This document shows, one piece after another, positions 1-64,000 of a stretch of DNA of 64,000 nucleotides. The DNA comes from Verrucomicrobiales bacterium (GTDB taxonomy: Bacteria > Verrucomicrobiota > Verrucomicrobiia > Verrucomicrobiales > V1-33). Positions within the stretch are counted from its first letter, which is position 1; each line of letters opens with the position of its first letter. Location: the NCBI GenBank assembly GCA_965229245.1, contig CBDDIW010000001.1:650372-714371 (forward strand). Reading direction: 5' to 3'. The position numbers and the translations under genes are program-made. The notes below the pieces were generated by a model. The model saw only the letters and a program-made list of their open reading frames with translations, was not told the DNA's origin and did no database searches.

Positions 1-428
1 ATGGTGCCGCGCTGCTCAAAGCCCGTGCGCATGAGGTACCGCGCGGACTCGTGCACGCCCACCTTTGCCGTCATACTGCGGATGACGCAGATCTTGTCCG
101 CGATCTTCGCCGTCTCCGGCAGGAAGGAGGTAAGCTGGAAACCGCCGGTGGTATCGATGATGTCCCCCGGGCCTTTGGAGGGGCCGGTCTTGGGATCGAA
201 GCTGTCGATCTGGCTGAGTCCCCCGGAAAGCTGGAGCATGATGACCGCCTTCGCTTTTCCAAAGCCTGGCCCCGCGGCGGCGGAAGCGGGAGTGGCTGGT
301 TTCGCCTCCTCCGCGGCGCTGGAGCGTCCGGGCAGGAAAGGCAGCACGCTGAGACCGAAGGCCGCGCGGGCCGCGCGCTCAATGAAAAGACGGCGGCTGA
401 ATTCGTCGGAATGGCGATGGATGTTCAT
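1..428 (-). CDS. DUF1501-family (sulfatase-like) protein with Tat signal; 3' end truncated by window start
   Basis: Minus-strand translation from ATG at 428..426 gives MNIHRHSDEFSRRLFIERAARAAFGLSVLPFLPG (twin-arginine signal), then a GGLSQIDSFDPK motif typical of DUF1501. It is not in the ORF track because no stop occurs before the window edge. DUF1501 proteins are the usual genomic partners of DUF1549/DUF1553 proteins. Confidence 0.6.
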   Translation of the reverse strand, partial: MNIHRHSDEFSRRLFIERAARAAFGLSVLPFLPGRSSAAEEAKPATPASAAAGPGFGKAKAVIMLQLSGGLSQIDSFDPKTGPSKGPGDIIDTTGGFQLTSFLPETAKIADKICVIRSMTAKVGVHESARYLMRTGFEQRGT

Positions 429-607
429 GACGGCAGAGGGTTGAGTGGCGTTTGTTGGTATTTTCTAAAATCTATTAATTACATTCAGCACCGGACCCGC
501 CGGAGTAAACCACGGTGAAATCCATTTACAGCAAGGCGTGAATTCATTTGATACTATTTTAAAGACGCGGACAGCAACCGGGACGCGTGGTCTTATCAGG
601 TGAATCA

Positions 608-813
608 GGCCCGGAGGGCCGCCGGAAATTAGCCGGTGGCGCAAGCCACCGGAAAGCTGAATAACAAACGCTCACAGCCCCGGAGGGGCGCTGGAATGTT
701 CGTCGCCCCGCATTCCCCAAGGGTTTCCATCGCCCCTGCCGGGGCTCCGAATCACTTGACGGAAGGTTCCGGTGGCTTGCGCCACCGGCTAATTTCCATC
801 GGCCCTCCGGGCC
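608..813. repeat. 206-bp element bounded by a 47-bp near-perfect inverted repeat (45/47); each arm holds a CCGGTGGC-GCAA-GCCACCGG hairpin with a GNRA tetraloop
   Basis: Left arm 608..654 is ggcccggagggccgccggaaattagccggtggcgcaagccaccggaa. The reverse complement of right arm 767..813 is identical except gccgcc versus gccgat. The element lies in the 450-bp gap between the DUF1549/DUF1553 gene and the DUF1501 gene. Confidence 0.7.
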
Positions 814-879
814 TTGCTCGTCCCTGACCTTCTCACGGACCATATAAGTTTCCTGTATATATTACCGGCTTTCCGGTAT

Positions 880-3033
880 TTATTGTATGAAAAGGAATTC
901 CCGGGAGTTGAGCAGCACCCAGGCGAGATCCGCCACCTCCATGCCGCTCTGGAGGGCGGCGGTGAATTTCCCGCGCTCCTGGTCCGAGGGCGGTCGGGCG
1001 AGGAAGGAATGGTAAAGCGAGTCCACCTTTTCCCCGGGCGTGCCGGCCTTCACGGCGGCGGCGAGGGCGGTGGAGCCACCGGTAATGACGGACTGCGCGG
1101 GGCCGTTCATGAGGCTGAGCATCTGCGGCACGCTGCCGTCCGTGGTGCTGGTATTCGACACCAGGCGGTCGCTCTGGCCGAAGAGGCGCAGGAAGTGATT
1201 CTCCGGCGCGGGCTGCGGCAGTTCCGAGGCCCGGGCGAGCACCAGTCCGGAGCGCACCAGCGGCTTCCCTCCTTCGTAAAAGACGGCCAGCGCGCGTGGA
1301 TTGATCTTGCCACCACCCTTTCCACCACCACCCGCGCCCCGCAGGGGACGGCCGCTGGAGCGCATCTCTTCGATCATCTTTTGCACGCTGGCGGCATTGA
1401 TCTCATTGGAGGCCAGCACGGTCTGGCGCAGGTCGTCCCCGCGGCGCAGCAGGCATTCATCGATGTCCGTGCCGGAGGCCAGGGTGAGGATGGAATCCCA
1501 TGCCTGCTCCGCGCTCATGCGGCGCAGCACGGGGCCGGGGAAGGCATATTGCTTCGGGTCCTCCGGCATGGGGGAGGGACGGCGCTGATAGGCGGCGGTA
1601 TTGAACAGAATGCGCTGAAACTCCCGCATGTCGAACTTCGCCTGCTTCATGTAAGTGGCGATGAACTGGAGCAGCTCCGGATTGCTCGCGCCCGACAGGT
1701 CATCGAGGTCGGACACCGGCTCCTGCACGGCGAGGCCGAAGGCTTTTTTCCACAACCGGTTCGCGATGGCGGCGGCGAACCGGGGATTGTCCGGATGGGT
1801 CATCCACTTCGCGAATTCATCCCGCAGCGCGGGCGGGTTCCCCAGGTTGATCTTATAAGCGGGACCGGCGGCATCGTTCTTCCCCCACTCGATGAGCGTG
1901 GGCGTGGTGGGCTCGCCGGGTTTGGCGTTCGGATACTTGTAGTCGGCGGGAAACTTGAGCGTGTTCCTCGTGAGGTCCACCAGATCGAAGGCATTGCCCG
2001 AGAGCACCTGATTCACCAGCCCCTTATCCGCCTGGGGAATGGCATCCGACCGCGTGAGGCGCCGGATTTTCCGGTAGGTATCCTCATGGTAGCCATCCGT
2101 GGCCCCGAAGAAGGCGGCCATGTTATAAAAGTCCTTTTGCGTCCACTGCGCGAAGGGGTGGTCATGGCACTGGGCGCAGGAGACATCCGCGCCAAGGAAG
2201 GTGGTGAGCAGATTCGAGACGCCATCCAGCGGCATCTGGGCGTCCCGCAGGAGGAAGCCGGACGCGCCATTCGTGTTCAGTTTGCCATCGGCCGTCAGCA
2301 TGTCCCGCACCATGGCATCCCACGGACGGTTCATGGCGATCTGGTCTTTCAGCCAGTCCTCGTAGAGATACGCCTTCGCGCCGCGACCGTAGTCGTCCTT
2401 CACCCGGAGCATGTCCGCCAGCCAGTTGAACATGTGCATGGTGTAGCCCGGGGAGTTGAGGAGCTGGTCGATCAGCACCGCGCGCTTGTCAGGAGCCTTG
2501 TCCGCCAGGAAGGTCTCCGCCTCGCGGTCCGTGGGGATGCGCCCGATGGCGTCCAGATACACGCGGCGGGCGAAGGTGGCATCGTCCGCCGGGGCGTTGG
2601 CGGCCATGTTGTTTTTCTTCAACGCGGCATCCACGGACTCATCCAGACGCGCGGCGGCTTTGGCGATGACCTCCCGGCTGAGCGGCGGGCGCGGCAGGAG
2701 GGACTTGCAGGCGAGCGCGAACTTCCGGTCCTCCGCGCCCAGCCGGGCCAAGGGAAAGCGGGAGGTCTTCCCGTCCTTTCCCTCCACGGTGAGGATGCCG
2801 TTTTCCAGGGCGAGGAATTTTGCCTCCACCGTGGCCCCTTCGGAGTCCGTCCATGTATGCCAGTCCGCCGCGGCCCCGGCGGGGACGGCCTCGTGATTCG
2901 GCGGCACGGGGCGCGCGGGAGCCTCGCGGGCCGGGCGGTTTCTTTTCCCTTTTTCGGGTGGCGCGGCGATGAGCAGCGCGGGCACCGCCAGGAGGGTGGC
3001 GGCCAGCGTGACGAGGGTATGGGAACGCTTCAT
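880..3033 (-). CDS. PSCyt2/PSD1 (DUF1549/DUF1553) domain protein, exported
   Basis: Contains the CAQCHDHPF motif (DUF1549 cytochrome-like) and a C-terminal LNSREFLF motif (DUF1553). Signal peptide MKRSHTLVTLAATLLAVPALLIAAPP. Start chosen at ATG 3033..3031, internal to the longer listed ORF 880..3255. Confidence 0.85.
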   Translation of the reverse strand: MKRSHTLVTLAATLLAVPALLIAAPPEKGKRNRPAREAPARPVPPNHEAVPAGAAADWHTWTDSEGATVEAKFLALENGILTVEGKDGKTSRFPLARLGAEDRKFALACKSLLPRPPLSREVIAKAAARLDESVDAALKKNNMAANAPADDATFARRVYLDAIGRIPTDREAETFLADKAPDKRAVLIDQLLNSPGYTMHMFNWLADMLRVKDDYGRGAKAYLYEDWLKDQIAMNRPWDAMVRDMLTADGKLNTNGASGFLLRDAQMPLDGVSNLLTTFLGADVSCAQCHDHPFAQWTQKDFYNMAAFFGATDGYHEDTYRKIRRLTRSDAIPQADKGLVNQVLSGNAFDLVDLTRNTLKFPADYKYPNAKPGEPTTPTLIEWGKNDAAGPAYKINLGNPPALRDEFAKWMTHPDNPRFAAAIANRLWKKAFGLAVQEPVSDLDDLSGASNPELLQFIATYMKQAKFDMREFQRILFNTAAYQRRPSPMPEDPKQYAFPGPVLRRMSAEQAWDSILTLASGTDIDECLLRRGDDLRQTVLASNEINAASVQKMIEEMRSSGRPLRGAGGGGKGGGKINPRALAVFYEGGKPLVRSGLVLARASELPQPAPENHFLRLFGQSDRLVSNTSTTDGSVPQMLSLMNGPAQSVITGGSTALAAAVKAGTPGEKVDSLYHSFLARPPSDQERGKFTAALQSGMEVADLAWVLLNSREFLFIQ

Positions 3034-3043
3034 ATCGGGAGTA

Positions 3044-4414
3044 TCAGGGGGCTGAGACAAGGACCCGGAATTCATCCGGATCCGCGGTGGTATGGAGATT
3101 GAAATAAACCCGGCGGCCATCCTTGCTGATGCGGATGAGATCCCGTTCACCGGGCTTCTTCCACTGCTCGATGCCGCGCCGGGGCTTGTCCCGGTAAACC
3201 ACGCGGGGATGCCCGAAGGCTTCGTCCGTGGCGATGAGCCGGGTGCCATTCGCAATGATCCCCAGCACCGGCCGGGAAAAAGTGATGGAGCCGCTGAGGT
3301 CCGTCTCCCGCGGCACGGTGTCCGCGGCGGTGCGGAAAAAAAGGAGGTAGCTGTTCACCCGGCCCCGGCCCGCGAGGGGATAGCCCGCGGCCTCCTTCCG
3401 GCGGCGGTCCATGGGCTTCCCCGGCACGATGTCCACGGCGAGGTCCGCGGCGGGCTTCACCCGCTGGCGCTCCGGCATGAGGAAGATGCGGGTATCGCTC
3501 CGGAAGTCATTCCACCGGTGTTTTTTGCGGGGGATCACGAAGTCCACCAGATTCGACTGTGCCTCCACGCCCATGGTGAGCGGCCACAGATCCTCAAAGC
3601 CGCTGGAGGCCTCCACGGAGGACTGGAGCACGCTGGCGCGCCGGGGATGCGCGATGAGCCGCCCACCCTGCTCCAGGCGCTGCATTTCCCGCGCGCCGGG
3701 GGGCTTCACATCCACCTTCCCCTCCACCACGGAGACGAGCGCCTCGCCATCCTCCCGCACCTCCACGCCAAAGACCGTGCCGCGATCCAGCACCGTGAGC
3801 GCGTCCGTGAGGACGGTGAATCCGGCATCCGGATTCGACACCTGAGCGCTGAGCCGCCCCTCGTGGAGGCGGATGTGGCCGGGGGCCACCACGTCGAACC
3901 TCGCGGGGCCCGCCAGCGTGGCCACCGTGGCATCGTAGGCCATGGTGAGCCGCACCGTGCCGGAGGTCAGGGAATAGGAACCCTCCGCCAGTTGACCGTC
4001 CACCGGTCCCCTGCCCTCCTCCCATTCCGCCACATGCTCATACCCCACCACCGCCAGGCCTTCGGGCACCGGCTTCCCGCCCGGGAGCCAGAGGAAAGTG
4101 AGCAGACCGGCCACGGCCAGGAGCGCCGCGGCGGCGGAACCTGTCCAGAGCAGCCGGGCCCTGGAGCGGACCGGCACGCGCCGACCGGCCACAGGGGTCA
4201 GTTTCCCGCCGGAGTAGGCTTCCCGGCGCAGAAGTTCATTCATGAGCAGGGACCGCGTTTGCAGGTCCGCGAAGACCCGGCGCTTTTCCTCCGAGGCCAG
4301 CATCTCCTGCTCGAAGGCGCGGAGTTCCTTCTCCGGCAGGGTGTCGTCCTGCCAGCGCACCACACGCTGGAGGAAAGCATCATCGTCCATGTCAGGGTCC
4401 GGCTTCATGCTCAT
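3044..4414 (-). CDS. FecR-family transmembrane anti-sigma factor
   Basis: Cytoplasmic N-terminus, one TM helix (LLWTGSAAAALLAVAGLLTFLWL), periplasmic FecR-like domain. Its 4-bp overlap (ATGA) with the upstream ECF sigma gene suggests translational coupling. Confidence 0.75.
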   Translation of the reverse strand: MSMKPDPDMDDDAFLQRVVRWQDDTLPEKELRAFEQEMLASEEKRRVFADLQTRSLLMNELLRREAYSGGKLTPVAGRRVPVRSRARLLWTGSAAAALLAVAGLLTFLWLPGGKPVPEGLAVVGYEHVAEWEEGRGPVDGQLAEGSYSLTSGTVRLTMAYDATVATLAGPARFDVVAPGHIRLHEGRLSAQVSNPDAGFTVLTDALTVLDRGTVFGVEVREDGEALVSVVEGKVDVKPPGAREMQRLEQGGRLIAHPRRASVLQSSVEASSGFEDLWPLTMGVEAQSNLVDFVIPRKKHRWNDFRSDTRIFLMPERQRVKPAADLAVDIVPGKPMDRRRKEAAGYPLAGRGRVNSYLLFFRTAADTVPRETDLSGSITFSRPVLGIIANGTRLIATDEAFGHPRVVYRDKPRRGIEQWKKPGERDLIRISKDGRRVYFNLHTTADPDEFRVLVSAP

Positions 4415-4938
4415 GAGGGCTCACTGGCCAGGCGCTGGCGGACGCAATCGCCCAGGGTTTTATGAATGCGGGCGAGGGCCTGGTAAACGGTCTCCAGTTT
4501 CCGCCCCATGGCCCCGGCCACCCCGGCCCCGGTGCGGCCCTCGAAGTAGCGCAGGCGGATGATCTCCCGGTTGTTCGGCGTCAGGCGGTTCATGCAAGCC
4601 TGGAGCGCCTCCAGGGCCGCGGAGCCCTGCGCGGCCTCGCCCGCGGGCCACACGGGCTCCAGGGCGGCCAGCATTTCCTCGCTGAGCCCCACGGTTTTGC
4701 CATCCCGCGTCCGGAGGACATCGATGGCCCGGTGCCGCCCCGCCACGCGCGCCCAGTTCAGCACATGCAGGGGGGACTCGAATTCCCCGTGCTTTCCCAC
4801 CGCCTTCACACAGACGTCCTGGTAGATGTCCTCCGCGAGGTGAAAGTCCCGCGTGACCGTGGCGATGAACGCCGTGAGCGCGAGGCGTTCACGCAGCAGC
4901 GTGGCGGTGATGTCTTCAGGGGAAAGCATGGGTCTCAC
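4411..4938 (-). CDS. ECF (sigma-70 family, group 4) RNA polymerase sigma factor
   Basis: 175 aa. Region 2 helix (DIYQDVCVKA) and region 4 HTH (REIIRLRYFEGRTGAGVAGAMG). First gene of the sigma, anti-sigma, DUF1549/1553, DUF1501 operon. Confidence 0.85.
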   Translation of the reverse strand: MRPMLSPEDITATLLRERLALTAFIATVTRDFHLAEDIYQDVCVKAVGKHGEFESPLHVLNWARVAGRHRAIDVLRTRDGKTVGLSEEMLAALEPVWPAGEAAQGSAALEALQACMNRLTPNNREIIRLRYFEGRTGAGVAGAMGRKLETVYQALARIHKTLGDCVRQRLASEPS

Positions 4939-5018
4939 TAAATACTACGGGCCCGGCGGGGAATACTCGACATGGAATGAGCCAGGAGGGGAATCCTCCG
5001 AATGAGCCCGAAGGATGA

Positions 5019-5164
5019 GCCCAAGGAGCGGCGACATTCCTGTCGCCGTCGAACTCAGCCGTTTGGTCACTCCTACTCAGAGTAAGAGTAAGAGCAGGAA
5101 CACGAACAGGAGGCACCAAACAGTTGAATCCCACGGCGACAGGAATGTCGCCGCTCCTTGGGGC
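5019..5164. repeat. REPIN (REP doublet forming a hairpin), copy 1
   Basis: Terminal arms cccaaggagcggcgacattcctgtcgccgt (5020..5049) and its perfect reverse complement acggcgacaggaatgtcgccgctccttgggg (5133..5163). Each arm carries the internal palindrome GGCGACA-ttcc-TGTCGCC. Intergenic. Confidence 0.8.
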
Positions 5165-5257
5165 CTAACGGTCGGGTTCAGGCCTGCTCTGCTTTCTATG
5201 GATGCGCGACCTTATAATACCCCTCCCGAGAGACAGGAAGCACGTCGCGTTTCTCCA

Positions 5258-5605
5258 TCACTCCAGCGGCAACTCGCCACCACTGAAATCGAAGCTCGTC
5301 CTCTTCTTCGGCCGCAGTGAATACCGCCCGCCCGCCGCGCGCCGCAGAGGCTCAAAAACCGACTCCGCCCCGGCCATGCGGATTTCACACACCACCTGGA
5401 GGAGCCGCCCGAGTTTCCCTTTGGGAAAGCCGTTGTGCTTGAACCAGATGACATACTCGTCCGGCAGATCGTAGAGCGGCACTCCCTTGGGCGGGTAATG
5501 CTGGGGGCCGTATTTCCCGAACGGCATGTGCCAGCGCCCGATCTCGGCGAGGGCCTCCCCGAGATTTGCCTGCCAGTCTGCCAGAAACGCCGCTTCGTCA
5601 TCCAT
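5258..5605 (-). CDS. conserved hypothetical protein, DUF3820-like
   Basis: 115 aa. The motif MPFGKYGPQHYPPKGVPLYDLPDEYVIWFKHNGFPKGKLGRLL resembles the DUF3820 family; the assignment is from memory only. Confidence 0.4.
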   Translation of the reverse strand: MDDEAAFLADWQANLGEALAEIGRWHMPFGKYGPQHYPPKGVPLYDLPDEYVIWFKHNGFPKGKLGRLLQVVCEIRMAGAESVFEPLRRAAGGRYSLRPKKRTSFDFSGGELPLE

Positions 5606-5666
5606 GGCGGGGATTTTGGCCCTTACAGGAACAAGGGAAAGCGAAAACCCCCACCCCCGGTTACCT

Positions 5667-5996
5667 TCAAGGCAGGCCCGGAAATTCCTCCGCCTTCATA
5701 TAGTCCCGGGCGGCCCGGCGTATTTGTACAATCCAGACAGTGCCATTGAGAACAATAAACAGTATCCGGAACTGGCCCCGTTTTTTCCCGAACAACGCCT
5801 GCCTCAGAGATTTTTCAAGGAGAGCTGCTTCGGGAGCAAAACCAAACCTTTCCGGATCATGCGCCACCGGGCCTTCGATCAATGCAAGAATCCCTTCGAC
5901 CCATTTGGCGGCAAAAATTTCGCTTTCCCCTGCAATCCAATCCGTAATCTCCCTTATCTGACGTGCCGCAATCCGGGTATAAACCAGTTTGCTCAC
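5667..5996 (-). CDS. type II toxin-antitoxin system toxin, ParE/RelE family
   Basis: 109 aa with a ParE-like hydrophobic pattern (YMKAEEF, RILFIVLNGTVWIVQIRRAARDY). The 4-bp overlap with the upstream antitoxin gene is the classic TA arrangement. Confidence 0.65.
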   Translation of the reverse strand: MSKLVYTRIAARQIREITDWIAGESEIFAAKWVEGILALIEGPVAHDPERFGFAPEAALLEKSLRQALFGKKRGQFRILFIVLNGTVWIVQIRRAARDYMKAEEFPGLP

Positions 5997-6295
5997 ATTT
6001 TCCGTCCCGGGATTGCTTTTTTCACACGCCCACGAAGCCCGGCATGAACAGATTCGGCATTCTCTCCCTCTCCCGCCTCCGCCTCCTCCAGACTTTTCCT
6101 GATCTCTGCCAGACTCTGCTGCCGGTCAAGAAGCGCGGCCATCTCTTCATACTGCTTCGCTCCAATGACCACACAACGGGCACGGCCATTCACGGTAAGT
6201 ACCGATGCCCTGCCTGTTTTGTTCACCCGGTCCACGGTGGCCCGCGCATTGCGCTGGAAATCAGAAAGTGATTGAATGTCCTCCAGATGAATCAT
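5993..6295 (-). CDS. type II antitoxin, Phd/YefM family
   Basis: 100 aa. N-terminal SLSDFQRNARATVDRVNKTGRASVLTVNGRARCVVIGAKQYEEM matches the Phd/YefM fold signature, with an acidic C-terminal tail. Confidence 0.65.
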   Translation of the reverse strand: MIHLEDIQSLSDFQRNARATVDRVNKTGRASVLTVNGRARCVVIGAKQYEEMAALLDRQQSLAEIRKSLEEAEAGEGENAESVHAGLRGRVKKAIPGRKM

Positions 6296-6314
6296 ACTCC
6301 TGCAGTTAATTTAC

Positions 6315-7283
6315 ATGAAATTTACTGCTCCTCCCGGTCCATGTCAACTCACGGTTAGCCCTGGCGGATTCCCCCGCCGCGGATTTCTCACCGGGCTCGC
6401 GACCGTGGCCGCGGGGCTCCGGTTCTCCCGGGCGGCGGCCCCGGCCATGGATCCCGCGGACTGGGTGTTCATCGATAACGGCGAGGTCCGCCTGGGCGTG
6501 AAGCAGTCCAGCGGCGCGGGCATCGGGTGGCTCTCGGCGTCCGGGGCCGGGGAAAATCTGCTGGATCACTTCGACCACGGGCGCTTCATCCAGCAGAGTT
6601 ACTACGGGCACACGGACGGTTCCGTGTGGGTGGACAAGCCATGGCGCTGGAATCCCGTGCAGGGCGGCGATTACAAAGGGAACGCTTCCCAGCTTCTGGA
6701 AATCACCAGCGACAAAACCACGCTCCACTCCCGCGTCCACCCGCGGAACTGGGCAGGAGGCCAATTGCTGACGGACTGCGAAATGGAACAGCACATCCGC
6801 CTGGAGGGCAAGGTGGCGATCGTGAAATTCCGGTTCCGTTATAACGGGAAAGGATCGCACCCGGAGATTCATCACGAGGTGCCCGCCACGTTCCTGAATC
6901 CCGCCCTGGGCACGCTGGTCATCTATGAAGGCGACAAGCCGTGGACGAACGGAGAGCTGAAGCGCTCCACACCCGGCTGGCCTAACGAAAGCCGCAGGAT
7001 CCCGGAATCCTGGGCCGCGTATGTGAATGACAAGGACACGGGGGTGGGCGTCTTCGTGCCCATCGCGAAGGAACTCACCTGTTACCGCTACGGAGCGAAC
7101 CCCAAAGCACCCGCCGCGTGCTCCTACTTCGCGCCCCTGGTGAAATTCGCCATCACGCCGGGGGTGGATTTCAGCTATGAAGCGGTGCTTGCGACCGGCA
7201 CGCCCGCGGAGATGCGTGCCACCTTCGCAAAGCTCAAGGATTCCCTCACCGGCAAGCTCCCGGAGACTCCCGCCGCGAAATAA
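6315..7283 (+). CDS. Tat-secreted hypothetical protein
   Basis: Twin-arginine signal (RRGFLTGLATVAAGL) followed by a soluble domain with no motif I recognise. Confidence 0.55.
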   Translation: MKFTAPPGPCQLTVSPGGFPRRGFLTGLATVAAGLRFSRAAAPAMDPADWVFIDNGEVRLGVKQSSGAGIGWLSASGAGENLLDHFDHGRFIQQSYYGHTDGSVWVDKPWRWNPVQGGDYKGNASQLLEITSDKTTLHSRVHPRNWAGGQLLTDCEMEQHIRLEGKVAIVKFRFRYNGKGSHPEIHHEVPATFLNPALGTLVIYEGDKPWTNGELKRSTPGWPNESRRIPESWAAYVNDKDTGVGVFVPIAKELTCYRYGANPKAPAACSYFAPLVKFAITPGVDFSYEAVLATGTPAEMRATFAKLKDSLTGKLPETPAAK

Positions 7284-7299
7284 CCCCGCCCCCCATGGC

Positions 7300-8016
7300 A
7301 TGACCGTCACGCTTTTCATTCCCTGTTTTATCGATGCCCTCTACCCCCAGGCGGGGATCAGTATGGTGACCATTCTCGAAGAGCTGGGGCATACCGTGGA
7401 TTTCCCCGGGGAACTGGCCTGCTGCGGGCAGCCGCCGTTCAATTCCGGCTACTGGGACGAAGCCCGGGAGGTCGCGCGCCCGGCACTGCGGCGGCTGGAA
7501 AAGGCGGAGGCCGTGGTGATCGGCAGCGGATCCTGCGGGGCGATGCTGAAGGTGTTTTACAAGGAACTCTTCGCCGGGCAGCCGGAGGAGGCCCAGGCAA
7601 AGGCGCTGTCCGCGAAGACCTGGGAGTTCTCGGATTTCCTCGTCACCCGTCTGGGCGTCACGGACTTGGGGGCCACCTTCGAGCGCCGGGTGACGTTCCA
7701 CGATGGCTGCCACGGCCTGCGGGAACTGAAGACGAAATCCCAGCCCCGCGCGTTGCTGAAGCACGTGCGCGGTCTGGAGCTCGTGGAGATGGCGGAGGCC
7801 GAGACCTGTTGCGGCTTCGGCGGCACCTTTGCCACGAAGTATGCCGGCATCTCCACCGCCATGGGCGAGGTGAAATGCGCCAGCGCCGCGGAGACGGGCG
7901 CGGATGTCATCGTGAGCAACGACTCCAGTTGCCTCATGCACCTCCAGGGCTTGCTGGACCGCCAGGGCCGCCCCATCCGGACAATGCACCTGGCGGAAGT
8001 GCTGGCCCAGCGATAA
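7300..8016 (+). CDS. lutA: lactate utilization protein A (LutA, CCG-domain Fe-S oxidoreductase)
   Basis: Two cysteine-rich CCG motifs (ACCGQPPFNSG and CCGFGGTFATKY). Start ATG 7300, internal to the listed 7177..8016 ORF. Followed by lutB and lutC. Confidence 0.8.
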   Translation: MTVTLFIPCFIDALYPQAGISMVTILEELGHTVDFPGELACCGQPPFNSGYWDEAREVARPALRRLEKAEAVVIGSGSCGAMLKVFYKELFAGQPEEAQAKALSAKTWEFSDFLVTRLGVTDLGATFERRVTFHDGCHGLRELKTKSQPRALLKHVRGLELVEMAEAETCCGFGGTFATKYAGISTAMGEVKCASAAETGADVIVSNDSSCLMHLQGLLDRQGRPIRTMHLAEVLAQR

Positions 8017-8025
8017 GCTCCCAGG

Positions 8026-8295
8026 ATGAAAACCCCGCCGGAAACAAACGCTTTCCCCGTCACTCCCGAAGAATGGCGCGCGCGTGCCGAAGCCATGCTG
8101 GAGCCGGAACAGTTTTACTGGTTGTTTCTTTCCATGGACGAACGGGCCGCCGCCATGGATGACGTCTTCCGGGACTATCAACTCATGGGCGGCTCGCTGG
8201 ATCCGGATCCCGATCCGCAGAGCCCCTTCTGGAGCCGGGAGGAACTGGAGGAGTTTGCCCGGAGTCATGGAACCACGATCCGGAATCCCTCATGA
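8026..8295 (+). CDS. small hypothetical protein (89 aa)
   Basis: ORF closely linked between lutA and the next gene, with a 4-bp overlap downstream. No recognisable motif. Confidence 0.35.
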   Translation: MKTPPETNAFPVTPEEWRARAEAMLEPEQFYWLFLSMDERAAAMDDVFRDYQLMGGSLDPDPDPQSPFWSREELEEFARSHGTTIRNPS

Positions 8296-9053
8296 TCGGT
8301 CTCCCTTCAACCATTCTCGCCGTCATCACCACTTTTGCGCACAGCGGCGTGCGCTGCCTGCTCATGGGCGGACAGGCCTGTTGGGTATACGGCTCCGGCC
8401 AGGCAAGCAAAGACGTGGACTTTGCCATCATGGCGGATAGCGGAAATTTGGAGCAATTGCGCGTGGTCCTCGCGGACCTGGCGGCCCAAAACATTGCCGT
8501 TCCCGCCCTGGATCAGCAATTTCTGGATGCCGGACTCGCCGTGCATTTTCGCTGCTCCCGAAAAGACGCCGCGGGTATCCGGGTGGATGTCATGTCGAAA
8601 ATGCGGGGCGTGGATTACTTCGACGCCCTGTGGGAGCGCCGGGCGGTCGCTATCGTGGGAGACGGAGTGGAACTCAACCTCCTTTCCTTGCGTGATCTTA
8701 TCCGTGCAAAGAAAACCCAGCGGGATAAAGACTGGCCTATGATCAGCACACTCGTTTCCGGGCATTACCTGAGAAACGGCCACGATCCCTCGCCCGCAAA
8801 TATCGCTCTTTGGCTGGAGGAGCTTCGTGATCCGGAACTGCTTCTGGAAGCAGTGACCCGCTACCCGGCCGAAGCCGCAAAGGTAGCCTCTTTGCGCGGA
8901 CCGGTGACTATCGCCCGCGACCCCTCCTCTTCCATGGATGACATCCGCCGGGCCATCCGGGACGAAGAGGACGCCGAACGCGCGGCGGACCGGGCCTATT
9001 GGGAACCATTGAAAAAACAACTCGCGGAACTCCGCCGGCAAAAGTATGACTGA
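8292..9053 (+). CDS. hypothetical protein, possibly a Pol-beta-type nucleotidyltransferase fold
   Basis: 253 aa. LMGGQACWVYGSGQASKDVDFAI resembles the hG[GS]...DxD nucleotidyltransferase motif, with a third acidic residue in RVDVM. Overlaps lutB start by 8 bp. Confidence 0.45.
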   Translation: MIGLPSTILAVITTFAHSGVRCLLMGGQACWVYGSGQASKDVDFAIMADSGNLEQLRVVLADLAAQNIAVPALDQQFLDAGLAVHFRCSRKDAAGIRVDVMSKMRGVDYFDALWERRAVAIVGDGVELNLLSLRDLIRAKKTQRDKDWPMISTLVSGHYLRNGHDPSPANIALWLEELRDPELLLEAVTRYPAEAAKVASLRGPVTIARDPSSSMDDIRRAIRDEEDAERAADRAYWEPLKKQLAELRRQKYD

Positions 9054-10479
9054 CACCAAACCCGCCCACCAGTTTCACACGGACGCGGACCAGGTCTCCG
9101 CGGACCTCATTCACCGGCGGCGCATCCAGGGAGCCATGGGGAAATACCTGGCCGCGCGCGGGCCGCGCCAGGCGGCTTTCCGCGACTGGCAGGAGGCCCG
9201 GCAGACGGCGGCGGAGACGAAGTGGGCCGCACTCAATGAGCTGGACAAACACCTTCTGGAGTTTGAAAAACAGGCCACCGCGCGCGGCACCCAAGTGCAC
9301 TGGTGCGGCACCGGGGAAAAGGCGCGGGAGGTCATCGTGGACATCATCCGGAGGCACAAAGCCCAGCGCATTGTGAAGTCCAAGGTGATGACCTCCGAGG
9401 AGATCCATCTCAACAAGCTCCTGGAAAAGCTGGGCTTCAGCGTGGTGGAAAGCGACCTCGGGGAATACATCCAGCAGCTCAAAGGCGAGCCTCCCTATCA
9501 CTTCGTCTTCCCCTGCATGCACCTCAGCCGGGAGGAGATCAGCGACCTCTTTGAAAACAAACTCGGCACCGCGCAAACGCACGATCCCGAGGAGCTCACC
9601 ATGATCGCCCGGAAGGTGCTGCGGCAGAAGTATCTGGAGGCGGATATCGGGTTCACCGGCGCGAATTTCATCGTGGCCGAGACCGGCATGATCTCCATCA
9701 CGGAAAACGAGGGGAACGCCCGGCTCTCCGCCGCCCTGCCGCGAGTGATGATCACCCTCGTGGGCATCGAGAAAATGGTGCCACGCCTCGCGGATCTGGC
9801 GCTCTTTCTCCCCATGCTGGCCACGGCGGGCACGGGGCAGCCGCTCACGTGTTATAATACAGTGTATGGCGGGCCCCGCCAGCCCGGCGAGGTGGACGGC
9901 CCGCTGGAGTGGCACGTCATCCTCCTGGATAACAACCGCACCACCCTCCTCGCGGACCCGGAGCAGCGGGACGCGCTGCACTGCATCCGCTGCGGGGCGT
10001 GTCTGAATGTGTGCCCGGTCTTCAAGAACATCGGCGGCCTGAGCTACGGCACCACTTACCAGGGGCCCATCGGCAGCGTCATCACGCCACACTTGCGCGG
10101 GCTCCAGGACTGGAAGCACCTGTCAGGAGCCTCCTCCCTCTGCGGCGCGTGCACGGAGACGTGCCCGGTGAAGATAGACCTGCATCACCACCTGCTCCAG
10201 AGCCGCCGGAACGCGGTGCGGCAAAAGCGCGGGCGCACGGAGGGCCTGATGTGGCGGGGATTCAGCTTCCTGATGAAGCGCCCGCAGCTTTACCGGGCCG
10301 GGCTGAAGGCGGGCCGGCTGTTCCAGCCGCTGCACGCACTCGTGAAGGGAGGCGCGCTTGATCCCGCGCGCGCATGGACGAAGTCCCGGGAGCTCCCGGA
10401 GGTCGCGCCGCGTTCGTTTCGCGACTGGTGGAGCCACCGCCCTCCCAAAACCCCATCCCCCCCCACCGGCCACTCATGA
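9046..10479 (+). CDS. lutB: lactate utilization protein B (LutB, LUD domain plus 4Fe-4S ferredoxin)
   Basis: 477 aa. 4Fe-4S motifs CIRCGACLNVCPV and CGACTETCPV, with an N-terminal DUF162/LUD region. Confidence 0.85.
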   Translation: MTDTKPAHQFHTDADQVSADLIHRRRIQGAMGKYLAARGPRQAAFRDWQEARQTAAETKWAALNELDKHLLEFEKQATARGTQVHWCGTGEKAREVIVDIIRRHKAQRIVKSKVMTSEEIHLNKLLEKLGFSVVESDLGEYIQQLKGEPPYHFVFPCMHLSREEISDLFENKLGTAQTHDPEELTMIARKVLRQKYLEADIGFTGANFIVAETGMISITENEGNARLSAALPRVMITLVGIEKMVPRLADLALFLPMLATAGTGQPLTCYNTVYGGPRQPGEVDGPLEWHVILLDNNRTTLLADPEQRDALHCIRCGACLNVCPVFKNIGGLSYGTTYQGPIGSVITPHLRGLQDWKHLSGASSLCGACTETCPVKIDLHHHLLQSRRNAVRQKRGRTEGLMWRGFSFLMKRPQLYRAGLKAGRLFQPLHALVKGGALDPARAWTKSRELPEVAPRSFRDWWSHRPPKTPSPPTGHS

Positions 10480-10904
10480 GCTTCCCCATCCGCAGCCCCC
10501 GCCACCAGACCGGCGGCATCTACGTCTTCGCCCGCATCCTGGATAAAATCCGCCTCAATGCCGAGGGCAGTCTCCCCGCGGGTTACCACGTGGGCATCAT
10601 TCCCGGAAACCGCACCTTCGATGACCGGGTGTGCAAGTTCCTCCACATCAACTTCGACACCCTGGTGCCCCGCGTGCTCCAGGGCGGCACGGACGAGGAA
10701 ATCCTGGAATGGTGCTTTGAGAGTGGCCGCCGTCCCTCGGAGGAGGAGGTGGAAATCTGGAACGGCTTCATGAGCAAACGCGGCTGGCGGGACTGGGCCC
10801 AGTCCGGCTTTGATAAATCCCGCGCGGATGCCGGTTTCGAGGACCGGGAGGACATCCAGTGCTATTTTGATCTCATGGATGCGGAGGAGGGGCGGGGCGC
10901 GTGA
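10476..10904 (+). CDS. conserved hypothetical protein inserted between lutB and lutC
   Basis: 142 aa (MSFPIRSPRHQTGGIYVFARILDKIRL...). ATGA overlap with the lutB stop and GTGA overlap with the lutC start, so it appears translationally coupled inside the lut operon. Confidence 0.5.
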   Translation: MSFPIRSPRHQTGGIYVFARILDKIRLNAEGSLPAGYHVGIIPGNRTFDDRVCKFLHINFDTLVPRVLQGGTDEEILEWCFESGRRPSEEEVEIWNGFMSKRGWRDWAQSGFDKSRADAGFEDREDIQCYFDLMDAEEGRGA

Positions 10905-11590
10905 GCGATCGCGAGGCCATCCTTTCCCGCATCCGGGCGGCGCTCACGGTCACCGCGCCGCGTCCCGGCGCGCACGATCACCAGCCGCTCTCCACCGCGC
11001 GGAAAGCCGCCGCCTCCGCGCGCGCCTGGCTGCCCGCCGCCGGGGAGACTCCGGATGAATGGCTGGCCCTCTTCGCGAAGAACTCCGCGGACCTGAAGAC
11101 CACCTTCCTCGCCGTGCCGGACGAAGCCGCCGCCCACGCCGCCCTGCGGGATCTCGCGGCGGCGGAGGGCTGGAGATTCGTGGCCACGCACCGGGGCACG
11201 CTGGCCGCGCCCGCCGCCGTCTCCGCGGGCCCGGCCGTCATGACCGTCACGGAGGGCTACGATGTCCAGGAGCTGGAACGCTGCGACGCGGGCATCTCTG
11301 AATGCGAGGCCCTCATCGCGCAGACCGGCTCCGTGCTGCTCACTGCCCGGGATGGCGGCGGGCGCGCGCTTTCCGTGCTGCCCCCGCACCACGTGGTCAT
11401 CGCCCGGCGCGGACAGCTCCTCCCGGATCTCCCCGCCGCCTATGCCCTGCTGCACGAGAAATACGGCTCGACGGGCTGGCCCGGCATGATGACCCTCATC
11501 ACCGGCCCCAGCCGCACGGCGGACATTGAGCGCATCCTCGTTCTTGGAGCCCACGGGCCGAAGAAGCTGACGGTGATCCTGTTTCCCTGA
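10901..11590 (+). CDS. lutC: lactate utilization protein C (LutC, LUD domain)
   Basis: 229 aa with a GTG start. LUD/DUF162-like protein in the expected position after lutB. Confidence 0.75.
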   Translation: MSDREAILSRIRAALTVTAPRPGAHDHQPLSTARKAAASARAWLPAAGETPDEWLALFAKNSADLKTTFLAVPDEAAAHAALRDLAAAEGWRFVATHRGTLAAPAAVSAGPAVMTVTEGYDVQELERCDAGISECEALIAQTGSVLLTARDGGGRALSVLPPHHVVIARRGQLLPDLPAAYALLHEKYGSTGWPGMMTLITGPSRTADIERILVLGAHGPKKLTVILFP

Positions 11591-11641
11591 TACGGGACAG
11601 GAAACCGGGGTGCCGATTCCTCCCCGCCGAACCTCCGGGGA

Positions 11642-12742
11642 TCACTGACGTTCGCTCATTTCCTGCTTCAGCCGGAGCTGGCCGCAGGCGGCGTCGATGT
11701 CATGTCCTTTTTCCCGGCGGATGGTGGCGGGGATGCCGGCGTTGTCCAGAACGGCGAGAAAGGCGTCCTGATCCGCCTCGGACGGCCGTGTCCATGGCAG
11801 GCCCTCCACGGTGTTGTAGGGAATGAGATTCACCTTCGCCTGAATGGACCGCGCCCGGCGCGCGAGGGCGGCGGCGTGTTCCGGGCGGTCATTCACATTC
11901 TCTATGAGGATATATTCGAGGGTGATTTTCTGCTTCTTCCGGTCCCGGAAATAAACCAGCGCGTCAAAGAGCTGGTCCAGTGGGTACTTCCGGTTCACGG
12001 GCATGATGACACTCCGCACTTCATCCGTGGCTCCGTGGAGGCTGATGGCCAGCCGCACGGGCATGGGGAAGTCCGCCAGCTTTTTGATCTGCGGCGCGAG
12101 CCCGCTGGTGGAAACGGTGATGTGCCGGGCTCCGATGCCGATGCCCCAGTCCGCCTGGATGATGCGGATGGCGCGGGAGAGATTCGTAAAATTCGCCAGC
12201 GGCTCGCCCATGCCCATGAAGACGATATTATCGATGCGGGAGCCGTCATACGCCTCCGCCTGGAGGATCTGCTCCACAATCTCGTCCGCCCGCAGATTCC
12301 GCGTAAACCCGGCCAGCCCGGAGGCGCAGAATTTACAGTCATAAGCGCAGCCCACCTGACTGCTCACGCAGATGGTGCGGCGGTCACTCTGCTCCCCGAA
12401 GGCTCCGCGATTGGCCGGAATGAGCACGCTCTCCACATAGCGTCCATCGTGCAGCCGGAAGAGGAATTTCCGGGTGGTATCCTTCGCGCCCTGCACCTTC
12501 GCGATCCGCATGGTGTGCAGGGGGTGCGTGGCTGTGAGCCGCGCGCGGAGGGACTTCCCCAGGCTGGTCATGGATTCATAGCCCGCCGCCCGCTTCTGGA
12601 AGACCCAGTCCAGGATCTGCTTTGCCCGGTAGCGGGGCTCCCCCCAGGACGCAAGCTCCTCCTCCAGCTCCTCCGGAAGCATTCCGGTAAGAGCGGGCGC
12701 GTCGGAGGGGGCAAGGGCTGGCGAACTGGCGGCGGTTTCCAC
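11642..12742 (-). CDS. rlmN: 23S rRNA (adenine2503-C2)-methyltransferase RlmN (radical SAM)
   Basis: 366 aa. Radical-SAM motif CAYDCKFCASG and the conserved RlmN C-terminal region (NLIPYN, ACGQL). Confidence 0.9.
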   Translation of the reverse strand: METAASSPALAPSDAPALTGMLPEELEEELASWGEPRYRAKQILDWVFQKRAAGYESMTSLGKSLRARLTATHPLHTMRIAKVQGAKDTTRKFLFRLHDGRYVESVLIPANRGAFGEQSDRRTICVSSQVGCAYDCKFCASGLAGFTRNLRADEIVEQILQAEAYDGSRIDNIVFMGMGEPLANFTNLSRAIRIIQADWGIGIGARHITVSTSGLAPQIKKLADFPMPVRLAISLHGATDEVRSVIMPVNRKYPLDQLFDALVYFRDRKKQKITLEYILIENVNDRPEHAAALARRARSIQAKVNLIPYNTVEGLPWTRPSEADQDAFLAVLDNAGIPATIRREKGHDIDAACGQLRLKQEMSERQ

Positions 12743-12855
12743 GATAAGTAATGGATCGCACGGCTGCCGCGGCGGCGAAAGCCGAAAGAACAGAGCAGTT
12801 TCTGTTTCCGGCTCCCGTCGGAAAGCGAGACAGGAAAAAGGAAAAGACCGGAGGA

Positions 12856-13845
12856 TTACCCGACGGTCACGCGCACGCCTTGGGTGGTGCCGATGACCCC
12901 CAGTTCCCGCGCGCCGGAGCCGGCGGCGAGGGCTTTCTCTTTATCCGCGGCCGGAACGATGACCACCCAGCCCCAGCCCATGTTGAACGTATGGAGCTGG
13001 CTCTCCGGATCACAGTGGCGGAGCACCTTCGGGATGGCTCCCAGAGTCCATTCCGGGATGGAAATGTCCGCGCCTTTTTCACCCAGGAAGCGCTCCAGAT
13101 TCTCCGGCAGCCCGCCTCCGGTGATGTGGGCCATGGCCTTGATATCACAGCCCGCGGCGCGCAGGGCGGCCACTTCCTCATGATACAGGGCGGTGGGGGC
13201 CAGCATTTCCCGGATCTCCTCGCGGGTGAAGTCCTCCGGATGCTCGCGCAGCACGCGGCGCACAAGGCTCCAGCCGTTGGCATGGAATCCGGCGGAGGGA
13301 TAGCCCACCAGCACGTCCCCGGGCTCCACGCGCTCCGGGTTGATGAGGTCCTTCTTTTCCACCGCGCCGATAGCGAAACCGCTGAGTTCGATGAGACCGT
13401 CCGGCACGATGCCCGGCATCTCCGCCGTCTCACCCCCGGCCAGGATGCAATCGCACGCGCTCAGCCAGTCCGTCATGCCGGCGATGAGGCGGGTGATCTG
13501 CGTTTTGTCGATGCGCCCGATACCGATGTAATCCAGGAACATAATGGGGTCCCCGCCCGTGGTGAGGACATCATTCACACTCATGGCCACCAGGTCCTTG
13601 CCCGCGGTCTCCAGTTCATCGTGCTCCAGCAGGAGCTCCAGCTTCGTGCCCACGCCATCGCAGCCGGTCACGATCACCGGCTCCTTATAGTCGCTCAGAT
13701 CATAGGCGGCGGCAAAGAGGCCGAAGGCACCGAAAAGCTTGCGTTTCGTCTCGGTGCGGCGGCGGAGTTCACCGAAGACATCCCCCACGAGGGCGGCGGC
13801 GGCTTTGGTATCGACTCCGGCTTCTTTGTAGGTGAGCTTGGCCAT
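12856..13845 (-). CDS. purM: phosphoribosylformylglycinamidine cyclo-ligase (AIR synthase)
   Basis: 329 aa. MAKLTYKEAGVDTKAAAAL N-terminus and the AIRS domain signature. Confidence 0.9.
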   Translation of the reverse strand: MAKLTYKEAGVDTKAAAALVGDVFGELRRRTETKRKLFGAFGLFAAAYDLSDYKEPVIVTGCDGVGTKLELLLEHDELETAGKDLVAMSVNDVLTTGGDPIMFLDYIGIGRIDKTQITRLIAGMTDWLSACDCILAGGETAEMPGIVPDGLIELSGFAIGAVEKKDLINPERVEPGDVLVGYPSAGFHANGWSLVRRVLREHPEDFTREEIREMLAPTALYHEEVAALRAAGCDIKAMAHITGGGLPENLERFLGEKGADISIPEWTLGAIPKVLRHCDPESQLHTFNMGWGWVVIVPAADKEKALAAGSGARELGVIGTTQGVRVTVG

Positions 13846-13905
13846 GCGGGAAAAAAGGTGCGGCTGGGAGGCAGGGGGGTGTTGTTGGGAGGAGAGGGGA
13901 AAAGA

Positions 13906-14643
13906 TCAGGCGAGGAGCTTGCTCTGGCCGCTGAGTTCGCGCCAGATGGAGCGGAAGAAATAATAGCCGTAGCCGTGCTCGCCATCGCCCTTCCAGTCCT
14001 GATCGTAGTGATGCGAACGGAAAAGAAAGCGCTCCGGGTGCGGCATGAGGCCAAAAACCCGGCCTGTCTCGTCCTGGAGGCCGGCGATGCGCTGGCTGGA
14101 GCCGTTCACATCGTCCTCGTATTGCAACGTCACGAGACCCTTCGCGAAGTATTCCTCCACCTTCCCCTCCGGAGCCACGAAGCGGCCCTCGGCGTGGGCG
14201 ATGGGGAGTTCCCACTCCTCCGGCAGTTCCGCCAGGAAGGGATTGTCCCGCTGCACGCTTTTCAGCTTCACCCACCGGCACTGGAAGCGCCCGCTGGCGT
14301 TGTCGATGAGGGAGCCCGTGGGCAGCACGCCGATCTTGCTGAGAATCTGGAAGCCGTTGCAGATCCCGAGCACATAGCCGCCGCCCGAGATGAAGTGCTC
14401 CAGGGACTGCCCCAGCCGCCGCTCCGTGACCAACTGGGCGATGCGCCCGGCCATGACGTAGTCCCCGTAGGAAAAGCCGCCGCTCATCACCACCAGTTGC
14501 GCCGCCTTCAGATGATCCGGCGTGACGAGGGAAATGGGCACGATGTTCGTGCCAAACCCGGCGGTCTTCAACGCACGGGAAGTCTCCGCATCACAGTTGG
14601 TCCCGGGGAATTTGATGAGCAAAGCTGAAGGCTGGGAGTTCAT
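13906..14643 (-). CDS. purQ: phosphoribosylformylglycinamidine synthase subunit PurQ (glutaminase)
   Basis: LLIKFPGTNCD N-terminus, catalytic GICNGFQ and HPER motifs. Start trimmed to ATG 14643 (the listed ORF extends to 14799). Confidence 0.85.
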   Translation of the reverse strand: MNSQPSALLIKFPGTNCDAETSRALKTAGFGTNIVPISLVTPDHLKAAQLVVMSGGFSYGDYVMAGRIAQLVTERRLGQSLEHFISGGGYVLGICNGFQILSKIGVLPTGSLIDNASGRFQCRWVKLKSVQRDNPFLAELPEEWELPIAHAEGRFVAPEGKVEEYFAKGLVTLQYEDDVNGSSQRIAGLQDETGRVFGLMPHPERFLFRSHHYDQDWKGDGEHGYGYYFFRSIWRELSGQSKLLA

Positions 14644-15015
14644 GAGGAACACCATTACAGGGGCGGGGGCAGGGCGAATGCAAGGGGAAGGTGACCAGGA
14701 GAAAAGCAGGCCCGGTCCGGGGAGCCGGTTGTTGACCGCTCCGTTCAGAGTCAGCTCAGCCCCCGCCGTCACGCCGGTCCACCGGGGCGATGAGCCCATA
14801 CCCGGAAATGGAGTTCCAAAGGCCCGAGCCGGATATAGCCAGAAACGGAGTCTTCTAGTTTCACTTACGGAGCCAGAGAGGGAAGTGTATAATTCCTCAT
14901 GATTTCAATAAACAGCTATGCCCCCGTGTTCACGGAAACCTTTCTTAATTATTTCCCTGGCATTTGATGGTCTCAAATTTAAATAAATTTGAAATAACAG
15001 AAGAAGCAGAATCAA

Positions 15016-15948
15016 ATGGCCCATATCACCTTCATTCATGGCATCTCCAATAAACCGGCGGCGGACCGGTTGTTGCGCATCTGGCTGGATTCCCTTACCG
15101 GGGGGACCGGCGGAATCGATCTGGACGCGGAAGGCGTCACCACTTCCATGATTTATTGGGCGGATGTTCTTTATCCGGAACCGGTCGCCGCGGAAGCCGA
15201 GTTCGTAAATGAAGCGAACACCGCGGAACTGCCCTCCGCCACCGATCCGAATATGAAATGGCGAGAGCATCTTTCCGGGGAGGAAAAAGCCATCACCGAC
15301 GCCCTGGCTGCCAAATTGAGCTTCGATGTGCTTACCGAGGACACCTATGTGCCACCGGTGACCGCGATGGATGCCCAGCTTGAACGAATTCCCCTCCCCT
15401 GGTTTGTAAAACGCCGGGTCATGAAGGAATTCCTTCGTGATGTCCATCACTACCTCTTTAACGAAACCTCCTCACCCCGGCCCGGAGTTTCCTATAAGGT
15501 AAGAGATGAAATCAGAAGTCGAACCATCGCCGCCCTCCAGGCAGGCTCCTCGAAACCGGGCCCGCACCTTCTCGTAAGCCACAGCATGGGGACAGTCATC
15601 GCCTACGATTGTCTCAAGCGGGTTCCGGAATGCCCGGCGGTGGATGGCCTGATGACTGTCGGAAGTCCTCTCGGGATTGATGAAATCCAGGACAAACTCA
15701 AGCCTGAATGGTCTCGCGCCAACGGCTTTCCCTCAAAAGTAAAAGGGGGATGGATCAATATTTATGACAGCCTCGACCCGGTCACGGGTTTTGACGGAAA
15801 CATTGCCAATGACTTCAAGAAAGACGGCCGTGAGGAAGTGGAGGTAATCAATGAACAGAACTACGGCGCCTGGCGGCATGATATCGTCAAGTACCTGGCG
15901 GGCACAAAGCTCCGGGCAAGCCTGGGACGTTTGCTTTCCGGCCTCTAA
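15016..15948 (+). CDS. alpha/beta-hydrolase fold protein, lipase/esterase-like (gene A of candidate three-gene system)
   Basis: 310 aa. ITFIHGI oxyanion-hole-like motif and LVSHSMGT nucleophile elbow (GxSxG). Candidate acid (IYDSLDP) and His (AWRHD) residues. GC is markedly lower than the flanks. Confidence 0.7.
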   Translation: MAHITFIHGISNKPAADRLLRIWLDSLTGGTGGIDLDAEGVTTSMIYWADVLYPEPVAAEAEFVNEANTAELPSATDPNMKWREHLSGEEKAITDALAAKLSFDVLTEDTYVPPVTAMDAQLERIPLPWFVKRRVMKEFLRDVHHYLFNETSSPRPGVSYKVRDEIRSRTIAALQAGSSKPGPHLLVSHSMGTVIAYDCLKRVPECPAVDGLMTVGSPLGIDEIQDKLKPEWSRANGFPSKVKGGWINIYDSLDPVTGFDGNIANDFKKDGREEVEVINEQNYGAWRHDIVKYLAGTKLRASLGRLLSGL

Positions 15949-15962
15949 CCCCCCCTCGACCC

Positions 15963-17612
15963 ATGGCGTGGAATTCGATTACCTTCAATCAGGAGCTGTC
16001 CTCTGCCGCCGGCACTTTTAATTTGGCCGCCGTCTCAGAGTTGTGCGGACAGTTAATCAAACACCTTAACGAAACAGGAGATCCTTATCCTTCAGATGAT
16101 GCCTCGGCGGCAATGTCAATCCTGCGCCGGAAAAGGTATTTCAGTCTCATGATGAAAGTAGGCGCGGCTTTTATGATGACGGGCCGCGCCTCCCTGAAAG
16201 TAATTCGTTTGTTTGCTCAGGCGCAGATCGATGACGGGGATGTCGCCGCCGGGTTGATCACTCTACATGATCTGGCCGCCAAGGCGGAGCTACTCGGGCA
16301 TCAAGGCGAATTGAACGAAGCCCGGGGCTTGATCGGCCGGGCGCATAAGCAGTATTATGTAACCACCGAAGGAAACGCCCCTCACCGGCTGGAACACTTG
16401 AAAAAGTCTCTGAAAGCCTATTTGGAGGTTTATAGCACGTTGCCGGAGAAATGCCTGTGGCACGGGATCAACAGCGTGGCTCTGCTCAGGCGGGCTGAGC
16501 GCGAATCCGTGGACTGTCCTGTTTTCGTGGATCCCGAAACCATCGCGAAACAGATTTTTTCCGTGATTTCCCACTTGAGAGAACCGGTGGAAGTGTGGGA
16601 TTGCGCCACCGCCATGGAAGCCAGCCTGGCTTTGGGGGATCTGAAAAATGCGGGGGCCTGGCTTGAACGGTATGTGGCTCATCCTGACGGGGACGCGTTT
16701 GAACTTGCCAGCACTCTGCGTCAGTTGGAAGAGGTCTGGCAACTGGACTCCGCGCAGGGAGCCGGGCAGTTACTGTTACCGGTTCTCCGGGCTCACCTTC
16801 TCGCGAAGGAGGGTGGAGCGGTGGATATGTCTCTTTCCGAAATGAGGAAATCCGCCGCGGTCTCCCCGCCCCAGGCGTCTGACTTTGAAAAGGTCTTTGG
16901 AACTGACTCCTATAAGGCGCTTGAATGGTTTCGCAAAGGATTGCGGCGGGCCAGGCTTGTGGGCCGCATCGGCAGAACCTCCACCGAGGGACACGGCACG
17001 GGTTTTGTCCTTCTGGGGAAGACGCTCTCTCCAGTGTGGGGCGAAAGTTCAATCCTTCTTACCAACAGCCATGTGGTTTCCGATAATCCGGAGATCTGCA
17101 AACAGGGGGCGCTCCACCCCTCGGAGGTAGTCGTCACCTTTGAGGCCCTTGGAAACGGGGAGGAATATACGGTGGACCTGCTTTGGACCTCCCCTCCCGA
17201 CAAACTGGACGCCACGGTTCTGCTCCTTAAGGATACCTCGAAGCTCGCCCCCCTTTTGACGGATGATCACGCGAAAATAGCGACCGGCCTGCCGCTACTC
17301 AATGATTACGCCCGTGTATATATTATCGGGCATCCCCAGGGAGGAGGCTTGAGTTATTCCCTCCAGGACAATCTGCTGCTGGATCACGAAGATCCTCTGC
17401 TCCACTACCGGGCACCCACGGACCACGGGAGTTCAGGCAGTCCGGTATTCAACGCCAACTGGGATTTCATCGGGCTCCACCATAAGGGCAGCGAGACCAT
17501 GCGGAGATTAAATAAAAAACCGGGCACCTACCCGGCGAACGAAGCCATCTGGCTTCAGGCTGTCATTTCTGAATTGAAAACCCATCCGCCGGCACCCCCG
17601 GCCTCCACTTGA
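15963..17612 (+). CDS. trypsin-like (chymotrypsin-fold) serine peptidase with an about 330-aa N-terminal alpha-helical (TPR-like) domain (gene B)
   Basis: 549 aa. The C-terminal about 200 aa carry His (LLTNSHVV), Asp (DKLDATVLLL) and Ser (DHGSSGSPVF) in canonical order and spacing. The N-terminal region is predicted helical with no recognised motif. Starts 14 bp after gene A. Confidence 0.75.
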   Translation: MAWNSITFNQELSSAAGTFNLAAVSELCGQLIKHLNETGDPYPSDDASAAMSILRRKRYFSLMMKVGAAFMMTGRASLKVIRLFAQAQIDDGDVAAGLITLHDLAAKAELLGHQGELNEARGLIGRAHKQYYVTTEGNAPHRLEHLKKSLKAYLEVYSTLPEKCLWHGINSVALLRRAERESVDCPVFVDPETIAKQIFSVISHLREPVEVWDCATAMEASLALGDLKNAGAWLERYVAHPDGDAFELASTLRQLEEVWQLDSAQGAGQLLLPVLRAHLLAKEGGAVDMSLSEMRKSAAVSPPQASDFEKVFGTDSYKALEWFRKGLRRARLVGRIGRTSTEGHGTGFVLLGKTLSPVWGESSILLTNSHVVSDNPEICKQGALHPSEVVVTFEALGNGEEYTVDLLWTSPPDKLDATVLLLKDTSKLAPLLTDDHAKIATGLPLLNDYARVYIIGHPQGGGLSYSLQDNLLLDHEDPLLHYRAPTDHGSSGSPVFNANWDFIGLHHKGSETMRRLNKKPGTYPANEAIWLQAVISELKTHPPAPPAST

Positions 17613-17618
17613 TTTCCT

Positions 17619-18998
17619 ATGCAACCTCTTGAGATCGCACCGGCCCCTCCCGCTACTCCGGCTCCCGTTAATGTCACTTATCCGCTGAAGATCTTTCTCA
17701 GCCACAAACTGGGCCCATCCAAAGCGAAAGCGGAGCGGATCGCCGCGGCTCTGTCGCTTTTTGCCGGGGATAAACTCAGGATCACTTGCTCAGCCACGTT
17801 TGCCAAGGGCATTGACTGGGAGGAGACTATAAAGAGGGAATTGAAAGCCGCCCATTGGTTTATTCTGATCTATGACGGACCTGACGTGAACCACGACTGG
17901 TGCCTTTTTGAGGCGGGCTTTTTCCTTGCCAACGATCCCGGCAGGAAATTGATCTGCCTTCATGATCCAAGACACAGTCTGCCTCCTCCTTTGAGACAAT
18001 TTGTGGACGTGCCCGCCCGTGCCGAAGAGGTCATGAGCCTGTTCCAGGAAATTTATTTCAATCCTCCATGGGCGATCAAACCGGAACTGCTGCTGGCAAA
18101 TGGCCCTCTTCCCGATTATGTCAACCGCATCGTAAAGGAGATCAATGGCCAGGATATTCTTTCTCAATTCACCCTCTCCCCCACCTTTACTTTCCAAATA
18201 AGGAACGAAAACATTTCCCTGCTGAGTGAAGGCATTATCGACGACAACGCCGAGATCAGTGGAGACGGTGCCTGGGAAGCCATATTTGGAAAACCGGATG
18301 CCACCATCTCGTGGACATGGAAAGGCATCACCGACGGATTAGATGACTGGCAGGCATGGGCATACCAGCTCGCGGGCATGATGGCCGAGGCGATCACCAC
18401 AATATCCGTGAACAACCCCTCGACAGCATTGCGCGTACGCCTTAAAAACGGACAGGAATCTATTTACAGAGTCCTGATCCGGCGCATGGAGAGAACAACG
18501 GAAGCATACCGGTTCACCTTCGGAGCCGCTGAGATTGTGACCTCATACCGTCCGGGGGACGCGGCAAGCCGGACGAAAATATTTCATCTTTATAACCTCG
18601 CATGGTTTTTCAAAGAAAATTTCCTGAAGACTCATCTCGCCGCGCTTGAAGAGCAGGTTCTCATGAAGGCTCTTCCTCCGGACTTTCTCCCCAAAAGGAT
18701 CAAAAATATCCGGGATGACCTTAAAGCCCTGCACGCTGAAGCCCAGGTTCGGGGCATAGAAGACAATGCCCGGGTGGTCAATGCTTTCCGACCGGAGTTG
18801 AGGGCTCCGGTGGCAGCCGCGTTGCAGGAAACCTGGCCCTTGCTCGACCAGGCTTTGCAGGAGGCCTGCTCCGCGGCAAAGCCGTCGCTGACCGCCCTGA
18901 TCAAGGCACTGAGGGAGATGAAGCCCATCAACACTTTTTTTCTGAAGAGTTGCCTTGAAGAATTGCAGGTTCTCGAAGAACTCCCTGGCGCGGGGTGA
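17619..18998 (+). CDS. TIR-domain protein with an about 280-aa C-terminal domain of unknown function (gene C)
   Basis: 459 aa. Residues about 20-180 have the KIFLSHK beta-A motif and a W-C-L-F-E-A-G motif matching the conserved (S)xWCxxE of TIR domains, which contains the catalytic Glu. Starts 6 bp after gene B. Confidence 0.7.
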   Translation: MQPLEIAPAPPATPAPVNVTYPLKIFLSHKLGPSKAKAERIAAALSLFAGDKLRITCSATFAKGIDWEETIKRELKAAHWFILIYDGPDVNHDWCLFEAGFFLANDPGRKLICLHDPRHSLPPPLRQFVDVPARAEEVMSLFQEIYFNPPWAIKPELLLANGPLPDYVNRIVKEINGQDILSQFTLSPTFTFQIRNENISLLSEGIIDDNAEISGDGAWEAIFGKPDATISWTWKGITDGLDDWQAWAYQLAGMMAEAITTISVNNPSTALRVRLKNGQESIYRVLIRRMERTTEAYRFTFGAAEIVTSYRPGDAASRTKIFHLYNLAWFFKENFLKTHLAALEEQVLMKALPPDFLPKRIKNIRDDLKALHAEAQVRGIEDNARVVNAFRPELRAPVAAALQETWPLLDQALQEACSAAKPSLTALIKALREMKPINTFFLKSCLEELQVLEELPGAG

Positions 18999-19067
18999 CT
19001 GGAGGTAGAGAGAAGGCTCCTTTCGCGGCCTCAGCGCGGCTTTGCTTTCCGCCGGGTTTCCTTTAAG

Positions 19068-20507
19068 GTGGGCGCTCTTCCCCTCCCCTCTACCGTGAAC
19101 CGATTTGCCACCCGCGGCTCCGCCACTCCCCCCGTGTTTGTCTTCGCGGGAATCGTGGGACTAAGCATTGTCTTTTTCCTCCTCTTCTCCGCCAAAAACC
19201 TGTTCCGGAAAGACCCGCCGCCGGATTCCGGGACCGCGCCGGTCACCGCCTCCACCACGACCACCCCGCCGGAGAAGGAAACCGCCGGGAAGCCGGGGGA
19301 CGGCACCGCGGGGAAAGCCGCCGGAAAGCCGGAGACCAGCCCGCCTGGAGAGGATCCCGCCGGGAAGCCACATGCCGCCTACTTCACTACCGCGGAGGCC
19401 GTGCTGAAGGATCTCACCAGCCGCCTCCGGAGCGGACGCACGGAGGACCTGACAAAAACCGCGGGCGGCGGACCGCGGGTGGATTTCCTGCATCAACTGC
19501 TCACCAAAGCGGGCTGGACGCTTCCGGAGGGGGAACCGTGGTCGGATGAGGGCGCCATGACCGGCGTGAACCGCTATGGCTTGAAACTGGAGCCCTCCTC
19601 CCCCGCCGTGCCCCTGCCTGCCGGTCCCGTCATGGCGGACGTGGAGCGCACCAAAACCGAGGGCTGGAAGCTGCGCGGGCTGCGCTTCGATCCCGCCCTG
19701 GTGGATCAGGCGGTGCTGCTGCTGAAGGACGCGGGCATCACCGTGGAGCCCGCCCCGCTGCGGGACGCGGCGGACCCGCTGGACCTCGCACACCGGTTTT
19801 TCGATGGCGTGCTGGGCCACGATTTCAAATCCGCCCGGAGTCTCACGGACCACGCGAAGGTCACCCACGAACGGCTGGCCGGCATGTGCATCGTCTTTGA
19901 GGAGGGGGAATACTACATCGCCGCGAAACGACCTATCGTCATCACCGCCGGCACGGCGGACAAGGCGTGGGCCATCGTGAAGATCCGCTCGGACAAGCAG
20001 AATCTGGACGCGGAGGTGGGTCTGGAGATGGACCGGAACGCAGCCGGCGCGTGGGTCATCCAGGCACTGGATTTTACCAACATGCTGGAGAGCTATGTGA
20101 AGGCCACGAATACCGGGAACGTCTTCTATTCCCCCGTGGTGAAGTCCGCGAAGGGCGGCGAGAGCATCGTGCTTTACTTCGAGTTCGACAAATCCGCGCT
20201 CCATCCCCGCGCGCTGCGGCAACTGGACATCATCGCCAGCCTGCTGAAGAGCGACCCCGCCCGGAAGATGCGCATCACCGGCCACAGCGACGCCCTGGGG
20301 CGGGACTCCTACAATGTGAAGCTCTCCACCGCCCGCGCGAAAAATGTGCGTACGCGCCTGCTTGAACTCGGCGTCTCGGCCACCCAGATTGACACCCAGG
20401 GAGTGGGCTCCATCGCCCCTCTCGATCCCGACCGGCGGGAGGACGGCTCCGATAACCCGGATGGCCGCTCCCGGAACCGCCGCACGGAAATCTACCTCGA
20501 CTTCTAA
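19068..20507 (+). CDS. OmpA-family (OmpA/MotB C-terminal peptidoglycan-binding domain) protein with TM anchor and Pro/Thr/Gly-rich linker
   Basis: 479 aa, GTG start. N-terminal TM helix, low-complexity PPPDSGTAPVTASTTTTPPEKETAGKPG linker, C-terminal OmpA-like domain ending NRRTEIYLDF. Confidence 0.7.
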   Translation: MGALPLPSTVNRFATRGSATPPVFVFAGIVGLSIVFFLLFSAKNLFRKDPPPDSGTAPVTASTTTTPPEKETAGKPGDGTAGKAAGKPETSPPGEDPAGKPHAAYFTTAEAVLKDLTSRLRSGRTEDLTKTAGGGPRVDFLHQLLTKAGWTLPEGEPWSDEGAMTGVNRYGLKLEPSSPAVPLPAGPVMADVERTKTEGWKLRGLRFDPALVDQAVLLLKDAGITVEPAPLRDAADPLDLAHRFFDGVLGHDFKSARSLTDHAKVTHERLAGMCIVFEEGEYYIAAKRPIVITAGTADKAWAIVKIRSDKQNLDAEVGLEMDRNAAGAWVIQALDFTNMLESYVKATNTGNVFYSPVVKSAKGGESIVLYFEFDKSALHPRALRQLDIIASLLKSDPARKMRITGHSDALGRDSYNVKLSTARAKNVRTRLLELGVSATQIDTQGVGSIAPLDPDRREDGSDNPDGRSRNRRTEIYLDF

Positions 20508-20516
20508 ACACCCCAC

Positions 20517-21044
20517 ATGTTCCTTCGTTTTGTCCCCGTTATCGCCTGCGCGGTCGCATTCTCCGGCTGCAAACGCCACACGGTCATAGATCCCGCCGAT
20601 CTGCAAACCCCCGCAGCGGAAGCCGCGCTGCGCTACGTCATCGACCACAGCCCCCGGAGGAAAGACGCAAAGCTGGCAATTATCTGCATCGGGGATGCTC
20701 CTATGAGTCCTGCCACCGAAGAATTTGAGGCACGGTTCAAAGACATTCCCGGTCTGGAGTTTATCAACTTTCTGAGGATGGAACATGGCATGTATAATGG
20801 AAAACCCCGACGCTGGGACTTCCAGACAAAGAAATTCGTGCTGGAGGTTCAGATCAGTGCCCTCACGCCTTTTAAGGACGGACGGGCGGAGGCCATCGCG
20901 GCATGGGCGTATGAGGATGACGCGGAGCGCTACCGGCTGAGGATTCTGGAAAAAGCGGGCGGCGGCTATGACGTGAAAGAACTGGAGACCATTCCTGTTT
21001 CCAATCGCAACGACGACCGGAGCAGTGTCACGAAGGGCAAGTGA
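20517..21044 (+). CDS. hypothetical lipoprotein
   Basis: Signal peptide with lipobox AFSGC, 175 aa. Confidence 0.5.
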   Translation: MFLRFVPVIACAVAFSGCKRHTVIDPADLQTPAAEAALRYVIDHSPRRKDAKLAIICIGDAPMSPATEEFEARFKDIPGLEFINFLRMEHGMYNGKPRRWDFQTKKFVLEVQISALTPFKDGRAEAIAAWAYEDDAERYRLRILEKAGGGYDVKELETIPVSNRNDDRSSVTKGK

Positions 21045-22077
21045 ATCGCCTCCGCCCCTGGAGGCCGGGGAGCTGGCGGCCTTTCGCGGGGCGCTGGTAG
21101 CGTGGTTCCGGCGGGAGGGCCGGGACTATCCCTGGCGGCGCACGCGGGACCCGTATGCCATCCTGGTCTCGGAGGTCATGCTCCAGCAGACGCAGATCGC
21201 CACCGTGCTGGGGCGGGGCTACTACGCGCGGTGGATGGAGCGCTTCCCGGACGTGGCCGCGCTGGCGCGTGCCGGGGAGACGGACGTTCTCCAAACCTGG
21301 GAGGGGCTGGGCTACTACAGCCGGGCGCGGAATCTCCAGCGCGCCGCCGCGGCGGTGGTGCGGGAGCACGGCGGCGTCTTCCCTTCCGAACCCGCCGCCG
21401 TGGCCGCGCTGCCGGGCGTGGGACGTTACACGGCGGGAGCGGTGCTCTCCTTTGCCTACGGCCAGGCGGCCCCCATCGTGGATGGAAACGTGGCCCGCGT
21501 GCTGGCCCGGCTGTTTGCCCTGCGGGAGGAGATCGATACCCCGCGCGGCCAGACGCTCCTGTGGGCGTGGGCCGCGGCACTCACGGACCCCGCGCATCCC
21601 CGGGAGTATAACAGCGCCATCATGGAGCTGGGCCAGCGGATCTGCACTCCGCGCCGTCCCGCCTGCGGGGAGTGTCCGGTGAAAACCTGGTGCCGCTCCG
21701 CCGGACCCGGTGCGGAGGCCCTGCCGCTGAAGAAGCCCGCGCGTTCCACGGTCTTCATGGAGGAGCACGTCCTCTGGGCCTGGCGCGGGGACAGTCTGCT
21801 GCTGCGGCTGGAGACGGGCCGCCGCCGCCAGGGACTTTGGCGGCTGCCAGAGCGCACGCCCGCCGAGATCAGCGGCCTGCCTCTGCTCAGCCGCACACGG
21901 TATTCCATCACCCACCACCGGGTGACGCTGCTGGTTTACGATGCCGGGGCCATCCGCGCCCGGGAGGACGAGGAATGGCAGCCCGCGTCCCAACTGGCCG
22001 CCCTGCCCATGCCCGGCCCGTTCCGGAAAGTGGTGGATACCCTGCTGGGGGAGGCCCGGGAGTTCCGGCTGGCTTGA
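21025..22077 (+). CDS. mutY: A/G-specific adenine DNA glycosylase MutY
   Basis: HhH-GPD region (ILVSEVMLQQTQ, LPGVGRYTAGAV), 4Fe-4S loop CTPRRPACGECPVKTWC and a C-terminal NUDIX-like domain. Confidence 0.85.
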   Translation: MSRRASESPPPLEAGELAAFRGALVAWFRREGRDYPWRRTRDPYAILVSEVMLQQTQIATVLGRGYYARWMERFPDVAALARAGETDVLQTWEGLGYYSRARNLQRAAAAVVREHGGVFPSEPAAVAALPGVGRYTAGAVLSFAYGQAAPIVDGNVARVLARLFALREEIDTPRGQTLLWAWAAALTDPAHPREYNSAIMELGQRICTPRRPACGECPVKTWCRSAGPGAEALPLKKPARSTVFMEEHVLWAWRGDSLLLRLETGRRRQGLWRLPERTPAEISGLPLLSRTRYSITHHRVTLLVYDAGAIRAREDEEWQPASQLAALPMPGPFRKVVDTLLGEAREFRLA

Positions 22078-22142
22078 GAAACCGGGGCGGCGGTTTTCAA
22101 TGAGGGGTGTCCGGCTAACTGATTCCAGGGTGGAGATGGAAA

Positions 22143-22269
22143 CCCAAGGAGCGGCGACATTCCTGTCGCCGTCTGGAAATCATCCGTTAGGCCCTTCGAT
22201 TTCGACAGGCCAGGCTCTTGTTCTCCATCGAAGAGCTCACGGCGATAGGAATGTCGCCGCTCCTTGGGG
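22143..22269. repeat. REPIN, copy 2
   Basis: Left arm cccaaggagcggcgacattcctgtcgccgt (22143..22172). Right arm acggcgataggaatgtcgccgctccttgggg (22239..22269) is its reverse complement with one mismatch. The copy is itself flanked by an inverted GTGTCCGGCTAAC motif. Confidence 0.8.
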
Positions 22270-22444
22270 CCTGGCCGTCCCGGAAAACGACATCGCATCG
22301 GCACGCACTACAGAAACCGGTTAGCCGGACACCAGTGATTTCAAACCGCCGCCACGGGAGTTCCCACGTTTGCGGGTCTTTCGCGCGCTTTAGGCGGCAC
22401 GGTGTGCCGGTCTCTTGTCTCACCCCCATTTCACAAATCCCCCC

Positions 22445-25400
22445 ATGATTCTGAAGCTCCTCCCCGCCATTGTCCTGCTGCCCTCGTTTCTTCACGCCCG
22501 CCCGTTTGAGAATATGTCGAGTGACGGCAAAACCCCGGATGGCTGGGAGGGAAACCCCGCGTGCTGGCGGGTGGCGGATGGCATCCTCACCGGGGAGATC
22601 AAGGAGGGCACCACCCTGGACCGCAATGAATGGTTCTTCATGAACCAGGAGACGGGGGACTTTGAATTGACCGTGGAATACCGCATCACCGGCGGCCCCA
22701 CCGCCAACAGCGGCATCCAGATCCGCAGCCGGCGGGATGCCAAAGGCCAGGCCAGCGGGCTCCAGTGTGATCTGGACGATGGCAAGGAATGGCTGGGCCG
22801 CATCTATGATGAGCACGGGCGCGCGCTGGTGATGGAGCGGGGCACGCGCGTGTCCATCGCCCCGGACGGCCGCCGCTGGGCAGATCCCTTCGCGGACCCG
22901 AAGTCCTTCACAAAAATCGCGAAGAAGGATGACTGGAACACCTATCGCATCAAGGCCACCGGCTCCCACGTGCAGGTCTGGATCAACGGTGTCTTCTTTG
23001 GCGCGCTGGATGACCACGAGTCGAAGGCGGCGGAATACAGCGGGAAAATCGCCTTCCAGCTCCACGCCGGGGCGGGTCCGGCGAAGGTGGAATTCCGGAA
23101 CTTCAATCTTCTGGACAAAGGAAAGACCGACCCGCCCGCGGGAGCCAAAACCGTGGCCGAAGACAAACCGGACGACGTTTTCCACCCCTCCAGCGCGGAC
23201 GGCAAGCCGCTGAATCTCGGCTTTGAAAAAGGGAATCTGGATGGCTGGACCGCGGAGGGTGATGCCTGGGAGAGCCAGCCCATCAAGGGCGACACCGTGT
23301 CCCCCCGGAAGCCGGGGCAGGCCAGCCGCCACGCGGGGCAATACTGGATCGGCGGCTACGAGCCGAAACTGACGGATGCCGGCACGGGCAAGCTGACCTC
23401 CGTCCCTTTCGAGGTGACGCATCCCTGGGCCAGCTTTCTCGTGGGGGGCGGTGGCGAGGTGGCCTCCGTGCGGGTGGAGATCGTGGACGCGGAGACGGGG
23501 AAAATCTTCCACACCGCCGCTGGGCGCTTTGAGGAGGACATGCACCGGGAGGTGGTGGATATGCGGCCCATGAAGGGGAAGAAGGTTTTCCTCCGCCTCA
23601 TCGACCGCGCGAAAGGCGGCTGGGATCACCTGAACTTTGACGACTTCGCCTTCCACAACGAACCACCGGCGAAGGCCGTGGCGGAGGGCAGCCGCCAGAC
23701 GCAGAGCCCCGTGCTCTGGCACCTCCAGCCGAATCCCGCGAAGCCCACCGCCATTCAAAATCCGGAGGCGCAAAAGACCGTGGCCACCATGATGCTCACC
23801 AGCGGCTTCCAGGCGGAACTCATCGCCGCCGAGCCGGAGGTGCGCCAGCCCATCGCTTTCACCATCGACGAAAAAGGACGCCTCTGGATTCTGGAGGGCT
23901 ACAGCTATCCTAACAAACAACCGGAGGGCCAAGGGAAGGACCGGATCATCGTGCTCTCGGACCAGGATGGGGACGGGGTGTTCGAGACCCGCCGGGTCTT
24001 CGCGGAGGGGATCAATCTGGGGAGCGGCATCGAGGTGGGGTTCGGCGGGGTCTTCGTGGGCGCGGCCCCGGAGCTGCTGTTCTTCCCCGCCAGCACCCGG
24101 GACGACCAGGTGGCCGCCGGGCCGCCGAAGGTGCTCCTGGACGGCTGGGGCTATCAGGACACGCACGAGACCCTGAACAGCTTTTCCTGGGGGCCGGACG
24201 GCTGGCTCTACGGCTGCCATGGCGTCTTCACCACCTCCTATGTGGGCAAGCCGGGAACCGCGAAGGAAGGGCGCGTGCCGCTGCACGCGGGCGTGTGGCG
24301 CTACCACCCGGTGAAGGGGGAATTCGAAGTCTTCGCCCACGGCGGGAGCAATCAATGGGGGCTGGACTACAATGAAGCCGGCGACCTTTTCATGACCCAC
24401 TGCCGGAGCTTTTTCGGCGGCGGCGGCACCACCTATGTCATCCGCAACGGGCACTACTGGAACCAGGCGAACGCTGGCTACGCGCCGTTCATTTCCAACA
24501 GCGGCCCGGACTTCGCCCCGGACCTGAAGAACTACCTGCCCGCCGCCGCGCTCTATGACAGCGGCGAGGGTGGCGCGGGAAAACCCGGCACCACGGCCAT
24601 CTATGGCGGGCACTCCCACGTGGGCACCATGATTTACCAGGGCACGAACTGGCCGGAGATCTACCGGGGCCACCTTTTCACGCACAATCTCCACGGGCAC
24701 CAGATGAACCACCAGGAGAACGTGCGGTCCGGCTCCGGCTATGAGACCATGCACGCCGGGGCGGATCTCCTCCACGCGCCGGACCCCCGCTACATGGCGG
24801 TGGACCTCCAGAGCGGCCCGGACGGAGCGGTCTATACCATCGACTGGTTTGACCAGCAGCACTGCCACACACCCATCGAGGAAAAGTGGGACCGGAGCAA
24901 CGGGCGGGTGTATCGCGTCTCATGGGCGGCCACCTACAAACCGGTGAAAGTGGATCTCTCGGGGGAAAGTGATGAAGCCCTCGCGAAGCTCCAGAATCAC
25001 GCGGACGAATGGTACCGCCGTAACGCCCGCCGCCTGCTCATGGAGCGCGCGGCCACGCGTCCCCTGGATGAGCGGGCTGTCCCGGTACTCCGTGACCTGG
25101 CGGGTAACGCCGGGATGGAGCCATCCTTGCGCGGCCTGTGGACCCTCGCGCAGTGCAATCTTCTGACAAAGCGGGAGATCACGCTCGCGGCCCGCAATGA
25201 CAACGCCCCCACCCGCGCCTGGGCCGTGAGGCTGGCCACGGAAAAGGGAGCGAAGGATCTGCTGGATCCCGCGATCCTCCTGAAGCTGGCGAAGGAGGAT
25301 CCCGCGCCCGCCGTGCGCCTGGCCCTCGCCTCCGGCCTGCCCTCCCTGCCAAATGACCAATGCTGGGAAATCGTGACCGCGCTCGCCGCCCACGTCGAAG

Positions 25401-26656
25401 ACGATAAAGACCGTTTCCTGCCGAAGCTCATCTGGACCGGATTCGCCCCCGTGGCGAAAACCGACTGGCCGCGCGCCCTCGCCCTGGCCGCCACCACCCC
25501 GCTGCACGAGCTGGCGGACAGCATCCGCTGGTATGCCGCGCAGGACGCCGCCGGGCGTGAAGCCCTGGCCTCCGCCGCCGCCGGACAATCCGCCATCAAA
25601 GCCGGCCGCGCGGTGAGGATCGCCGCCTTTGCCCTGCGGGACGAGGCCACGCTCACTCCTCCCGCCTCCGCGGAGGCCGCCATGAAAGCCCTGGGCGAAA
25701 ACCCGGAACCCGCCGTGCTGGCCGCCGCGAATGAGCTGGCCGCCACCTTTGGCGACAAGGACGTGCTGGGCCGCATGCGCGCGGTGCTCGCGGATGCGAA
25801 CGCGCCGCTGGGAGAAAGGAAGTCCGCCTTTGCCCTGCTGAAGCGCACCGGGGATAAAGAGGCCCTGGGGGTTTTTGCCACCCTGCTGGATAACGCGGCT
25901 TTCCGCTCCGCCGTCATCCCGCTCCTGGGCCGGAGCGACGACCCCGCGGTGGCCACCGCCCTGCTGGAACGGTATGCGAACCTCTCCGTGAATGACCGCA
26001 ACGCGGCGCTCGCCGCCCTGACCAGCCGCGCCCCGTTGGCGCTCACGCTGGTGAAGGCCATGGCCGCGGGCACCTTTGACAAGAAGCAGCTCACGGCGGT
26101 GCACATCCGCCAGATGCGGAATCTCGGCAGCGCGGAGCTGAACACCCTGCTCGAAAAGACCTGGGGGAAATTCAATCCGTCCTCCGAAGCCTCCAAAGCC
26201 ACGATCGCCAAATTCAAGAAGCTTTACAACGAGGCCCCGCTCTGGGCCTACGATGCCGGGAAGGGCCGCGAGGTCTTCACCCGCGTGTGCGGCGCGTGCC
26301 ATGCCTATGGCCAGGGCGAGGCCCGCGTTGGGCCCAACTTGGGAGGCACCTGGCGCAATGGCGTGGACTACTTCCTAGAGAACATCGCGGACCCGAACGC
26401 GGTCATTGGCGATGACTTCCAGCTCACCATCATCACGAAAAAGGATGACACCGTGTATGCGGGGATCGTGGAAAAAGAGACGGACACCGCGGTGGTGCTG
26501 CGGACACTCACGGAATCTGTTAGTATCCCGAAAGCGGATAATAATATCAAATCCCGTGAGAAACTGCAACAAAGCCTCATGCCGCCGGGCCTTTTGGAGT
26601 CCATGTCGGAGCGGGAAGCCCTTGAGTTGTTGAAGTTCCTGTCCACACAGCAGTAA
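22445..26656 (+). CDS. large exported fusion protein: DUF1080 (3-keto-disaccharide hydrolase-like) domain, then PVC-type membrane-bound-dehydrogenase beta-propeller with HEAT repeats, then C-terminal CxxCH cytochrome c domain
   Basis: 1403 aa from ATG 22445 (signal peptide MILKLLPAIVLLPSFLHA). DUF1080 block (WRVADGILTG, IAFQLHAG), long helical repeat region, heme motif VCGACHAYG and C-terminal LMPPGLLESMSEREALELLKFL, typical of the Planctomycetes/Verrucomicrobia heme-binding dehydrogenase family. Confidence 0.8.
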   Translation: MILKLLPAIVLLPSFLHARPFENMSSDGKTPDGWEGNPACWRVADGILTGEIKEGTTLDRNEWFFMNQETGDFELTVEYRITGGPTANSGIQIRSRRDAKGQASGLQCDLDDGKEWLGRIYDEHGRALVMERGTRVSIAPDGRRWADPFADPKSFTKIAKKDDWNTYRIKATGSHVQVWINGVFFGALDDHESKAAEYSGKIAFQLHAGAGPAKVEFRNFNLLDKGKTDPPAGAKTVAEDKPDDVFHPSSADGKPLNLGFEKGNLDGWTAEGDAWESQPIKGDTVSPRKPGQASRHAGQYWIGGYEPKLTDAGTGKLTSVPFEVTHPWASFLVGGGGEVASVRVEIVDAETGKIFHTAAGRFEEDMHREVVDMRPMKGKKVFLRLIDRAKGGWDHLNFDDFAFHNEPPAKAVAEGSRQTQSPVLWHLQPNPAKPTAIQNPEAQKTVATMMLTSGFQAELIAAEPEVRQPIAFTIDEKGRLWILEGYSYPNKQPEGQGKDRIIVLSDQDGDGVFETRRVFAEGINLGSGIEVGFGGVFVGAAPELLFFPASTRDDQVAAGPPKVLLDGWGYQDTHETLNSFSWGPDGWLYGCHGVFTTSYVGKPGTAKEGRVPLHAGVWRYHPVKGEFEVFAHGGSNQWGLDYNEAGDLFMTHCRSFFGGGGTTYVIRNGHYWNQANAGYAPFISNSGPDFAPDLKNYLPAAALYDSGEGGAGKPGTTAIYGGHSHVGTMIYQGTNWPEIYRGHLFTHNLHGHQMNHQENVRSGSGYETMHAGADLLHAPDPRYMAVDLQSGPDGAVYTIDWFDQQHCHTPIEEKWDRSNGRVYRVSWAATYKPVKVDLSGESDEALAKLQNHADEWYRRNARRLLMERAATRPLDERAVPVLRDLAGNAGMEPSLRGLWTLAQCNLLTKREITLAARNDNAPTRAWAVRLATEKGAKDLLDPAILLKLAKEDPAPAVRLALASGLPSLPNDQCWEIVTALAAHVEDDKDRFLPKLIWTGFAPVAKTDWPRALALAATTPLHELADSIRWYAAQDAAGREALASAAAGQSAIKAGRAVRIAAFALRDEATLTPPASAEAAMKALGENPEPAVLAAANELAATFGDKDVLGRMRAVLADANAPLGERKSAFALLKRTGDKEALGVFATLLDNAAFRSAVIPLLGRSDDPAVATALLERYANLSVNDRNAALAALTSRAPLALTLVKAMAAGTFDKKQLTAVHIRQMRNLGSAELNTLLEKTWGKFNPSSEASKATIAKFKKLYNEAPLWAYDAGKGREVFTRVCGACHAYGQGEARVGPNLGGTWRNGVDYFLENIADPNAVIGDDFQLTIITKKDDTVYAGIVEKETDTAVVLRTLTESVSIPKADNNIKSREKLQQSLMPPGLLESMSEREALELLKFLSTQQ

Positions 26657-26682
26657 GCGCTTTTCCCGCGCCTTTCTTCGCC

Positions 26683-27903
26683 ATGTTTACCCGCCGCCGC
26701 TTTCTCGCCGTTTCCGCCGCCACCGCCGCCCTGCCCCGTTTCTCCCGTGCCGCCGGGAATCCGGCCCTGGAGGAAAAGCTGGCGGGCATCGTGGACAGTT
26801 ATCTGAAGGATCGCGAGATCCCCGGCGGGCAACTGGCGCTGCTGAAGGAAGGCCAGGTGGTGTTTTCCCGCGCCTTCGGCATGGCGGACCGGGATAAAAA
26901 AGTGGCGGTGACACCGCGCACGCTCTTCCGCATCGCCAGCGTTTCCAAACCCCTCACCGCCGCCGCCATCCTCGTGCTGGCGGAGGAGGGGAAACTCTCG
27001 CTGGACGCGAAGATGCTGGACGTGCTGATGGTGGACATCTTCCTGCCGGAGGGGAAGAAGATGGACCCGCGGGTGAAGGACATCACCCTGCGGCACCTGC
27101 TGCAACACACCGCCGGCTGGGACCGCAACAAGAGCGGGGACATGATGTTCGAGAGCAAAAAGATCGCGAAGACCCTGGGCATCCCCTGCCCTCCCGGGCC
27201 CATGGACGTGATCCGCGAAGTGCTGGGCCGTCCGCTGGATACGGACCCGGGAGCGAAGTATGCCTACTCGAACTTCGGCTACTGCGTGCTGGGCCGCATC
27301 GTGGAACAGGTGAGCTGCATGCCGTATGAGAAGTTCGTGCAGGAGCGCGTGCTGAAGCCCGCCTCCATCAGCGGCCCCCGCGTGGGTGCCACGCTCACCC
27401 AGGGCGAGGGCGAGACCCGCTACTACACGCCGAAGCCCGAGGACGAGGAGCCCGTGTTCCCGAACCTCCCGGACAAAGTCCCCTCCCCCTACGGCGGCTG
27501 GTGCCTGGAAACGATGGATTCCCACGGCGGCTGGATCGCCGCGGCGGAGGACATCGCGAAGTTTGCCGCCAGCCTGCCGGATATCGGGGGCATTTCGCCG
27601 TTCAAGAAAAAGGAGACGTGGGAGACGCTCATCGCGCCGCCCGCCGGGCCGGTGGGGTATGAGAAGGACGGGAAAGTGAAACCCGTGAGCTACGGCTGTG
27701 GCTTCCAGATCCACCGCGAGGAAAAGGGAGCGGGCATCGAGCACAGCGGCAGCCTCCCCGGCACCACCACCTTTGTCTGGCGCCGCCCGGACGGCTACAC
27801 CTGGGCCGCGTTTTTCAATATGCGCCACGACGGCCGCAGCAACAAGGACGCCTCCGTGGTGGCCCAGTTGAACAAGGCTCTGGACGAATCCGCGAAGGGC
27901 TGA
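26683..27903 (+). CDS. Tat-exported serine hydrolase of the beta-lactamase/transpeptidase-like family
   Basis: 406 aa. Twin-arginine signal MFTRRRFLAVSAATAAL. SxxK (ASVSKP), YxN (YSNFGY) and HxG-like (HSGSLPG) motifs. Confidence 0.8.
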   Translation: MFTRRRFLAVSAATAALPRFSRAAGNPALEEKLAGIVDSYLKDREIPGGQLALLKEGQVVFSRAFGMADRDKKVAVTPRTLFRIASVSKPLTAAAILVLAEEGKLSLDAKMLDVLMVDIFLPEGKKMDPRVKDITLRHLLQHTAGWDRNKSGDMMFESKKIAKTLGIPCPPGPMDVIREVLGRPLDTDPGAKYAYSNFGYCVLGRIVEQVSCMPYEKFVQERVLKPASISGPRVGATLTQGEGETRYYTPKPEDEEPVFPNLPDKVPSPYGGWCLETMDSHGGWIAAAEDIAKFAASLPDIGGISPFKKKETWETLIAPPAGPVGYEKDGKVKPVSYGCGFQIHREEKGAGIEHSGSLPGTTTFVWRRPDGYTWAAFFNMRHDGRSNKDASVVAQLNKALDESAKG

Positions 27904-27965
27904 GGAAAGGAGCGGGGATTTTTATCTGAAGTGTCCGGCTAACACTTTTTGTGGTTTCGTCCGTT

Positions 27966-28012
27966 GCTCAGGCAATGGCATCCGGCGCCCCGCCGGATGC
28001 CATTGCCTGAGC
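27966..28012. terminator. perfect 22-bp-stem hairpin between convergent genes (putative bidirectional intrinsic terminator)
   Basis: gctcaggcaatggcatccggcg-ccc-cgccggatgccattgcctgagc. Lies between the beta-lactamase-family gene (+) and pdxA (-). No obvious U-tract, which is common in high-GC genomes. Confidence 0.45.
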
Positions 28013-28110
28013 CTGGGGCTCTCCGCGCGAGAAATCCCTGCGACGGACGACACCATAAAAAGGGTCAGCCGAACACTGATGATTTCCAATCCGCGCTCCA
28101 GGGAAACGTT

Positions 28111-28998
28111 TTAAATCCCGGGCCTCGATTTGCTCAACTCCGCCGCGAGATTGATGGCCGCGATCATGCTTGTGGCGGAGGCTTTCCCCTGCCCCGCGAT
28201 GTCGAAGGCGGTGCCGTGGTCCGGGCTGGTGCGGGTGTGGGGCAGACCCAGGGTCACGTTCACCGCACTGTCAAAGTCCAGCAGCTTCAGCGGGATCAAT
28301 CCCTGGTCATGATACATACAGAGCACGGCGTCCCACGCCCCACGCGCGGCATGGTAGAAGAGGGTATCCGGTGGCTGGGGCGCGGAAAAGACCACGTCCG
28401 GCAGCAGGCGGCGCAGTTCCTCCACCGCCGGGCGGATCACCGCCGCGTCCTCCGTGCCCATGTGTCCGTCCTCTCCCGCGTGGGGATTCAGCCCCGCGAC
28501 CGCGATCCGGGGACATGCCTTGCCGCGCCTTTTCAGAAACTCCGCGAGCAGTCTGCCCGTGCGGATAATGCCCTCCGGCGTGATCAGATCCGGCACGCGC
28601 CGCAGGGGCTCGTGGATGGTGACCAGCCCCACGGTGAGACGCGGACCGGTGAGGCACATGACAAAATCCTCCACCCCCAGGCGGTCTGCATAGAACTCCG
28701 TCTGTCCGGGAAAAGGAAATCCCAAGTCCGCCAGGGACGCCTTGCAGACCGGGGCCGTGACCACTGCCGCGATGCCTCCACTCCTCAGGAGCGCTGCGGA
28801 TTCCTCCAGGGCCTCCAGCGCGGCGCGCGCGCCCCGCGCATCCGGCTTCCCGGGCCGCGCGCCCGGACAGGACCCGATGACCCGGTAGTCACACTCAGGG
28901 TCCAGTTCGCCGGAGGCCAGCGCCGCCGCCGTCACCTCCGGGCCGATGCCCGCGGGATCGCCGAGGGTGATGCCGATGACAGGCCGGAGCCCGTTCAC
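28111..28998 (-). CDS. pdxA: 4-hydroxythreonine-4-phosphate dehydrogenase PdxA family
   Basis: 295 aa. IGITLGDPAGIGPEV N-terminus, NPHAGE and HGTAFDIAG motifs. 4-bp overlap with the upstream surA-like gene, as in the surA-pdxA arrangement of other bacteria. Confidence 0.8.
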   Translation of the reverse strand: MNGLRPVIGITLGDPAGIGPEVTAAALASGELDPECDYRVIGSCPGARPGKPDARGARAALEALEESAALLRSGGIAAVVTAPVCKASLADLGFPFPGQTEFYADRLGVEDFVMCLTGPRLTVGLVTIHEPLRRVPDLITPEGIIRTGRLLAEFLKRRGKACPRIAVAGLNPHAGEDGHMGTEDAAVIRPAVEELRRLLPDVVFSAPQPPDTLFYHAARGAWDAVLCMYHDQGLIPLKLLDFDSAVNVTLGLPHTRTSPDHGTAFDIAGQGKASATSMIAAINLAAELSKSRPGI

Positions 28999-29981
28999 TG
29001 GGGATTGATGGTAATGGTCGCCTTCTTCCTCAGCTTGGCCATCCAGTCGGCATTCGCTTTCTGGCGTTTGTCCACCTGGACGCCACGCTCCACCACCTGA
29101 TCCACTTCCTCCTTGGGCTTCATCTTACCCTCCGTGCGGGCCTCCACCCAGAAGATGTAGTAGCTGCCGCCCATGGGCACGATCTCGCTGATCTTGCCGG
29201 TGGGGACTTTGGAAACGATGGGCCAGAAGCTGTCATCCAGGGTCTTTTTATCCACCCAGTCCCAGCTGCCGCCCGCCTCGCGTTTGCTGTCCCCGGAATA
29301 CGTCTTCGCCATGGAGGAAAAGTCCGAGCCGTTCATCAGACGGGTGCGCACATCCTTCGCCAGAGCCTGCTGATCGGCGGGCGTCTTGCCCGGAGCCTGG
29401 CCGGGAATGGTGATGGACCACAGCTTGAGCTTCACGTCCTCGCGGAACATGGACTCATGTTTTTTCAGCCACGCGGCTTTCTCCTGGTCCGTGATGTATT
29501 GCGTGTCCCCCTTCGCGAAGTAGCCGCGCATCATTTCCACGATGACGTTCTTCTTCTGCTGCTCGTAAAACTTCTTGTACTGGATCCCGCTGTTCTTCAG
29601 TTCCTCCAGGAATTTGGCGCGGTCCCCTTTGAACATGCCGTCCACGAACTGCTTCTTGATGGACTCCTTCGCGTTGGCCTCCACCCGGGAATTGAACTGG
29701 GCGGCGAAGGGCTCGAATTCATGGAGAATGAGCTCCTGATTGACCAGGTCATCCAGGACCTTGGAGCGCAGGGTCTTGAGTTCCGCCTCATACTCCTCCC
29801 GGCTGTTCACCCGCTGGCGGAGCGCCACGGAACTGGCGCGAATGAGTTCCTCCACTTCGGATCTGAGGATGCACCGGCCGTTCACCACGGCGGCGATGCC
29901 ATTCTCTTGGGCGGGAGCGACAGGGGCGAGGGAGGCCGAGGCGAGGAAAAAGGCGAGATAAAAGAACGGTCCGGTCTTCAT
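28995..29981 (-). CDS. SurA-like periplasmic chaperone / PpiC-type peptidyl-prolyl cis-trans isomerase
   Basis: 328 aa. Signal peptide, SurA N-terminal-like helical region and a parvulin domain (HILI-like region FSSMAKTYSGDSKREAGGSWDWV). Located upstream of pdxA. Confidence 0.7.
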   Translation of the reverse strand: MKTGPFFYLAFFLASASLAPVAPAQENGIAAVVNGRCILRSEVEELIRASSVALRQRVNSREEYEAELKTLRSKVLDDLVNQELILHEFEPFAAQFNSRVEANAKESIKKQFVDGMFKGDRAKFLEELKNSGIQYKKFYEQQKKNVIVEMMRGYFAKGDTQYITDQEKAAWLKKHESMFREDVKLKLWSITIPGQAPGKTPADQQALAKDVRTRLMNGSDFSSMAKTYSGDSKREAGGSWDWVDKKTLDDSFWPIVSKVPTGKISEIVPMGGSYYIFWVEARTEGKMKPKEEVDQVVERGVQVDKRQKANADWMAKLRKKATITINPQ

Positions 29982-30014
29982 GTCAGGGGAAGGATGGAGT
30001 GGGGGAGCAGGGAC

Positions 30015-30482
30015 TTAGTCCCACAGGAAGGATTTTTGTTCACCGAGCGGACGGCCTCCCTGAGTGAGAACAGCACGCCAACCCAGCAGGCGGCCGCGAT
30101 CGTGGAATTCGGAACCGGTCACCTCAAAGCGCACCATTCCGCTTTTTGCGCTGGTTTCAACCTCCTTTGCATGGACCTTGAAACCGGTGGTGGACTGCCG
30201 GTACTCGAAGCGGGCGCGCACCGGTGTCACCCGGTCCTCCGTCCGGAAGAAAATGGTGTAGTAGTTCCCCCGGCGGGCCTCCCGGTCCCCGTCCGAGACC
30301 GCGCCGTAGAGGTAGTGCTTTTGCTCAAAGGGGATGCTGGGCTCCGCGCTGTCCGGCACCACGGAGGGATTCAGCCGGTAGATTTTCACCCGCGTGATGC
30401 CCGTGCCGGGATGCGAGGCGCAGGATGCCAGGCCGCACGCGGCGGCCGCGGCCAGGAGACGAACGATGGCAGGGAAACTCAT
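30015..30482 (-). CDS. hypothetical lipoprotein
   Basis: 155 aa, lipobox LASC after a signal peptide. First gene of the lipoprotein, surA, pdxA minus-strand cluster. Confidence 0.45.
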   Translation of the reverse strand: MSFPAIVRLLAAAAACGLASCASHPGTGITRVKIYRLNPSVVPDSAEPSIPFEQKHYLYGAVSDGDREARRGNYYTIFFRTEDRVTPVRARFEYRQSTTGFKVHAKEVETSAKSGMVRFEVTGSEFHDRGRLLGWRAVLTQGGRPLGEQKSFLWD

Positions 30483-30977
30483 GGCCGGACTTTCCGCCGC
30501 CGTCCGGGCCTGTCAATGAACTTGCCCGCCGCCCCGCGACCGCGACGGCGGGGCTGGCTTTATGCCCGTGAAATAAATATCAGCCTCATGGTGAGGCAGT
30601 TGTGACACAGCCATTTGCATTCCTGAAATCCCGTGCATTCTTTGGTTAGTTCTTTGTCAGCTTAATGTCCCGGCTTCGCCGCCGGGACAGCGGGGGACCC
30701 AAAAATTCCCAAACCCGTCAGGGCCGGCTCATTTGCCGGCAGACTCGGGGCGCATGACGCCTGCGGCGTCAGGGGCACCACGGTGGCCTCAGCCCGACAG
30801 CTAACCTCGCCTGCCCACACCGGGAGACATTTCGGAACGCGCTCATCCTTCTGTGAAAGTGAAGGAGGGGAGGCGGCCAGAGGCCTTCCCCTTCAGAGAA
30901 TACCGGACGCGCGCAAGCCCCGCAGGCGAGGCGCGTCCTCTCAAAACACCCATAAAAACACAGGAGGATAATCATCT

Positions 30978-33023
30978 ATGCTCTGGAACTTCATGTTCTG
31001 GACAGGCATCGCCATGGCCGCGCTCGTCGCGCTCTGGCTCATCATCTGGCTCGTGCTGGGCGCGCGCTACATTCCCCACCGCAGCGTGGGCATCATCGAA
31101 AAACTCTGGTCCCCCGGCGGCTCGCTCGCGGAGGGACGCATCATCGCCCTGAACGGGGAGGCGGGCTACCAGGCCCGGCTGCTGCGGGGTGGTCTGCACA
31201 TGGGCTATCCATTCTGGAAGTTCAGCGTGCACAAGGTGCCGCTGGTCACCGTGGGGGAAGGCCGCATCGGGTATGTCTATGCCCGGGACGGACGCCCGCT
31301 GCCGCCGGAGCAGACGCTGGGCAGCACCGCGGCGTGCAATTCCTTCCAGGATGCCGTGGCCTTCATCAACAATGGCGGCCAGCGGGGACGCCAGCGCGGC
31401 ATCCTGCGGGAGGGCACCTATGCCATCAATACGGCCCTCTTCGTGGTCATCACGGAGCAGGCGGTCTATGCCGGAACGCTGCCCAAAACGGAGGCGCTGC
31501 AGCTCCACGCCTGGCAGAATGAACTCAGCGCGGCGGGAGGCTTCACCCCCGTGCGCGTGGGGGCCACGGGACGGGGACCCTCCGTGCTGGTGAGACCTCC
31601 CGAGGACGAGGACCGCCCCGTGCCGGACAGCGGCCTCTCCTCCCAGGACAACATCGGCGTCATCACCGTGCATGACGGCCCCACGCTGCAGCCGGGCGAA
31701 TTCATCGCGCCCCAGGCGGGTGGCGACGAACACGGCGCGGGGCACAATTACTTCCAGGATCCGGAGCAGTTCCTGTCCCTGGGAGGCCGCCGCGGCCGCC
31801 AGCTTCAGGTGCTGACGGACGGGACGTATTTCATCAACCGCTGGTTCGCCACGGTGGAGCTGCGGCCCAAGACGCTGATCCCCATCGGCTATGTGGGCGT
31901 GGTTATCAGTTACTACGGCCAGGCCGGGGAGGACGTGACGGGCGCGCAGTTCCGCTACGGGCAGCAGGTGAGCACGGGGCACCGCGGGGTGTGGCGGGAC
32001 GCGCTGCCTCCGGGCAAATACGCGCTCAATTCCTATGCCCTCAAAGTGGAACTCGTGCCCACGGTGAACTTCGTCCTTCGCTGGATCAGCGGCCAGACGG
32101 AAAGCCACCGCTACGATGAATCCCTCGCGAGCATTCCCATCATCACGGCGGATGCCTACGAGCCCCTGCTGCCGCTCTCCCTGGTGCTGCACATCGACTA
32201 CGAAAAAGCCCCGCGCGTGGTGCAGCGCTTCGGCGATGTGCGCCGCCTCATCAGCCAGACGCTGGACCCCATCCTGACGGCTTACTTCCGGGACGTGGCG
32301 CAGTCCTCCAACATGCTGGACCTGCTCACGCACCGCGAGGATATCCAGAAGCGCGCCACGGCGGAGCTGGGCCGCCGGTTCACGGAGTATGATATCAACT
32401 GCGTGGCCGTGCTCATCGGGCGGCCGGAGTCGGACATCCGGAAGCTCACCCGCGGCGAGGACCCCATCGAAGCACTGTTCGATCAACTCCGCATGCGCCG
32501 CCTGGCGGACGAGCAGCGCGAGACGTTCGCTAAACAACAGGAGGCCGCCGTGCGCCTGAAGGAGCTGAACCACGCCCAGGCCGAGGCCGAGCGCCAGTCG
32601 CACCTCACCGCCACGAAGGTGGAGATCGAGATCTCCTCCAACCGCGGCGCGGCGCAACTCGCCGAAGCCCAGAACATGGCCAAACGCGAGGTGACGCTCG
32701 CGGAGGGCCAGAGCCGTGCCGCCCGCCTGCTGGGCGAGGGTGAAGCCGCCCGCATCGCCCAGGTGGGTGAAGCCGAGGCCCAGGTAAGCCGCCAGAAAGT
32801 GGAAGCCGTGGGCGACCCCCGCCTCTATGCCCTGAACCAGATCACCGACAAGCTGACAGAGTCGAAGCAACCGCTGGTCCCCGAGCGGCTCATCATGCTT
32901 GGCGGCGCGGAAGGTTCCAACAGCCAGGCCAGCCTCTTCCAGGCCATCATGCAGGTGCTCACCACCTGGCAGGTCATAAGGGAGGACAGCCGCGGGCCGG
33001 TGGAGGTGGACAAGGCGGCGTGA
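30978..33023 (+). CDS. flotillin / SPFH (band 7) family protein, YqiK-like
   Basis: 681 aa. N-terminal TM segment, SPFH domain and a long coiled-coil tail with EA/AEAE repeats (AEAERQSHLTATKVEIE...). AGGAGG RBS at 30962..30967. About 370-nt structured leader. Confidence 0.8.
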   Translation: MLWNFMFWTGIAMAALVALWLIIWLVLGARYIPHRSVGIIEKLWSPGGSLAEGRIIALNGEAGYQARLLRGGLHMGYPFWKFSVHKVPLVTVGEGRIGYVYARDGRPLPPEQTLGSTAACNSFQDAVAFINNGGQRGRQRGILREGTYAINTALFVVITEQAVYAGTLPKTEALQLHAWQNELSAAGGFTPVRVGATGRGPSVLVRPPEDEDRPVPDSGLSSQDNIGVITVHDGPTLQPGEFIAPQAGGDEHGAGHNYFQDPEQFLSLGGRRGRQLQVLTDGTYFINRWFATVELRPKTLIPIGYVGVVISYYGQAGEDVTGAQFRYGQQVSTGHRGVWRDALPPGKYALNSYALKVELVPTVNFVLRWISGQTESHRYDESLASIPIITADAYEPLLPLSLVLHIDYEKAPRVVQRFGDVRRLISQTLDPILTAYFRDVAQSSNMLDLLTHREDIQKRATAELGRRFTEYDINCVAVLIGRPESDIRKLTRGEDPIEALFDQLRMRRLADEQRETFAKQQEAAVRLKELNHAQAEAERQSHLTATKVEIEISSNRGAAQLAEAQNMAKREVTLAEGQSRAARLLGEGEAARIAQVGEAEAQVSRQKVEAVGDPRLYALNQITDKLTESKQPLVPERLIMLGGAEGSNSQASLFQAIMQVLTTWQVIREDSRGPVEVDKAA

Positions 33024-33093
33024 GCCAATAAAAAGAGGATGCAGGGAACGGCGGCAGAAACGCCGCCGTTCTCCTGTCCAGCCTCCGTTCGCG

Positions 33094-33228
33094 CCCAAGG
33101 AGCGGCGACATTCCTGTCGCCGTCCTCATGACGAGTCTCCGGAATGACTTCAAAGACAAGCTTCAGGGTAGTAGAGGACGACCAGTTAGAAGAACTGACG
33201 GCGACAGGAATGTCGCCGCTCCTTGGGG
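33094..33228. repeat. REPIN, copy 3 (immediately 3' of the RAYT gene)
   Basis: Arms 33094..33123 and 33198..33228 are perfect reverse complements of each other and match the consensus of copies 1 and 2. Confidence 0.8.
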
Positions 33229-33260
33229 CGCGTTATGAGGTTAATCCCGCCCCCCTCTTT

Positions 33261-33917
33261 TCAAACGGGGGGCGCCTCAAGGATTGAGCGGACTTCATCG
33301 CTCAAATAAAGAGTATAGTCCCCTTCACGCAGTCTGGCCTTTACCGGGTTTCTCCGGATGTAACGCACGCAATTCCAAAAATGGGTTTTATCCCGCACCA
33401 GCCTGTCGAAGTAATCCTTTTGCCAGAAGCCTCCATCACCTGATACCCGTGGAGATACCAGCCTGGCGGCGCGAGCGGAAGCTCCCTTCCAGGCTTTGAG
33501 CAGGGTTTCCAAACGAACGTTTTCCTGAAGGGAAAACAGCAGATGAGCATGATTCGGCATCAGGACCCAGGCGTGATGCCGGTAGCGCCCGTCATCATAT
33601 TTTATAAAAATGTTCTCCACGGCGTCCCGGACTTCCGGATGACGCAGCAGGCATTCACCATGGCAGTCGTCCAGCCAGCGTTCGAGCCTGCTGGAAAACC
33701 GCTCGTGATATTCCGCCTCCTGTGCCGCTGACCATGGTTCAGGATTCCATTTCAGCCAGAGATCACGTTCCCCATGCCACTGGGCGATGAGCGCGTGAGG
33801 GAGGGAGTCCGCGAGACGGAATGTGAGGAAATAGGTGGCTCCCGGCTGATCCCAGTGGGTAAGGCGATTAGTCCCTACAAGAGTGTCGGTCCATGGATTG
33901 AAGTATTTCAGGTCCAT
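33261..33917 (-). mobile_element. REP-associated tyrosine transposase (RAYT; IS200-like Y1 HUH transposase)
   Basis: 218 aa. HUH motif MPNHAHLLF and catalytic Tyr region YIRRNP. The gene is flanked on both sides by REP sequences of the same family found elsewhere in the window. Confidence 0.75.
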
Positions 33918-33969
33918 TTCGACGGGCTCATACCGCTGAGGAGGAGGCTGGAGAGGACCTGAACGGAGG

Positions 33970-33999
33970 ACGGCGACAGGAATGTCGCCGCTCCTTGGG
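33970..33999. repeat. solo REP (single arm) 5' of the RAYT gene
   Basis: acggcgacaggaatgtcgccgctccttggg, identical to the REPIN right arm, followed by tandem cgttatg(a/t)gg units that also follow REPIN copy 3. Confidence 0.75.
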
Positions 34000-34018
34000 C
34001 TCGTTATGTTGAGGCTCG

Positions 34019-35680
34019 TTATGAGGCAAAATACCCCGCCATTTCCGGACCGAAGTGTTCCATGGCGTTCTTGATGGGCAGGGGCACGCCGCCGCCCAGG
34101 GCGCAGAGGGAGGTCTGCTCCATGGTATCGAGGAGGTCGTTCATCAGGGTCCGGTCCATCTTATAGGAACTATCCGTCCGGGCTTTGATGATCATTTCCT
34201 TCCCCCGGGTGCTGCCGAGGCGGCAGGGGAAACATTTACCGCAACTCTCGTCGGCGGTGAATTTGAAAAGGTGTTCGATGTATTCGATCATCGGGAACGC
34301 CGCCGGGATGCTCACCACACCCGCGTGGCCCAGGAGGAAGCCGGCTTTTTTGAAGCTCTCAAAGTCCACCGTCAGCGCCTCGATATGGCTCAGCGGCACG
34401 ATGCCCCCCAGGGGGCCGCCCACCTGAATGGCTTTGATCTCCGTCCGCCAGCCGCCCGCGAGGTCGATGACCGTGCGCAACGGCGTGCCCATGGCCACCT
34501 CATAGATGCCCGGCTTCACAAAATGGCTGTCCAGCGAGAGCAGCTTTGGCCCGCTGCTTTGGGGCGTGCCGATGGTGGCGTAGCCTTTCCCGCCCAGGGT
34601 GAGGATGGCGCGCAGATTCGCGAAGGTTTCCACATTGTTCACGATGGTGGGCCGCCGGAAAAGCCCCTCCACGGTGGGGAATGGAGGACGCACCCGCACC
34701 TCCGGGCGCTGCCCTTCGATACTGGCGAGAAGCGCGGTTTCCTCCCCGCAGATATAAGCTCCCGCGCCTTTGATGGTCTTCAGGTGGAAGTCGAAGCCGC
34801 TGCCCAGGATGTTTTTCCCCAGGAGCCCGGCGGCGTGGAGATCCGCGATGGCCGCGTCGATGATCTTCACGGAATCCGGATACTCCGCCCGGATGTAGAG
34901 CACGCCCGTGCCCGCGCCCGCGAACCAGCCCGCCACCATCATGCCCAGGAGCACGCTGTGGGGACGCTCCTCCATGAGATACTTATCGATGTAAGCCCCG
35001 GGATCGCCTTCGTCCGCGTTGCAGACGATGTATTTCACCGCGCCCTCCGCCTCGCGGCAGGACTGCCATTTGAAGTGCAGCGGGAAGCCCGCGCCGCCCC
35101 GGCCGCGCAGTCCGCTGTCCTTCAGTTCCCCCTGGAGCCAGTTCCGGTCCTTCCCCAGGAGTTCGCGGAAGGGAGCGTAATATTCGTCCACTCCCGGAAA
35201 GGGAGCCGTGAGCAGGGCGGGCTGGAGATGGGAGACCACGGCATAGCGGTCCGTTCCATCCCCCTGCCCCGTGGCGAACAGCGCCTCCAGGGCCTCCGGC
35301 TTCTGCCCGGAGTAGTTTTGCCCCTGGTATTGGAAAGCCCCGCCCTCATGGCACCGGCCCAGGCAGCAGATATGGCCGATCTCTTCGCCCGCGAAATGTC
35401 CCTCCATGCGTTCATGCAGGTGGTCTTGGGTACCCGCCACGAGGCAGGCGGAGCCATTGCAGACGAAGACCTTCTTGCCCTCGTTCTCCTTCTTCAGAAA
35501 ATCGTAAAACGACACCGCCCCCAGCGTGACCGCGTCGCCGAAAAGGGTTTCCTCCCCCATCTTTTCCACGATCGCCGGGTTTTCCGCCGTTCCGGTCGCC
35601 TCCGCCGCGCGCACCATGCGTTCGAAGACATTGCGGTCGGTGCCTTTGCGGAAGGAGAGGGAGCTGAGATTTCTGGACAT
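34019..35680 (-). CDS. NuoF-like NADH:acceptor oxidoreductase flavoprotein fused to an N-terminal NuoE-like thioredoxin-fold [2Fe-2S] domain
   Basis: 553 aa from ATG 35680. N-terminal cysteines (CNGSAC ... CCLGRC), FMN/NADH-binding GRGGAGFP motif, SLBB domain, and C-terminal 4Fe-4S motif ESCGKCFPCR. No neighbouring nuo or hydrogenase genes are present. Confidence 0.8.
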   Translation of the reverse strand: MSRNLSSLSFRKGTDRNVFERMVRAAEATGTAENPAIVEKMGEETLFGDAVTLGAVSFYDFLKKENEGKKVFVCNGSACLVAGTQDHLHERMEGHFAGEEIGHICCLGRCHEGGAFQYQGQNYSGQKPEALEALFATGQGDGTDRYAVVSHLQPALLTAPFPGVDEYYAPFRELLGKDRNWLQGELKDSGLRGRGGAGFPLHFKWQSCREAEGAVKYIVCNADEGDPGAYIDKYLMEERPHSVLLGMMVAGWFAGAGTGVLYIRAEYPDSVKIIDAAIADLHAAGLLGKNILGSGFDFHLKTIKGAGAYICGEETALLASIEGQRPEVRVRPPFPTVEGLFRRPTIVNNVETFANLRAILTLGGKGYATIGTPQSSGPKLLSLDSHFVKPGIYEVAMGTPLRTVIDLAGGWRTEIKAIQVGGPLGGIVPLSHIEALTVDFESFKKAGFLLGHAGVVSIPAAFPMIEYIEHLFKFTADESCGKCFPCRLGSTRGKEMIIKARTDSSYKMDRTLMNDLLDTMEQTSLCALGGGVPLPIKNAMEHFGPEMAGYFAS

Positions 35681-35823
35681 GCGGGGAGTGAGATAAAGTG
35701 GCAGCTTCCATGTTTCCCCGCCCGCTGGCAAGAACGGGGAAGACGAAAAAAAATCCGCCTCCCGCGCCTGTCTTCCGGCATCCCGTCCTCGCATTTTTCG
35801 TGGTCCCGGGCGAAAGTGGGTTA

Positions 35824-36522
35824 GTGAGACTGTTGTTATTCCTTTTGATGCTGGGCGGCTCCCTGGGCGCGCAGGAGGATCCGGTGCCCCTGAAACCGCC
35901 GGATCACATTCTGGATCTGACGGGAGAAGCGGAGGACGCGGACCGGGCCTCGTATGGCCTGGAGCTGGAACTGGCGGCGGAGAAATCCGGGCTGGGGGTT
36001 TATCTGGTCCTCCTGGAGCGCGTGCCCGCGGAACCCGCCGCGGAACTCGCGGGCCGCCTGGCCCGGGAATGGACCGGCTTTCCGGACCGGGCGGTGGTGC
36101 TGTCCTGTCCGGGACGGGAGCCGGTGGTCGCCATGGCGGGGGAGGCGCTGGATGCCGTGACGGAGGACCGGCTGAAGGCCACGGGCGCGGAGGCGCTGGC
36201 CGCCGCGCGGCGGGCCGGAAGCGGGCTGCCGGGCCTGATGGCGGCGGGCCGGAGCCTCATCGCACAGATGGAGGTCTTCCGGGCGGGAGGCAGTCTGGGG
36301 CCACCTCCGGGAATCGTGTCCCTGGACACCGCGGAGTCCGGCGGGCAGGTCACTGCGTGGATCACGGGAGGGGCGCTTTTCTGCTGTGTCGCCGCCCTCA
36401 TCCTGCGGCAGCGCAGCCGGCGTCCGGCCCTGGTCTTCCCTCCACATGAATTCCGCCGCCGGTTTTCCGCTCCGCATTCGGGAGGGAATGACGCGTCCAT
36501 TTCCTTTGGGAAGGAGAAGTGA
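35824..36522 (+). CDS. hypothetical exported/membrane protein
   Basis: Start placed at GTG 35824 (VRLLLFLLMLGGSLGAQE signal peptide). The listed ATG 35698 would leave only 17 bp before the divergent upstream gene. C-terminal TM helix. Confidence 0.35.
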   Translation: MRLLLFLLMLGGSLGAQEDPVPLKPPDHILDLTGEAEDADRASYGLELELAAEKSGLGVYLVLLERVPAEPAAELAGRLAREWTGFPDRAVVLSCPGREPVVAMAGEALDAVTEDRLKATGAEALAAARRAGSGLPGLMAAGRSLIAQMEVFRAGGSLGPPPGIVSLDTAESGGQVTAWITGGALFCCVAALILRQRSRRPALVFPPHEFRRRFSAPHSGGNDASISFGKEK

Positions 36523-36961
36523 GACGATTCTCTTGAAAGGGGTGAGGGGGACGTGCGGCTACCCGAAGCACGGGAAATCAGCCTCTCTCCGGTCCACAAA
36601 CTGAAAAAAGCCCGTCGGATCCACCTCCAGCAAATAGGCACAAAGGGAATGGGCTGATTCCTTCAAAAGCTGGTCCGCACGGGTGGAATGCGAGTCTCCC
36701 CGTTTGGCCCTCAGTTCCTGCATGAGAGCCCACGCTTGCGCGAGCTTGTGGTTCTCAACGGAAGTAGAGTTCATGGGAATTTTATTATTAACGCAACGCT
36801 AATTCACAATACCCTGAGTGTATAGATACTTTCCCGGCGCGGGATAGTAGGTCATGACCCCATGTCCGCCCTATGCGACGGACCAGTTACCCCCCGGTTC
36901 GATGGACGCATCGCTTTTATCGATATCTCCTTTGCGCGGCCCCCGCGGAGCTTCGCGGGCC

Positions 36962-37576
36962 ATGCCAAACCTTTCCGCTTTTCCCGATTCCCCGCGTCTC
37001 TCCTCCCGTCGCGCGACCGCAACGCGGTGCCTGACGGTCTCCGTTTTCTGCGCCATGCTTTCCAGCTGCATCCTGCCTTATCCGCACACCTGGGATCGGA
37101 GCCGGGGAATTCGGGGCATGATCGTGGATGCCAAAACCGGAAAACCTCTCCAGGGGGCTAAAATTCAAGTCATGGGCAAAGGCCCTGATGATCATCCCCG
37201 GTGCATTCCGTTGAAGCCGTCCGCGATTTCCGGTCCCGATGGCCGCTTTGAGCTGAAGCGTAGCCTGCGGATGGGCTGGACGTATGAGTTTGCACCCTGT
37301 CACGGCGGGGGGCCGAGCCATGGGTATTTCTATCGCGATTATCTCGTGTCCCGGGAAGGCTACGGACAGGTCATGTTCGATACAGGCAGCAGCGTGGATG
37401 AGAGCGGGTGGAAAGGGGGCACGCACCTGCTGAACATGGACCGCATCCCTCTGCCGCCCGGGCCCTCCACCATGGTAACTGAGTACCGGAGGAGCAAAAG
37501 CCAGCTCAAAGAAAACCCGCTGAAAACGCTCCCGGCACCGTCCTCTCTTACGCGGAGTTCACCGGAGCCACAATAA
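36962..37576 (+). CDS. hypothetical lipoprotein with carboxypeptidase-regulatory-like beta-sandwich domain
   Basis: Lipobox AMLSSC. The GMIVDAKTGKPLQGAKIQVMG motif resembles the CarboxypepD_reg fold. Start at ATG 36962, internal to the listed ORF. Confidence 0.4.
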   Translation: MPNLSAFPDSPRLSSRRATATRCLTVSVFCAMLSSCILPYPHTWDRSRGIRGMIVDAKTGKPLQGAKIQVMGKGPDDHPRCIPLKPSAISGPDGRFELKRSLRMGWTYEFAPCHGGGPSHGYFYRDYLVSREGYGQVMFDTGSSVDESGWKGGTHLLNMDRIPLPPGPSTMVTEYRRSKSQLKENPLKTLPAPSSLTRSSPEPQ

Positions 37577-37645
37577 TGACGGCGGCGGGACATTCCCGGA
37601 TCTGCCGCCGGCCCGGAGCTTCAGCGTGCCAATGGCGCCCCTTTC

Positions 37646-38512
37646 TTATACACTGGTGCCGTTCCAGCCGAGCTTCTGCCGGAGCACGCCGTAGAAGGAC
37701 ACGCCGGGCAGCATGACCAGCGGCACGGTCCACGCGCCGCGGTGGAGGGTCACGGGGTGTTCCTTGTCCAGGGTCCACTGGGCTCCGCCATCGATGTTCA
37801 GAATGATATCGTCCACCGTGCCCGCGGAGGTGATCTCCATGGTGACGTCGTCATTCACCACCAGGCTGCGGTTTGACATGGCGTGCGGGCAGATGGGCGT
37901 GAGGCAGAGCACGCCGGCCTCCGGATTGATGATGGGGCCGCCCGCGGAGAGGCTGTAGGCGGTGCTCCCGGTGGGGGTGGAAATGATGAGGCCATCCCCG
38001 TTGTAACAGGTCACGAAGACCCCGTTGATGGACACATTCAGCCGCACCACGCGGGAGATGGCCCCGCGGCTGATGAGCACCTCATTCAGCCCCGTGTGCC
38101 GCACCTGGCGTCCGTCCTGTGCCGTGAAGGAGGCCTCAATGGTGCGGCGGTGGCTGATGCGGTAGCCCCTGCCCAGCACCGCGGAGACCAGCATTTCCGT
38201 CTCTTCCGAGGTGGCGGTGGTCAGGAAGCCCAGGCGTCCGGTATTCACGGCGGCCACCGGCTTCAGCGCCCCGCCGAGCTGGCGGGCGGTGTGCAGGATG
38301 GTCCCGTCCCCGCCCAGCACCACGAGCACATCACACTCCGCGGCCACTTCCTGGAGAGGCTTTCCATCCGGTTCCCCGGCGAGGGCGGCGGCGGCCTGTT
38401 CACAGACCACGCGCGCGCCTCCCCGGCGGAATTGCTCCGCCAGTTTCCGGGTCAATTCCCCGGCGTTGGGTTTGGTGGTGTTGGCGGTGAGACCGATGAC
38501 CGGGTAATCCAT
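37646..38512 (-). CDS. nadK: NAD kinase
   Basis: 288 aa from ATG 38512. GGDGT motif (VLGGDGTILHTARQ) and NGDGLIISTPTGSTAYSLSAGGPI. Confidence 0.85.
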   Translation of the reverse strand: MDYPVIGLTANTTKPNAGELTRKLAEQFRRGGARVVCEQAAAALAGEPDGKPLQEVAAECDVLVVLGGDGTILHTARQLGGALKPVAAVNTGRLGFLTTATSEETEMLVSAVLGRGYRISHRRTIEASFTAQDGRQVRHTGLNEVLISRGAISRVVRLNVSINGVFVTCYNGDGLIISTPTGSTAYSLSAGGPIINPEAGVLCLTPICPHAMSNRSLVVNDDVTMEITSAGTVDDIILNIDGGAQWTLDKEHPVTLHRGAWTVPLVMLPGVSFYGVLRQKLGWNGTSV

Positions 38513-39228
38513 GCTAGAAACTCTGTGTTGCCGTCCGTGCCCTTTATCGGTGACTCGATCAAGCCGCGCCAGTGGAATCCTGGCCGGGTCCCGACGAATC
38601 CCCGTATCTTGTCCACCGCCCGCTGGTGCAGCGCGGGATCCCGCACGATGCCCCCCGGCCCCACGTCTCCGCGGGTGAGTTCGAACTGCGGCTTGATGAG
38701 GCAAATGATGGTCCCGTGCGCCGGATGCAGCACGTCCATCACGGGAGACATCACCAGTTGCAGGGAGATGAAGGAGACATCGAACACCGCGAGATCGATC
38801 ACCTCCGGCACGTCCCCGGGCTGGAGGTGGCGCACGTTGAACTGCTCACGGCTCACCACGCGGGGGTCATCGCGCAGTTTCCACACCAGTTGATTCGTGC
38901 CCACGTCGAAGGCATACACCCGGGCCGCGCCATGCTGGAGCAGGCAGTCCGTGAAGCCTCCCGTGCTCGCGCCCACGTCCATGCAGGTGTATCCAGTGAC
39001 ATTGACTCCGAATGCCGTGAGCGCGCCCTCCAGCTTGAATCCGCCGCGGCTCACGTAGCGCGGCTTCTCCTTCACGGCCAGCACATCATCGTCACTCACA
39101 CCGGTGCCTGCCTTGGCGGCGGGCTTCCCGTTCACCAGGACCTCCCCGGCGAGGATGAGCCGTTTCGCCTGCTCCCGGGAATCACACAACCCGCGGGCCG
39201 CCAGCGCGGCATCCAGACGCTGCTTCAT
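38452..39228 (-). CDS. tlyA: TlyA-family rRNA 2'-O-methyltransferase (hemolysin A-like)
   Basis: 258 aa. N-terminal S4-like domain, then a FtsJ-like SAM-binding motif MDVGASTGGFTDCLL. The tlyA-nadK adjacency is common. Confidence 0.85.
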   Translation of the reverse strand: MKQRLDAALAARGLCDSREQAKRLILAGEVLVNGKPAAKAGTGVSDDDVLAVKEKPRYVSRGGFKLEGALTAFGVNVTGYTCMDVGASTGGFTDCLLQHGAARVYAFDVGTNQLVWKLRDDPRVVSREQFNVRHLQPGDVPEVIDLAVFDVSFISLQLVMSPVMDVLHPAHGTIICLIKPQFELTRGDVGPGGIVRDPALHQRAVDKIRGFVGTRPGFHWRGLIESPIKGTDGNTEFLAWITRSSVSPPTPPNPTPGN

Positions 39229-40439
39229 GCGGGGGATTCGCAGTCGTTGATGGCATTGATGAACTGCCGGTAGCGCCCGTAGTTCCCCTTCCGGGGCACG
39301 AAGACGAGGCGCGGCAGATGCGCGATGCCGGGCTCGTCCTTCTCCTCCGGCAGCGCGGCGTCCTCCTGGGTCATGATGCCGTTCTTCACGAGGTCCGCGA
39401 AGGCGGTGTTCAGATCCGCCAGCTGGTTTTGGGTGAGGGGGTGTTGCAGGCGGAAGACGATGAGGTCCTTCACAAAGCGGTAGGAGTGGAAAATGTGATA
39501 GAAGTGCTTCACCTCGCGCACGGCCTCCTCCACGTCATCCGTGATCTTGAAGAGCGAGAAATCATCCTCACTGATGAGCCTCCGCTCCAGCAGATGGCCG
39601 CGCAGGAATTGCTCGAAGGTTTTCCAGTAGGTGCCACCGGGAGCGTCCACCATGACGATGGGCAGGATGGCGGACTTCCCCGTCTGGATGAGCGTGAGCA
39701 CTTCAAAGCCCTCGTCCATGGTGCCAAAGCCGCCGGGGAAAAGGGCCAGCGCCTCGGACTCTTTCACGAAGGACAGCTTCCGGGTGAAGAAGTAGTTGAA
39801 GGACACCAGCTTTGAGTCCCCGCCGATGGTCTCGTTGGCACTTTGTTCGAAGGGGAGCTTGATATTGAGGCCAAAGCTGTTGTCCCGCCCGGCGCCTTTT
39901 TGCGCCGCGCCCATGATGCCGTCCCCGGCACCGGTGATGACCATAAAATTCTCCTCCACCATGCGGCGGGCGAAGGTGGCGGCGGCCTGGGCCTCCGGGA
40001 GATCCTGCGGCGTGCGCGCGGAGCCGTAGATGGCGATCTTCCGGCGGTCGTCATACGGGCGGAAGACCCGCCAGGCATTGCGCAGCTCCTTGCAGGCGCG
40101 GTTCAGGAGCTTCAGCTCCGCCACCGTCACATCATGCCGCGCGAGGCGGAGATTTCCGATGATGAGCTCCTCGATGAGTTCCGCGTTCGCCTTGCCTTTC
40201 CAGTCCTTCACCAGTTCCACGACCCGGCGGTCAAATTCGGGATCGCCCGTGGTGGTGCGCCGCCCGCTGAGGGCGTGGATGCCTCCGGCGGTGAAGTCCT
40301 TGCCGGGGTTTTCGGGGGGGGTGTCGTTCATAGGGGGGTAAACCGGGGCCATGGTGGCATCCGCCGGTCCGTGCAATGATTTCCCCGCGTGGCGGCGGAT
40401 ACAAGGGCAGGGAAAGCCCCGGGGAGGTGTCATTTCCAC
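39225..40439 (-). CDS. LOG-family protein (TIGR00730-like Rossmann fold), PpnN-like long form
   Basis: About 404 aa. PGGFGTMDE motif and GAGDGIMGAAQKGA. N- and C-terminal extensions resemble the nucleotide 5'-monophosphate nucleosidase architecture. The exact start is uncertain (ATG at 40439, 40355 or 40334). Confidence 0.7.
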   Translation of the reverse strand: MEMTPPRGFPCPCIRRHAGKSLHGPADATMAPVYPPMNDTPPENPGKDFTAGGIHALSGRRTTTGDPEFDRRVVELVKDWKGKANAELIEELIIGNLRLARHDVTVAELKLLNRACKELRNAWRVFRPYDDRRKIAIYGSARTPQDLPEAQAAATFARRMVEENFMVITGAGDGIMGAAQKGAGRDNSFGLNIKLPFEQSANETIGGDSKLVSFNYFFTRKLSFVKESEALALFPGGFGTMDEGFEVLTLIQTGKSAILPIVMVDAPGGTYWKTFEQFLRGHLLERRLISEDDFSLFKITDDVEEAVREVKHFYHIFHSYRFVKDLIVFRLQHPLTQNQLADLNTAFADLVKNGIMTQEDAALPEEKDEPGIAHLPRLVFVPRKGNYGRYRQFINAINDCESPA

Positions 40440-40474
40440 TTTCCCCCCGCCCGGGGTATGATAACGAAAGATTC

Positions 40475-40933
40475 ATGCATATCTCCCGCAAAGCCGAGTA
40501 TGCCCTGCGCGCCCTCACCGCCATGGCCCGCAAGCCCGCCACCGCCACCTCCCAGATCGAGGAACTGGCGGCGGCGGAGCATATCCCCGTAAAGTTTCTG
40601 GAGCAGATCCTCCTGACCCTGCGCCGTGCCGGGATCCTCCGGAGCCGCCGGGGCGTGGGCGGCGGCTATCAACTGGACCAGCCCGCCTCCCGGATCACGT
40701 TTGCCGAGATTCTCACCGCCATCGACGGCCCGGTGCAACCCATGAGCTGCACGCCCGCGGAGCCCGGCAAGACGCCCCGGCCCGTGTGCGACTGTGGCAC
40801 TCCCGGCGGCTGCGGCGCGGGGCGGCTGTTCACGGATCTGCAAAATCAGATTCACGCCTTCCTCTCCTCTCAAACGCTGGCGGACGCCATCGCCCGGGAA
40901 ACACCCGCCCCGGCGATGCAGTTCGATATTTGA
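40475..40933 (+). CDS. Rrf2-family transcriptional regulator (IscR/NsrR-like)
   Basis: 152 aa from ATG 40475. MHISRKAEYALRALTAMAR helix-turn-helix and C-terminal cysteines (CTPAEPG...CDCGTPGGC) consistent with Fe-S ligation. Confidence 0.8.
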   Translation: MHISRKAEYALRALTAMARKPATATSQIEELAAAEHIPVKFLEQILLTLRRAGILRSRRGVGGGYQLDQPASRITFAEILTAIDGPVQPMSCTPAEPGKTPRPVCDCGTPGGCGAGRLFTDLQNQIHAFLSSQTLADAIARETPAPAMQFDI

Positions 40934-40967
40934 GGCCTCCGCCTCCCGTCGGGGACCGGTCGATCTC

Positions 40968-42083
40968 TCAGGATTCCGGAACCTCGCGGAGCTTGCTCCC
41001 TCCGGCCAGCACCGGCAGGATTTTTTTGTTCCACCACGCCATGAGAGGCACCTCCACCCACTTCCAGAACGCCAGGGAACCCGCCAGAGACACCACTCCC
41101 ATAAGCGCGATCACCGGGAAGAACCAGACATCGAGATTGAGGCCCAGCCGCTTCACCACGGGCACAAAGGCCATCATGATGGAGGTGTGCACGAGGTAGA
41201 TGGAGTAGGAGGCATCCCCCAGCACACGGAGACCGGCCGGCCAGCGGAGGCCTTTTCTCATCTCCATGCTGGTGGCGGAGAGAATGATCATGGCACTCGC
41301 GAGGCCCCAGAGAACATTGCTGAGAAAATTGATCGCGGCCGCTTCCGGAGAGATCCACGTCGATATTTCCGGAAACCAGATGAGGGCGGCCATGAGCGCA
41401 ATCCCCGGCACCCAGAGCCATCCCATACGGGGCATCCACTTTGAGCTGGCGATGATCCGGGCGGAAAGCCCCCCCATCAGGAACAGGAGGCAATAGGGAT
41501 CGAGGACGGTGCCCGTCAGGGTGCCACGCTCCGGGGAATATCCCATGAGATGGCTTCCGAAGATGAGCGCCACCCACCCCCCCGCGGCAGCGATGGCTGC
41601 CTTGCGTCCGATGACCAGAGCGAGAGCGAACAGGATATAAAAGAGGATTTCAAAAGACAGGGTCCACAGGACATCGATGAGATATACGGGTGTCGGCAGC
41701 AGCAGAAAAGACGAGACCACCATGCGGGGATTGACATCCTTGTTAACCGCGCTGCCCGCCACGAGGATCAGAAGCAGCTTGATCCCGACGACGATGAACA
41801 CCGGAGGATAAATACGGGAGAGCCGTCTTGAAAGATAGGGCCTTACATTCGAAGGATCCCCCATGTGCTTCCAGTGCACATAGGTGATGATGAACCCGCT
41901 CAGAACGAAAAAGAAACTGACAGCGTGCATCCCCCCGGCCATCAAAGGAGAATTGATTTCCCGCCCCATTTTTAAAGCGGAAATGACCCCCAGGTGGCTG
42001 TAGAGCACCCAGAGCGCGGCCAGACCCCGGAAAACCTGGAGAGAAAGGAGGCGGGGGCTGGAGGAGGACTGCGGCTGGGACAT
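40968..42083 (-). CDS. acyltransferase family 3 integral membrane protein
   Basis: About 371 aa, multiple TM helices. N-terminal LSLQVFRGLAALWVLYSHLG is characteristic of Acyl_transf_3. Start chosen at ATG 42083. Confidence 0.7.
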   Translation of the reverse strand: MSQPQSSSSPRLLSLQVFRGLAALWVLYSHLGVISALKMGREINSPLMAGGMHAVSFFFVLSGFIITYVHWKHMGDPSNVRPYLSRRLSRIYPPVFIVVGIKLLLILVAGSAVNKDVNPRMVVSSFLLLPTPVYLIDVLWTLSFEILFYILFALALVIGRKAAIAAAGGWVALIFGSHLMGYSPERGTLTGTVLDPYCLLFLMGGLSARIIASSKWMPRMGWLWVPGIALMAALIWFPEISTWISPEAAAINFLSNVLWGLASAMIILSATSMEMRKGLRWPAGLRVLGDASYSIYLVHTSIMMAFVPVVKRLGLNLDVWFFPVIALMGVVSLAGSLAFWKWVEVPLMAWWNKKILPVLAGGSKLREVPES

Positions 42084-42189
42084 CGGAGGATGTTCTTGCC
42101 GGATTGTGGAGTCCGGGCAATGAGGATTTACCAATTATGTCCGGCCTTTCCCGGGCTCACCCAATGGTGGAAAAAAGCAGGAGGGGGGA

Positions 42190-42918
42190 TCAGGCCTCCG
42201 TGGCCTCCCGTTCCGGCTCCGGTTTCCGGCGGCGCTTTACGATGGAACGGGCACCCCCGACAAGCAGCGGGCATGGATCCAGACAAAGCAGCGGGATCGG
42301 GCCGCCGGCGGCGGGGGTGCCGGGGGGCAGCGTTTGTTTTTCCGCGGAGAGGGTGTCCCAGCCCTGGGTGGCATCCAGCGGCCAGAGCACGTGGCGGAGG
42401 CATTTTTCCCCGCAGACCTCCGCCACCAGTTGCCCGGCCTCGTCATCGCGGATAAGGCTGGTGACGCGATAGATCCCCGTCTGGCGGCCCAGGGTTTCCC
42501 GCAGCGGCGGGGCCTTGGCTTCACCCGCGAGGGCGCGCACCCAGTTTGCCAGGGCTGCGGGGTAGAGGAAATCCAGGGCCAGGCGGAGATCCGCCAGCGT
42601 CTCCACGGCGAGCTCCCAGCCGCGTGCCAGCGTGGGGGCGGTCTTCAGCGGGCGGAAGGTTCCGGCGGCATCATGCTTCGCCACCTCGCGGGCAGCCTCC
42701 GGATGGGTGTGGCGGGTCAGGGTACCCGCGTCCGCCCCGGCATCTGCGGCGTGCCGCAGGAGATAGCCGCCCCCGGATTCCCGGCGGACAGTCACTTCCC
42801 CGATGCCCGTGCCCCCGGCATCCAGCCAGGCGGCGAGCGCGGATAACAGCGGGCGGGAGGAATGGTCGGTCGCGGGAGGCATGGGAGAGACAGGGCTGTC
42901 AGGCGATACGCGCGGCAT
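42190..42918 (-). CDS. hypothetical protein, possibly a DR2241-like domain partner of CbiX
   Basis: 242 aa downstream of, and overlapping, cbiX. Cysteines (CGEKC, CLDPC). The assignment is tentative and based on gene context. Confidence 0.4.
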   Translation of the reverse strand: MPRVSPDSPVSPMPPATDHSSRPLLSALAAWLDAGGTGIGEVTVRRESGGGYLLRHAADAGADAGTLTRHTHPEAAREVAKHDAAGTFRPLKTAPTLARGWELAVETLADLRLALDFLYPAALANWVRALAGEAKAPPLRETLGRQTGIYRVTSLIRDDEAGQLVAEVCGEKCLRHVLWPLDATQGWDTLSAEKQTLPPGTPAAGGPIPLLCLDPCPLLVGGARSIVKRRRKPEPEREATEA

Positions 42919-43708
42919 CGAAGGCGTCCACCTGGTCGAGAATCACGTCCGCCATTTCCGGCTCGGTGCCGATGGCGCTGCAATAGTAGAGCCGCCGTCC
43001 CTGGAGGTGGTGGGGATTCCGCCGGAAGACCTCCAACTGGCTGGCGGCGGCGGTGGGCTCGGACTCGATGCCCAGCAGCACGGGGATGTCCTGGAAGGAA
43101 TGCAGGCCGTCCGCGATGAAAAAGGGCACCACGATGACATTTGGCGCGGTGGTCAGGCGGGCCCAGTCCGCCACCATGGGCGGCTCCTCCATATAGGCGT
43201 CCACCACCTCCGCGAAACCCGCCTCCATGCTCCGGATGAGTTCCACCTGGTCCTTGATGGCCTTCGTGGAGTTCTCGTTCAAGCCGGTGCCGTGGCCCAC
43301 GATGATGAGGCTGCACTCCCGGCGGGGCACGTCCGGGGCCACCTCATCCGCGCGCTTCAGCAGCAGCCGCGTCATGGACGGGTGGATGCCCACGGGATCA
43401 CAGTAATGAGCTGTCAGGCGCGGGAAGACCGTGGTTTTCCCCGTAAGCCCCAGCTCCCGCGGGATGACCTCCTGGGTGAAGTAGCCCTCACTGATGAAAT
43501 TCGGCACGATGTAAACCTCCGGGCTGTCCACCATGCGCAGCACCTCCCGCAGGGACGGCTCCTCCTTCCAGAACGCGCACACCACCTCCGCGAACAGGCC
43601 CCGGCGGCGGATGGTGTCCGCGTGCGCGTGGGTGGGCTGGGAGGAATCAGGATTGAGCGTGGAGCCGTGTCCGGCAAGGACGAGGGCGCTGTCGGGTTTG
43701 GGAGTCAT
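42899..43708 (-). CDS. cbiX: sirohydrochlorin cobaltochelatase CbiX (two-domain form)
   Basis: 269 aa. Duplicated CbiX modules with LVLAGHGS and LIIVGHGT motifs. Confidence 0.8.
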   Translation of the reverse strand: MTPKPDSALVLAGHGSTLNPDSSQPTHAHADTIRRRGLFAEVVCAFWKEEPSLREVLRMVDSPEVYIVPNFISEGYFTQEVIPRELGLTGKTTVFPRLTAHYCDPVGIHPSMTRLLLKRADEVAPDVPRRECSLIIVGHGTGLNENSTKAIKDQVELIRSMEAGFAEVVDAYMEEPPMVADWARLTTAPNVIVVPFFIADGLHSFQDIPVLLGIESEPTAAASQLEVFRRNPHHLQGRRLYYCSAIGTEPEMADVILDQVDAFDAARIA

Positions 43709-43976
43709 GGGAGAGGGGACGGGCTCTTACTGCACCGGAAACAGCGGGGAGACCAGCGAAACCACGCGGATTCTCCCGTCCCCGGGATAAAATGAAAAAA
43801 CTCCAGGGAGGGACTAAACCCTCAATTAAAAACCATCCCCGCAAGCGGGTTTCTTACGGTCAACTTAAGTGTTGCGCTTTTTTTCCGCACGGGTAGCCTC
43901 GCGCCCCAAAGCCCCCTGAATCCCGAGGGTCAATCGCTTACATAGGTGAAGCTTTCATAAAAATAACACTTTCCAG

Positions 43977-46427
43977 ATGAATCATCGCGTTGCGTGCCTT
44001 TCCGTCGTCAGCCCTGTTCGCGGGCCCGGTCTTACTCTCAACCTTTGTTCGCTGGTCCTGGCCCTCAGCATGGGCGGCGCTGCCCAGGCGCAGGAGATGC
44101 CGGACCTCACGCCTCCGGACACCGGCTCCATCCTGCCGGATGTCCGCCCCGCCGGGTCCCTGAGTGTGAAGGAGATCGATGTGCGCTTCAGCAGCGGCAA
44201 CACGGTGGACCGGGCGCGGATCCTTTCCCTCATGCGCCTGAAGGTGGGGGAAACGTGGACCCAGGACAAAGAGGACGAAGACCTGCGCGCACTCTATAAG
44301 TCCGGGAATTTCATCAATCTCTCCATCTCCAAGGTGCAGGTGGCCGGAGGGCTGAAACTGACCGTGACCGCGGAGGCCCGCCCCGCCATGGGCGACCTCG
44401 TTTTCCAGGGGAATACCGCGTTTCACACGGACCGCCTGAAGGACACCGTGGAATTCAAGTCCGGCGGCGTGGTGGATGACACCAAGCTGAGCGAGGCGAA
44501 ACAGAAGATTCTCGAACTCTATAAGAAAAAAGGCTATCCGGATGCCGTGGTGACCTACGCGGTGGAGCCCGGGCCCCAGGCGGGATTCTCCCGTATCGTC
44601 TTCCGCATTGATGAAGGCGGACGGGGCGTGATCGATAAAGTGCGTTTCGAAGGCAACACCGTCTTCTCCGACTTCAACCTCAAGGGCGTGATCGAGAGCG
44701 ACAACCGCAACTGGCTGAAGGTGTGGGACCTGAAGCGGAAGCTGGACCGCGAAAAGCTGGAGAAGGATCTCGCCGCCATTCACGACCACTACGGCAACTA
44801 CGGCTACTTTGACGCCCGGGCCACGGCGGACACCGTGCCCACCGGGGACAAGATCACCCTCGTCTTCCACGTGGAGGAGGGACCGCGTTACACCACCGCC
44901 CAGGTGAATGTGACGGGGAACAAGCTGTATGAAACCTCCGTGCTGCTCCCCGTCTTCCAGTTGGAAGCCGGGAAAGTCTTCTCCCTGGAGGGGATGAAGA
45001 TGGACATGGAGACCATCTCCGAATACTATGGTGCCCGCGGCTACGCGGACGCCCGCGTGACGCCTAAGATCAGCAAAAGCGGCACGGATCTGCACGTCAC
45101 CTACGCCATCGAAGAAGGCGAAAAATTCAAGGTGGGCCGGATCAACATCAAGGGGAACAACGACACCCGGGACGCCGTGATCCGCCGGGAACTGACCATC
45201 GCCCCCGAGGACGAATACAACACCATCAAGATCCGGAAGAGCATCGCGAAGGTGAAAAACCTGGACTACTTCGCGGACAACACCGGCGTGGACTTCATGG
45301 CCGTGACCTCCGCCCAGGGGCCGGAATACAAGGATCTGGACATCACGGTGAACGAGAAGAAGACGGGCTCCCTGCAGTTCGGCGCCGGTTTCAGCTCCAT
45401 CGACAGCATCGTGGGGATGGTGGAACTGACGCAGCGGAATTTCGACGTAACCAACTGGCCCACCTTCACGGGCGGCGGCCAGCGCTTCCGCATGAGCGCG
45501 CGCATCGGTTCGGAGAGAAAGGACTTCCTCCTCAGCCTCACCGAGCCCTACTTCATGGAAAAACGCCTTTCCGTGGGCGGCGATCTTTTCTGGACGGAGA
45601 AGACGTATCTTTCGGATGTGTTCGATCAGCGGGACGCCGGCTTCACCCTGAACGTTCGCACGCCGCTGGGGGACAGTTCAGACCTGCGCCTGGGCTACAC
45701 CGTTCAGAACGTCGATATCTACAATATCGATATGGACGGCACTGGCGTGGACTCGAAGACCAGCCAGGCCATCCGGGATGAAAAGGGCAAATACCTGCAA
45801 AGCCGCCTGAGCGCCTCCGTGGTGTTTGATAACCGCAACAGCTTCCAGGCCCCCACCAAGGGGCACAAGATCAGCCTGGAAACCACCTTCAGCGGCAGCT
45901 TCCTCGGCGGGGACGTGGATACCTACTCCGCCGCCCTTTCCGGACAGAAGTACTGGAAACTCCCTTACAAGTCCGTTTTCTCTCTGGAGGGCCGCGTGGC
46001 CGTGGTGGACAGCGTGGATGGTGGCCGGGTGCCGATCTTCGAACGCCAGTTCCTGGGCGGCGCGAACAACCTGCGCGGCTTTGAATACCGCAAGGTGGGT
46101 CATCGCATCAGCACGACGGACGATGGCGGTACGCTGGACCGCTACGGTGAGCCGCTGGGTGGTAATACCTCCGCGTATCTCACGGCGGAACTCACCGTGC
46201 CCGTCATCCGGAAGTTCCGCGCCGCCGTCTTCGTGGACGCCGGTTTTGTGAACAAGGATTCCTGGGACTTCGACACGAAGGACTTCAACGCGGACGCCGG
46301 TCTGGGCGTGCGCTTTACCCTCCCCGTCCTCGGCCCCATCAAGCTGGACTACGGTATCCCCTTCGTGGCGGACGACGCGAACGACAACAGCGGGCGCTTC
46401 AACTTCAGCGTGGACTACAAATTCTGA
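43977..46427 (+). CDS. bamA: outer membrane protein assembly factor BamA (Omp85 family)
   Basis: 816 aa. Signal peptide, five POTRA-like repeats, C-terminal 16-strand beta-barrel region ending in aromatic residue (FNFSVDYKF). Confidence 0.9.
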   Translation: MNHRVACLSVVSPVRGPGLTLNLCSLVLALSMGGAAQAQEMPDLTPPDTGSILPDVRPAGSLSVKEIDVRFSSGNTVDRARILSLMRLKVGETWTQDKEDEDLRALYKSGNFINLSISKVQVAGGLKLTVTAEARPAMGDLVFQGNTAFHTDRLKDTVEFKSGGVVDDTKLSEAKQKILELYKKKGYPDAVVTYAVEPGPQAGFSRIVFRIDEGGRGVIDKVRFEGNTVFSDFNLKGVIESDNRNWLKVWDLKRKLDREKLEKDLAAIHDHYGNYGYFDARATADTVPTGDKITLVFHVEEGPRYTTAQVNVTGNKLYETSVLLPVFQLEAGKVFSLEGMKMDMETISEYYGARGYADARVTPKISKSGTDLHVTYAIEEGEKFKVGRINIKGNNDTRDAVIRRELTIAPEDEYNTIKIRKSIAKVKNLDYFADNTGVDFMAVTSAQGPEYKDLDITVNEKKTGSLQFGAGFSSIDSIVGMVELTQRNFDVTNWPTFTGGGQRFRMSARIGSERKDFLLSLTEPYFMEKRLSVGGDLFWTEKTYLSDVFDQRDAGFTLNVRTPLGDSSDLRLGYTVQNVDIYNIDMDGTGVDSKTSQAIRDEKGKYLQSRLSASVVFDNRNSFQAPTKGHKISLETTFSGSFLGGDVDTYSAALSGQKYWKLPYKSVFSLEGRVAVVDSVDGGRVPIFERQFLGGANNLRGFEYRKVGHRISTTDDGGTLDRYGEPLGGNTSAYLTAELTVPVIRKFRAAVFVDAGFVNKDSWDFDTKDFNADAGLGVRFTLPVLGPIKLDYGIPFVADDANDNSGRFNFSVDYKF

Positions 46428-46469
46428 TCCCCCGTCCCTCCGGGCGGGAATCTGTTAGCTCAAATCGAC

Positions 46470-46499
46470 GGGCATCCGGTGTTTCATACCCGGATGCCC
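46470..46499 (+). terminator. putative intrinsic terminator hairpin downstream of bamA
   Basis: GGGCATCCGG-tgtttcata-CCGGATGCCC, 42 bp after the bamA stop. No clear U-tract. Confidence 0.4.
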
Positions 46500-46530
46500 G
46501 TCCTGTTAGGCAGCCAGTGCCCTCCGGCAG

Positions 46531-46553
46531 GGCGGCGACCTTCCCGTCGCCGT
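46531..46553. repeat. degenerate REP-like copy
   Basis: gcggcgaccttcccgtcgccgt versus the family consensus gcggcgacattcctgtcgccgt (2 mismatches). Retains the GGCGAC...GTCGCC palindrome. Confidence 0.4.
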
Positions 46554-46563
46554 TTCCCGGGCA

Positions 46564-47604
46564 TCACCCTTCCCGCCGCTGCACCAGGCACTGGAAGGCT
46601 TCCGCCGCGCCGCCGGGTTCATAGAGGGGACTGGAGTCCGGGGCCTGGACGAATTCCCGCTGGCTCACGCACTGTTCCGTCCGCAGGCCCGCGGCCTCGC
46701 CCCATGCGATGAGGTCCGTGAAGTTCACGTCCACCGTCACATCACATTTCCCCATGAGTGGATACAATGCCATGGAATCCAGCCGCTGGTGATGGAAGTA
46801 ACCGCGCGCCGTGCCCCCGGGGCGGCGGTAATAAATATCCGCCGGTGGGCCCCCATAGTCGATGGTCAGCATAGCCCCCTCCTTCCACCCCGGGAGCCAG
46901 CCCTCGAGCCATTGCCGCCAGGAATGGAGCGCCTCCACCCGCTGGCCCTCCGGCCAGTCGTGATCGAACGCGGAGGACGTGACCTCCGGAGGCCGCGGTC
47001 GCAATTCCTCCACGATGCCGCCGTTTTCCGCGATGCGGAGCCACACCTCCCGCCATTCACCTCGCTCTTTTTGAAGAAGATGCGCGGGAAAAGCATCGGC
47101 CAGTTCATTGCTGAAGATCAGCGCCCGCCCGCCGCATTCCGCCAGCGCCGCCTCCATGCTGTCATGCCACGCCACCTTCCCTCCCCTGCCCCGCAGCTTT
47201 CGCCGCTGCACCTCCCGCAGGACCGGCGAGCGCTCCACCAGCCAGGACCGCAGCCCCCACCTTCCGCCAAAGCCCAGCGCTTTCAGCACCGTATGATGCA
47301 GCGACCCGTCCCCCGGCCCGATCTCGATCACCGGCAGCTTCCTCCCCGCCCGCCGCCACTCCTCTCTGATCCACACCGCGATGGCCCCGCCGAGTTCCCC
47401 GCCCAGCGTGGCACTGGTGGAAAAATCCCCCGTCTTTCCCACCGTGCGGATATTCTTTGTATAGTATCCCTCCTCCGGATCATACAAAGCCGCCTCCATC
47501 CATTCCCGCCACGACACCGCGCCATTCTTTTTTTCAAGAAATGAACGAAGCGGCGAGTTTGTCAGCGCGGGCGGCATCAGAAGGAAACAGGATGGAAATT
47601 CCAT
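46564..47604 (-). CDS. class I SAM-dependent methyltransferase, MidA/DUF185 family
   Basis: 346 aa. DUF185-like motifs (IEIGPGDGSL, FSNELADAFP). An alternative start is ATG 47577. Confidence 0.7.
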   Translation of the reverse strand: MEFPSCFLLMPPALTNSPLRSFLEKKNGAVSWREWMEAALYDPEEGYYTKNIRTVGKTGDFSTSATLGGELGGAIAVWIREEWRRAGRKLPVIEIGPGDGSLHHTVLKALGFGGRWGLRSWLVERSPVLREVQRRKLRGRGGKVAWHDSMEAALAECGGRALIFSNELADAFPAHLLQKERGEWREVWLRIAENGGIVEELRPRPPEVTSSAFDHDWPEGQRVEALHSWRQWLEGWLPGWKEGAMLTIDYGGPPADIYYRRPGGTARGYFHHQRLDSMALYPLMGKCDVTVDVNFTDLIAWGEAAGLRTEQCVSQREFVQAPDSSPLYEPGGAAEAFQCLVQRREG

Positions 47605-47698
47605 GCAGTATGACTATGGGAATTTCCGTTCCCAAGGGCCTTTTGAGCGTTTGTGTTGGGGCTTGACGCCTTTGCCGCTTCGGAGTGAATTCGCTCCC

Positions 47699-50600
47699 AT
47701 GCGTCTCCGTGCTCTTTCTTTGCGATCCTTTCGTTCCCTTTCCGCTCCCGGGGCCCTGCCATGGCTGATGGCGTGTCTGGTCGCGTTGTCCCCGGCGGTG
47801 CGGGGGCAGGACGACGCACCGCCGGACAAGCCGCAGGCGAAGGCGCTGAAATATCACGAAAGCCTGCTGAAACGGCCCGCGCCGGGATATCTTTTTGACC
47901 GCTTTTTCAATACCTGGCTGGACACCGGCACGGTGGCGGAGCTGGAGACGTTTTTGCAGGGCCGGGTGAAGGCGAATGGCGATACCGCGAACCGGCTGCT
48001 GCTGGCTTATTTCCATGTGCGCCAGGGGAATACGGTGCAAGCTATCGCCGAGTTCCGCGCGGCACTGGAGAAGGACCCGGGCAACGCGGAGGCGTGGTAT
48101 CAAAAGGGCGTGGTGGAGGCACGCACGCTGAACTTCGAGACGGCGCTCAACGATTTGCAGAAAGCCTCCGCCGCTTCGCCGAAAACGGACCTCGCACTCC
48201 AGATCGGCCAGTTGCGCGGGAAGCTGCTGGTGCGCTCCGGCAAGACGGCGGAGGCCCTGGAGGTGTGGAAGGGGCTGCTGGCCTCACGCCCGGACGATGA
48301 AGACCTGCGGGAGGACATCGTGGACGCGCAGACCGCGGAGGGCCTGCTGGATGCCGCCTCCGCCGCCGCGAAGGATCTGGTGGAGAAAACGAAAGACCCG
48401 CAGAAAAAAGTCCTGCGCCGTCTGCGGCTGGGGGACCTGCGCCAGCGCGCGGGCCAGCGGGAGGAGGCGGCGGACATCTATGCCGCGTGCCTCGCGGACG
48501 TGGGCGCGGGTTCCTGGCTGGAGAAGGAAATCCTGGGGCAGATCGACAAGATTTACCGCGGGGACGACCAGATGGAGGCCCTTGAAAAACGCCTGCGGAA
48601 GCTCGTGGAGACCGAGCCGCGTCGCCTCTCCACGCGCGTGGCCCTGGCGCAATTACTGACGCAGAATGGCTCCGCCGCCCCGGCGCTGAAGGCGTGGCAG
48701 GAGGTGCTGGCGCTCACGCCCGGGGACCAGGCCATGCGCCTTGCCTTCGTAGATGCCGTGGCCGCGCTTTCGAAGCCCGAGGAAGCCATCAAGCAACTGG
48801 AATCCCTTTTGGCGCAGAAGCCGGGGGATACCGTGCTGCTGGGGAAGCTGAGCCAGCTTCTTTTCACCCGCGGGGACAAGCCCGCGCTGCGGACCACGCT
48901 GGAAAAACTCGCCGCCGCGGAGGACCGCTCGGACGGCGCGCGGCTCCGCGTGGCCGCGCTCTATGACCGCTACGGTCTCGCGGAGGAGGGCCTGGCCTTC
49001 CTCCTCGCGGCGGCAAAGGCGGACCCCGCCAGCGAAGCCCTCCAGGACGCGCTGGCCGCGGCGCAATACAAGGCGGGCAAAAAGGACGAGGCCCGCGCCC
49101 TGTGGACCTCCATGGCAAAGGCCGCGAAGGACGCCCCCAGGCTCTCCGCCATCGCCCGCCTGGCGTCCGCCCAGGGGGAAAAGGATCTCGCGTTCACGCT
49201 GTTGAAGGAGCACGCCGCGGAGTGGCCTAAGGACGCGGTGTTTCTCACGGAGCTTTCGAACCTGGCGCTCGCGGCGGACAAGGCGGCGGAGGTGCTGCCC
49301 TGGGTGCGCCAGCGGGTGGCGGCCCCGCCCGCGCCGGCGGACGCTGATCGCGCCATCGAGGAGGCGGTGCGCGTGGTGCGGGCCGCGAAGGAGGCGGGGG
49401 AAAATTATCTCGATGCCCTCCTGAAGTCCGCGGAGACCCCGCGGGATCTCGCGCTCCTGGCCTGTCTGCTGGAGGCCCGGGGAGATGCCCGCCAGGCGGA
49501 TGAAGCCTTGGCCAAGGCCGCCGCGGCGGAGCCCCTGCTGGGGCATCTGGTGCAGGTGCGGCTGCTCTCCCTGCGCCGTCAGCCGGAACAGGCGGCGGAA
49601 GCCCTGGCCAAAATCTTCCGCACCCCGGAAGGCCGGAAGACGGTGAACGCGCAGCGCATGGCCTCCCTCCTGCGCGAGGCCGGTCGCGCCGCAGAGGCAC
49701 TGAAGTGGATCGCGGAATGGAAGAGCCTGGCCCCCGGGGCTCCGCAGCCGTGGCTGCTGGAGTCCGAGATTCTGGAGGACGAGGGCAGGGCGAAGGAGGC
49801 CGTGACCGCCATGCGCCAGGCGGTGCAGAAGTTTGACAAGGACCAGGATCTGAAAGCCCGGCTGGCCCGGCTCTATCGCGCTGCCGGACAGCCCGGGGAC
49901 GCGCGCCGCCTGTATGAACAGCTTTTCGAGGACGCGACGGACAACGCGCAGAGGATGCGCTGGGTCCATGAGCTCGCCACCTCCGCGGAGGAGACCGGTC
50001 GCGTGAGGGAACTGGTGGAGAGCTTTGAGGAACGCCGCCGGAACAACCGTGCCTCCATCTTCCCGCTTCTGGCGCTCGCGGAGATCCACCATGTGGCGGG
50101 CGATAACGAAAAGCGCCGGGATGCCCTCTTGGAGGCGGCGCGCCTCAAGCCGGACGATGTGGAGCTGCTCCTGGAGATCGCCCGCGTGGAGGTGAAGCAG
50201 GAGAATCACGAGAACGCCCTGACCACCCTGCGCAAGGCCCGCCCGCTGGACAAGACCGGGCGCGCCTCCCAGCTCATCGCGCAGACCCTGCTCACCCTGG
50301 GCCGGACGGAGGAGGGCCTGCGGGAACTTCAGGAGCTCACCGCCTCCGGCAGCGCCGGGGCCCGCGCGGTGGAGCAGATGGCACAGACGCTTCTCGCCAG
50401 CCAGGGCCCGGAGGCCGCCGCGCGCTTCCTGCGCCCGCAGTGCGAACGCTTCCCGGAGGACTACCGGCTGGGCACGCTGCTCGTCTTTGCCCTCCGGCAG
50501 TCGGGGGAAACCGCGGAGGCCCTGACGCAGACGGTGCGGCTGTGGAATATCCAGGCGGAGCTTCCGGCGTCCGGCCCGGCGGTGACGGGATTGCCGAACA

Positions 50601-53600
50601 TGGATGAGGAAAGCTCCCGGCGCTATACCAAGGGCGAGCCTCCGGGCATGACGGAGGCCTTCCAGACCGTGCGGGGCGTGTGGTATGTGGGCTCCCGGGA
50701 AAACGGGCGGGGACGCGGGAACTCCCGGCGCGGCGGTGGCGGCGCGGCGCAGGATCTGCCCGGCTCCCTTTTCGAAAAGGACACTTTGTGCCTGGGCTGG
50801 TTTGCCCAGGGCGTGGAGGATCCCGCCGCCTCCGCGGCCTCGCTGGAGAAACAACTCACCACCCGTCCCGTCCCGCAACTGACCACCCTCCTGGCGATGG
50901 GGAAGGCCATGGAAGAGGGGGCGCGGGATTCCGGCAATGGCCCGTTCATCGAGCTGGCGCGCGCGCATCCGGACAATGACCTGATGCAGGATCTCATGAT
51001 CTACTCCATGGCGGGGAATCCCCGCGCCACGGACACCGCGATGGCCCGCAAGGCGTGGGAACGCTTTAAGGACCGGTACCCCAAGCCCGCGCTGGTGGCG
51101 GCTCTCATCTGCTTCCAGGAACCCGGGGCCGCGCTGGCTCCGGTGCGGGCCGCCGCCCTGAAACAACTGGAGACCCCGCTGGAGGACCCCGATTTCCTGC
51201 ATTCCTGTTTCTATGCCCTCTTCAACCAGGACCGGGATGACGGAGAGCCTGCCGGTGCCCGGGAAAGCAAGGACGACCCCGCGTATGCCGCGGACCTGAA
51301 GGCGCTCCGCCGCCTCGCGGTGAAGCTACTGAGCGCCCCGGGGAATGTCACGTCCTCTCCCTCCAGGTCCGGCTACTATATGCGCCGCCTGGCCACGCAG
51401 ATCCTCCGGCAGGACGCGGACTACCCGGCGCTCCTGGACCTCGTGCTTGCCAGCGATGCCGGAAAGACCGGCGGGGTCTCCGCGGGGGGCTTTTCCGCGG
51501 GTGCCATCACCGGTGGCGGGGAGGAATTCGAGCCTCCCGCCTTCCCGCCGGATTCGCTGGAAAGCGTGCCGGACGAGGCGCTCCAGCTTTCGCACAGCCT
51601 CAAGGAGGACTTTGAAAAACTCAGCGGCCCGGAGCTCGCAACCCGCGTCTCCGCCTGGAAAGCCGCAGTGGAGGCGAAAGTCAAGGACCCCGTGCTGAAG
51701 GCCGTGCTTTCCATCCCCGCCGGGGATGACGCTTATACCGCCGCCTGCGTGGAGGCCGTCGCGAAGCTGCCTGTCCCGACGGTGGACAGTTGTCTGCTGC
51801 TGGCAGGCTGGGAGGCAAAGAAGGAGAACTGGAAGGACTCCGCGGAGTGGCTGCGGCGCGGCCTTTTCCTGCCCATCTCCCGCGGGCAGCGGGAGGCGCT
51901 GGACCACCTCCTCACGGCCATCGTGCTCCAGCAGCCGGAGGCTCTGGGCGACGCGCAGTCCCCTCTGATCGCCACGGCAAAGGACGCGGCCCTGAGGCTG
52001 CGGCTCACGATCACGGACCGCGACATGAAGAGCCAGCTCATCGAGGCCATGGAAGCCCTGGGCTTGAAAGAAGCGGCGGAATCCGAAAGCGACAAGCTCA
52101 CCGGCGGCCCCTCCGCCGGTCCGCGTGCCCGCATGGGCGCGATGCTCGGAGGCTCACGGAGCGGCACCGCGGGCATCGGGCCGAAGGTGAAAGCCCTGCT
52201 GGAAAGCTCCAAACGGGACGAAGCCCTCGCCCTGTTGGCGAAGACCGCGAAGGGCGAACTGGCGAAATACGCCTCCTACAAAAAGAACTCCAGTTACAAC
52301 TACCGCGGCGTTTCCATCCTGGACGACGACTTCATCTCCCTGGTGCGGGACAATCAATTGGAGGAGGCGCTGCTGGCTTACTCCCATCCGGAAACAGGCA
52401 CCGCGCGCCTGGGCTGGACGGACTACGCGGAATTCGTCACCGGATTCAATGGCGTGGCCTCCCCGAAAACGCGGGCGGTGATGAAGGAAGCCATCGCCAA
52501 AGACCCCGGGGCCAGCGGCCTCCGGTGCCGTCTCGCGTTTGAACTCCTCCCGGAATCCCCCGTGGCAGCGGATGAGATCATGAAAGACATGCCCGCCGCG
52601 GACATGGACGAAATCACCTCCCGGGTCATCGAGAGCAACCTGTGGGAAAGTTCAGCCGGGGCTTACCGCACCCTCAGTTTCTGCCGCCGGCTGGTGGATA
52701 AATACAAGGACGCGCCCGATGCCACGTGGCTGTGGCTGGCGGCGGCGATGCGCTACGCGGATGATGCCTTCAAGAACTTCAAGGGCATGGACGGCAGCCT
52801 CTCCACATGGCTCACCGCCCAGACCGAGGGACGGAAACCGGACTTCCCGCTGGAGAGCGACATCACTGCTTACATCGACCTGCACGCGGCCATCGTGCGC
52901 CAGGCCGCCGGGATCAAGGAACTGGCTCCCCTGGCGTTCGACGATCTGGCCCGCCATGAACTGAGCGCCGGGAAGCCCGGCGAGGCGCTGCTGGCCACCG
53001 CCCGCGCGATGATCCTGCATCCCGTGCCCGAGCCCCGGGGCGCGGCGGGGAAACCCGGCCCGCGAAACTACGTTGCCACCCAGGCGGTGGAAGCCTGCCG
53101 GGCCAGTCGGCTGGATGACTTCTCCCCCGTGGCCCTGCTGGTGGCCCACGCGGTGGAGACCGGCGGGCTGGAGGCTCTGAAGACGGAGATCCTGGCGGAA
53201 CTGGAGAAGTCCGGGCGCCGCGCGGAGGCCCGTATTTTCGGGGCGTATGTCTCGCTGTATGAAGCCCCGGCGGAGTCCTTCCTGGACACCGCCCGGGAGT
53301 TCCTGCGCGCGGGCGCGGGGGGCGCGACCTCCACGCGCAATGCCGCCGAATCCGCGGACAAGGCACTGCTCCGCGTCTGGCGCGCGCGGAAGTTGAAGAC
53401 GGACCTCGGCCCGCTGGTGCTCGCCTCCGTGACCCCGTCCGGGGTGGCCCGGAATCAATTGCCCGGGCTGGCCGCGCTCTGGGCCGCGGAGCTCGGCAAA
53501 CAGCGGAACCGCCCTGCCGCCCGGGCCTTCATGGTGAGCGTGGTGGAAAAGCTCCTGGGCCCCCTGGAAAAGCGCGCGGAGGTGGTGGTGAAAAACCACG

Positions 53601-56600
53601 GTGCCAGCAATGACACGGGCCGCTGCCTCGAACAGTTGCAGTCCTTTTTCCAGACCTTCGCCGCGGATCACCTCATGGCGCTCTTGGGCGCGGAGGTGCT
53701 GCAGGAGCAGCTTTCGCCCTTCCATCCGGACTACGAGCCTGACAAGATGAACCGCCAGCGCCTTCAGGTCTGGCTGGACCGGAAGGACTGGATGACGTGC
53801 CCGGATTACTTGAAGGAGGAGATCGCGCTCACGCCCTTCATTCTGGATCTCCCGGACTTCACCCCGCGCCTCACCCGCGTGGCGAAACCCGCGCGCTTCC
53901 CGCTCATCGTCACCCGGCTCACCCAGACGCCCGCGCGCTTCCGCCAGGCGTTCACCGCCGTGGCTCCGGCGGAGACCTTTGGCGGGAAGATCATCCGCGC
54001 CGCGCTGAATGACGATGGCCTCCAGGAGGTCATCCGCTTCATGGGCAGCGAAAAGGAGCGGATCGAAAAACTGCCGGACGCGCGTCAACTGGACCTGCGG
54101 CTCTTCGTGGAGGTGCTCATGAAGCAGGGAGGAGACACCTCCGCCTTCACTCCGGAAACCCGGGCCACGCTGGACTGGCTCCTGAAGCTGGGCGGCGAAA
54201 GCCTGCCGGTGGACCCCCGCGTCCTCGCCTTCCTGAAACAACCCGCCACGCGCGCGGCAAACTTCCAGCCCCGGGACTTTGTGGAAATGGCGGGCGGGCT
54301 CGCCGCGGGCGCGGTGACCAACCCCGGGGGCACGGAGGACGTGCTGCGCCACGCCCGGGAGATCATCCAGGCGAATCCGCGCCGCGACAGCGACGAGGAT
54401 CCCACCCTGACGCAACTGGGCCGGTACTACTTCAGCGGCCTGGCCCCGGACGGGGACCGCAGGGGGTGGAGGGATGGCGAGGCCATCGACATGATCACCG
54501 CGGGACTGCGCGGCCTGCTGGATGAGAGCAAAGGCCCCGGCTATCTGGTGCCCGTGGATGAGGACAGCTTTGAGAGGCTGTGCTCCCAGTGGTACCAGAT
54601 CCACCGCGCCGCGCACCCGACGGACCTTGGCGGCATCTTCCTCTCCATGGCACGGGAGGCGGAGGGGAAACTGCGGCCGGACGAGTGGCCACTTCTCGCC
54701 CATGCCCTCGCGGGTGCGTTGAAGGACCGGAGTGGATTCAACGCGGATAACTTCTCCGGCGCCATCTCCGCGCTGGAGAAGCGGGGCGCGGACATCCCGT
54801 CCGTAAAGCCTCTCATCATGGTGCTGAAGCTGGGCCGCATCGCGGAGTCCGCCCCCGCGAAGGTGAATCCGGACATGAAGCCCGGCGAGGTCTCCAGTTC
54901 CCAGAAATGGATGCTCCAGACGCTCCAGGACAAGACCCGGCCCCTCTCCGCGCGCTACACGGCGGCGGTGGGCGCGGCGGGCATCCTGGGGCATTCCATG
55001 GATCCGCTGCTGCTGGTGGAGGTGCTGAAGACCTTCCACGAGGCCGTGGCCGCGAAGCGCCCGTGGACCTCCGGGGATCTCGGCGCGGTCATCGAGTGTC
55101 TTTTCGACGCCCCGGACCAGGAGGCGGTCTCCACCGCCGCCACCACCCTGCTGAACAGCGTGGACGCGAAGCGTCTGGTGCTGAAAAACGCGGGGCGCTA
55201 CGACACGGACACCACCACCAGCCTGCTGCGCGTGGCCTCCCGCTACGCCCCGCCGGAGGCCGCCATGCAGATGATCAAGACGGCCGTCCGCGCCCGCCTT
55301 TCCGAACGCGAGGCCCTGCCCATGGAGTGGCTGCTGCTCTGCCTGGAGGCGGGAAATGTGGATACCGCGCGCTACCTCATGGCGCAGAGCAAGGGGGTCT
55401 TCGACAAGGGCGGGAACTTCTCCGCGCGGCTGCAAAAGACGCTGCCGAAGCTCCTGGAGTCCATCCCCTCCGCGGATGAACGCTGGGCGCTGGAGACCCG
55501 CATCGTGGCCATCCCGGACTCGCAAAAGGACGGGAATGACCGCTACGACACGGCGCGGCTGGTGGCCTTTGCCACCCGGCTCCGGGATGCCCAGGGGGTG
55601 TCCCCCGCCGTCATGGACGACTGCGTGGCCCGGGTGGCCGGACTCTTTGGCGCGGTGGAGACCCGGAAGACGCTGAAGGACCGCATCCAGGAGTGCCTGA
55701 AGCGGAATCCGCTCTCCACGCTCTATCGCGGCCTCCGGGATTCCCGGCACGAGGAGGACTCGCCGGCGGCCCGCATGGTGGCGCTGCACGGCATGGCCGC
55801 CATGGATCTGCTGCGTGAGGACCAGAACTACGATGCGTGGCTGGCCGCGCTGGAGGAGCACTTCGCCGCCATGACCGCCATCCGGCAGTATCCCATGGAC
55901 ACCGTGGTGCTGGTGCTGCGAAACTGCCACTGGTGGGCCATCAGCCGCGCCGCGGACCGGAAACCCGTAGACCTGAAGAAGGTGGCGGAGGGCATGCGGA
56001 AGGTCCTGCGTCCCGGGTGCATGCAGGCGCTCATCAATGACTTCTACTTCACGCTCCCGCTGATCCACGGCGTGGCCGGGGACATGCCCGCGCTGTACGA
56101 ACACATGAAGGCGCTCCCGGAGGCGGACCGCCGCTTCTTCCTGGACAAAGCGGAGCGCATCCGTACCGGCACCTCGCGCAATGTGTGGAAGAACGCGGTG
56201 AAAGGGAACGAGGAAGTCCGCGCCGCGGGCATCCGGGGCATGCTTACCGCGCCGTGGCTGCCGCTGCAAAATACCAACGGCTACCGTTTGCCGGAACTGG
56301 TGGCCGCGAACTGGGCGACGAACGCGGACGTAGCCGTCCTGGCGGAGGATCTCCTGGCGCGGTATCCGGCCAATGCGAATCTCGCGGGAGAGATCGTGTG
56401 CTGCGTGGACGCGACGGACAACCCGGAGCTCATGTTCAAGTGCCTGGCACGCTACCGGAAGATCACCACGCCGGAGGATGAACTCCGCTGGCGGCTGTTC
56501 TACACCGGGCCGGAGGTCATGGCGATGCTGCGCCAAGGCCGTGTGGATGAGGCCCGGGCCATCATGGACCGCGAGCAGCCGGTGCTGGAGCAGGAGGCCG

Positions 56601-57457
56601 CCACGGTTTCGGAGGGTTACATCGCGCCCAGTGTCTTCGGTGCCTGGCTTTCCTCCCAGGGGCGTCTCCAGTTCCTCCGCGGGGAAAAGGAAAAGGCCGT
56701 GAATTCCCTCGCGCTGGGGCTGAGGATGCTCCTCGTGGCCAGGGAGGCGGGCTTTGCCATCTCGAACAAGGCGAAGATCGATACCACCATCTCCTGGCTG
56801 GTGGAGGCCCGGTCCGGACAGAAGCTCACGCGGATGACCCTGCTGCCGGAGAAATCCGTGTGGAGTTATCTGGACGGCACGGCCCTCGCGCCCGCCGGAT
56901 GGCAGGCCGCGGACTTCGCCGCCGCGGGCTGGAAGTCCGGCCCCGCGCCCCTGGGCTATGGCGATCCCGTGGCCACGGAGATCAGCTTTGGCCCGGACAA
57001 AAAGAAGAAGCCGCTCACCGCGTGGTTCCGCACGGAGTTCAACGTGGACGATCCCGCCGCGCTGCCCGCGCTCCAGCTCAGCGCCTGCGTGGATGACGGC
57101 GCGTGCTTCTACCTGAACGGAAAGGAAATCTGGCGGCACAATCTGCCGTCCGGGGAGTTGAAGCCCGAAACGAAGGCGAAGACCGGAGCCGAGGACGCGG
57201 ATGAGTCCGCCTGGCACCAGCATGCCCTCCCCGCGGACGGCTTTTTGAAGGGCCGCAACGTGCTCGCGGTGGAGGTCCACCAGGCGAACGCCACCAGCTC
57301 CGATCTCATGCTGAAGGCCACCATCAGCAACGAGGGCGCGCTGGCCGATCCCGCGGAGCTGCTGAAGGGCTTCGACGCCCGCGCCGCCGCCACCCAAACC
57401 GGCATCCTCATGCGCTTCCTGACACCCCGGTTCCGCCCCGCCATCATCGGGCAGTGA
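47699..57457 (+). CDS. giant (3252 aa) secreted TPR/helical-repeat protein with a distinct C-terminal beta-rich domain
   Basis: One uninterrupted frame. Signal peptide MRLRALSLRSFRSLSAPGALPWLMACLVALSPAVRGQD. Dozens of TPR-like 34-residue repeats (for example AIAEFRAALEKDPGNAEAWYQKGVV). Last about 180 aa non-helical with WKSGPAPLGYGD and NVLAVEVHQANATSSDLML motifs. The overlapping minus-strand 1603-aa ORF is judged a shadow. Confidence 0.8.
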   Translation: MRLRALSLRSFRSLSAPGALPWLMACLVALSPAVRGQDDAPPDKPQAKALKYHESLLKRPAPGYLFDRFFNTWLDTGTVAELETFLQGRVKANGDTANRLLLAYFHVRQGNTVQAIAEFRAALEKDPGNAEAWYQKGVVEARTLNFETALNDLQKASAASPKTDLALQIGQLRGKLLVRSGKTAEALEVWKGLLASRPDDEDLREDIVDAQTAEGLLDAASAAAKDLVEKTKDPQKKVLRRLRLGDLRQRAGQREEAADIYAACLADVGAGSWLEKEILGQIDKIYRGDDQMEALEKRLRKLVETEPRRLSTRVALAQLLTQNGSAAPALKAWQEVLALTPGDQAMRLAFVDAVAALSKPEEAIKQLESLLAQKPGDTVLLGKLSQLLFTRGDKPALRTTLEKLAAAEDRSDGARLRVAALYDRYGLAEEGLAFLLAAAKADPASEALQDALAAAQYKAGKKDEARALWTSMAKAAKDAPRLSAIARLASAQGEKDLAFTLLKEHAAEWPKDAVFLTELSNLALAADKAAEVLPWVRQRVAAPPAPADADRAIEEAVRVVRAAKEAGENYLDALLKSAETPRDLALLACLLEARGDARQADEALAKAAAAEPLLGHLVQVRLLSLRRQPEQAAEALAKIFRTPEGRKTVNAQRMASLLREAGRAAEALKWIAEWKSLAPGAPQPWLLESEILEDEGRAKEAVTAMRQAVQKFDKDQDLKARLARLYRAAGQPGDARRLYEQLFEDATDNAQRMRWVHELATSAEETGRVRELVESFEERRRNNRASIFPLLALAEIHHVAGDNEKRRDALLEAARLKPDDVELLLEIARVEVKQENHENALTTLRKARPLDKTGRASQLIAQTLLTLGRTEEGLRELQELTASGSAGARAVEQMAQTLLASQGPEAAARFLRPQCERFPEDYRLGTLLVFALRQSGETAEALTQTVRLWNIQAELPASGPAVTGLPNMDEESSRRYTKGEPPGMTEAFQTVRGVWYVGSRENGRGRGNSRRGGGGAAQDLPGSLFEKDTLCLGWFAQGVEDPAASAASLEKQLTTRPVPQLTTLLAMGKAMEEGARDSGNGPFIELARAHPDNDLMQDLMIYSMAGNPRATDTAMARKAWERFKDRYPKPALVAALICFQEPGAALAPVRAAALKQLETPLEDPDFLHSCFYALFNQDRDDGEPAGARESKDDPAYAADLKALRRLAVKLLSAPGNVTSSPSRSGYYMRRLATQILRQDADYPALLDLVLASDAGKTGGVSAGGFSAGAITGGGEEFEPPAFPPDSLESVPDEALQLSHSLKEDFEKLSGPELATRVSAWKAAVEAKVKDPVLKAVLSIPAGDDAYTAACVEAVAKLPVPTVDSCLLLAGWEAKKENWKDSAEWLRRGLFLPISRGQREALDHLLTAIVLQQPEALGDAQSPLIATAKDAALRLRLTITDRDMKSQLIEAMEALGLKEAAESESDKLTGGPSAGPRARMGAMLGGSRSGTAGIGPKVKALLESSKRDEALALLAKTAKGELAKYASYKKNSSYNYRGVSILDDDFISLVRDNQLEEALLAYSHPETGTARLGWTDYAEFVTGFNGVASPKTRAVMKEAIAKDPGASGLRCRLAFELLPESPVAADEIMKDMPAADMDEITSRVIESNLWESSAGAYRTLSFCRRLVDKYKDAPDATWLWLAAAMRYADDAFKNFKGMDGSLSTWLTAQTEGRKPDFPLESDITAYIDLHAAIVRQAAGIKELAPLAFDDLARHELSAGKPGEALLATARAMILHPVPEPRGAAGKPGPRNYVATQAVEACRASRLDDFSPVALLVAHAVETGGLEALKTEILAELEKSGRRAEARIFGAYVSLYEAPAESFLDTAREFLRAGAGGATSTRNAAESADKALLRVWRARKLKTDLGPLVLASVTPSGVARNQLPGLAALWAAELGKQRNRPAARAFMVSVVEKLLGPLEKRAEVVVKNHGASNDTGRCLEQLQSFFQTFAADHLMALLGAEVLQEQLSPFHPDYEPDKMNRQRLQVWLDRKDWMTCPDYLKEEIALTPFILDLPDFTPRLTRVAKPARFPLIVTRLTQTPARFRQAFTAVAPAETFGGKIIRAALNDDGLQEVIRFMGSEKERIEKLPDARQLDLRLFVEVLMKQGGDTSAFTPETRATLDWLLKLGGESLPVDPRVLAFLKQPATRAANFQPRDFVEMAGGLAAGAVTNPGGTEDVLRHAREIIQANPRRDSDEDPTLTQLGRYYFSGLAPDGDRRGWRDGEAIDMITAGLRGLLDESKGPGYLVPVDEDSFERLCSQWYQIHRAAHPTDLGGIFLSMAREAEGKLRPDEWPLLAHALAGALKDRSGFNADNFSGAISALEKRGADIPSVKPLIMVLKLGRIAESAPAKVNPDMKPGEVSSSQKWMLQTLQDKTRPLSARYTAAVGAAGILGHSMDPLLLVEVLKTFHEAVAAKRPWTSGDLGAVIECLFDAPDQEAVSTAATTLLNSVDAKRLVLKNAGRYDTDTTTSLLRVASRYAPPEAAMQMIKTAVRARLSEREALPMEWLLLCLEAGNVDTARYLMAQSKGVFDKGGNFSARLQKTLPKLLESIPSADERWALETRIVAIPDSQKDGNDRYDTARLVAFATRLRDAQGVSPAVMDDCVARVAGLFGAVETRKTLKDRIQECLKRNPLSTLYRGLRDSRHEEDSPAARMVALHGMAAMDLLREDQNYDAWLAALEEHFAAMTAIRQYPMDTVVLVLRNCHWWAISRAADRKPVDLKKVAEGMRKVLRPGCMQALINDFYFTLPLIHGVAGDMPALYEHMKALPEADRRFFLDKAERIRTGTSRNVWKNAVKGNEEVRAAGIRGMLTAPWLPLQNTNGYRLPELVAANWATNADVAVLAEDLLARYPANANLAGEIVCCVDATDNPELMFKCLARYRKITTPEDELRWRLFYTGPEVMAMLRQGRVDEARAIMDREQPVLEQEAATVSEGYIAPSVFGAWLSSQGRLQFLRGEKEKAVNSLALGLRMLLVAREAGFAISNKAKIDTTISWLVEARSGQKLTRMTLLPEKSVWSYLDGTALAPAGWQAADFAAAGWKSGPAPLGYGDPVATEISFGPDKKKKPLTAWFRTEFNVDDPAALPALQLSACVDDGACFYLNGKEIWRHNLPSGELKPETKAKTGAEDADESAWHQHALPADGFLKGRNVLAVEVHQANATSSDLMLKATISNEGALADPAELLKGFDARAAATQTGILMRFLTPRFRPAIIGQ

Positions 57458-57472
57458 CGCCACTCACTTCTG

Positions 57473-58765
57473 ATGTCCCCTTCCCCATCACGGTCCCGCG
57501 CGTTCAGCGCCCTCCTGGCGGCGGGCGTGGGCGGCGTGACGTGGTGGGTGCTGGCGGCGGGCATGGGTCCTGAAAAACCACACGCGCTGCCGGTCACCCA
57601 GGCGCTCCACAAAAACGAAAACAACCCGGCATCCGCCCTTCCCCCGGGCACGGGAAAAGGAACCGGAGCCGCCGTGCCCGGGTCATCGCGCGTGCCCGTC
57701 ACGGACGCGGAGTTTGAGGAGATAAAGCGCCGGATACAGGAATATGCCCAACCCGTGACCGGAGACCAGACGCGGGAGGACGTGAATGTCTTCACGGACG
57801 AACTGGTGGCACGGCTGGGCTTTACCAGCCGGATGGCGGAGATCCTGGGCCCTTACACCTATACCGCATGCAGCCCCTTCGAGGGAATCGGCTGGTATCT
57901 CATGGAGGCGTTGAGTCGCGGGTTGTCCAGCCCGGGCGGGGCCATGTTGCGGGCGGAGCTGGTGGCCACCTACACGCATTCCGAAGACTTGAGCCCGCTT
58001 GGGCGGGCAGGTCTGTCGGAATGGATCGGCAACGCCGGATTGAACGCGCCGCCCGCCGAATATGCTGTCCTGAGAGAGGCCCTGGCGGGGGATGACAAGG
58101 CCCGGCTTTCCCTCCACCGGGGGCATCAACTCGCCCGTATGGAGGAGTCCCCCGTGGAGGTGCTGACGGCCGCTCGAAATGACTGGCTGGCCGCCGGCCC
58201 GCGGCAGCCGTCCGCTCCTGAAGGGGAGATCGTGGAGGTCCATAGCACTCCTCCCCTGGTGACCTATCAGTCCCCGGCCCAGGTGGATGCGTGGAATCAG
58301 ATAATCCAACTCACACGCCGCGCTCCGCCGGGGGCTGACTATGCCGCACTGGACACGATCCTCCTCAGCTTCCAGGAACACGATGCCGCAGGCGTCCTCA
58401 CGGTTTTTGAACTGGAGGGTGCCCGCACCTCCGTGCTCACCCCCTGGGTCCGCGAACAGCCGGAAGCCGCCGCCGCCTGGGTGGCCTCCCACCCGGGTGA
58501 TCCGGAGAACGCATACCTCGCGAAGTACATCATAGCCTCGCTCGGAGAGCAGAGCCCCGCCGCCCTGGCCACCTGGGTGCGCGCCTTTCCTCCCGGACCC
58601 GCGAAGGACGGACTGGTCTTTGAGGCAATGGGTGCCTTCATCGCCCGCGACCCCGCCACCGCCCGGGCCCTGGCCTCCGGCATCGGAACCGCGGACCTGC
58701 GGGAAAAGGCCCTGGCATCGCTGCGGGAGATTCCGCCCGCCACGACGGTTCCGGAGGGAAAATGA
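57473..58765 (+). CDS. hypothetical membrane-anchored protein
   Basis: 430 aa. Begins 16 bp after the giant TPR gene stop. N-terminal TM helix and an Ala/Pro/Trp-rich helical body. Confidence 0.45.
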   Translation: MSPSPSRSRAFSALLAAGVGGVTWWVLAAGMGPEKPHALPVTQALHKNENNPASALPPGTGKGTGAAVPGSSRVPVTDAEFEEIKRRIQEYAQPVTGDQTREDVNVFTDELVARLGFTSRMAEILGPYTYTACSPFEGIGWYLMEALSRGLSSPGGAMLRAELVATYTHSEDLSPLGRAGLSEWIGNAGLNAPPAEYAVLREALAGDDKARLSLHRGHQLARMEESPVEVLTAARNDWLAAGPRQPSAPEGEIVEVHSTPPLVTYQSPAQVDAWNQIIQLTRRAPPGADYAALDTILLSFQEHDAAGVLTVFELEGARTSVLTPWVREQPEAAAAWVASHPGDPENAYLAKYIIASLGEQSPAALATWVRAFPPGPAKDGLVFEAMGAFIARDPATARALASGIGTADLREKALASLREIPPATTVPEGK

Positions 58766-58828
58766 AGGGCCTCCCGCTTCCGGCAAAGATCAGGCTGCGT
58801 GCCAGGGGAACGACGGTGCCGGACGCGG

Positions 58829-60058
58829 TCAGCCCCGGCGGCGGTTGTTGTTATTCATCAGGCGATCCTTCATGTCCGCCGGGAGCTGGCTGGTATTGAC
58901 CCAGGCCCGCGCGTTCTCCGGCTCGCGGTTCATCCACTCGCGGATGAGGCGGAAGGAGGTCTGATTCCGGCGGTTTTCGTCCGTGATGGTACTCGCCCAG
59001 GCAATGGCGGCCTCGGGATCGCGCTCCTGCACCTTGTAGGCAAAGCGTTCACGGGGATCGTCCATGGCGGCGGTGCGGGGCAGTTCATTCAGCCAGTTGC
59101 CGGCCTCGTTGGGGTTCTTGTCCGCCCATTCGTTGATGACCTGGGTGAGAGCCCGGGGCTTTGCCTCGCCGTCCGGCAGGCTGCCCGCCCACTCCGCGGC
59201 GGACTTCACGTCAGCGCTCGCCAGACGGCCCGCGAGTTTGTCCAGAATCCCGTTTTTGTAAGGGCCGTCCGCCAGACCCGCCACCATTTCCTTCGCGGCA
59301 TCCGGGCCGCGCTGTTTGAAAAACTGTTCCAGCACGCGGTCCATGGCCTCGCCCCGGGCGTTGCTGCGGTCCATGCCCTGTGCCAGTTGGGAGGCGAGGT
59401 CCGGATTCGTCTTCGCGAGACCGCTGATCACCGAAGTCATGTGGAAGTTCCCCTCGTCCTTGTTCTTGTTCGGGTGAGCCTGGGCCCACGCGATGGCTTT
59501 GTCCGGGTCGCTCTGGGCCCAGACATTCAACGCCGTGCCGGTGCCCCATTTGCTGCGCCAGTCATCGTGCGTCTGCGTCCAGGTCAAGGCTTTCTCCGGG
59601 TCCTCCTTCGCCCAGCGGGTCATGAGCATGGAAAACTCGCGGCCCCGCTCACGGTTGTTGAAGCCTTCCCCGGTCATGGCCTCCATGGCGGCTCCGATCT
59701 GCTCGCTGCCTTTCAGGCCCTTCATGAATTCCAGATACGCCACCAGCCGCTGCTCAGGGTCCTCGATGGCAAAGATCTCCTTCACCCGCGCGGCGGTCTG
59801 CTCCGGGGTGAGATCCCGCACGGCAATCGCCGCAGCGGCCATGCCCTCCTTCGTTCCGTCCCCGGCCTGCACGGCTCCTCCCGCGGCACCCTTCCGGCTT
59901 TCGTTGAGAGCCTGCGCGGACTGTTGCAGCGCGGTGCGCCGGGCCGTCGCGGTGGAGCTTTCCGCCGTGTTCATTTGCATTCCCGCCCAAAAAGCCGCCG
60001 CGGTGCAGCCGGCCCAGGAAAGGGAAAGGAGGACGATTTTCTTCTTCTGCATCATCAT
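58829..60058 (-). CDS. hypothetical repeat protein
   Basis: 409 aa. N-terminal TM or lipo-like signal. Repeated DPExAxxWAQ helical units resembling those in the 57473..58765 protein. Confidence 0.45.
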   Translation of the reverse strand: MMMQKKKIVLLSLSWAGCTAAAFWAGMQMNTAESSTATARRTALQQSAQALNESRKGAAGGAVQAGDGTKEGMAAAAIAVRDLTPEQTAARVKEIFAIEDPEQRLVAYLEFMKGLKGSEQIGAAMEAMTGEGFNNRERGREFSMLMTRWAKEDPEKALTWTQTHDDWRSKWGTGTALNVWAQSDPDKAIAWAQAHPNKNKDEGNFHMTSVISGLAKTNPDLASQLAQGMDRSNARGEAMDRVLEQFFKQRGPDAAKEMVAGLADGPYKNGILDKLAGRLASADVKSAAEWAGSLPDGEAKPRALTQVINEWADKNPNEAGNWLNELPRTAAMDDPRERFAYKVQERDPEAAIAWASTITDENRRNQTSFRLIREWMNREPENARAWVNTSQLPADMKDRLMNNNNRRRG

Positions 60059-60187
60059 GATCTTTATAAAAACACCTACACCCGAAACGGGTGGTCACCC
60101 GGATTCTTTCCCCCGCGAAAGCGGACAACGGGGCCTGCGTCCGGAAGCGTGTGGCCGGGTTTCCCCGGACTTCAAGGCGGATATCCA

Positions 60188-60829
60188 CTATCCTCCCCCG
60201 GAATTGGGCAGCATGACCGCTCCGGGACGGCGGATGCGGCTCCATAGCAGTTTTTCCTGGGGAGTGCTCCGTTCGTTTACGGGCAGGGGTTTCCAGGTCA
60301 CGGAGGCCTGGCCTGCCTCCTTCAGCACCTCATCGAGGAATCCGGCGAACTCTTTGAACGGTGCCGGGAAAACGTTATCGAGATACACGGACTTCCCGGA
60401 GGAGCCCTGCTGGATCCACAGCACCCACTGCGTGCCGTCCGCGATCACGGGATCGGAGTAAGAGCGCGCCATGGTCGTCAGTTTCAGGTCATTGACCTTT
60501 TCCACGATGGTCAGTTTTTTTGCCTCCGGGAGAGGGAGGATGGCTTCCTCCTGGCGGATCTGGATGACATCCTCCACCAGGCGGCTGGTCCGGCGCTGCA
60601 TCCAGGCGGTCCCGGTTTCATCCACTTGCACGATATCCAGCCCGTCCCACCCGCTGCCGCGACCCAGTTCCACCACAAAAGGCCGTCCGGCATCCAGGGT
60701 GAACGACGGGCGTTCCTCTTTGACGATATTGATCCGCGAAAACCTCTCCCCGATATAACAGGAGCCGAGCGCCAGAAAGGCCACTACCGGCAGACCCGCG
60801 GCCATCCTGGTCTTCGTGGTGGAGCTCAT
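60188..60829 (-). CDS. hypothetical lipoprotein
   Basis: 213 aa from ATG 60829 (MSSTTKTRMAAGLPVVAFLALGSCY, lipobox LGSC). The listed ORF extends further 5' into the dusB gene. Confidence 0.45.
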   Translation of the reverse strand: MSSTTKTRMAAGLPVVAFLALGSCYIGERFSRINIVKEERPSFTLDAGRPFVVELGRGSGWDGLDIVQVDETGTAWMQRRTSRLVEDVIQIRQEEAILPLPEAKKLTIVEKVNDLKLTTMARSYSDPVIADGTQWVLWIQQGSSGKSVYLDNVFPAPFKEFAGFLDEVLKEAGQASVTWKPLPVNERSTPQEKLLWSRIRRPGAVMLPNSGGG

Positions 60830-60834
60830 GGGTT

Positions 60835-61872
60835 TCAGGCCGGTACCGGTTCCTCCTCCGGGCTCTCCATTTCCGAAGCTCCCTGGGCCTCCTGCCAGCG
60901 GGGATGGCTGAGGTATTCGTCCGCCAAATCCTCCAGCTCCGTGATGCTGGTCATTTTGCAAAAACGCTCCCGCAGTCTCCGTCCGGCGGGCAGGCCCTTG
61001 CTGTAGGCCATGAGGCGACCGCGCATGGCCTGCACGGTGAATTTCTCCGCGCCGTAGCGTCCGTGCTCCGCGGCCATGCGGAGGTGGCACAGGATGAACG
61101 CCCAGCGGGCGTCCGCAGGCACAGGGGCAGGTTGCTCGCCGGTGGCCAGGTAGTGCTTCGCATCGCGGAAGACCCACGGATAACTCATGGCCGCGCGCCC
61201 GATCATCAGGCCGCTCACCGTCGTCTCGCGCAGACGCTTTTCCACATCCCGTCCGCTGGCGATGTCCCCGTTCCCGATCACCGGGATGCCCGCCGCGTCG
61301 GCGCAGGCGCCGATGACCTCCCAGTTGGCCACGCCGCTGTAACCCTGGGCGCGGGTGCGCCCGTGGATGGTCACGGCGGCGATGCCGCAGTCCTCCAGCA
61401 GGCGCGTGACTTTCAAAGCGTTGACGCTGTTTTCATCCCACCCGATGCGGATCTTGGCGGTGACGGGAATGGGCACCGCCTTCACAATGGCGGAAGCCAC
61501 CGCCGTGAGCGCCGGGCAGTCCCGCAGCAGGGAGGAGCCGCCGTTTTTGGAGACCACTTTGTTCACCGGGCAGCCGAAGTTGATGTCGATGAAATCCGGC
61601 TGCTTCCAGTCGATCACCTTCCGCGCGGCTTCCGCCATGTGCGCGGGATCCGAGCCGAAAAGCTGCACGCCCACGGGCCGCTGGGCGTCGTCAAACTCCG
61701 TGTATTTCCGCGTGCGGTCGTCCCGCTGGAGGATGCCCTCCGCGGAGACAAACTCCGTGACCATGGCATCCGCGCCCAGTTCCTTGCACAGGCGGCGGAA
61801 GATAAAATCCGACACCCCCGCCATGGGAGCGAGATAGATGGGAGGACGTTCGCGGGAGAGCCAGGGGAGCAT
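60835..61872 (-). CDS. dusB: tRNA-dihydrouridine synthase (DusB-like)
   Basis: 345 aa from ATG 61872. IYLAPMAGVSDFIFRRLCKELGADAMVTEFVSAEG, FGCPVNKVV and IPVTAKIRIGWD motifs of the Dus TIM barrel. Confidence 0.85.
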   Translation of the reverse strand: MLPWLSRERPPIYLAPMAGVSDFIFRRLCKELGADAMVTEFVSAEGILQRDDRTRKYTEFDDAQRPVGVQLFGSDPAHMAEAARKVIDWKQPDFIDINFGCPVNKVVSKNGGSSLLRDCPALTAVASAIVKAVPIPVTAKIRIGWDENSVNALKVTRLLEDCGIAAVTIHGRTRAQGYSGVANWEVIGACADAAGIPVIGNGDIASGRDVEKRLRETTVSGLMIGRAAMSYPWVFRDAKHYLATGEQPAPVPADARWAFILCHLRMAAEHGRYGAEKFTVQAMRGRLMAYSKGLPAGRRLRERFCKMTSITELEDLADEYLSHPRWQEAQGASEMESPEEEPVPA

Positions 61873-62043
61873 TGCGGGAAAAGCAACGAGCGTAACGCCC
61901 GCCCGGAGAAATGCAAAGGCCACCCGTGCTCCCTCCAGACAGGGATCCTGCCCGCGGCCGCAAAGAGAGAACCGGCACCCCGCAGCAAAGGAAGCCACCG
62001 CGAAAGGAATCCCGGGTTGCCTTGCCCGCGGGAAGGGCTTTTC

Positions 62044-62874
62044 ATGCGATTCCCCCGCCCCATGAATCCCGCGCCTCCTGTCCGGCTTCGCCAGCCGTGG
62101 TTGTTCCCGCTGAGCGGACCGCTCACGGAGCGGCTGGGCCCGGCGGTTTTTGCCGCGCTGCCGGAACAACCGGGGGTTTACCGGTTTTTCGGGGAGGAGA
62201 ACCGGCTGCTTTATATCGGGCAGTCGTCCAATCTGCGGCACCGGGTGGGAAGTTACCGCTTTGTCACCGCGGAGCGGCATACCCGGCGCATGGCCCGCAT
62301 GGTGGCCCGGGTGCGGCGGGTGGAATGGGAGATCTGCGAAACCGCGCAGGCGGCGGTGGAGCGGGAGCGGACGCTGCTGCTGGAGCACCGGCCGCCATTC
62401 AACCGGGCCGGAGTCTGGGCCCCTCCGCCGTGGTGGGTGGTGATCCTCCAGGATGCGGATACGGAAACCTTTTCCCTGCGCCTCTCGCGGGAGGAACCGG
62501 AAGCGGACGTGTCCGCCGCCGGGCCTCTGCCGGGGGCTTTCCGTTACACTTTTGCCGCCCTCGTCCGTTGTGTGTTGCGATGGCACCGGAGGGATATGGA
62601 GTGGTGGCATCTGCCGTGCGGCATGGCCGGGCCGGTAATCCCCCCGGAGCAGTCCCTGTCCGGCGCGGGAACGGAATTCATCACTTCCCTGCACCGGTTC
62701 CTCACCACCGGCTGTCCGGTGTTTCTGGAGGAACTCCTGGGAGCCCTGCCGGACGCGGCGGGTAAAGCCTCCACCCGCGCCTGCTGGGACGGGGACGTGG
62801 AGGCTTTGACAAAGTTTTCCCAGGGAAAAGGACGCGTAACCAGGAACACTCCCGGGATAGACGAAGGGAATTGA
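62044..62874 (+). CDS. GIY-YIG nuclease-domain protein
   Basis: 276 aa. N-terminal GIY-YIG module GVYRFFGEENRLLYIGQSSNLRHRVGSY ... E. It is the C-terminal portion of the listed 60904..62874 ORF, the remainder of which is antisense to dusB. Divergent from dusB. Confidence 0.7.
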   Translation: MRFPRPMNPAPPVRLRQPWLFPLSGPLTERLGPAVFAALPEQPGVYRFFGEENRLLYIGQSSNLRHRVGSYRFVTAERHTRRMARMVARVRRVEWEICETAQAAVERERTLLLEHRPPFNRAGVWAPPPWWVVILQDADTETFSLRLSREEPEADVSAAGPLPGAFRYTFAALVRCVLRWHRRDMEWWHLPCGMAGPVIPPEQSLSGAGTEFITSLHRFLTTGCPVFLEELLGALPDAAGKASTRACWDGDVEALTKFSQGKGRVTRNTPGIDEGN

Positions 62875-62927
62875 AACAAAGGCGGGATCCCGTTCCTACT
62901 CCTAAGAGTAAGAACCCGGCTTCCCTG

Positions 62928-63476
62928 TCACTCTACACTCAAAATCCCACTGGTCCGGATCTTTGCGCGGAGGCCGCCGCGAAAGGCTGCTTTCAAAAAC
63001 TCCTCCGTCCCCTCCGCCACGGCGCGGTCCATCCAGTGGCAGGGCTTGCATTCCTGACTGCCTTCAAACTCGATGCCCTGGAAACGGAACCGCCGCCCCA
63101 GCCACTCCCGGAGCTCGATCCCCTCCACGATAAGATTCCGCCGGAAGACCGAGGCCGGGAGCTTTGAAAGCTTGAACCGCTCCCTCACCTCCAACACCGT
63201 GCGCATCTCAAAAAAAGTCACCTGTCCTTTGAAGTCCGGACGATAGCCGAAGTAGCGGTCGCCTCGCAGGCCCATGCCCGCCACGCATTTCACCTCCTTT
63301 ACTTCCTGGACACCGCTTTGCAGGCGCCCCTCCCCCTGACGCCCCCAGTAGTCATGGCCAGGGGAGATGTAAATCTTCAGCAGCCGTCCCGGACATTCCG
63401 GCACCCCGCTTTCCTCCGCGGGCGCGGGGCTGGCGGGAGATTCCTTTTCCACGGCGGGCAAAACGTTCATCGTCAT
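62928..63476 (-). CDS. MOSC-domain protein
   Basis: About 183 aa from ATG 63476. GDRY (MGLRGDRYFGYR) and conserved Cys (ECKPCHWMDRA), typical of MOSC/YiiM. Confidence 0.6.
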   Translation of the reverse strand: MTMNVLPAVEKESPASPAPAEESGVPECPGRLLKIYISPGHDYWGRQGEGRLQSGVQEVKEVKCVAGMGLRGDRYFGYRPDFKGQVTFFEMRTVLEVRERFKLSKLPASVFRRNLIVEGIELREWLGRRFRFQGIEFEGSQECKPCHWMDRAVAEGTEEFLKAAFRGGLRAKIRTSGILSVE

Positions 63477-63592
63477 GGCCGATGCAAATGCCGGACCGCG
63501 GGCCACCGGCCTGGGACAGCGATGCGCGCCTTTAACCGGGCCTGAAAGATGCATGGCTCCCTGGCCTCCCGTTTCCCCAACGGTCTCATGGA

Positions 63593-64000
63593 ATGAAATT
63601 CGAACATCTGGCTCTCATCGGAAGCGGCCCCACCGCCATCTTTGTCCTCAGGCATTTTCTGGAGTCCGTCCACCCGTTGAAACCCCGCATCGGGGCGATT
63701 GCCATTTTTGACAAAAGCGACCTCACGGGCATGGGCATGCCTTACACCCCCAGGACCACTGACCGGTATAACCTGTCCAACATCAGCTCCGGGGAAATTC
63801 CCCCTCTGCCCGTGTCCCTCGCGGACTGGCTGCGGGCCCAGGACGGGGCGGTGCTGCGAGAGCTGGATCTGGAGGGCGTGGAGATCACCAGTGACGGGAT
63901 CTACAGCCGCCTGGCACTGGGGAGATATCTGCGCTCGCAGTATCACACGCTCGTCCGGCTTCTCCGGGAATCCGGCATCCAGGTCACGGAGCATCCGGGC
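63593..64000 (+). CDS. FAD/NAD(P)-binding oxidoreductase-like protein, 3' end beyond window
   Basis: MKFEHLALIGSGPTAIFVLRHF carries a GxGxxA dinucleotide-binding motif. The frame stays open to the window end. Confidence 0.55.
   Translation, partial: MKFEHLALIGSGPTAIFVLRHFLESVHPLKPRIGAIAIFDKSDLTGMGMPYTPRTTDRYNLSNISSGEIPPLPVSLADWLRAQDGAVLRELDLEGVEITSDGIYSRLALGRYLRSQYHTLVRLLRESGIQVTEHPG

Follow-up and report, generated by a model that had tools for sequence, protein, structure and literature searches.

A REPIN inside a longer palindromic repeat of a Verrucomicrobiales bacterium, with a candidate second copy of the repeat 5.5 kb away

INTRODUCTION

The described elements that come closest to the locus reported here are small palindromic repeats of two kinds, MITE-like repeats and REPINs. 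MITEs and comparable elements, which include ERIC/IRU in enterobacteria, Correia/NEMIS in Neisseria, RUP and Nezha, are non-coding imperfect palindromes of about 150 bp. They have long terminal inverted arms, lie in intergenic DNA next to coding ends and form stable hairpins if transcribed, and they can carry extra internal insertions and are located at points of rearrangement. Composite units flanked by MITEs exist as well, such as the integron mobilization units found between two MITE copies.

REP sequences are usually regarded as lineage-specific. The REP-associated tyrosine transposases (RAYTs) are members of the IS200/IS605 HUH/Y1 transposases, a group with activity on single-stranded DNA, and to our knowledge it is still not understood how REPINs choose their insertion sites. 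The REPIN and REP-RAYT systems (Bertels and Rainey 2011, PMC3116915; Nunvar et al. 2010) are characterized by two inverted arms that enclose a spacer. REP dimers have also been found inside longer "target" palindromes, namely, GTAG-15 of Anabaena variabilis, CGTC-1 of Halothiobacillus neapolitanus, and GTAG-23 of Thermomicrobium roseum (Di Nocera et al. 2013, PMC3733652). The association of dimer and palindrome is regular in A. variabilis, where it concerns many dimers, and in H. neapolitanus, where it concerns all dimers; target palindromes devoid of a REP were not found in these two species, and T. roseum contains hundreds of free copies of the short target (PMC3733652).

Here, we describe a locus of a Verrucomicrobiales bacterium at which a REPIN is likewise central in a longer palindrome. 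Considering that REP dimers in longer palindromes have already been described (PMC3733652), the nested architecture as such is not new. The locus differs from the published cases in that only one of the three REPINs in the window, by which we mean the 64-kb stretch of DNA that was analyzed, is embedded in this way and in that the outer palindrome was also found without a REP.

RESULTS

A 13-mer marks the arms of a palindrome that encloses a REPIN

The 13-mer GTGTCCGGCTAAC has three exact matches in the window, at 22107-22119 (+), 22320-22332 (-), and 27931-27943 (+). The first and the third of these had been located correctly in an initial annotation of the window, whereas the reverse complement had been placed at 22310..22322, which is 10 nt off the true site. 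When up to one mismatch was permitted, there were still three matches compared to 0.03 expected, and none of 100 shuffles contained three or more. All occurrences fall into the arms of two long inverted repeats, designated pal1 and pal2, which together contain the 13-mer three times exactly and once with two mismatches; no match was detected in the window outside of pal1 and pal2. The 13-mer itself is neither palindromic nor a direct repeat, for which reason a LexA-like or other palindromic operator was discarded as a candidate.

The outer inverted repeat of pal1 has arms of 43 nt (22082-22124 and 22315-22357) with a complementarity of 81%, and the entire nested structure, including the REPIN, spans 276 bp. 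The nesting reported initially is thus real, but the size of about 215 bp given for it is too small. The left arm (L1, 22082..22124, +) starts 4 nt past the stop codon (22075-22077, TGA) of mutY, which encodes an A/G-specific adenine glycosylase (21025..22077, +) and is located directly upstream; the arm consists of a G-rich block and a T-run, followed by GTGTCCGGCTAAC at 22107-22119. It continues into the inner-left backbone (22125..22142, +), and the 13-mer and the REPIN are 23 nt apart. On the other side, the inner-right backbone (22269..22314, +) starts with GCCTGG, and there are 51 nt between the end of the REPIN and the 13-mer of the right arm (R1, 22315..22357, -; 13-mer at 22320-22332, -). 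A small CCG..CGG stem is present in L1 and R1, and in no other of the four pal arms. pal1 terminates 88 nt before the ATG (22445) of a gene for a PVC-type heme-binding CxxCH protein of 1403 amino acids with DUF1080, DUF7133, HEAT, and cytochrome c domains (22445..26656, +), in agreement with the original description of a nested REPIN upstream of a 4.2-kb heme-binding gene.

Two further candidate features of this region were rejected. The 10-nt direct repeat CGGGAGTTCC (22057 and 22355) was considered as a target-site duplication, but it occurs at chance level and does not adjoin the left arm, and a link to the Acido-Lenti-1 motif by way of the shared CCGGCTAA amounts to an 8-mer. Neither tRNA genes nor tandem repeats were found.

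Identification of the inner element as a genuine REPIN

The element enclosed by pal1, referred to as REPIN copy 2 (22143..22268), is composed of two 30-nt arms (22143-22172 and 22239-22268) and a 66-nt spacer. Its arms are 97% complementary, and the single mismatch between them that had been noted at the outset was confirmed. Each REP arm contains the stem-loop GGCGACA-TTCC-TGTCGCC, and seven copies of the 30-nt arm CCCAAGGAGCGGCGACATTCCTGTCGCCGT are present in the window, as three inverted doublets and one singlet, compared to zero expected. The same 30-nt arms are found in REPIN copy 1 (5020..5162), around which there is neither a 13-mer nor an outer inverted repeat. REPIN copy 3 (33094-33227) and the REP singlet (33970-33999) both adjoin a RAYT gene (33261..33917, -), which is situated between them. 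The corresponding open reading frame scores 82.8 bits against NF047646 (REP_Tyr_transpos; NCBIfam curated cutoff, 80) and 35.6 bits against PF01797 (Y1_Tnp). The spacers vary from copy to copy, and what the copies have in common are the arms and about 25 nt inside of them. The inner element thus has the inverted REPs, the stem-loop, the repeated copies, and the REP-flanked RAYT gene of a genuine REPIN, and the RAYT encoded at 33261-33917 is likely the mobilizer of the nested copy.

The distribution of the REP sequence extends well beyond the window. Its 24-nt core was detected in at least 104 loci of other Verrucomicrobiota, corresponding to at least 39 assemblies, with one genome scanned per species. 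A REP core identical, letter for letter, to that of the nested REPIN is present in at least 39 genomes of the phylum at the species level.

The 13-mer does not accompany REPINs in general

One of the options raised by the initial annotation was that the 13-mer is a target-site motif for REPIN insertion. In the vicinity of REPIN copies 1 and 3 and of the REP singlet, there was no 13-mer in the window, and no inverted repeat above chance flanked any of these three elements. The 13-mer was equally absent from the listed REP-bearing loci of at least 39 other genomes (0/104). We also scored the flanking inverted repeats of 61 REP doublets, among which REPIN copy 2 ranks first and most others are at the level of the controls; in three REPINs with raised flank scores (at loci L009, L095, and L035), the increase is simply due to longer REPIN arms. 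Together with the lack of a REPIN in pal2 (see below), these data speak against the 13-mer as a target-site motif in the sense of a general rule.

A second palindrome follows the serine hydrolase gene

The match at 27931-27943 had been reported as a third 13-mer located after the gene of the beta-lactamase family and before a terminator hairpin. Its position is accurate, whereas the terminator is not supported, as the hairpin is the apex of a palindrome and is not followed by a T-tract. The 13-mer in fact belongs to the left arm of another long palindrome, pal2 (27909-28099), which had been overlooked, as had the degenerate right-hand 13-mer GTGTTCGGCTGAC at 28064-28076 (-), which has two mismatches.

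pal2 is built of nested inverted repeats, namely, an outer pair of 12 nt (27909-27920/28088-28099; complementarity of 92%), a pair of 38 nt (27930-27967/28040-28077; 84%), and a perfect 22-bp hairpin (27966-28012). The left arm (L2) and inner-left backbone (27909..27965, +) contain the exact 13-mer and start 5 nt past the stop codon (27901-27903, TGA) of the serine hydrolase gene (beta-lactamase family; 26683..27903, +), which is located directly upstream. The central module (27966..28012) is the 22-bp hairpin with its 3-nt loop, and this sequence occurs a single time in the window. It is followed by a loop or bulge (28013-28039) and the right arm (R2), which together cover 28013..28099 (-) and include GTGTTCGGCTGAC. 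The end of pal2 is 11 nt away from the stop codon of pdxA (28111..28998, -), the next gene after which encodes a SurA-like isomerase; pdxA is convergent with the hydrolase gene, and pal2 occupies the gap between the two. No REP is present in pal2.

The two palindromes share colinear and side-specific similarity

After removal of the REPIN, pal1 and pal2 can be aligned colinearly with a score of 91.5, compared to 44 ± 6 for shuffled sequences and 70 for the reverse orientation. When both central modules were excised, the remaining backbones of 158 and 154 nt were 63% identical (z = 4.4). Deletion of the 13-mers as well reduced the identity to 59%, with a z score of 3.3 in the same orientation and of 0.2 in the reverse orientation. 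This similarity outside the 13-mer is modest, which counts against a reading of pal1 and pal2 as copies of one element.

The comparison of individual arms outside the 13-mer revealed that arms on the same side resemble each other (18/29 for L1-L2 and 20/31 for R1-R2), as do the two arms of each palindrome (19/29 for L1-R1 and 15/27 for L2-R2). The cross-side comparisons, on the other hand, were at chance level, with 12/29 for R1-L2 and 15/30 for L1-R2. Similarity of the inner segments is marginal (34/57, P of about 0.03), and the inner-right backbone of pal1 gives a weak alignment to 28011-28061 of pal2. Homology between the two palindromes is thus colinear and side-specific, and conservation clusters in the 13-mer. 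A run of 13 identical columns in three arms had a probability of 7e-5 by column shuffling (23/53 columns identical), and of 0.05 when any three of the four arms were allowed to be identical.

The central modules of the two palindromes occupy equivalent positions. The REPIN of pal1 is 23 and 51 nt away from the flanking 13-mers, compared to 22 and 51 nt for the hairpin of pal2, and in both palindromes GCCTGG resumes the backbone directly 3' of the module.

The side-specific likeness of the arms suggests that an imperfect palindrome that was already asymmetric has been copied as a whole, which is not what would be expected of two palindromes that formed independently or of independent binding sites. 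We therefore read pal1 and pal2 as diverged copies of a single MITE-like repeat, which we term pal; it is directional, forms an imperfect palindrome, and has a backbone of about 145-150 bp. Since conservation is concentrated in the 13-mer, the latter appears to be a constrained core inside a decaying repeat, and it is probably the recognition core for a protein that moved or binds pal.

Searches for further copies of pal

A hidden Markov model built from the four arms detected nothing in the window besides the arms of pal1 and pal2, and no pal-like sequence in 783 kb of fetched Verrucomicrobiota loci. Likewise, neither pal nor the 13-mer was present at the orthologous loci of the relatives, the closest of which share 77 to 81% amino acid identity. 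The family may thus be very small, or it may consist of two local copies, and pal is so far specific to the source lineage.

In metagenome contigs, three matches to paired 13-mers with a gap of 66-126 nt were obtained. All three correspond to the GTGTTCGGCTGAC variant and lie within long, unrelated palindromes at the ends of genes or contigs, so that they are uninformative. Six matches to the 13-mer were found in viral sequences; five of them had no inverted partner, and in the sixth (L001) a partner with two mismatches was about 350 nt away. We take all six to be chance matches. BLAST comparison of the pal arms with plasmid records returned nothing significant (E ≥ 0.4 throughout), and a full-text literature search for the pal sequences retrieved no paper.

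Gene order around the palindromes

The genes in the neighborhood of the palindromes have their best protein matches in Verrucomicrobiales metagenome-assembled genomes. Upstream of pal1, a gene for an OmpA-domain protein (19068-20507) is followed by an open reading frame of 175 amino acids and by mutY. A low-GC island just upstream of the OmpA gene replaces the content that the relatives have at this place. The relatives used for comparison were those at loci L121, L113, L112, and L116/L117.

In all four relatives, the hydrolase gene is followed at a distance of 2-3 nt by an FtsJ-like gene, and in none of the four did we find a palindrome and pdxA after it. Homology at the 3' end of the hydrolase gene breaks off about 12 nt short of the stop codon. 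L116/L117 has a UPF0175 gene after mutY, and its hydrolase gene is located divergently upstream of the OmpA operon. In L121, a divergent gene and 350 nt that contain neither pal nor the 13-mer lie in front of the gene for the heme-binding protein. The intergenic DNA of the relatives can be aligned only in the proximal upstream region of this gene; the alignment to the upstream region in L121, a relative with 79% amino acid identity, begins at 22363, which is 5 nt past the end of R1.

pal1 and pal2 are thus located at synteny breakpoints, directly after stop codons, and bracket the block formed by the genes for the heme-binding protein and the hydrolase. They share the same orientation, and the neighbors of this 5.5-kb block differ on both sides from those in all available relatives. 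Breakpoints are common in the neighborhood, as exemplified by the low-GC island, so that the coincidence of palindromes and breakpoints is suggestive only.

Predicted folding of the two palindromes

Both pal regions are predicted to fold as single long hairpins, with RNA folding energies of -164 (z = -11.8) and -124 kcal/mol (z = -11.6). The backbones alone also fold as long DNA hairpins (z scores of -5.7 and -8.5), and the insertion point of the REPIN adjoins the apical loop of the folded pal hairpin. On neither strand is a stem of the two palindromes followed by a U-tract; T-runs are found 5' of the stems on both strands, and a terminator scan flagged no site. An intrinsic terminator was therefore dropped as a candidate, because the G+C-rich stems are not followed by a U-tract. 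At both loci, Rfam covariance models gave nothing at the gathering score, and at E values of up to 5 there were only spurious matches of miRNA models to the perfect hairpin. If transcribed, the palindromes would form very stable hairpins in 3' untranslated regions or intergenic RNA, and may in this manner affect the transcripts.

DISCUSSION

We consider it moderately probable that the locus consists of two unrelated non-coding palindromic elements, namely, an older, MITE-like pal repeat and a young REPIN inserted near its apex. The association of the two is irregular, and the outer palindrome also exists without a REP, which argues for two independent elements. Their relative age can be deduced from the identity among copies, which is 97 to 100% for the REPIN arms compared to about 60 to 80% for the pal arms, so that the REPIN is the younger of the two and was inserted into a pre-existing pal.

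pal resembles MITEs and ERIC-type repeats in that it is a short non-coding unit in the size range of such elements (70-300 bp) with terminal inverted repeats, an intergenic location next to coding ends, an extra internal insertion, and a position at points of rearrangement. It deviates from these repeats in several respects. There is no clear target-site duplication; the candidate 3-nt repeats are GAG|...|GAG for pal1 and AGG|...|AGG for pal2, with boundaries that were chosen post hoc. No parent IS is known, and neither a parent IS nor a transposase gene with matching ends was found in the window. Two diverged copies were seen, and their conserved block is located 22-25 nt inside the arms instead of at the tips. 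The inner element, in turn, is a textbook member of the REPIN/REP-RAYT systems, with which pal has in common the layout of two inverted arms and a spacer. However, the arms of pal lack a conserved stem-loop of the REP type, its copies are only about 60 to 80% alike, no hairpin is conserved across the four pal arms, and the window contains no RAYT gene that is flanked by pal arms. The missing stem-loop sets the outer element apart from REPINs. Of the three options put forward initially for the 13-mer, a second class of palindromic repeat fits the data best, given that the two loci are homologous along their whole arms, in one orientation and beyond the 13-mer.

The remaining options ascribe the 13-mer or the hairpins to other functions. 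A role of the outer palindrome as a landing site of the REPIN or as part of a composite REPIN, in which the RAYT would recognize the 13-mer or the outer hairpin, would be in line with the REP dimers that reside regularly inside longer palindromes in A. variabilis and H. neapolitanus (PMC3733652), with the strongest flanking inverted repeat among the 61 REPINs tested being that of REPIN copy 2, and with the location of this copy near the apex of pal1, at a backbone position where pal2 has a palindromic module of its own. It is nevertheless unlikely, since the other REPINs and the REP singlet of the window have neither the 13-mer nor a flanking inverted repeat above chance, the 104 listed loci of other genomes lack the 13-mer, pal2 lacks a REP, and the raised flank scores elsewhere (L009, L095, and L035) originate from longer arms. 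A role of the 13-mer pairs as cis-acting protein sites of the operon of heme-binding protein and hydrolase, either as transcription factor operators with a pair on each side of the operon or as the inverted repeats of invertons (phase-variable segments cut by a site-specific recombinase), appears unlikely. When one recombinase serves several invertons, their inverted repeats typically differ except for a short common core, a pattern to which a 13-mer far better conserved than the remainder of the arms would conform, and the two loci bracket exactly this two-gene block, with pal1 ending 88 nt before an ATG. Both forms of this proposal, however, fit poorly with pal2, which lies between convergent stop codons and has no downstream gene to regulate. 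Side-specific arms of about 45 nt and similarity of the backbone exceed the needs of an operator, the 13-mer is neither palindromic nor a direct repeat, no gene for a recombinase or regulator was recognized among the neighboring open reading frames examined, and relatives with the same operon do not have the motif. The notion of a regulator binding site, another of the initial options, is thus disfavored by the location of pal2 and by the extent of the side-specific similarity. We likewise rate as unlikely that the long hairpins are RNA structures selected by the host, acting after mutY and the hydrolase gene as stabilizers of the 3' untranslated regions or as bidirectional terminators of an unconventional kind. 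Both palindromes do start 4-5 nt past the TGA of a plus-strand gene, their predicted RNA folds are very stable (z of about -12), and pal2 fills a convergent intergenic gap; yet there is no U-tract on either strand, the terminator scan was silent, no Rfam family matched, and comparable structures are absent after the same genes in the relatives. A shared function alone could also not explain an identical 13-mer combined with side-specific arms.

The similarity of GGCTAAC and GTTAGCC to the RYYYAAC and GTTRRRY cores, each of which is one position off the consensus, raises the question of integron-like attC sites that bound a gene cassette, and the placement of both palindromes directly after stop codons, in the same orientation and at synteny breakpoints, would match such an arrangement. 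On present evidence, we consider this already refuted. Pairing continues for about 25 nt outside the cores, unlike in attC sites, and the right core of pal2 is GTCAGCC. The logic of a cassette predicts that R1 matches L2, but this comparison was at chance (12/29) and it was L1 and R1 that matched instead (19/29). Furthermore, there is no integrase gene among the neighboring open reading frames examined, and the genes of the supposed cassette are ordinary vertical orthologues. It is also very unlikely that two unrelated intergenic palindromes share the 13-mer by chance. In favor of coincidence, the two palindromes represent merely two independent occurrences, and any of about 31 different 13-mers in a 43-nt arm could have recurred. 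A given 13-mer is, however, expected only about 0.002-0.03 times in the window, and the second occurrence likewise belongs to a long inverted repeat, where it has the equivalent position in the arm and is surrounded by colinear, side-specific similarity.

A further scenario, which goes beyond the presence of an old pal and a young REPIN, is that the pal-flanked 5.5-kb block was relocated as a composite, translocatable unit and that the pal apex is a hotspot for single-strand-specific insertion. We regard it as a tentative possibility of low probability. As in MITE-flanked composites, copies in the same orientation bracket a block whose neighbors are unlike those of the relatives. In contrast to such composites, nothing observed points to a movement of the block as a unit, its flanking copies have diverged, and no duplication flanks the whole unit.

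With pal as an older MITE-like repeat and the REPIN as a later arrival, the following course of events can be envisaged. pal would be a non-autonomous, MITE-like intergenic repeat that was copied as a whole unit, and its 13-mer would have served as the recognition core for a protein that moved or binds it. The RAYT encoded at 33261-33917 would have mobilized the REPIN in trans. The loop of the pal hairpin would be exposed on single-stranded DNA, and the REPIN would insert near the apex of pal1. Considering that the RAYT family acts on single-stranded DNA, insertion into an exposed hairpin apex is a sensible mechanism, and the position of the REPIN next to the apical loop is consistent with an insertion directed to the apex. 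In this account, mobility of pal and recognition of the 13-mer by a protein are putative.

Taken together, the observation is one of ordinary bacterial junk or selfish DNA, in which two generations of palindromic intergenic repeats are superimposed in an under-studied phylum. As a homologous pair of hosts with a different palindromic module at one and the same position, pal1 and pal2 constitute a small natural experiment on REPIN insertion. If the pal apex is indeed a hotspot, they would provide natural evidence for the delivery of REPINs into exposed hairpin loops by enzymes of the RAYT type (HUH/Y1). The location of both copies at synteny breakpoints adds a data point on small palindromic repeats that mark or mediate changes of gene order in Verrucomicrobiota. 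The conservation of the REP core across the phylum may matter more than the nested structure itself.

Distribution of the REP core across genomes

The genome scan with the 24-nt REP core, GGAGCGGCGACATTCCTNTCGCCG, revealed that this sequence is identical in every letter at at least 104 loci (L007 to L110), which belong to at least 39 species-level genomes. In the window, the core is found at positions 5020-5162, 22143-22268, 33094-33227 (REPIN copies 1 to 3) and 33970-33999 (a REP singlet). Among the matches listed, taxa with the exact core include Chthoniobacterales, Verrucomicrobiales, Limisphaerales, Methylacidiphilum, Akkermansia, and Prosthecobacter, in addition to one Tichowtungia MAG and one "Aminicenantes" MAG. 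Since REP sequences are usually considered lineage-specific, the phylum-wide identity of this core was unexpected. One of these loci, L051, contained a homologue of the RAYT gene (the REP-associated tyrosine transposase gene; 68% nucleotide identity) with one REP on either side. In a Methylacidiphilum MAG (L030, positions 5867-6116), three REP cores were arranged in tandem, in a single orientation and with a regular period of 113 nt, whereas inverted doublets were observed elsewhere.

REP tag and transposase

In the window region 33094-33999 and in all REP arms, the tetranucleotide CGTC adjoins the inner side of the REP stem. The left arms all contained GCCGTC, and the right arms either CGTC or CGTG. 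In the window, REPs with this tag flank the RAYT gene (33261-33917, minus strand). For CGTC-tagged REPs, Di Nocera et al. 2013 (PMC3733652) reported the absence of a dedicated transposase. The window REP may be a member of their CGTC superfamily.

Other features of the window and retrieved contigs

The window contains a 4-kb island (15016-18998) with a GC content of 54-56%, as compared to about 64%. Its three plus-strand genes encode an unknown 310-aa protein, a TPR-S plus trypsin-like protease protein, and a TIR-domain protein, and the island looks like an acquired, defence-type element. The OmpA operon begins directly downstream; in relatives, the gene for the beta-lactamase-family serine hydrolase is located upstream of this operon, in place of the island. 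Further features are a c-di-AMP riboswitch of the ydaO/yuaA type (30649-30831, plus strand; 44.7 bits, gathering score 38) and a single ORF of 3284 aa (47603-57457, plus strand) with gene-like codon GC (GC3 of 0.86).

Near-perfect long palindromes were observed in two metagenome contigs, L118 (938-1083) and L120 (2469-2594), and GTGTTCGGCTGAC was the sole reason for their retrieval. Both lie at the extreme termini of short contigs and take in the last codons of a gene; they are probably artefacts of fold-back during assembly.

The Rfam sRNA motif "Acido-Lenti-1" was detected twice, at 607-654 (minus strand, 46.6 bits) and 767-814 (plus strand, 45.6 bits), above the Rfam gathering score of 37. 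They form a 48-nt inverted pair, separated by 112 nt and 96% complementary, which resembles a REPIN doublet. This likeness suggests that "Acido-Lenti-1" may represent a repeat of the REP type and not an independent sRNA gene.

Follow-up and report, generated by a model that had tools for sequence, protein, structure and literature searches.

The gene at the centre of this analysis lies at positions 33261..33917 on the minus strand of the window, by which we mean the whole 64-kb stretch of DNA that was analysed. It encodes a 218-aa protein that we assign to the REP-associated tyrosine transposases (RAYTs), Y1 HUH transposases, with the HUH motif at H123/H125 and the catalytic tyrosine at Y186. 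The gene is flanked by an SPFH/Band_7 gene on one side and by a NuoF-like gene on the other, without an adjoining tnpB. Three perfect copies of a 29-nt repeat (REP) surround it. REP 'a' (33095..33123, plus strand) and REP 'b' (33198..33226, minus strand) form an inverted, REPIN-like doublet between the convergent ends of the SPFH/Band_7 gene and the RAYT gene, with 'b' on the RAYT coding strand just past the stop codon. REP 'c' (33970..33998, minus strand) is a solo copy in the gap that separates the RAYT start from the NuoF-like stop codon, at 52 nt upstream of the former, and it is direct to 'b' and inverted to 'a'. The RAYT gene is bracketed by inverted REPs, of which 'a' is the outer left arm; the outermost pair extends to an inverted repeat of 38 nt (33090-33127 / 33966-34003) that is 97% complementary. 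A HUH/Tyr transposase at these positions, with a full REPIN on its 3' side and a solo REP on its 5' side, is what the original prediction had called, and each of these features could be recovered. The common 30-nt consensus that it gave is indeed shared by all three sites without a mismatch, but the sequence as written is 29 nt long.

The repeat is dispersed beyond the gene. With up to one mismatch allowed, the 29-mer CCAAGGAGCGGCGACATTCCTGTCGCCGT matches the 64-kb window seven times, versus 0.00 times in 100 dinucleotide-preserving shuffles, and all seven copies, arranged as three inverted doublets and one solo, are intergenic. Six of the seven are identical to each other. Four of the seven lie far from the RAYT gene, as gene-less extragenic copies. 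These four constitute a doublet at 5021-5049 (+) / 5133-5161 (-), which has 55-nt arms with 87% complementarity and is located between an ECF sigma-like gene and the next gene, both on the minus strand, and a second doublet at 22144-22172 (+) / 22239-22267 (-, with the one mismatch), which is located downstream of a HhH-GPD repair gene. A possible decayed eighth copy in an intergenic gap (46529..46552, plus strand, AGGGCGGCGACCTTCCCGTCGCCG) has four mismatches and is weak enough that it could be due to chance. At gathering thresholds no Rfam family covers the REPs, and REP 'b' matches a terminator-like pattern. Another palindromic doublet of the window is listed in Rfam as an sRNA. The palindrome 22082-22124 / 22315-22357, which surrounds the second REP doublet, was considered as a weak Acido-Lenti-1 copy and gave no match up to E = 1.

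When all copies are read in one orientation, the REP consists of a 5' tag (C)CAAGGAG, an 8-bp stem CGGCGACA/TGTCGCCG and a TTCC loop. The GGAG of the tag occupies exactly the position that GTAG has in classical REPs, and it is kept at this position among the REPs of homologous loci, with GTAG or GTAA found in more distant homologues. We therefore read GGAG as a variant of the tag and the repeat as a probable GGAG-tagged relative of the classical GTAG REPs. As the window copies read GCCGTC after the stem, the CGTC-tagged class of Di Nocera et al. was also considered. It was ruled out because the bases that follow GCCG vary elsewhere (GAC, GTG, GAA, GTT, GTA) and the 5' GGAG is kept.

The 218-aa ORF matches Pfam Y1_Tnp (1.1e-8) and narrowly passes the NCBIfam equivalog model for REP_Tyr_transpos (NF047646; 82.8 bits against a cutoff of 80), whereas it fails the IS200 model (NF033573; 23.7 against a cutoff of 55); no RAYT model and no IS200 model extends over its residues 1-100. 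Across an alignment of 36 homologues with 49-68% identity, there is no variation at H123 and H125, the HUH residues within MPNHxH, or at Y186 within RYIRRNP. A profile built from this alignment and searched against the PDB returned as top match 4ER8, which is the E. coli RAYT TnpA_REP in complex with a REP hairpin (E = 6e-6), ahead of the ISDra2 and IS200 transposases. An AlphaFold (AF2) model of the protein reached a pLDDT of 91.2 and a pTM of 0.85, and Foldseek placed 4er8_A first with this model, with IS200-family structures also among the top folds. The predicted structure thus has the Y1 HUH fold along with the HUH motif and the catalytic tyrosine, and the model scores and the search order place the protein among the RAYTs and not with IS200 TnpA. 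Judged from its sequence, the ORF is an intact Y1 HUH transposase of full length with every catalytic residue present. A tblastn search found a single copy of the gene in the window. Homologues of the protein are labelled 'REP element-mobilizing transposase RayT' by the JGI pipelines.

The REPs next to the gene form a REPIN in the sense of an inverted doublet with a short spacer. In the 33095/33198 doublet, 74 nt separate the two 29-mers, and as single-stranded DNA it is calculated to fold into one long hairpin of -53 kcal/mol (z = -10.9); all three window doublets form such long hairpins with -49 to -55 kcal/mol and z near -11. The predominance of doublets also holds when the window is pooled with the 105 foreign repeat blocks that were listed (see below) and three mismatches are allowed. 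This pool contains at least 177 REP copies, at least 123 of which have a neighbouring copy within 300 nt. Among the matches listed, 59 of 63 neighbouring pairs are in '+-' orientation with the tags outward, three are '++' and one is '-+', and the start-to-start spacing is mostly 89-158 nt. The three window doublets, few as they are for judging a genome, have no shared spacer: their spacers are unrelated and only the REP arms are conserved. In two loci with related RAYTs (L048 and L186), entire REPINs are conserved, and the two REPINs of L048 are alike throughout. Both loci have one REPIN on each side of the RAYT gene in direct orientation; compared with these, the downstream REPIN of the window locus is complete, and of the upstream one only the outer REP is present. 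The interiors of REPINs are lineage-specific and contain, depending on the lineage, a second small hairpin GCGCCGGAGGCGC, GGCCCTGAAAGGGCC or GCGCGAAGCGC, none of which occurs in the window.

The immediate flanks of the REPs at the RAYT locus could bear traces of the history of the cassette. On its 5' side, REP 'b' is extended by CCTCATAACGCGCC (33227..33241, minus strand), which is common to REP 'c', and the corresponding extension of 'c' (33999..34027, minus strand) consists of two tandem units, CCTCATAACGAGC / CTCAACATAACGAGC. The direct REPs 'b' and 'c' have 14 nt in common on the tag side, CCTCATAACG[CA]GCC, which are tandemly doubled in 'c', so that a direct repeat of about 44 nt encloses the gene in addition to the inverted 'a'/'c' pair. 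The first tandem unit of 'c' contains the end of the NuoF-like gene, namely its final two codons and the stop (GCC TCA TAA), and the C-terminus ...GYFAS of the NuoF-like protein agrees with the homologues. The original prediction had placed tandem cgttatg(a/t)gg units immediately outside both flanking REPs, which is not correct. Such units occur on the tag (5') side of the directly oriented REPs at 33198 and 33970, and one of them (33230-33240) therefore lies inside the REP-RAYT unit, between REP 'b' and the RAYT stop codon, while the two at 34003-34027 overlap the NuoF-like stop codon. The window has just two copies of the motif CCTCCGTTC, one 5' of 'a' and the other 3' of 'c', and just three of CTCAT[AG]ACG, of which one is 3' of 'a' and the others are 5' of 'b' and of 'c'. 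It thus looks as if 'a' and 'c' had exchanged their flanks, and after an inversion of the 'a'-'c' segment each REP would lie between identical short direct repeats. Together with the 44-nt direct repeat that takes in the stop codon of the neighbouring gene, these swapped flanks are a hint of a past REP-REP exchange that may have inverted or inserted the RAYT cassette. A target-site duplication combined with an inversion was considered as a source of the swapped flanks and is unproven.

Homologous RAYT loci were collected from metagenomes and through exact protein look-up. A search up to 450 nt from the RAYT homologues for perfect hairpins with a stem of at least 7 bp, a loop of 4 nt and the tag G[GT]A[GA] (positions -12 to -9 relative to the loop) gave 79 elements at 26 of 90 loci, versus 0.14 per shuffle set; GGAG is by far the commonest tetranucleotide at that position. 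The 52 distinct REP variants comprise 36 different stems with three to four Watson-Crick pair types at every stem position, and their loops are pyrimidine-rich, with TTCC and TTCT the commonest. Since these variants were chosen for perfect stems, the pairing itself would be a circular proof of structure and is not used as such; informative are the diversity of the stems and the excess over the shuffles. The stems appear to follow the divergence of the protein. Two RAYTs with 65-67% identity (L186 and L048) retain the same 24-mer GGAGCGGCGACATTCCTGTCGCCG, and one with 68% identity (L194) retains the stem with a GGGG tag and a TTCT loop. At 53-57% identity the tag is kept and the stems are different and fully compensated, as in GGAA-GGGCGGAT..ATCCGCCC, GGAG-GGGCGACG.GCCT.CGTCGCCC, GGAG-CGGCGATT.GGT.AATCGCCG, GGAG-ATGGGGCG.CCCC.CGCCCCAT, GGAG-GGGCGGCG.TCC.CGCCGCCC and, in Roseimicrobium sp. 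ORNL1, GGAG-TGGGGGCA.TTCC.TGCCCCCA. More distant homologues (36-41%) have GTAG or GTAA tags, so that there is a gradual transition from the GGAG clade to the classical GTAG type. The genomic surroundings of the RAYT gene vary among the homologues, and two of them (P0031 and P0045) have an in-frame REP doublet within the ORF. The co-variation of stem and protein across homologues is as it should be if the RAYT reads the REP.

The best named relatives of the NuoF-like protein come from Verrucomicrobiaceae MAGs (83-84%) and from Prosthecobacter (79-80%), and the PSCyt2/PSD1 genes of the window are consistent with the PVC group. A scan for the exact 23-mer GGAGCGGCGACATTCCTGTCGCC in one genome per species (596 Gb), for which about 0.02 matches are expected by chance on both strands at uniform composition, gave at least 105 blocks in at least 45 species-level assemblies, which are labelled as several Verrucomicrobiota orders and two phyla. 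The labels of the assemblies listed include Chthoniobacterales / Spartobacteria, Verrucomicrobiales with Verrucomicrobiaceae, Akkermansiaceae and Luteolibacter, Limisphaerales, Methylacidiphilum, Tichowtungia (Kiritimatiellota) and one 'Aminicenantes' MAG, and several assemblies contain multiple blocks (at least 9, 7, 6, 6 and 5). None of the 105 foreign blocks listed is from the same species. Outside the repeat, the only nucleotide similarity of the listed blocks to the window is to the RAYT gene and to one HhH-GPD gene, at about 70% identity, with 69% for one gene.

Among the matches listed, a RAYT homologue is present in one of the 105 repeat blocks and absent from 104. Many RAYT homologues are found alone on contigs of about 1 kb, likely because assemblies end at the repeats on either side of the gene. 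If so, it is understandable that RAYTs cannot be paired with the REPs of most MAGs, and MAGs with abundant REPs would often lack the corresponding RAYT genes. A genome can harbour more than one system, since Chthoniobacteraceae ASF_13 has the window-type REP together with a RAYT that has a different REP. In one relative, which has 86% identity in the NuoF-like protein, 17.6 kb of sequence contain no REP and the corresponding place has no RAYT, so that the distribution is patchy. An orthologous 'empty site' after the NuoF-like gene was sought in the closest retrievable relative, which has a superoxide dismutase gene there; as synteny is lost beyond the NuoF-like gene, this comparison is uninformative on the empty site.

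Taken together, we think that the locus is very probably the REP-RAYT system of a Verrucomicrobiaceae chromosome. The classic REP-RAYT unit of the original prediction is borne out by the RAYT model that was passed and the IS200 model that was failed, by 4ER8 as the best relative and by a repeat that is dispersed without the gene. Both tests by which the original prediction could have been refuted support this interpretation in the scope covered, as the repeat is enriched in the 64-kb window (seven copies versus none expected), and the protein scores as a RAYT and not as an IS200 transposase (82.8/80 versus 23.7/55), with no tnpB among the neighbours. The proposed check for a single RAYT copy holds within these 64 kb. 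The protein would then be a relative of IS200/IS605 TnpA that has been domesticated, and by analogy with E. coli TnpA_REP it is predicted to bind the REP as a single-stranded DNA hairpin. In this it may read the 8-bp stem by shape, the GGAG tag by sequence and the pyrimidine loop probably also by sequence, and the DNA beside the hairpin would be cut and rejoined by way of a covalent bond to the tyrosine. What moves is likely the inverted REP doublet with its tags outward, i.e. the REPIN, which would be copied into intergenic DNA. The transposase gene would not be copied along with it and would stay at one place between REPs, in a position that resembles that of the homologues placed between two REPINs. 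Binding, cleavage and current activity of this particular RAYT are what we infer.

As alternative to a REP-RAYT system, the locus might be an autonomous insertion sequence of the IS200/IS605 type that transposes as a unit of 0.9 kb, with the REPs as the hairpins of its left and right ends. The fold and the catalytic motifs are of the IS200/IS605 TnpA type, a 38-nt inverted repeat brackets the gene, the 44-nt direct repeat of REP plus 14 nt of flank bounds it as if a cassette had been inserted or duplicated, and the neighbourhood of the gene varies among homologues. However, the protein scores 23.7 against the IS200 cutoff of 55 and passes the RAYT model, the locus has no tnpB, and both ends have the same sequence and not distinct LE and RE hairpins. 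The hairpins also occur without the gene, with four more in the window and in 104 of the 105 foreign blocks listed, and the gene itself is present once in 64 kb. With neither an IS200-scoring TnpA nor a tnpB nor multiple copies of a whole element within the window, we regard an insertion sequence as very unlikely.

Slightly more room, although still little, is left for the view that the REPs today serve mainly the host, for instance as transcript-end hairpins, as terminators or as sites of protein binding, that their identity is kept by host selection or gene conversion and that the RAYT is a relic that no longer moves them. Indeed, the copies are intergenic and mostly downstream of genes or between convergent genes, REP 'b' has its terminator-like pattern, the exact core in very distant genomes suggests constraint, and two papers describe roles of REPs in mRNA stability and termination (PMC3733652, PMC3479197). 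A relic is not what the full-length RAYT ORF with its intact catalytic residues looks like, however, and the co-variation of the stems with RAYT divergence is expected if the protein reads them. The identity of six of the seven 29-mers fits recent copying, and a host role and mobility are not mutually exclusive. Least probable of all, to a degree that we would hardly expect it to be true, is that the repeat acts at the RNA level, as a small RNA or regulatory hairpin, and lies next to the RAYT gene by coincidence. The hairpin is stable, many copies would be transcribed at the 3' ends of genes, and the other palindromic doublet with an Rfam listing has been mentioned above; against this, no Rfam family covers the REPs, their copies occur in both orientations as inverted doublets, and at 26 of 90 loci RAYT homologues have repeats of this design beside them, versus about none by chance.

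As a REP-RAYT system, the locus is ordinary in kind. It belongs to a known class, from which it differs by the GGAG tag, and one RAYT with its REPs is in itself routine annotation. To our knowledge, REP-RAYT systems have been studied almost only in Proteobacteria. Systems of this kind are reportedly the subject of Nunvar 2010 and Ton-Hoang 2012. The present locus extends the taxonomic reach to a well-populated Verrucomicrobiota clade with a GGAG tag and an enlarged N-terminal half of the protein. Its homologues also provide a specificity series, in which the tag and the geometry are constant and 36 stems are swapped by compensatory changes, and this series could be used to test how the hairpin is read.

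Unusual is a single point, namely that at least 45 genomes of distant relationship have the same 23-base core, and a modest extra interest lies in this very wide verbatim sharing together with the GGAG-tagged clade. A single REP core that is found verbatim in different orders bears on the age of the REPIN-RAYT partnership and on its horizontal movement. It is conceivable, although we have more doubt than confidence here, that GGAG-CGGCGACA-TTCC-TGTCGCCG is one REP lineage that was kept letter-for-letter across Verrucomicrobiota orders and into Kiritimatiellota, in at least 45 genomes, many of which have multiple copies, with REPIN interiors specific to each lineage. The partnership of REP and RAYT could be older than the split of these lineages and inherited vertically ever since, or a single RAYT-REP pair could have been distributed over a phylum by horizontal transfer. 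The documented age of such partnerships in Enterobacteria and Pseudomonas is roughly 100-150 Myr, and REPINs have been pictured as 'vertically inherited only'. If vertical inheritance were true, the partnership would be far older than this documented age, and if horizontal spread were true, it would be contrary to this picture.

Systems of the REP-RAYT kind are described in Bertels & Rainey 2011 (PMC3116915) and in Messing 2012 (PMC3479197), and RAYTs that are flanked by abundant 16-mers are those of Groups 2 and 3 (Bertels 2017, PMC5581495). The closest structural counterpart is E. coli TnpA_REP, a Group 2 RAYT (Bertels et al. 2017), which provides the best sequence and fold match in the PDB (4ER8) and shares with the window protein the Y1 HUH fold and the tyrosine in a YIxxNP helix. 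In E. coli, too, the gene lies between inverted REPs, the REP is a 5' tetranucleotide tag followed by a short hairpin, and the REP/BIME repeats are dispersed intergenically, often as inverted pairs. In contrast to this system of Enterobacteria, the window RAYT comes from a Verrucomicrobiota host, is only about 16% identical over the fold alignment and, according to the predicted model, has about 65 extra residues compared with the 165-aa E. coli protein, which would form helices (about 41-104) between the first strand and the HUH strands. Moreover, the E. coli REP has a GTAG tag and a bulged stem, whereas the window REP has GGAG, a perfect stem of 8 bp and a 4-nt loop. IS200/IS605 elements (IS608, ISDra2) share the catalytic fold, the recognition of a single-strand hairpin and, probably, the use of a motif 5' of the hairpin in recognition, but the window unit is without TnpB, its gene is not multiplied with the ends, the ends are identical and the IS200 model is failed.

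The P. fluorescens REPIN-RAYT system (Bertels & Rainey 2011; Group 3) is similar in that the inverted REP doublet appears to be the replicating unit, doublets flank the RAYT, and more than one system per genome is possible, as here in ASF_13; unlike the REPINs of P. fluorescens, the window doublets share only the REP arms and not the spacer. A full-text literature search for REP-RAYT in Verrucomicrobiota returned nothing beyond Di Nocera et al. 2013 (PMC3733652), which reports GTAG-type REPs in the verrucomicrobium Opitutus terrae and describes degenerate tags (GYAG, GYRG, GTRG, GTMG, and GTGG in O. terrae), dimers and intragenic REPs; the string GGAG was not found in it. It also states that some REP families reside in evolutionarily distant microorganisms. 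The window repeat resembles the GTAG REP superfamily in having a tag, a stem within the range of 6-9 bp and a short loop, in the frequency of dimers, in the location mainly downstream of genes and in REPs inside ORFs, here those of P0031 and P0045, and the distant RAYT homologues of the window gene carry the GTAG or GTAA tags themselves.

The REPs that bracket the RAYT (REP-associated tyrosine transposase) gene, here called 'a' (33095-33123, plus strand) and 'c' (33970-33998, minus strand), share two flanking sequences, which lie on opposite sides of the two repeats. Within the flank regions 33079-33136 ('a') and 33957-34027 ('c'), CCTCCGTTC is found on the 5' side of 'a' and on the 3' side of 'c', and CTCATRACGAG occupies the 3' side of 'a' and the 5' side of 'c'; neither sequence is found elsewhere in the window. 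The flanks of 'a' and 'c' thus look swapped, and such an arrangement would be the trace expected from an inversion through an exchange between the two REPs.

REP doublet 2 (22144-22172/22239-22267) forms the centre of a larger imperfect palindrome, whose 43-nt arms (22082-22124/22315-22357) are 81% complementary. The doublet looks like an insertion within a second palindromic element; the larger palindrome had no match in Rfam up to E = 1. Only two copies of the 11-mer CCGTTAGGCCC exist in the whole window: one, at 5171 on the minus strand, adjoins the tag of the minus-strand REP of doublet 1 (5133-5161); the other, at 22184 on the plus strand, lies within the spacer of doublet 2 and has no attached REP. 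The 11-mer may be a piece of an older repeat or a favoured insertion context.

Among the loci from other genomes, two RAYT homologues, P0045 (L191 10544-10612) and P0031, carry an in-frame REP doublet within their own open reading frame, translated as ..EGRHSCRP.. and ..GRQECRP.., and a homologue gene with such an internal doublet is nonetheless called full length. In Methylacidiphilum sp. (MAG DYDC01000147.1, L024 5867-6116), three REPs of the window type (tag AAGGAG, 8-bp stem, loop TTCC) form a tandem array and not an inverted doublet, as they are in direct orientation with an exact 113-nt period. The Chthoniobacteraceae ASF_13 genome contains at least two REP families, because the window-type REP is present at a separate locus (L029) and a different one, AAGGAG-GGGCGGCG.TCC.CGCCGCCC, flanks its RAYT P0092 (53% identical; JBEBGD010000050.1, L195 6680-6913 and 7547-7700).

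Further structured elements occur in the window. A c-di-AMP riboswitch (RF00379; 30649-30831, plus strand; 44.7 bits, gathering score 38) immediately precedes an SPFH/Band_7 gene (30978-33023, 681 aa), and a perfect 47-nt palindrome (27966-28012), composed of the 22-bp stem GCTCAGGCAATGGCATCCGGCG, a 3-nt loop and the complement, lies between plus-strand ORFs or at the start of one. Rfam also identifies two Acido-Lenti-1 RNA motifs (RF01687, gathering score 37) at 607-652 (minus strand) and 769-814 (plus strand), which between them score 46.6 and 45.6 bits. This inverted pair constitutes a palindrome with 48-nt arms that are 96% complementary and 112 nt apart. Their arrangement as a doublet is closer to a REPIN-like DNA repeat (an inverted REP pair) than to an sRNA gene.
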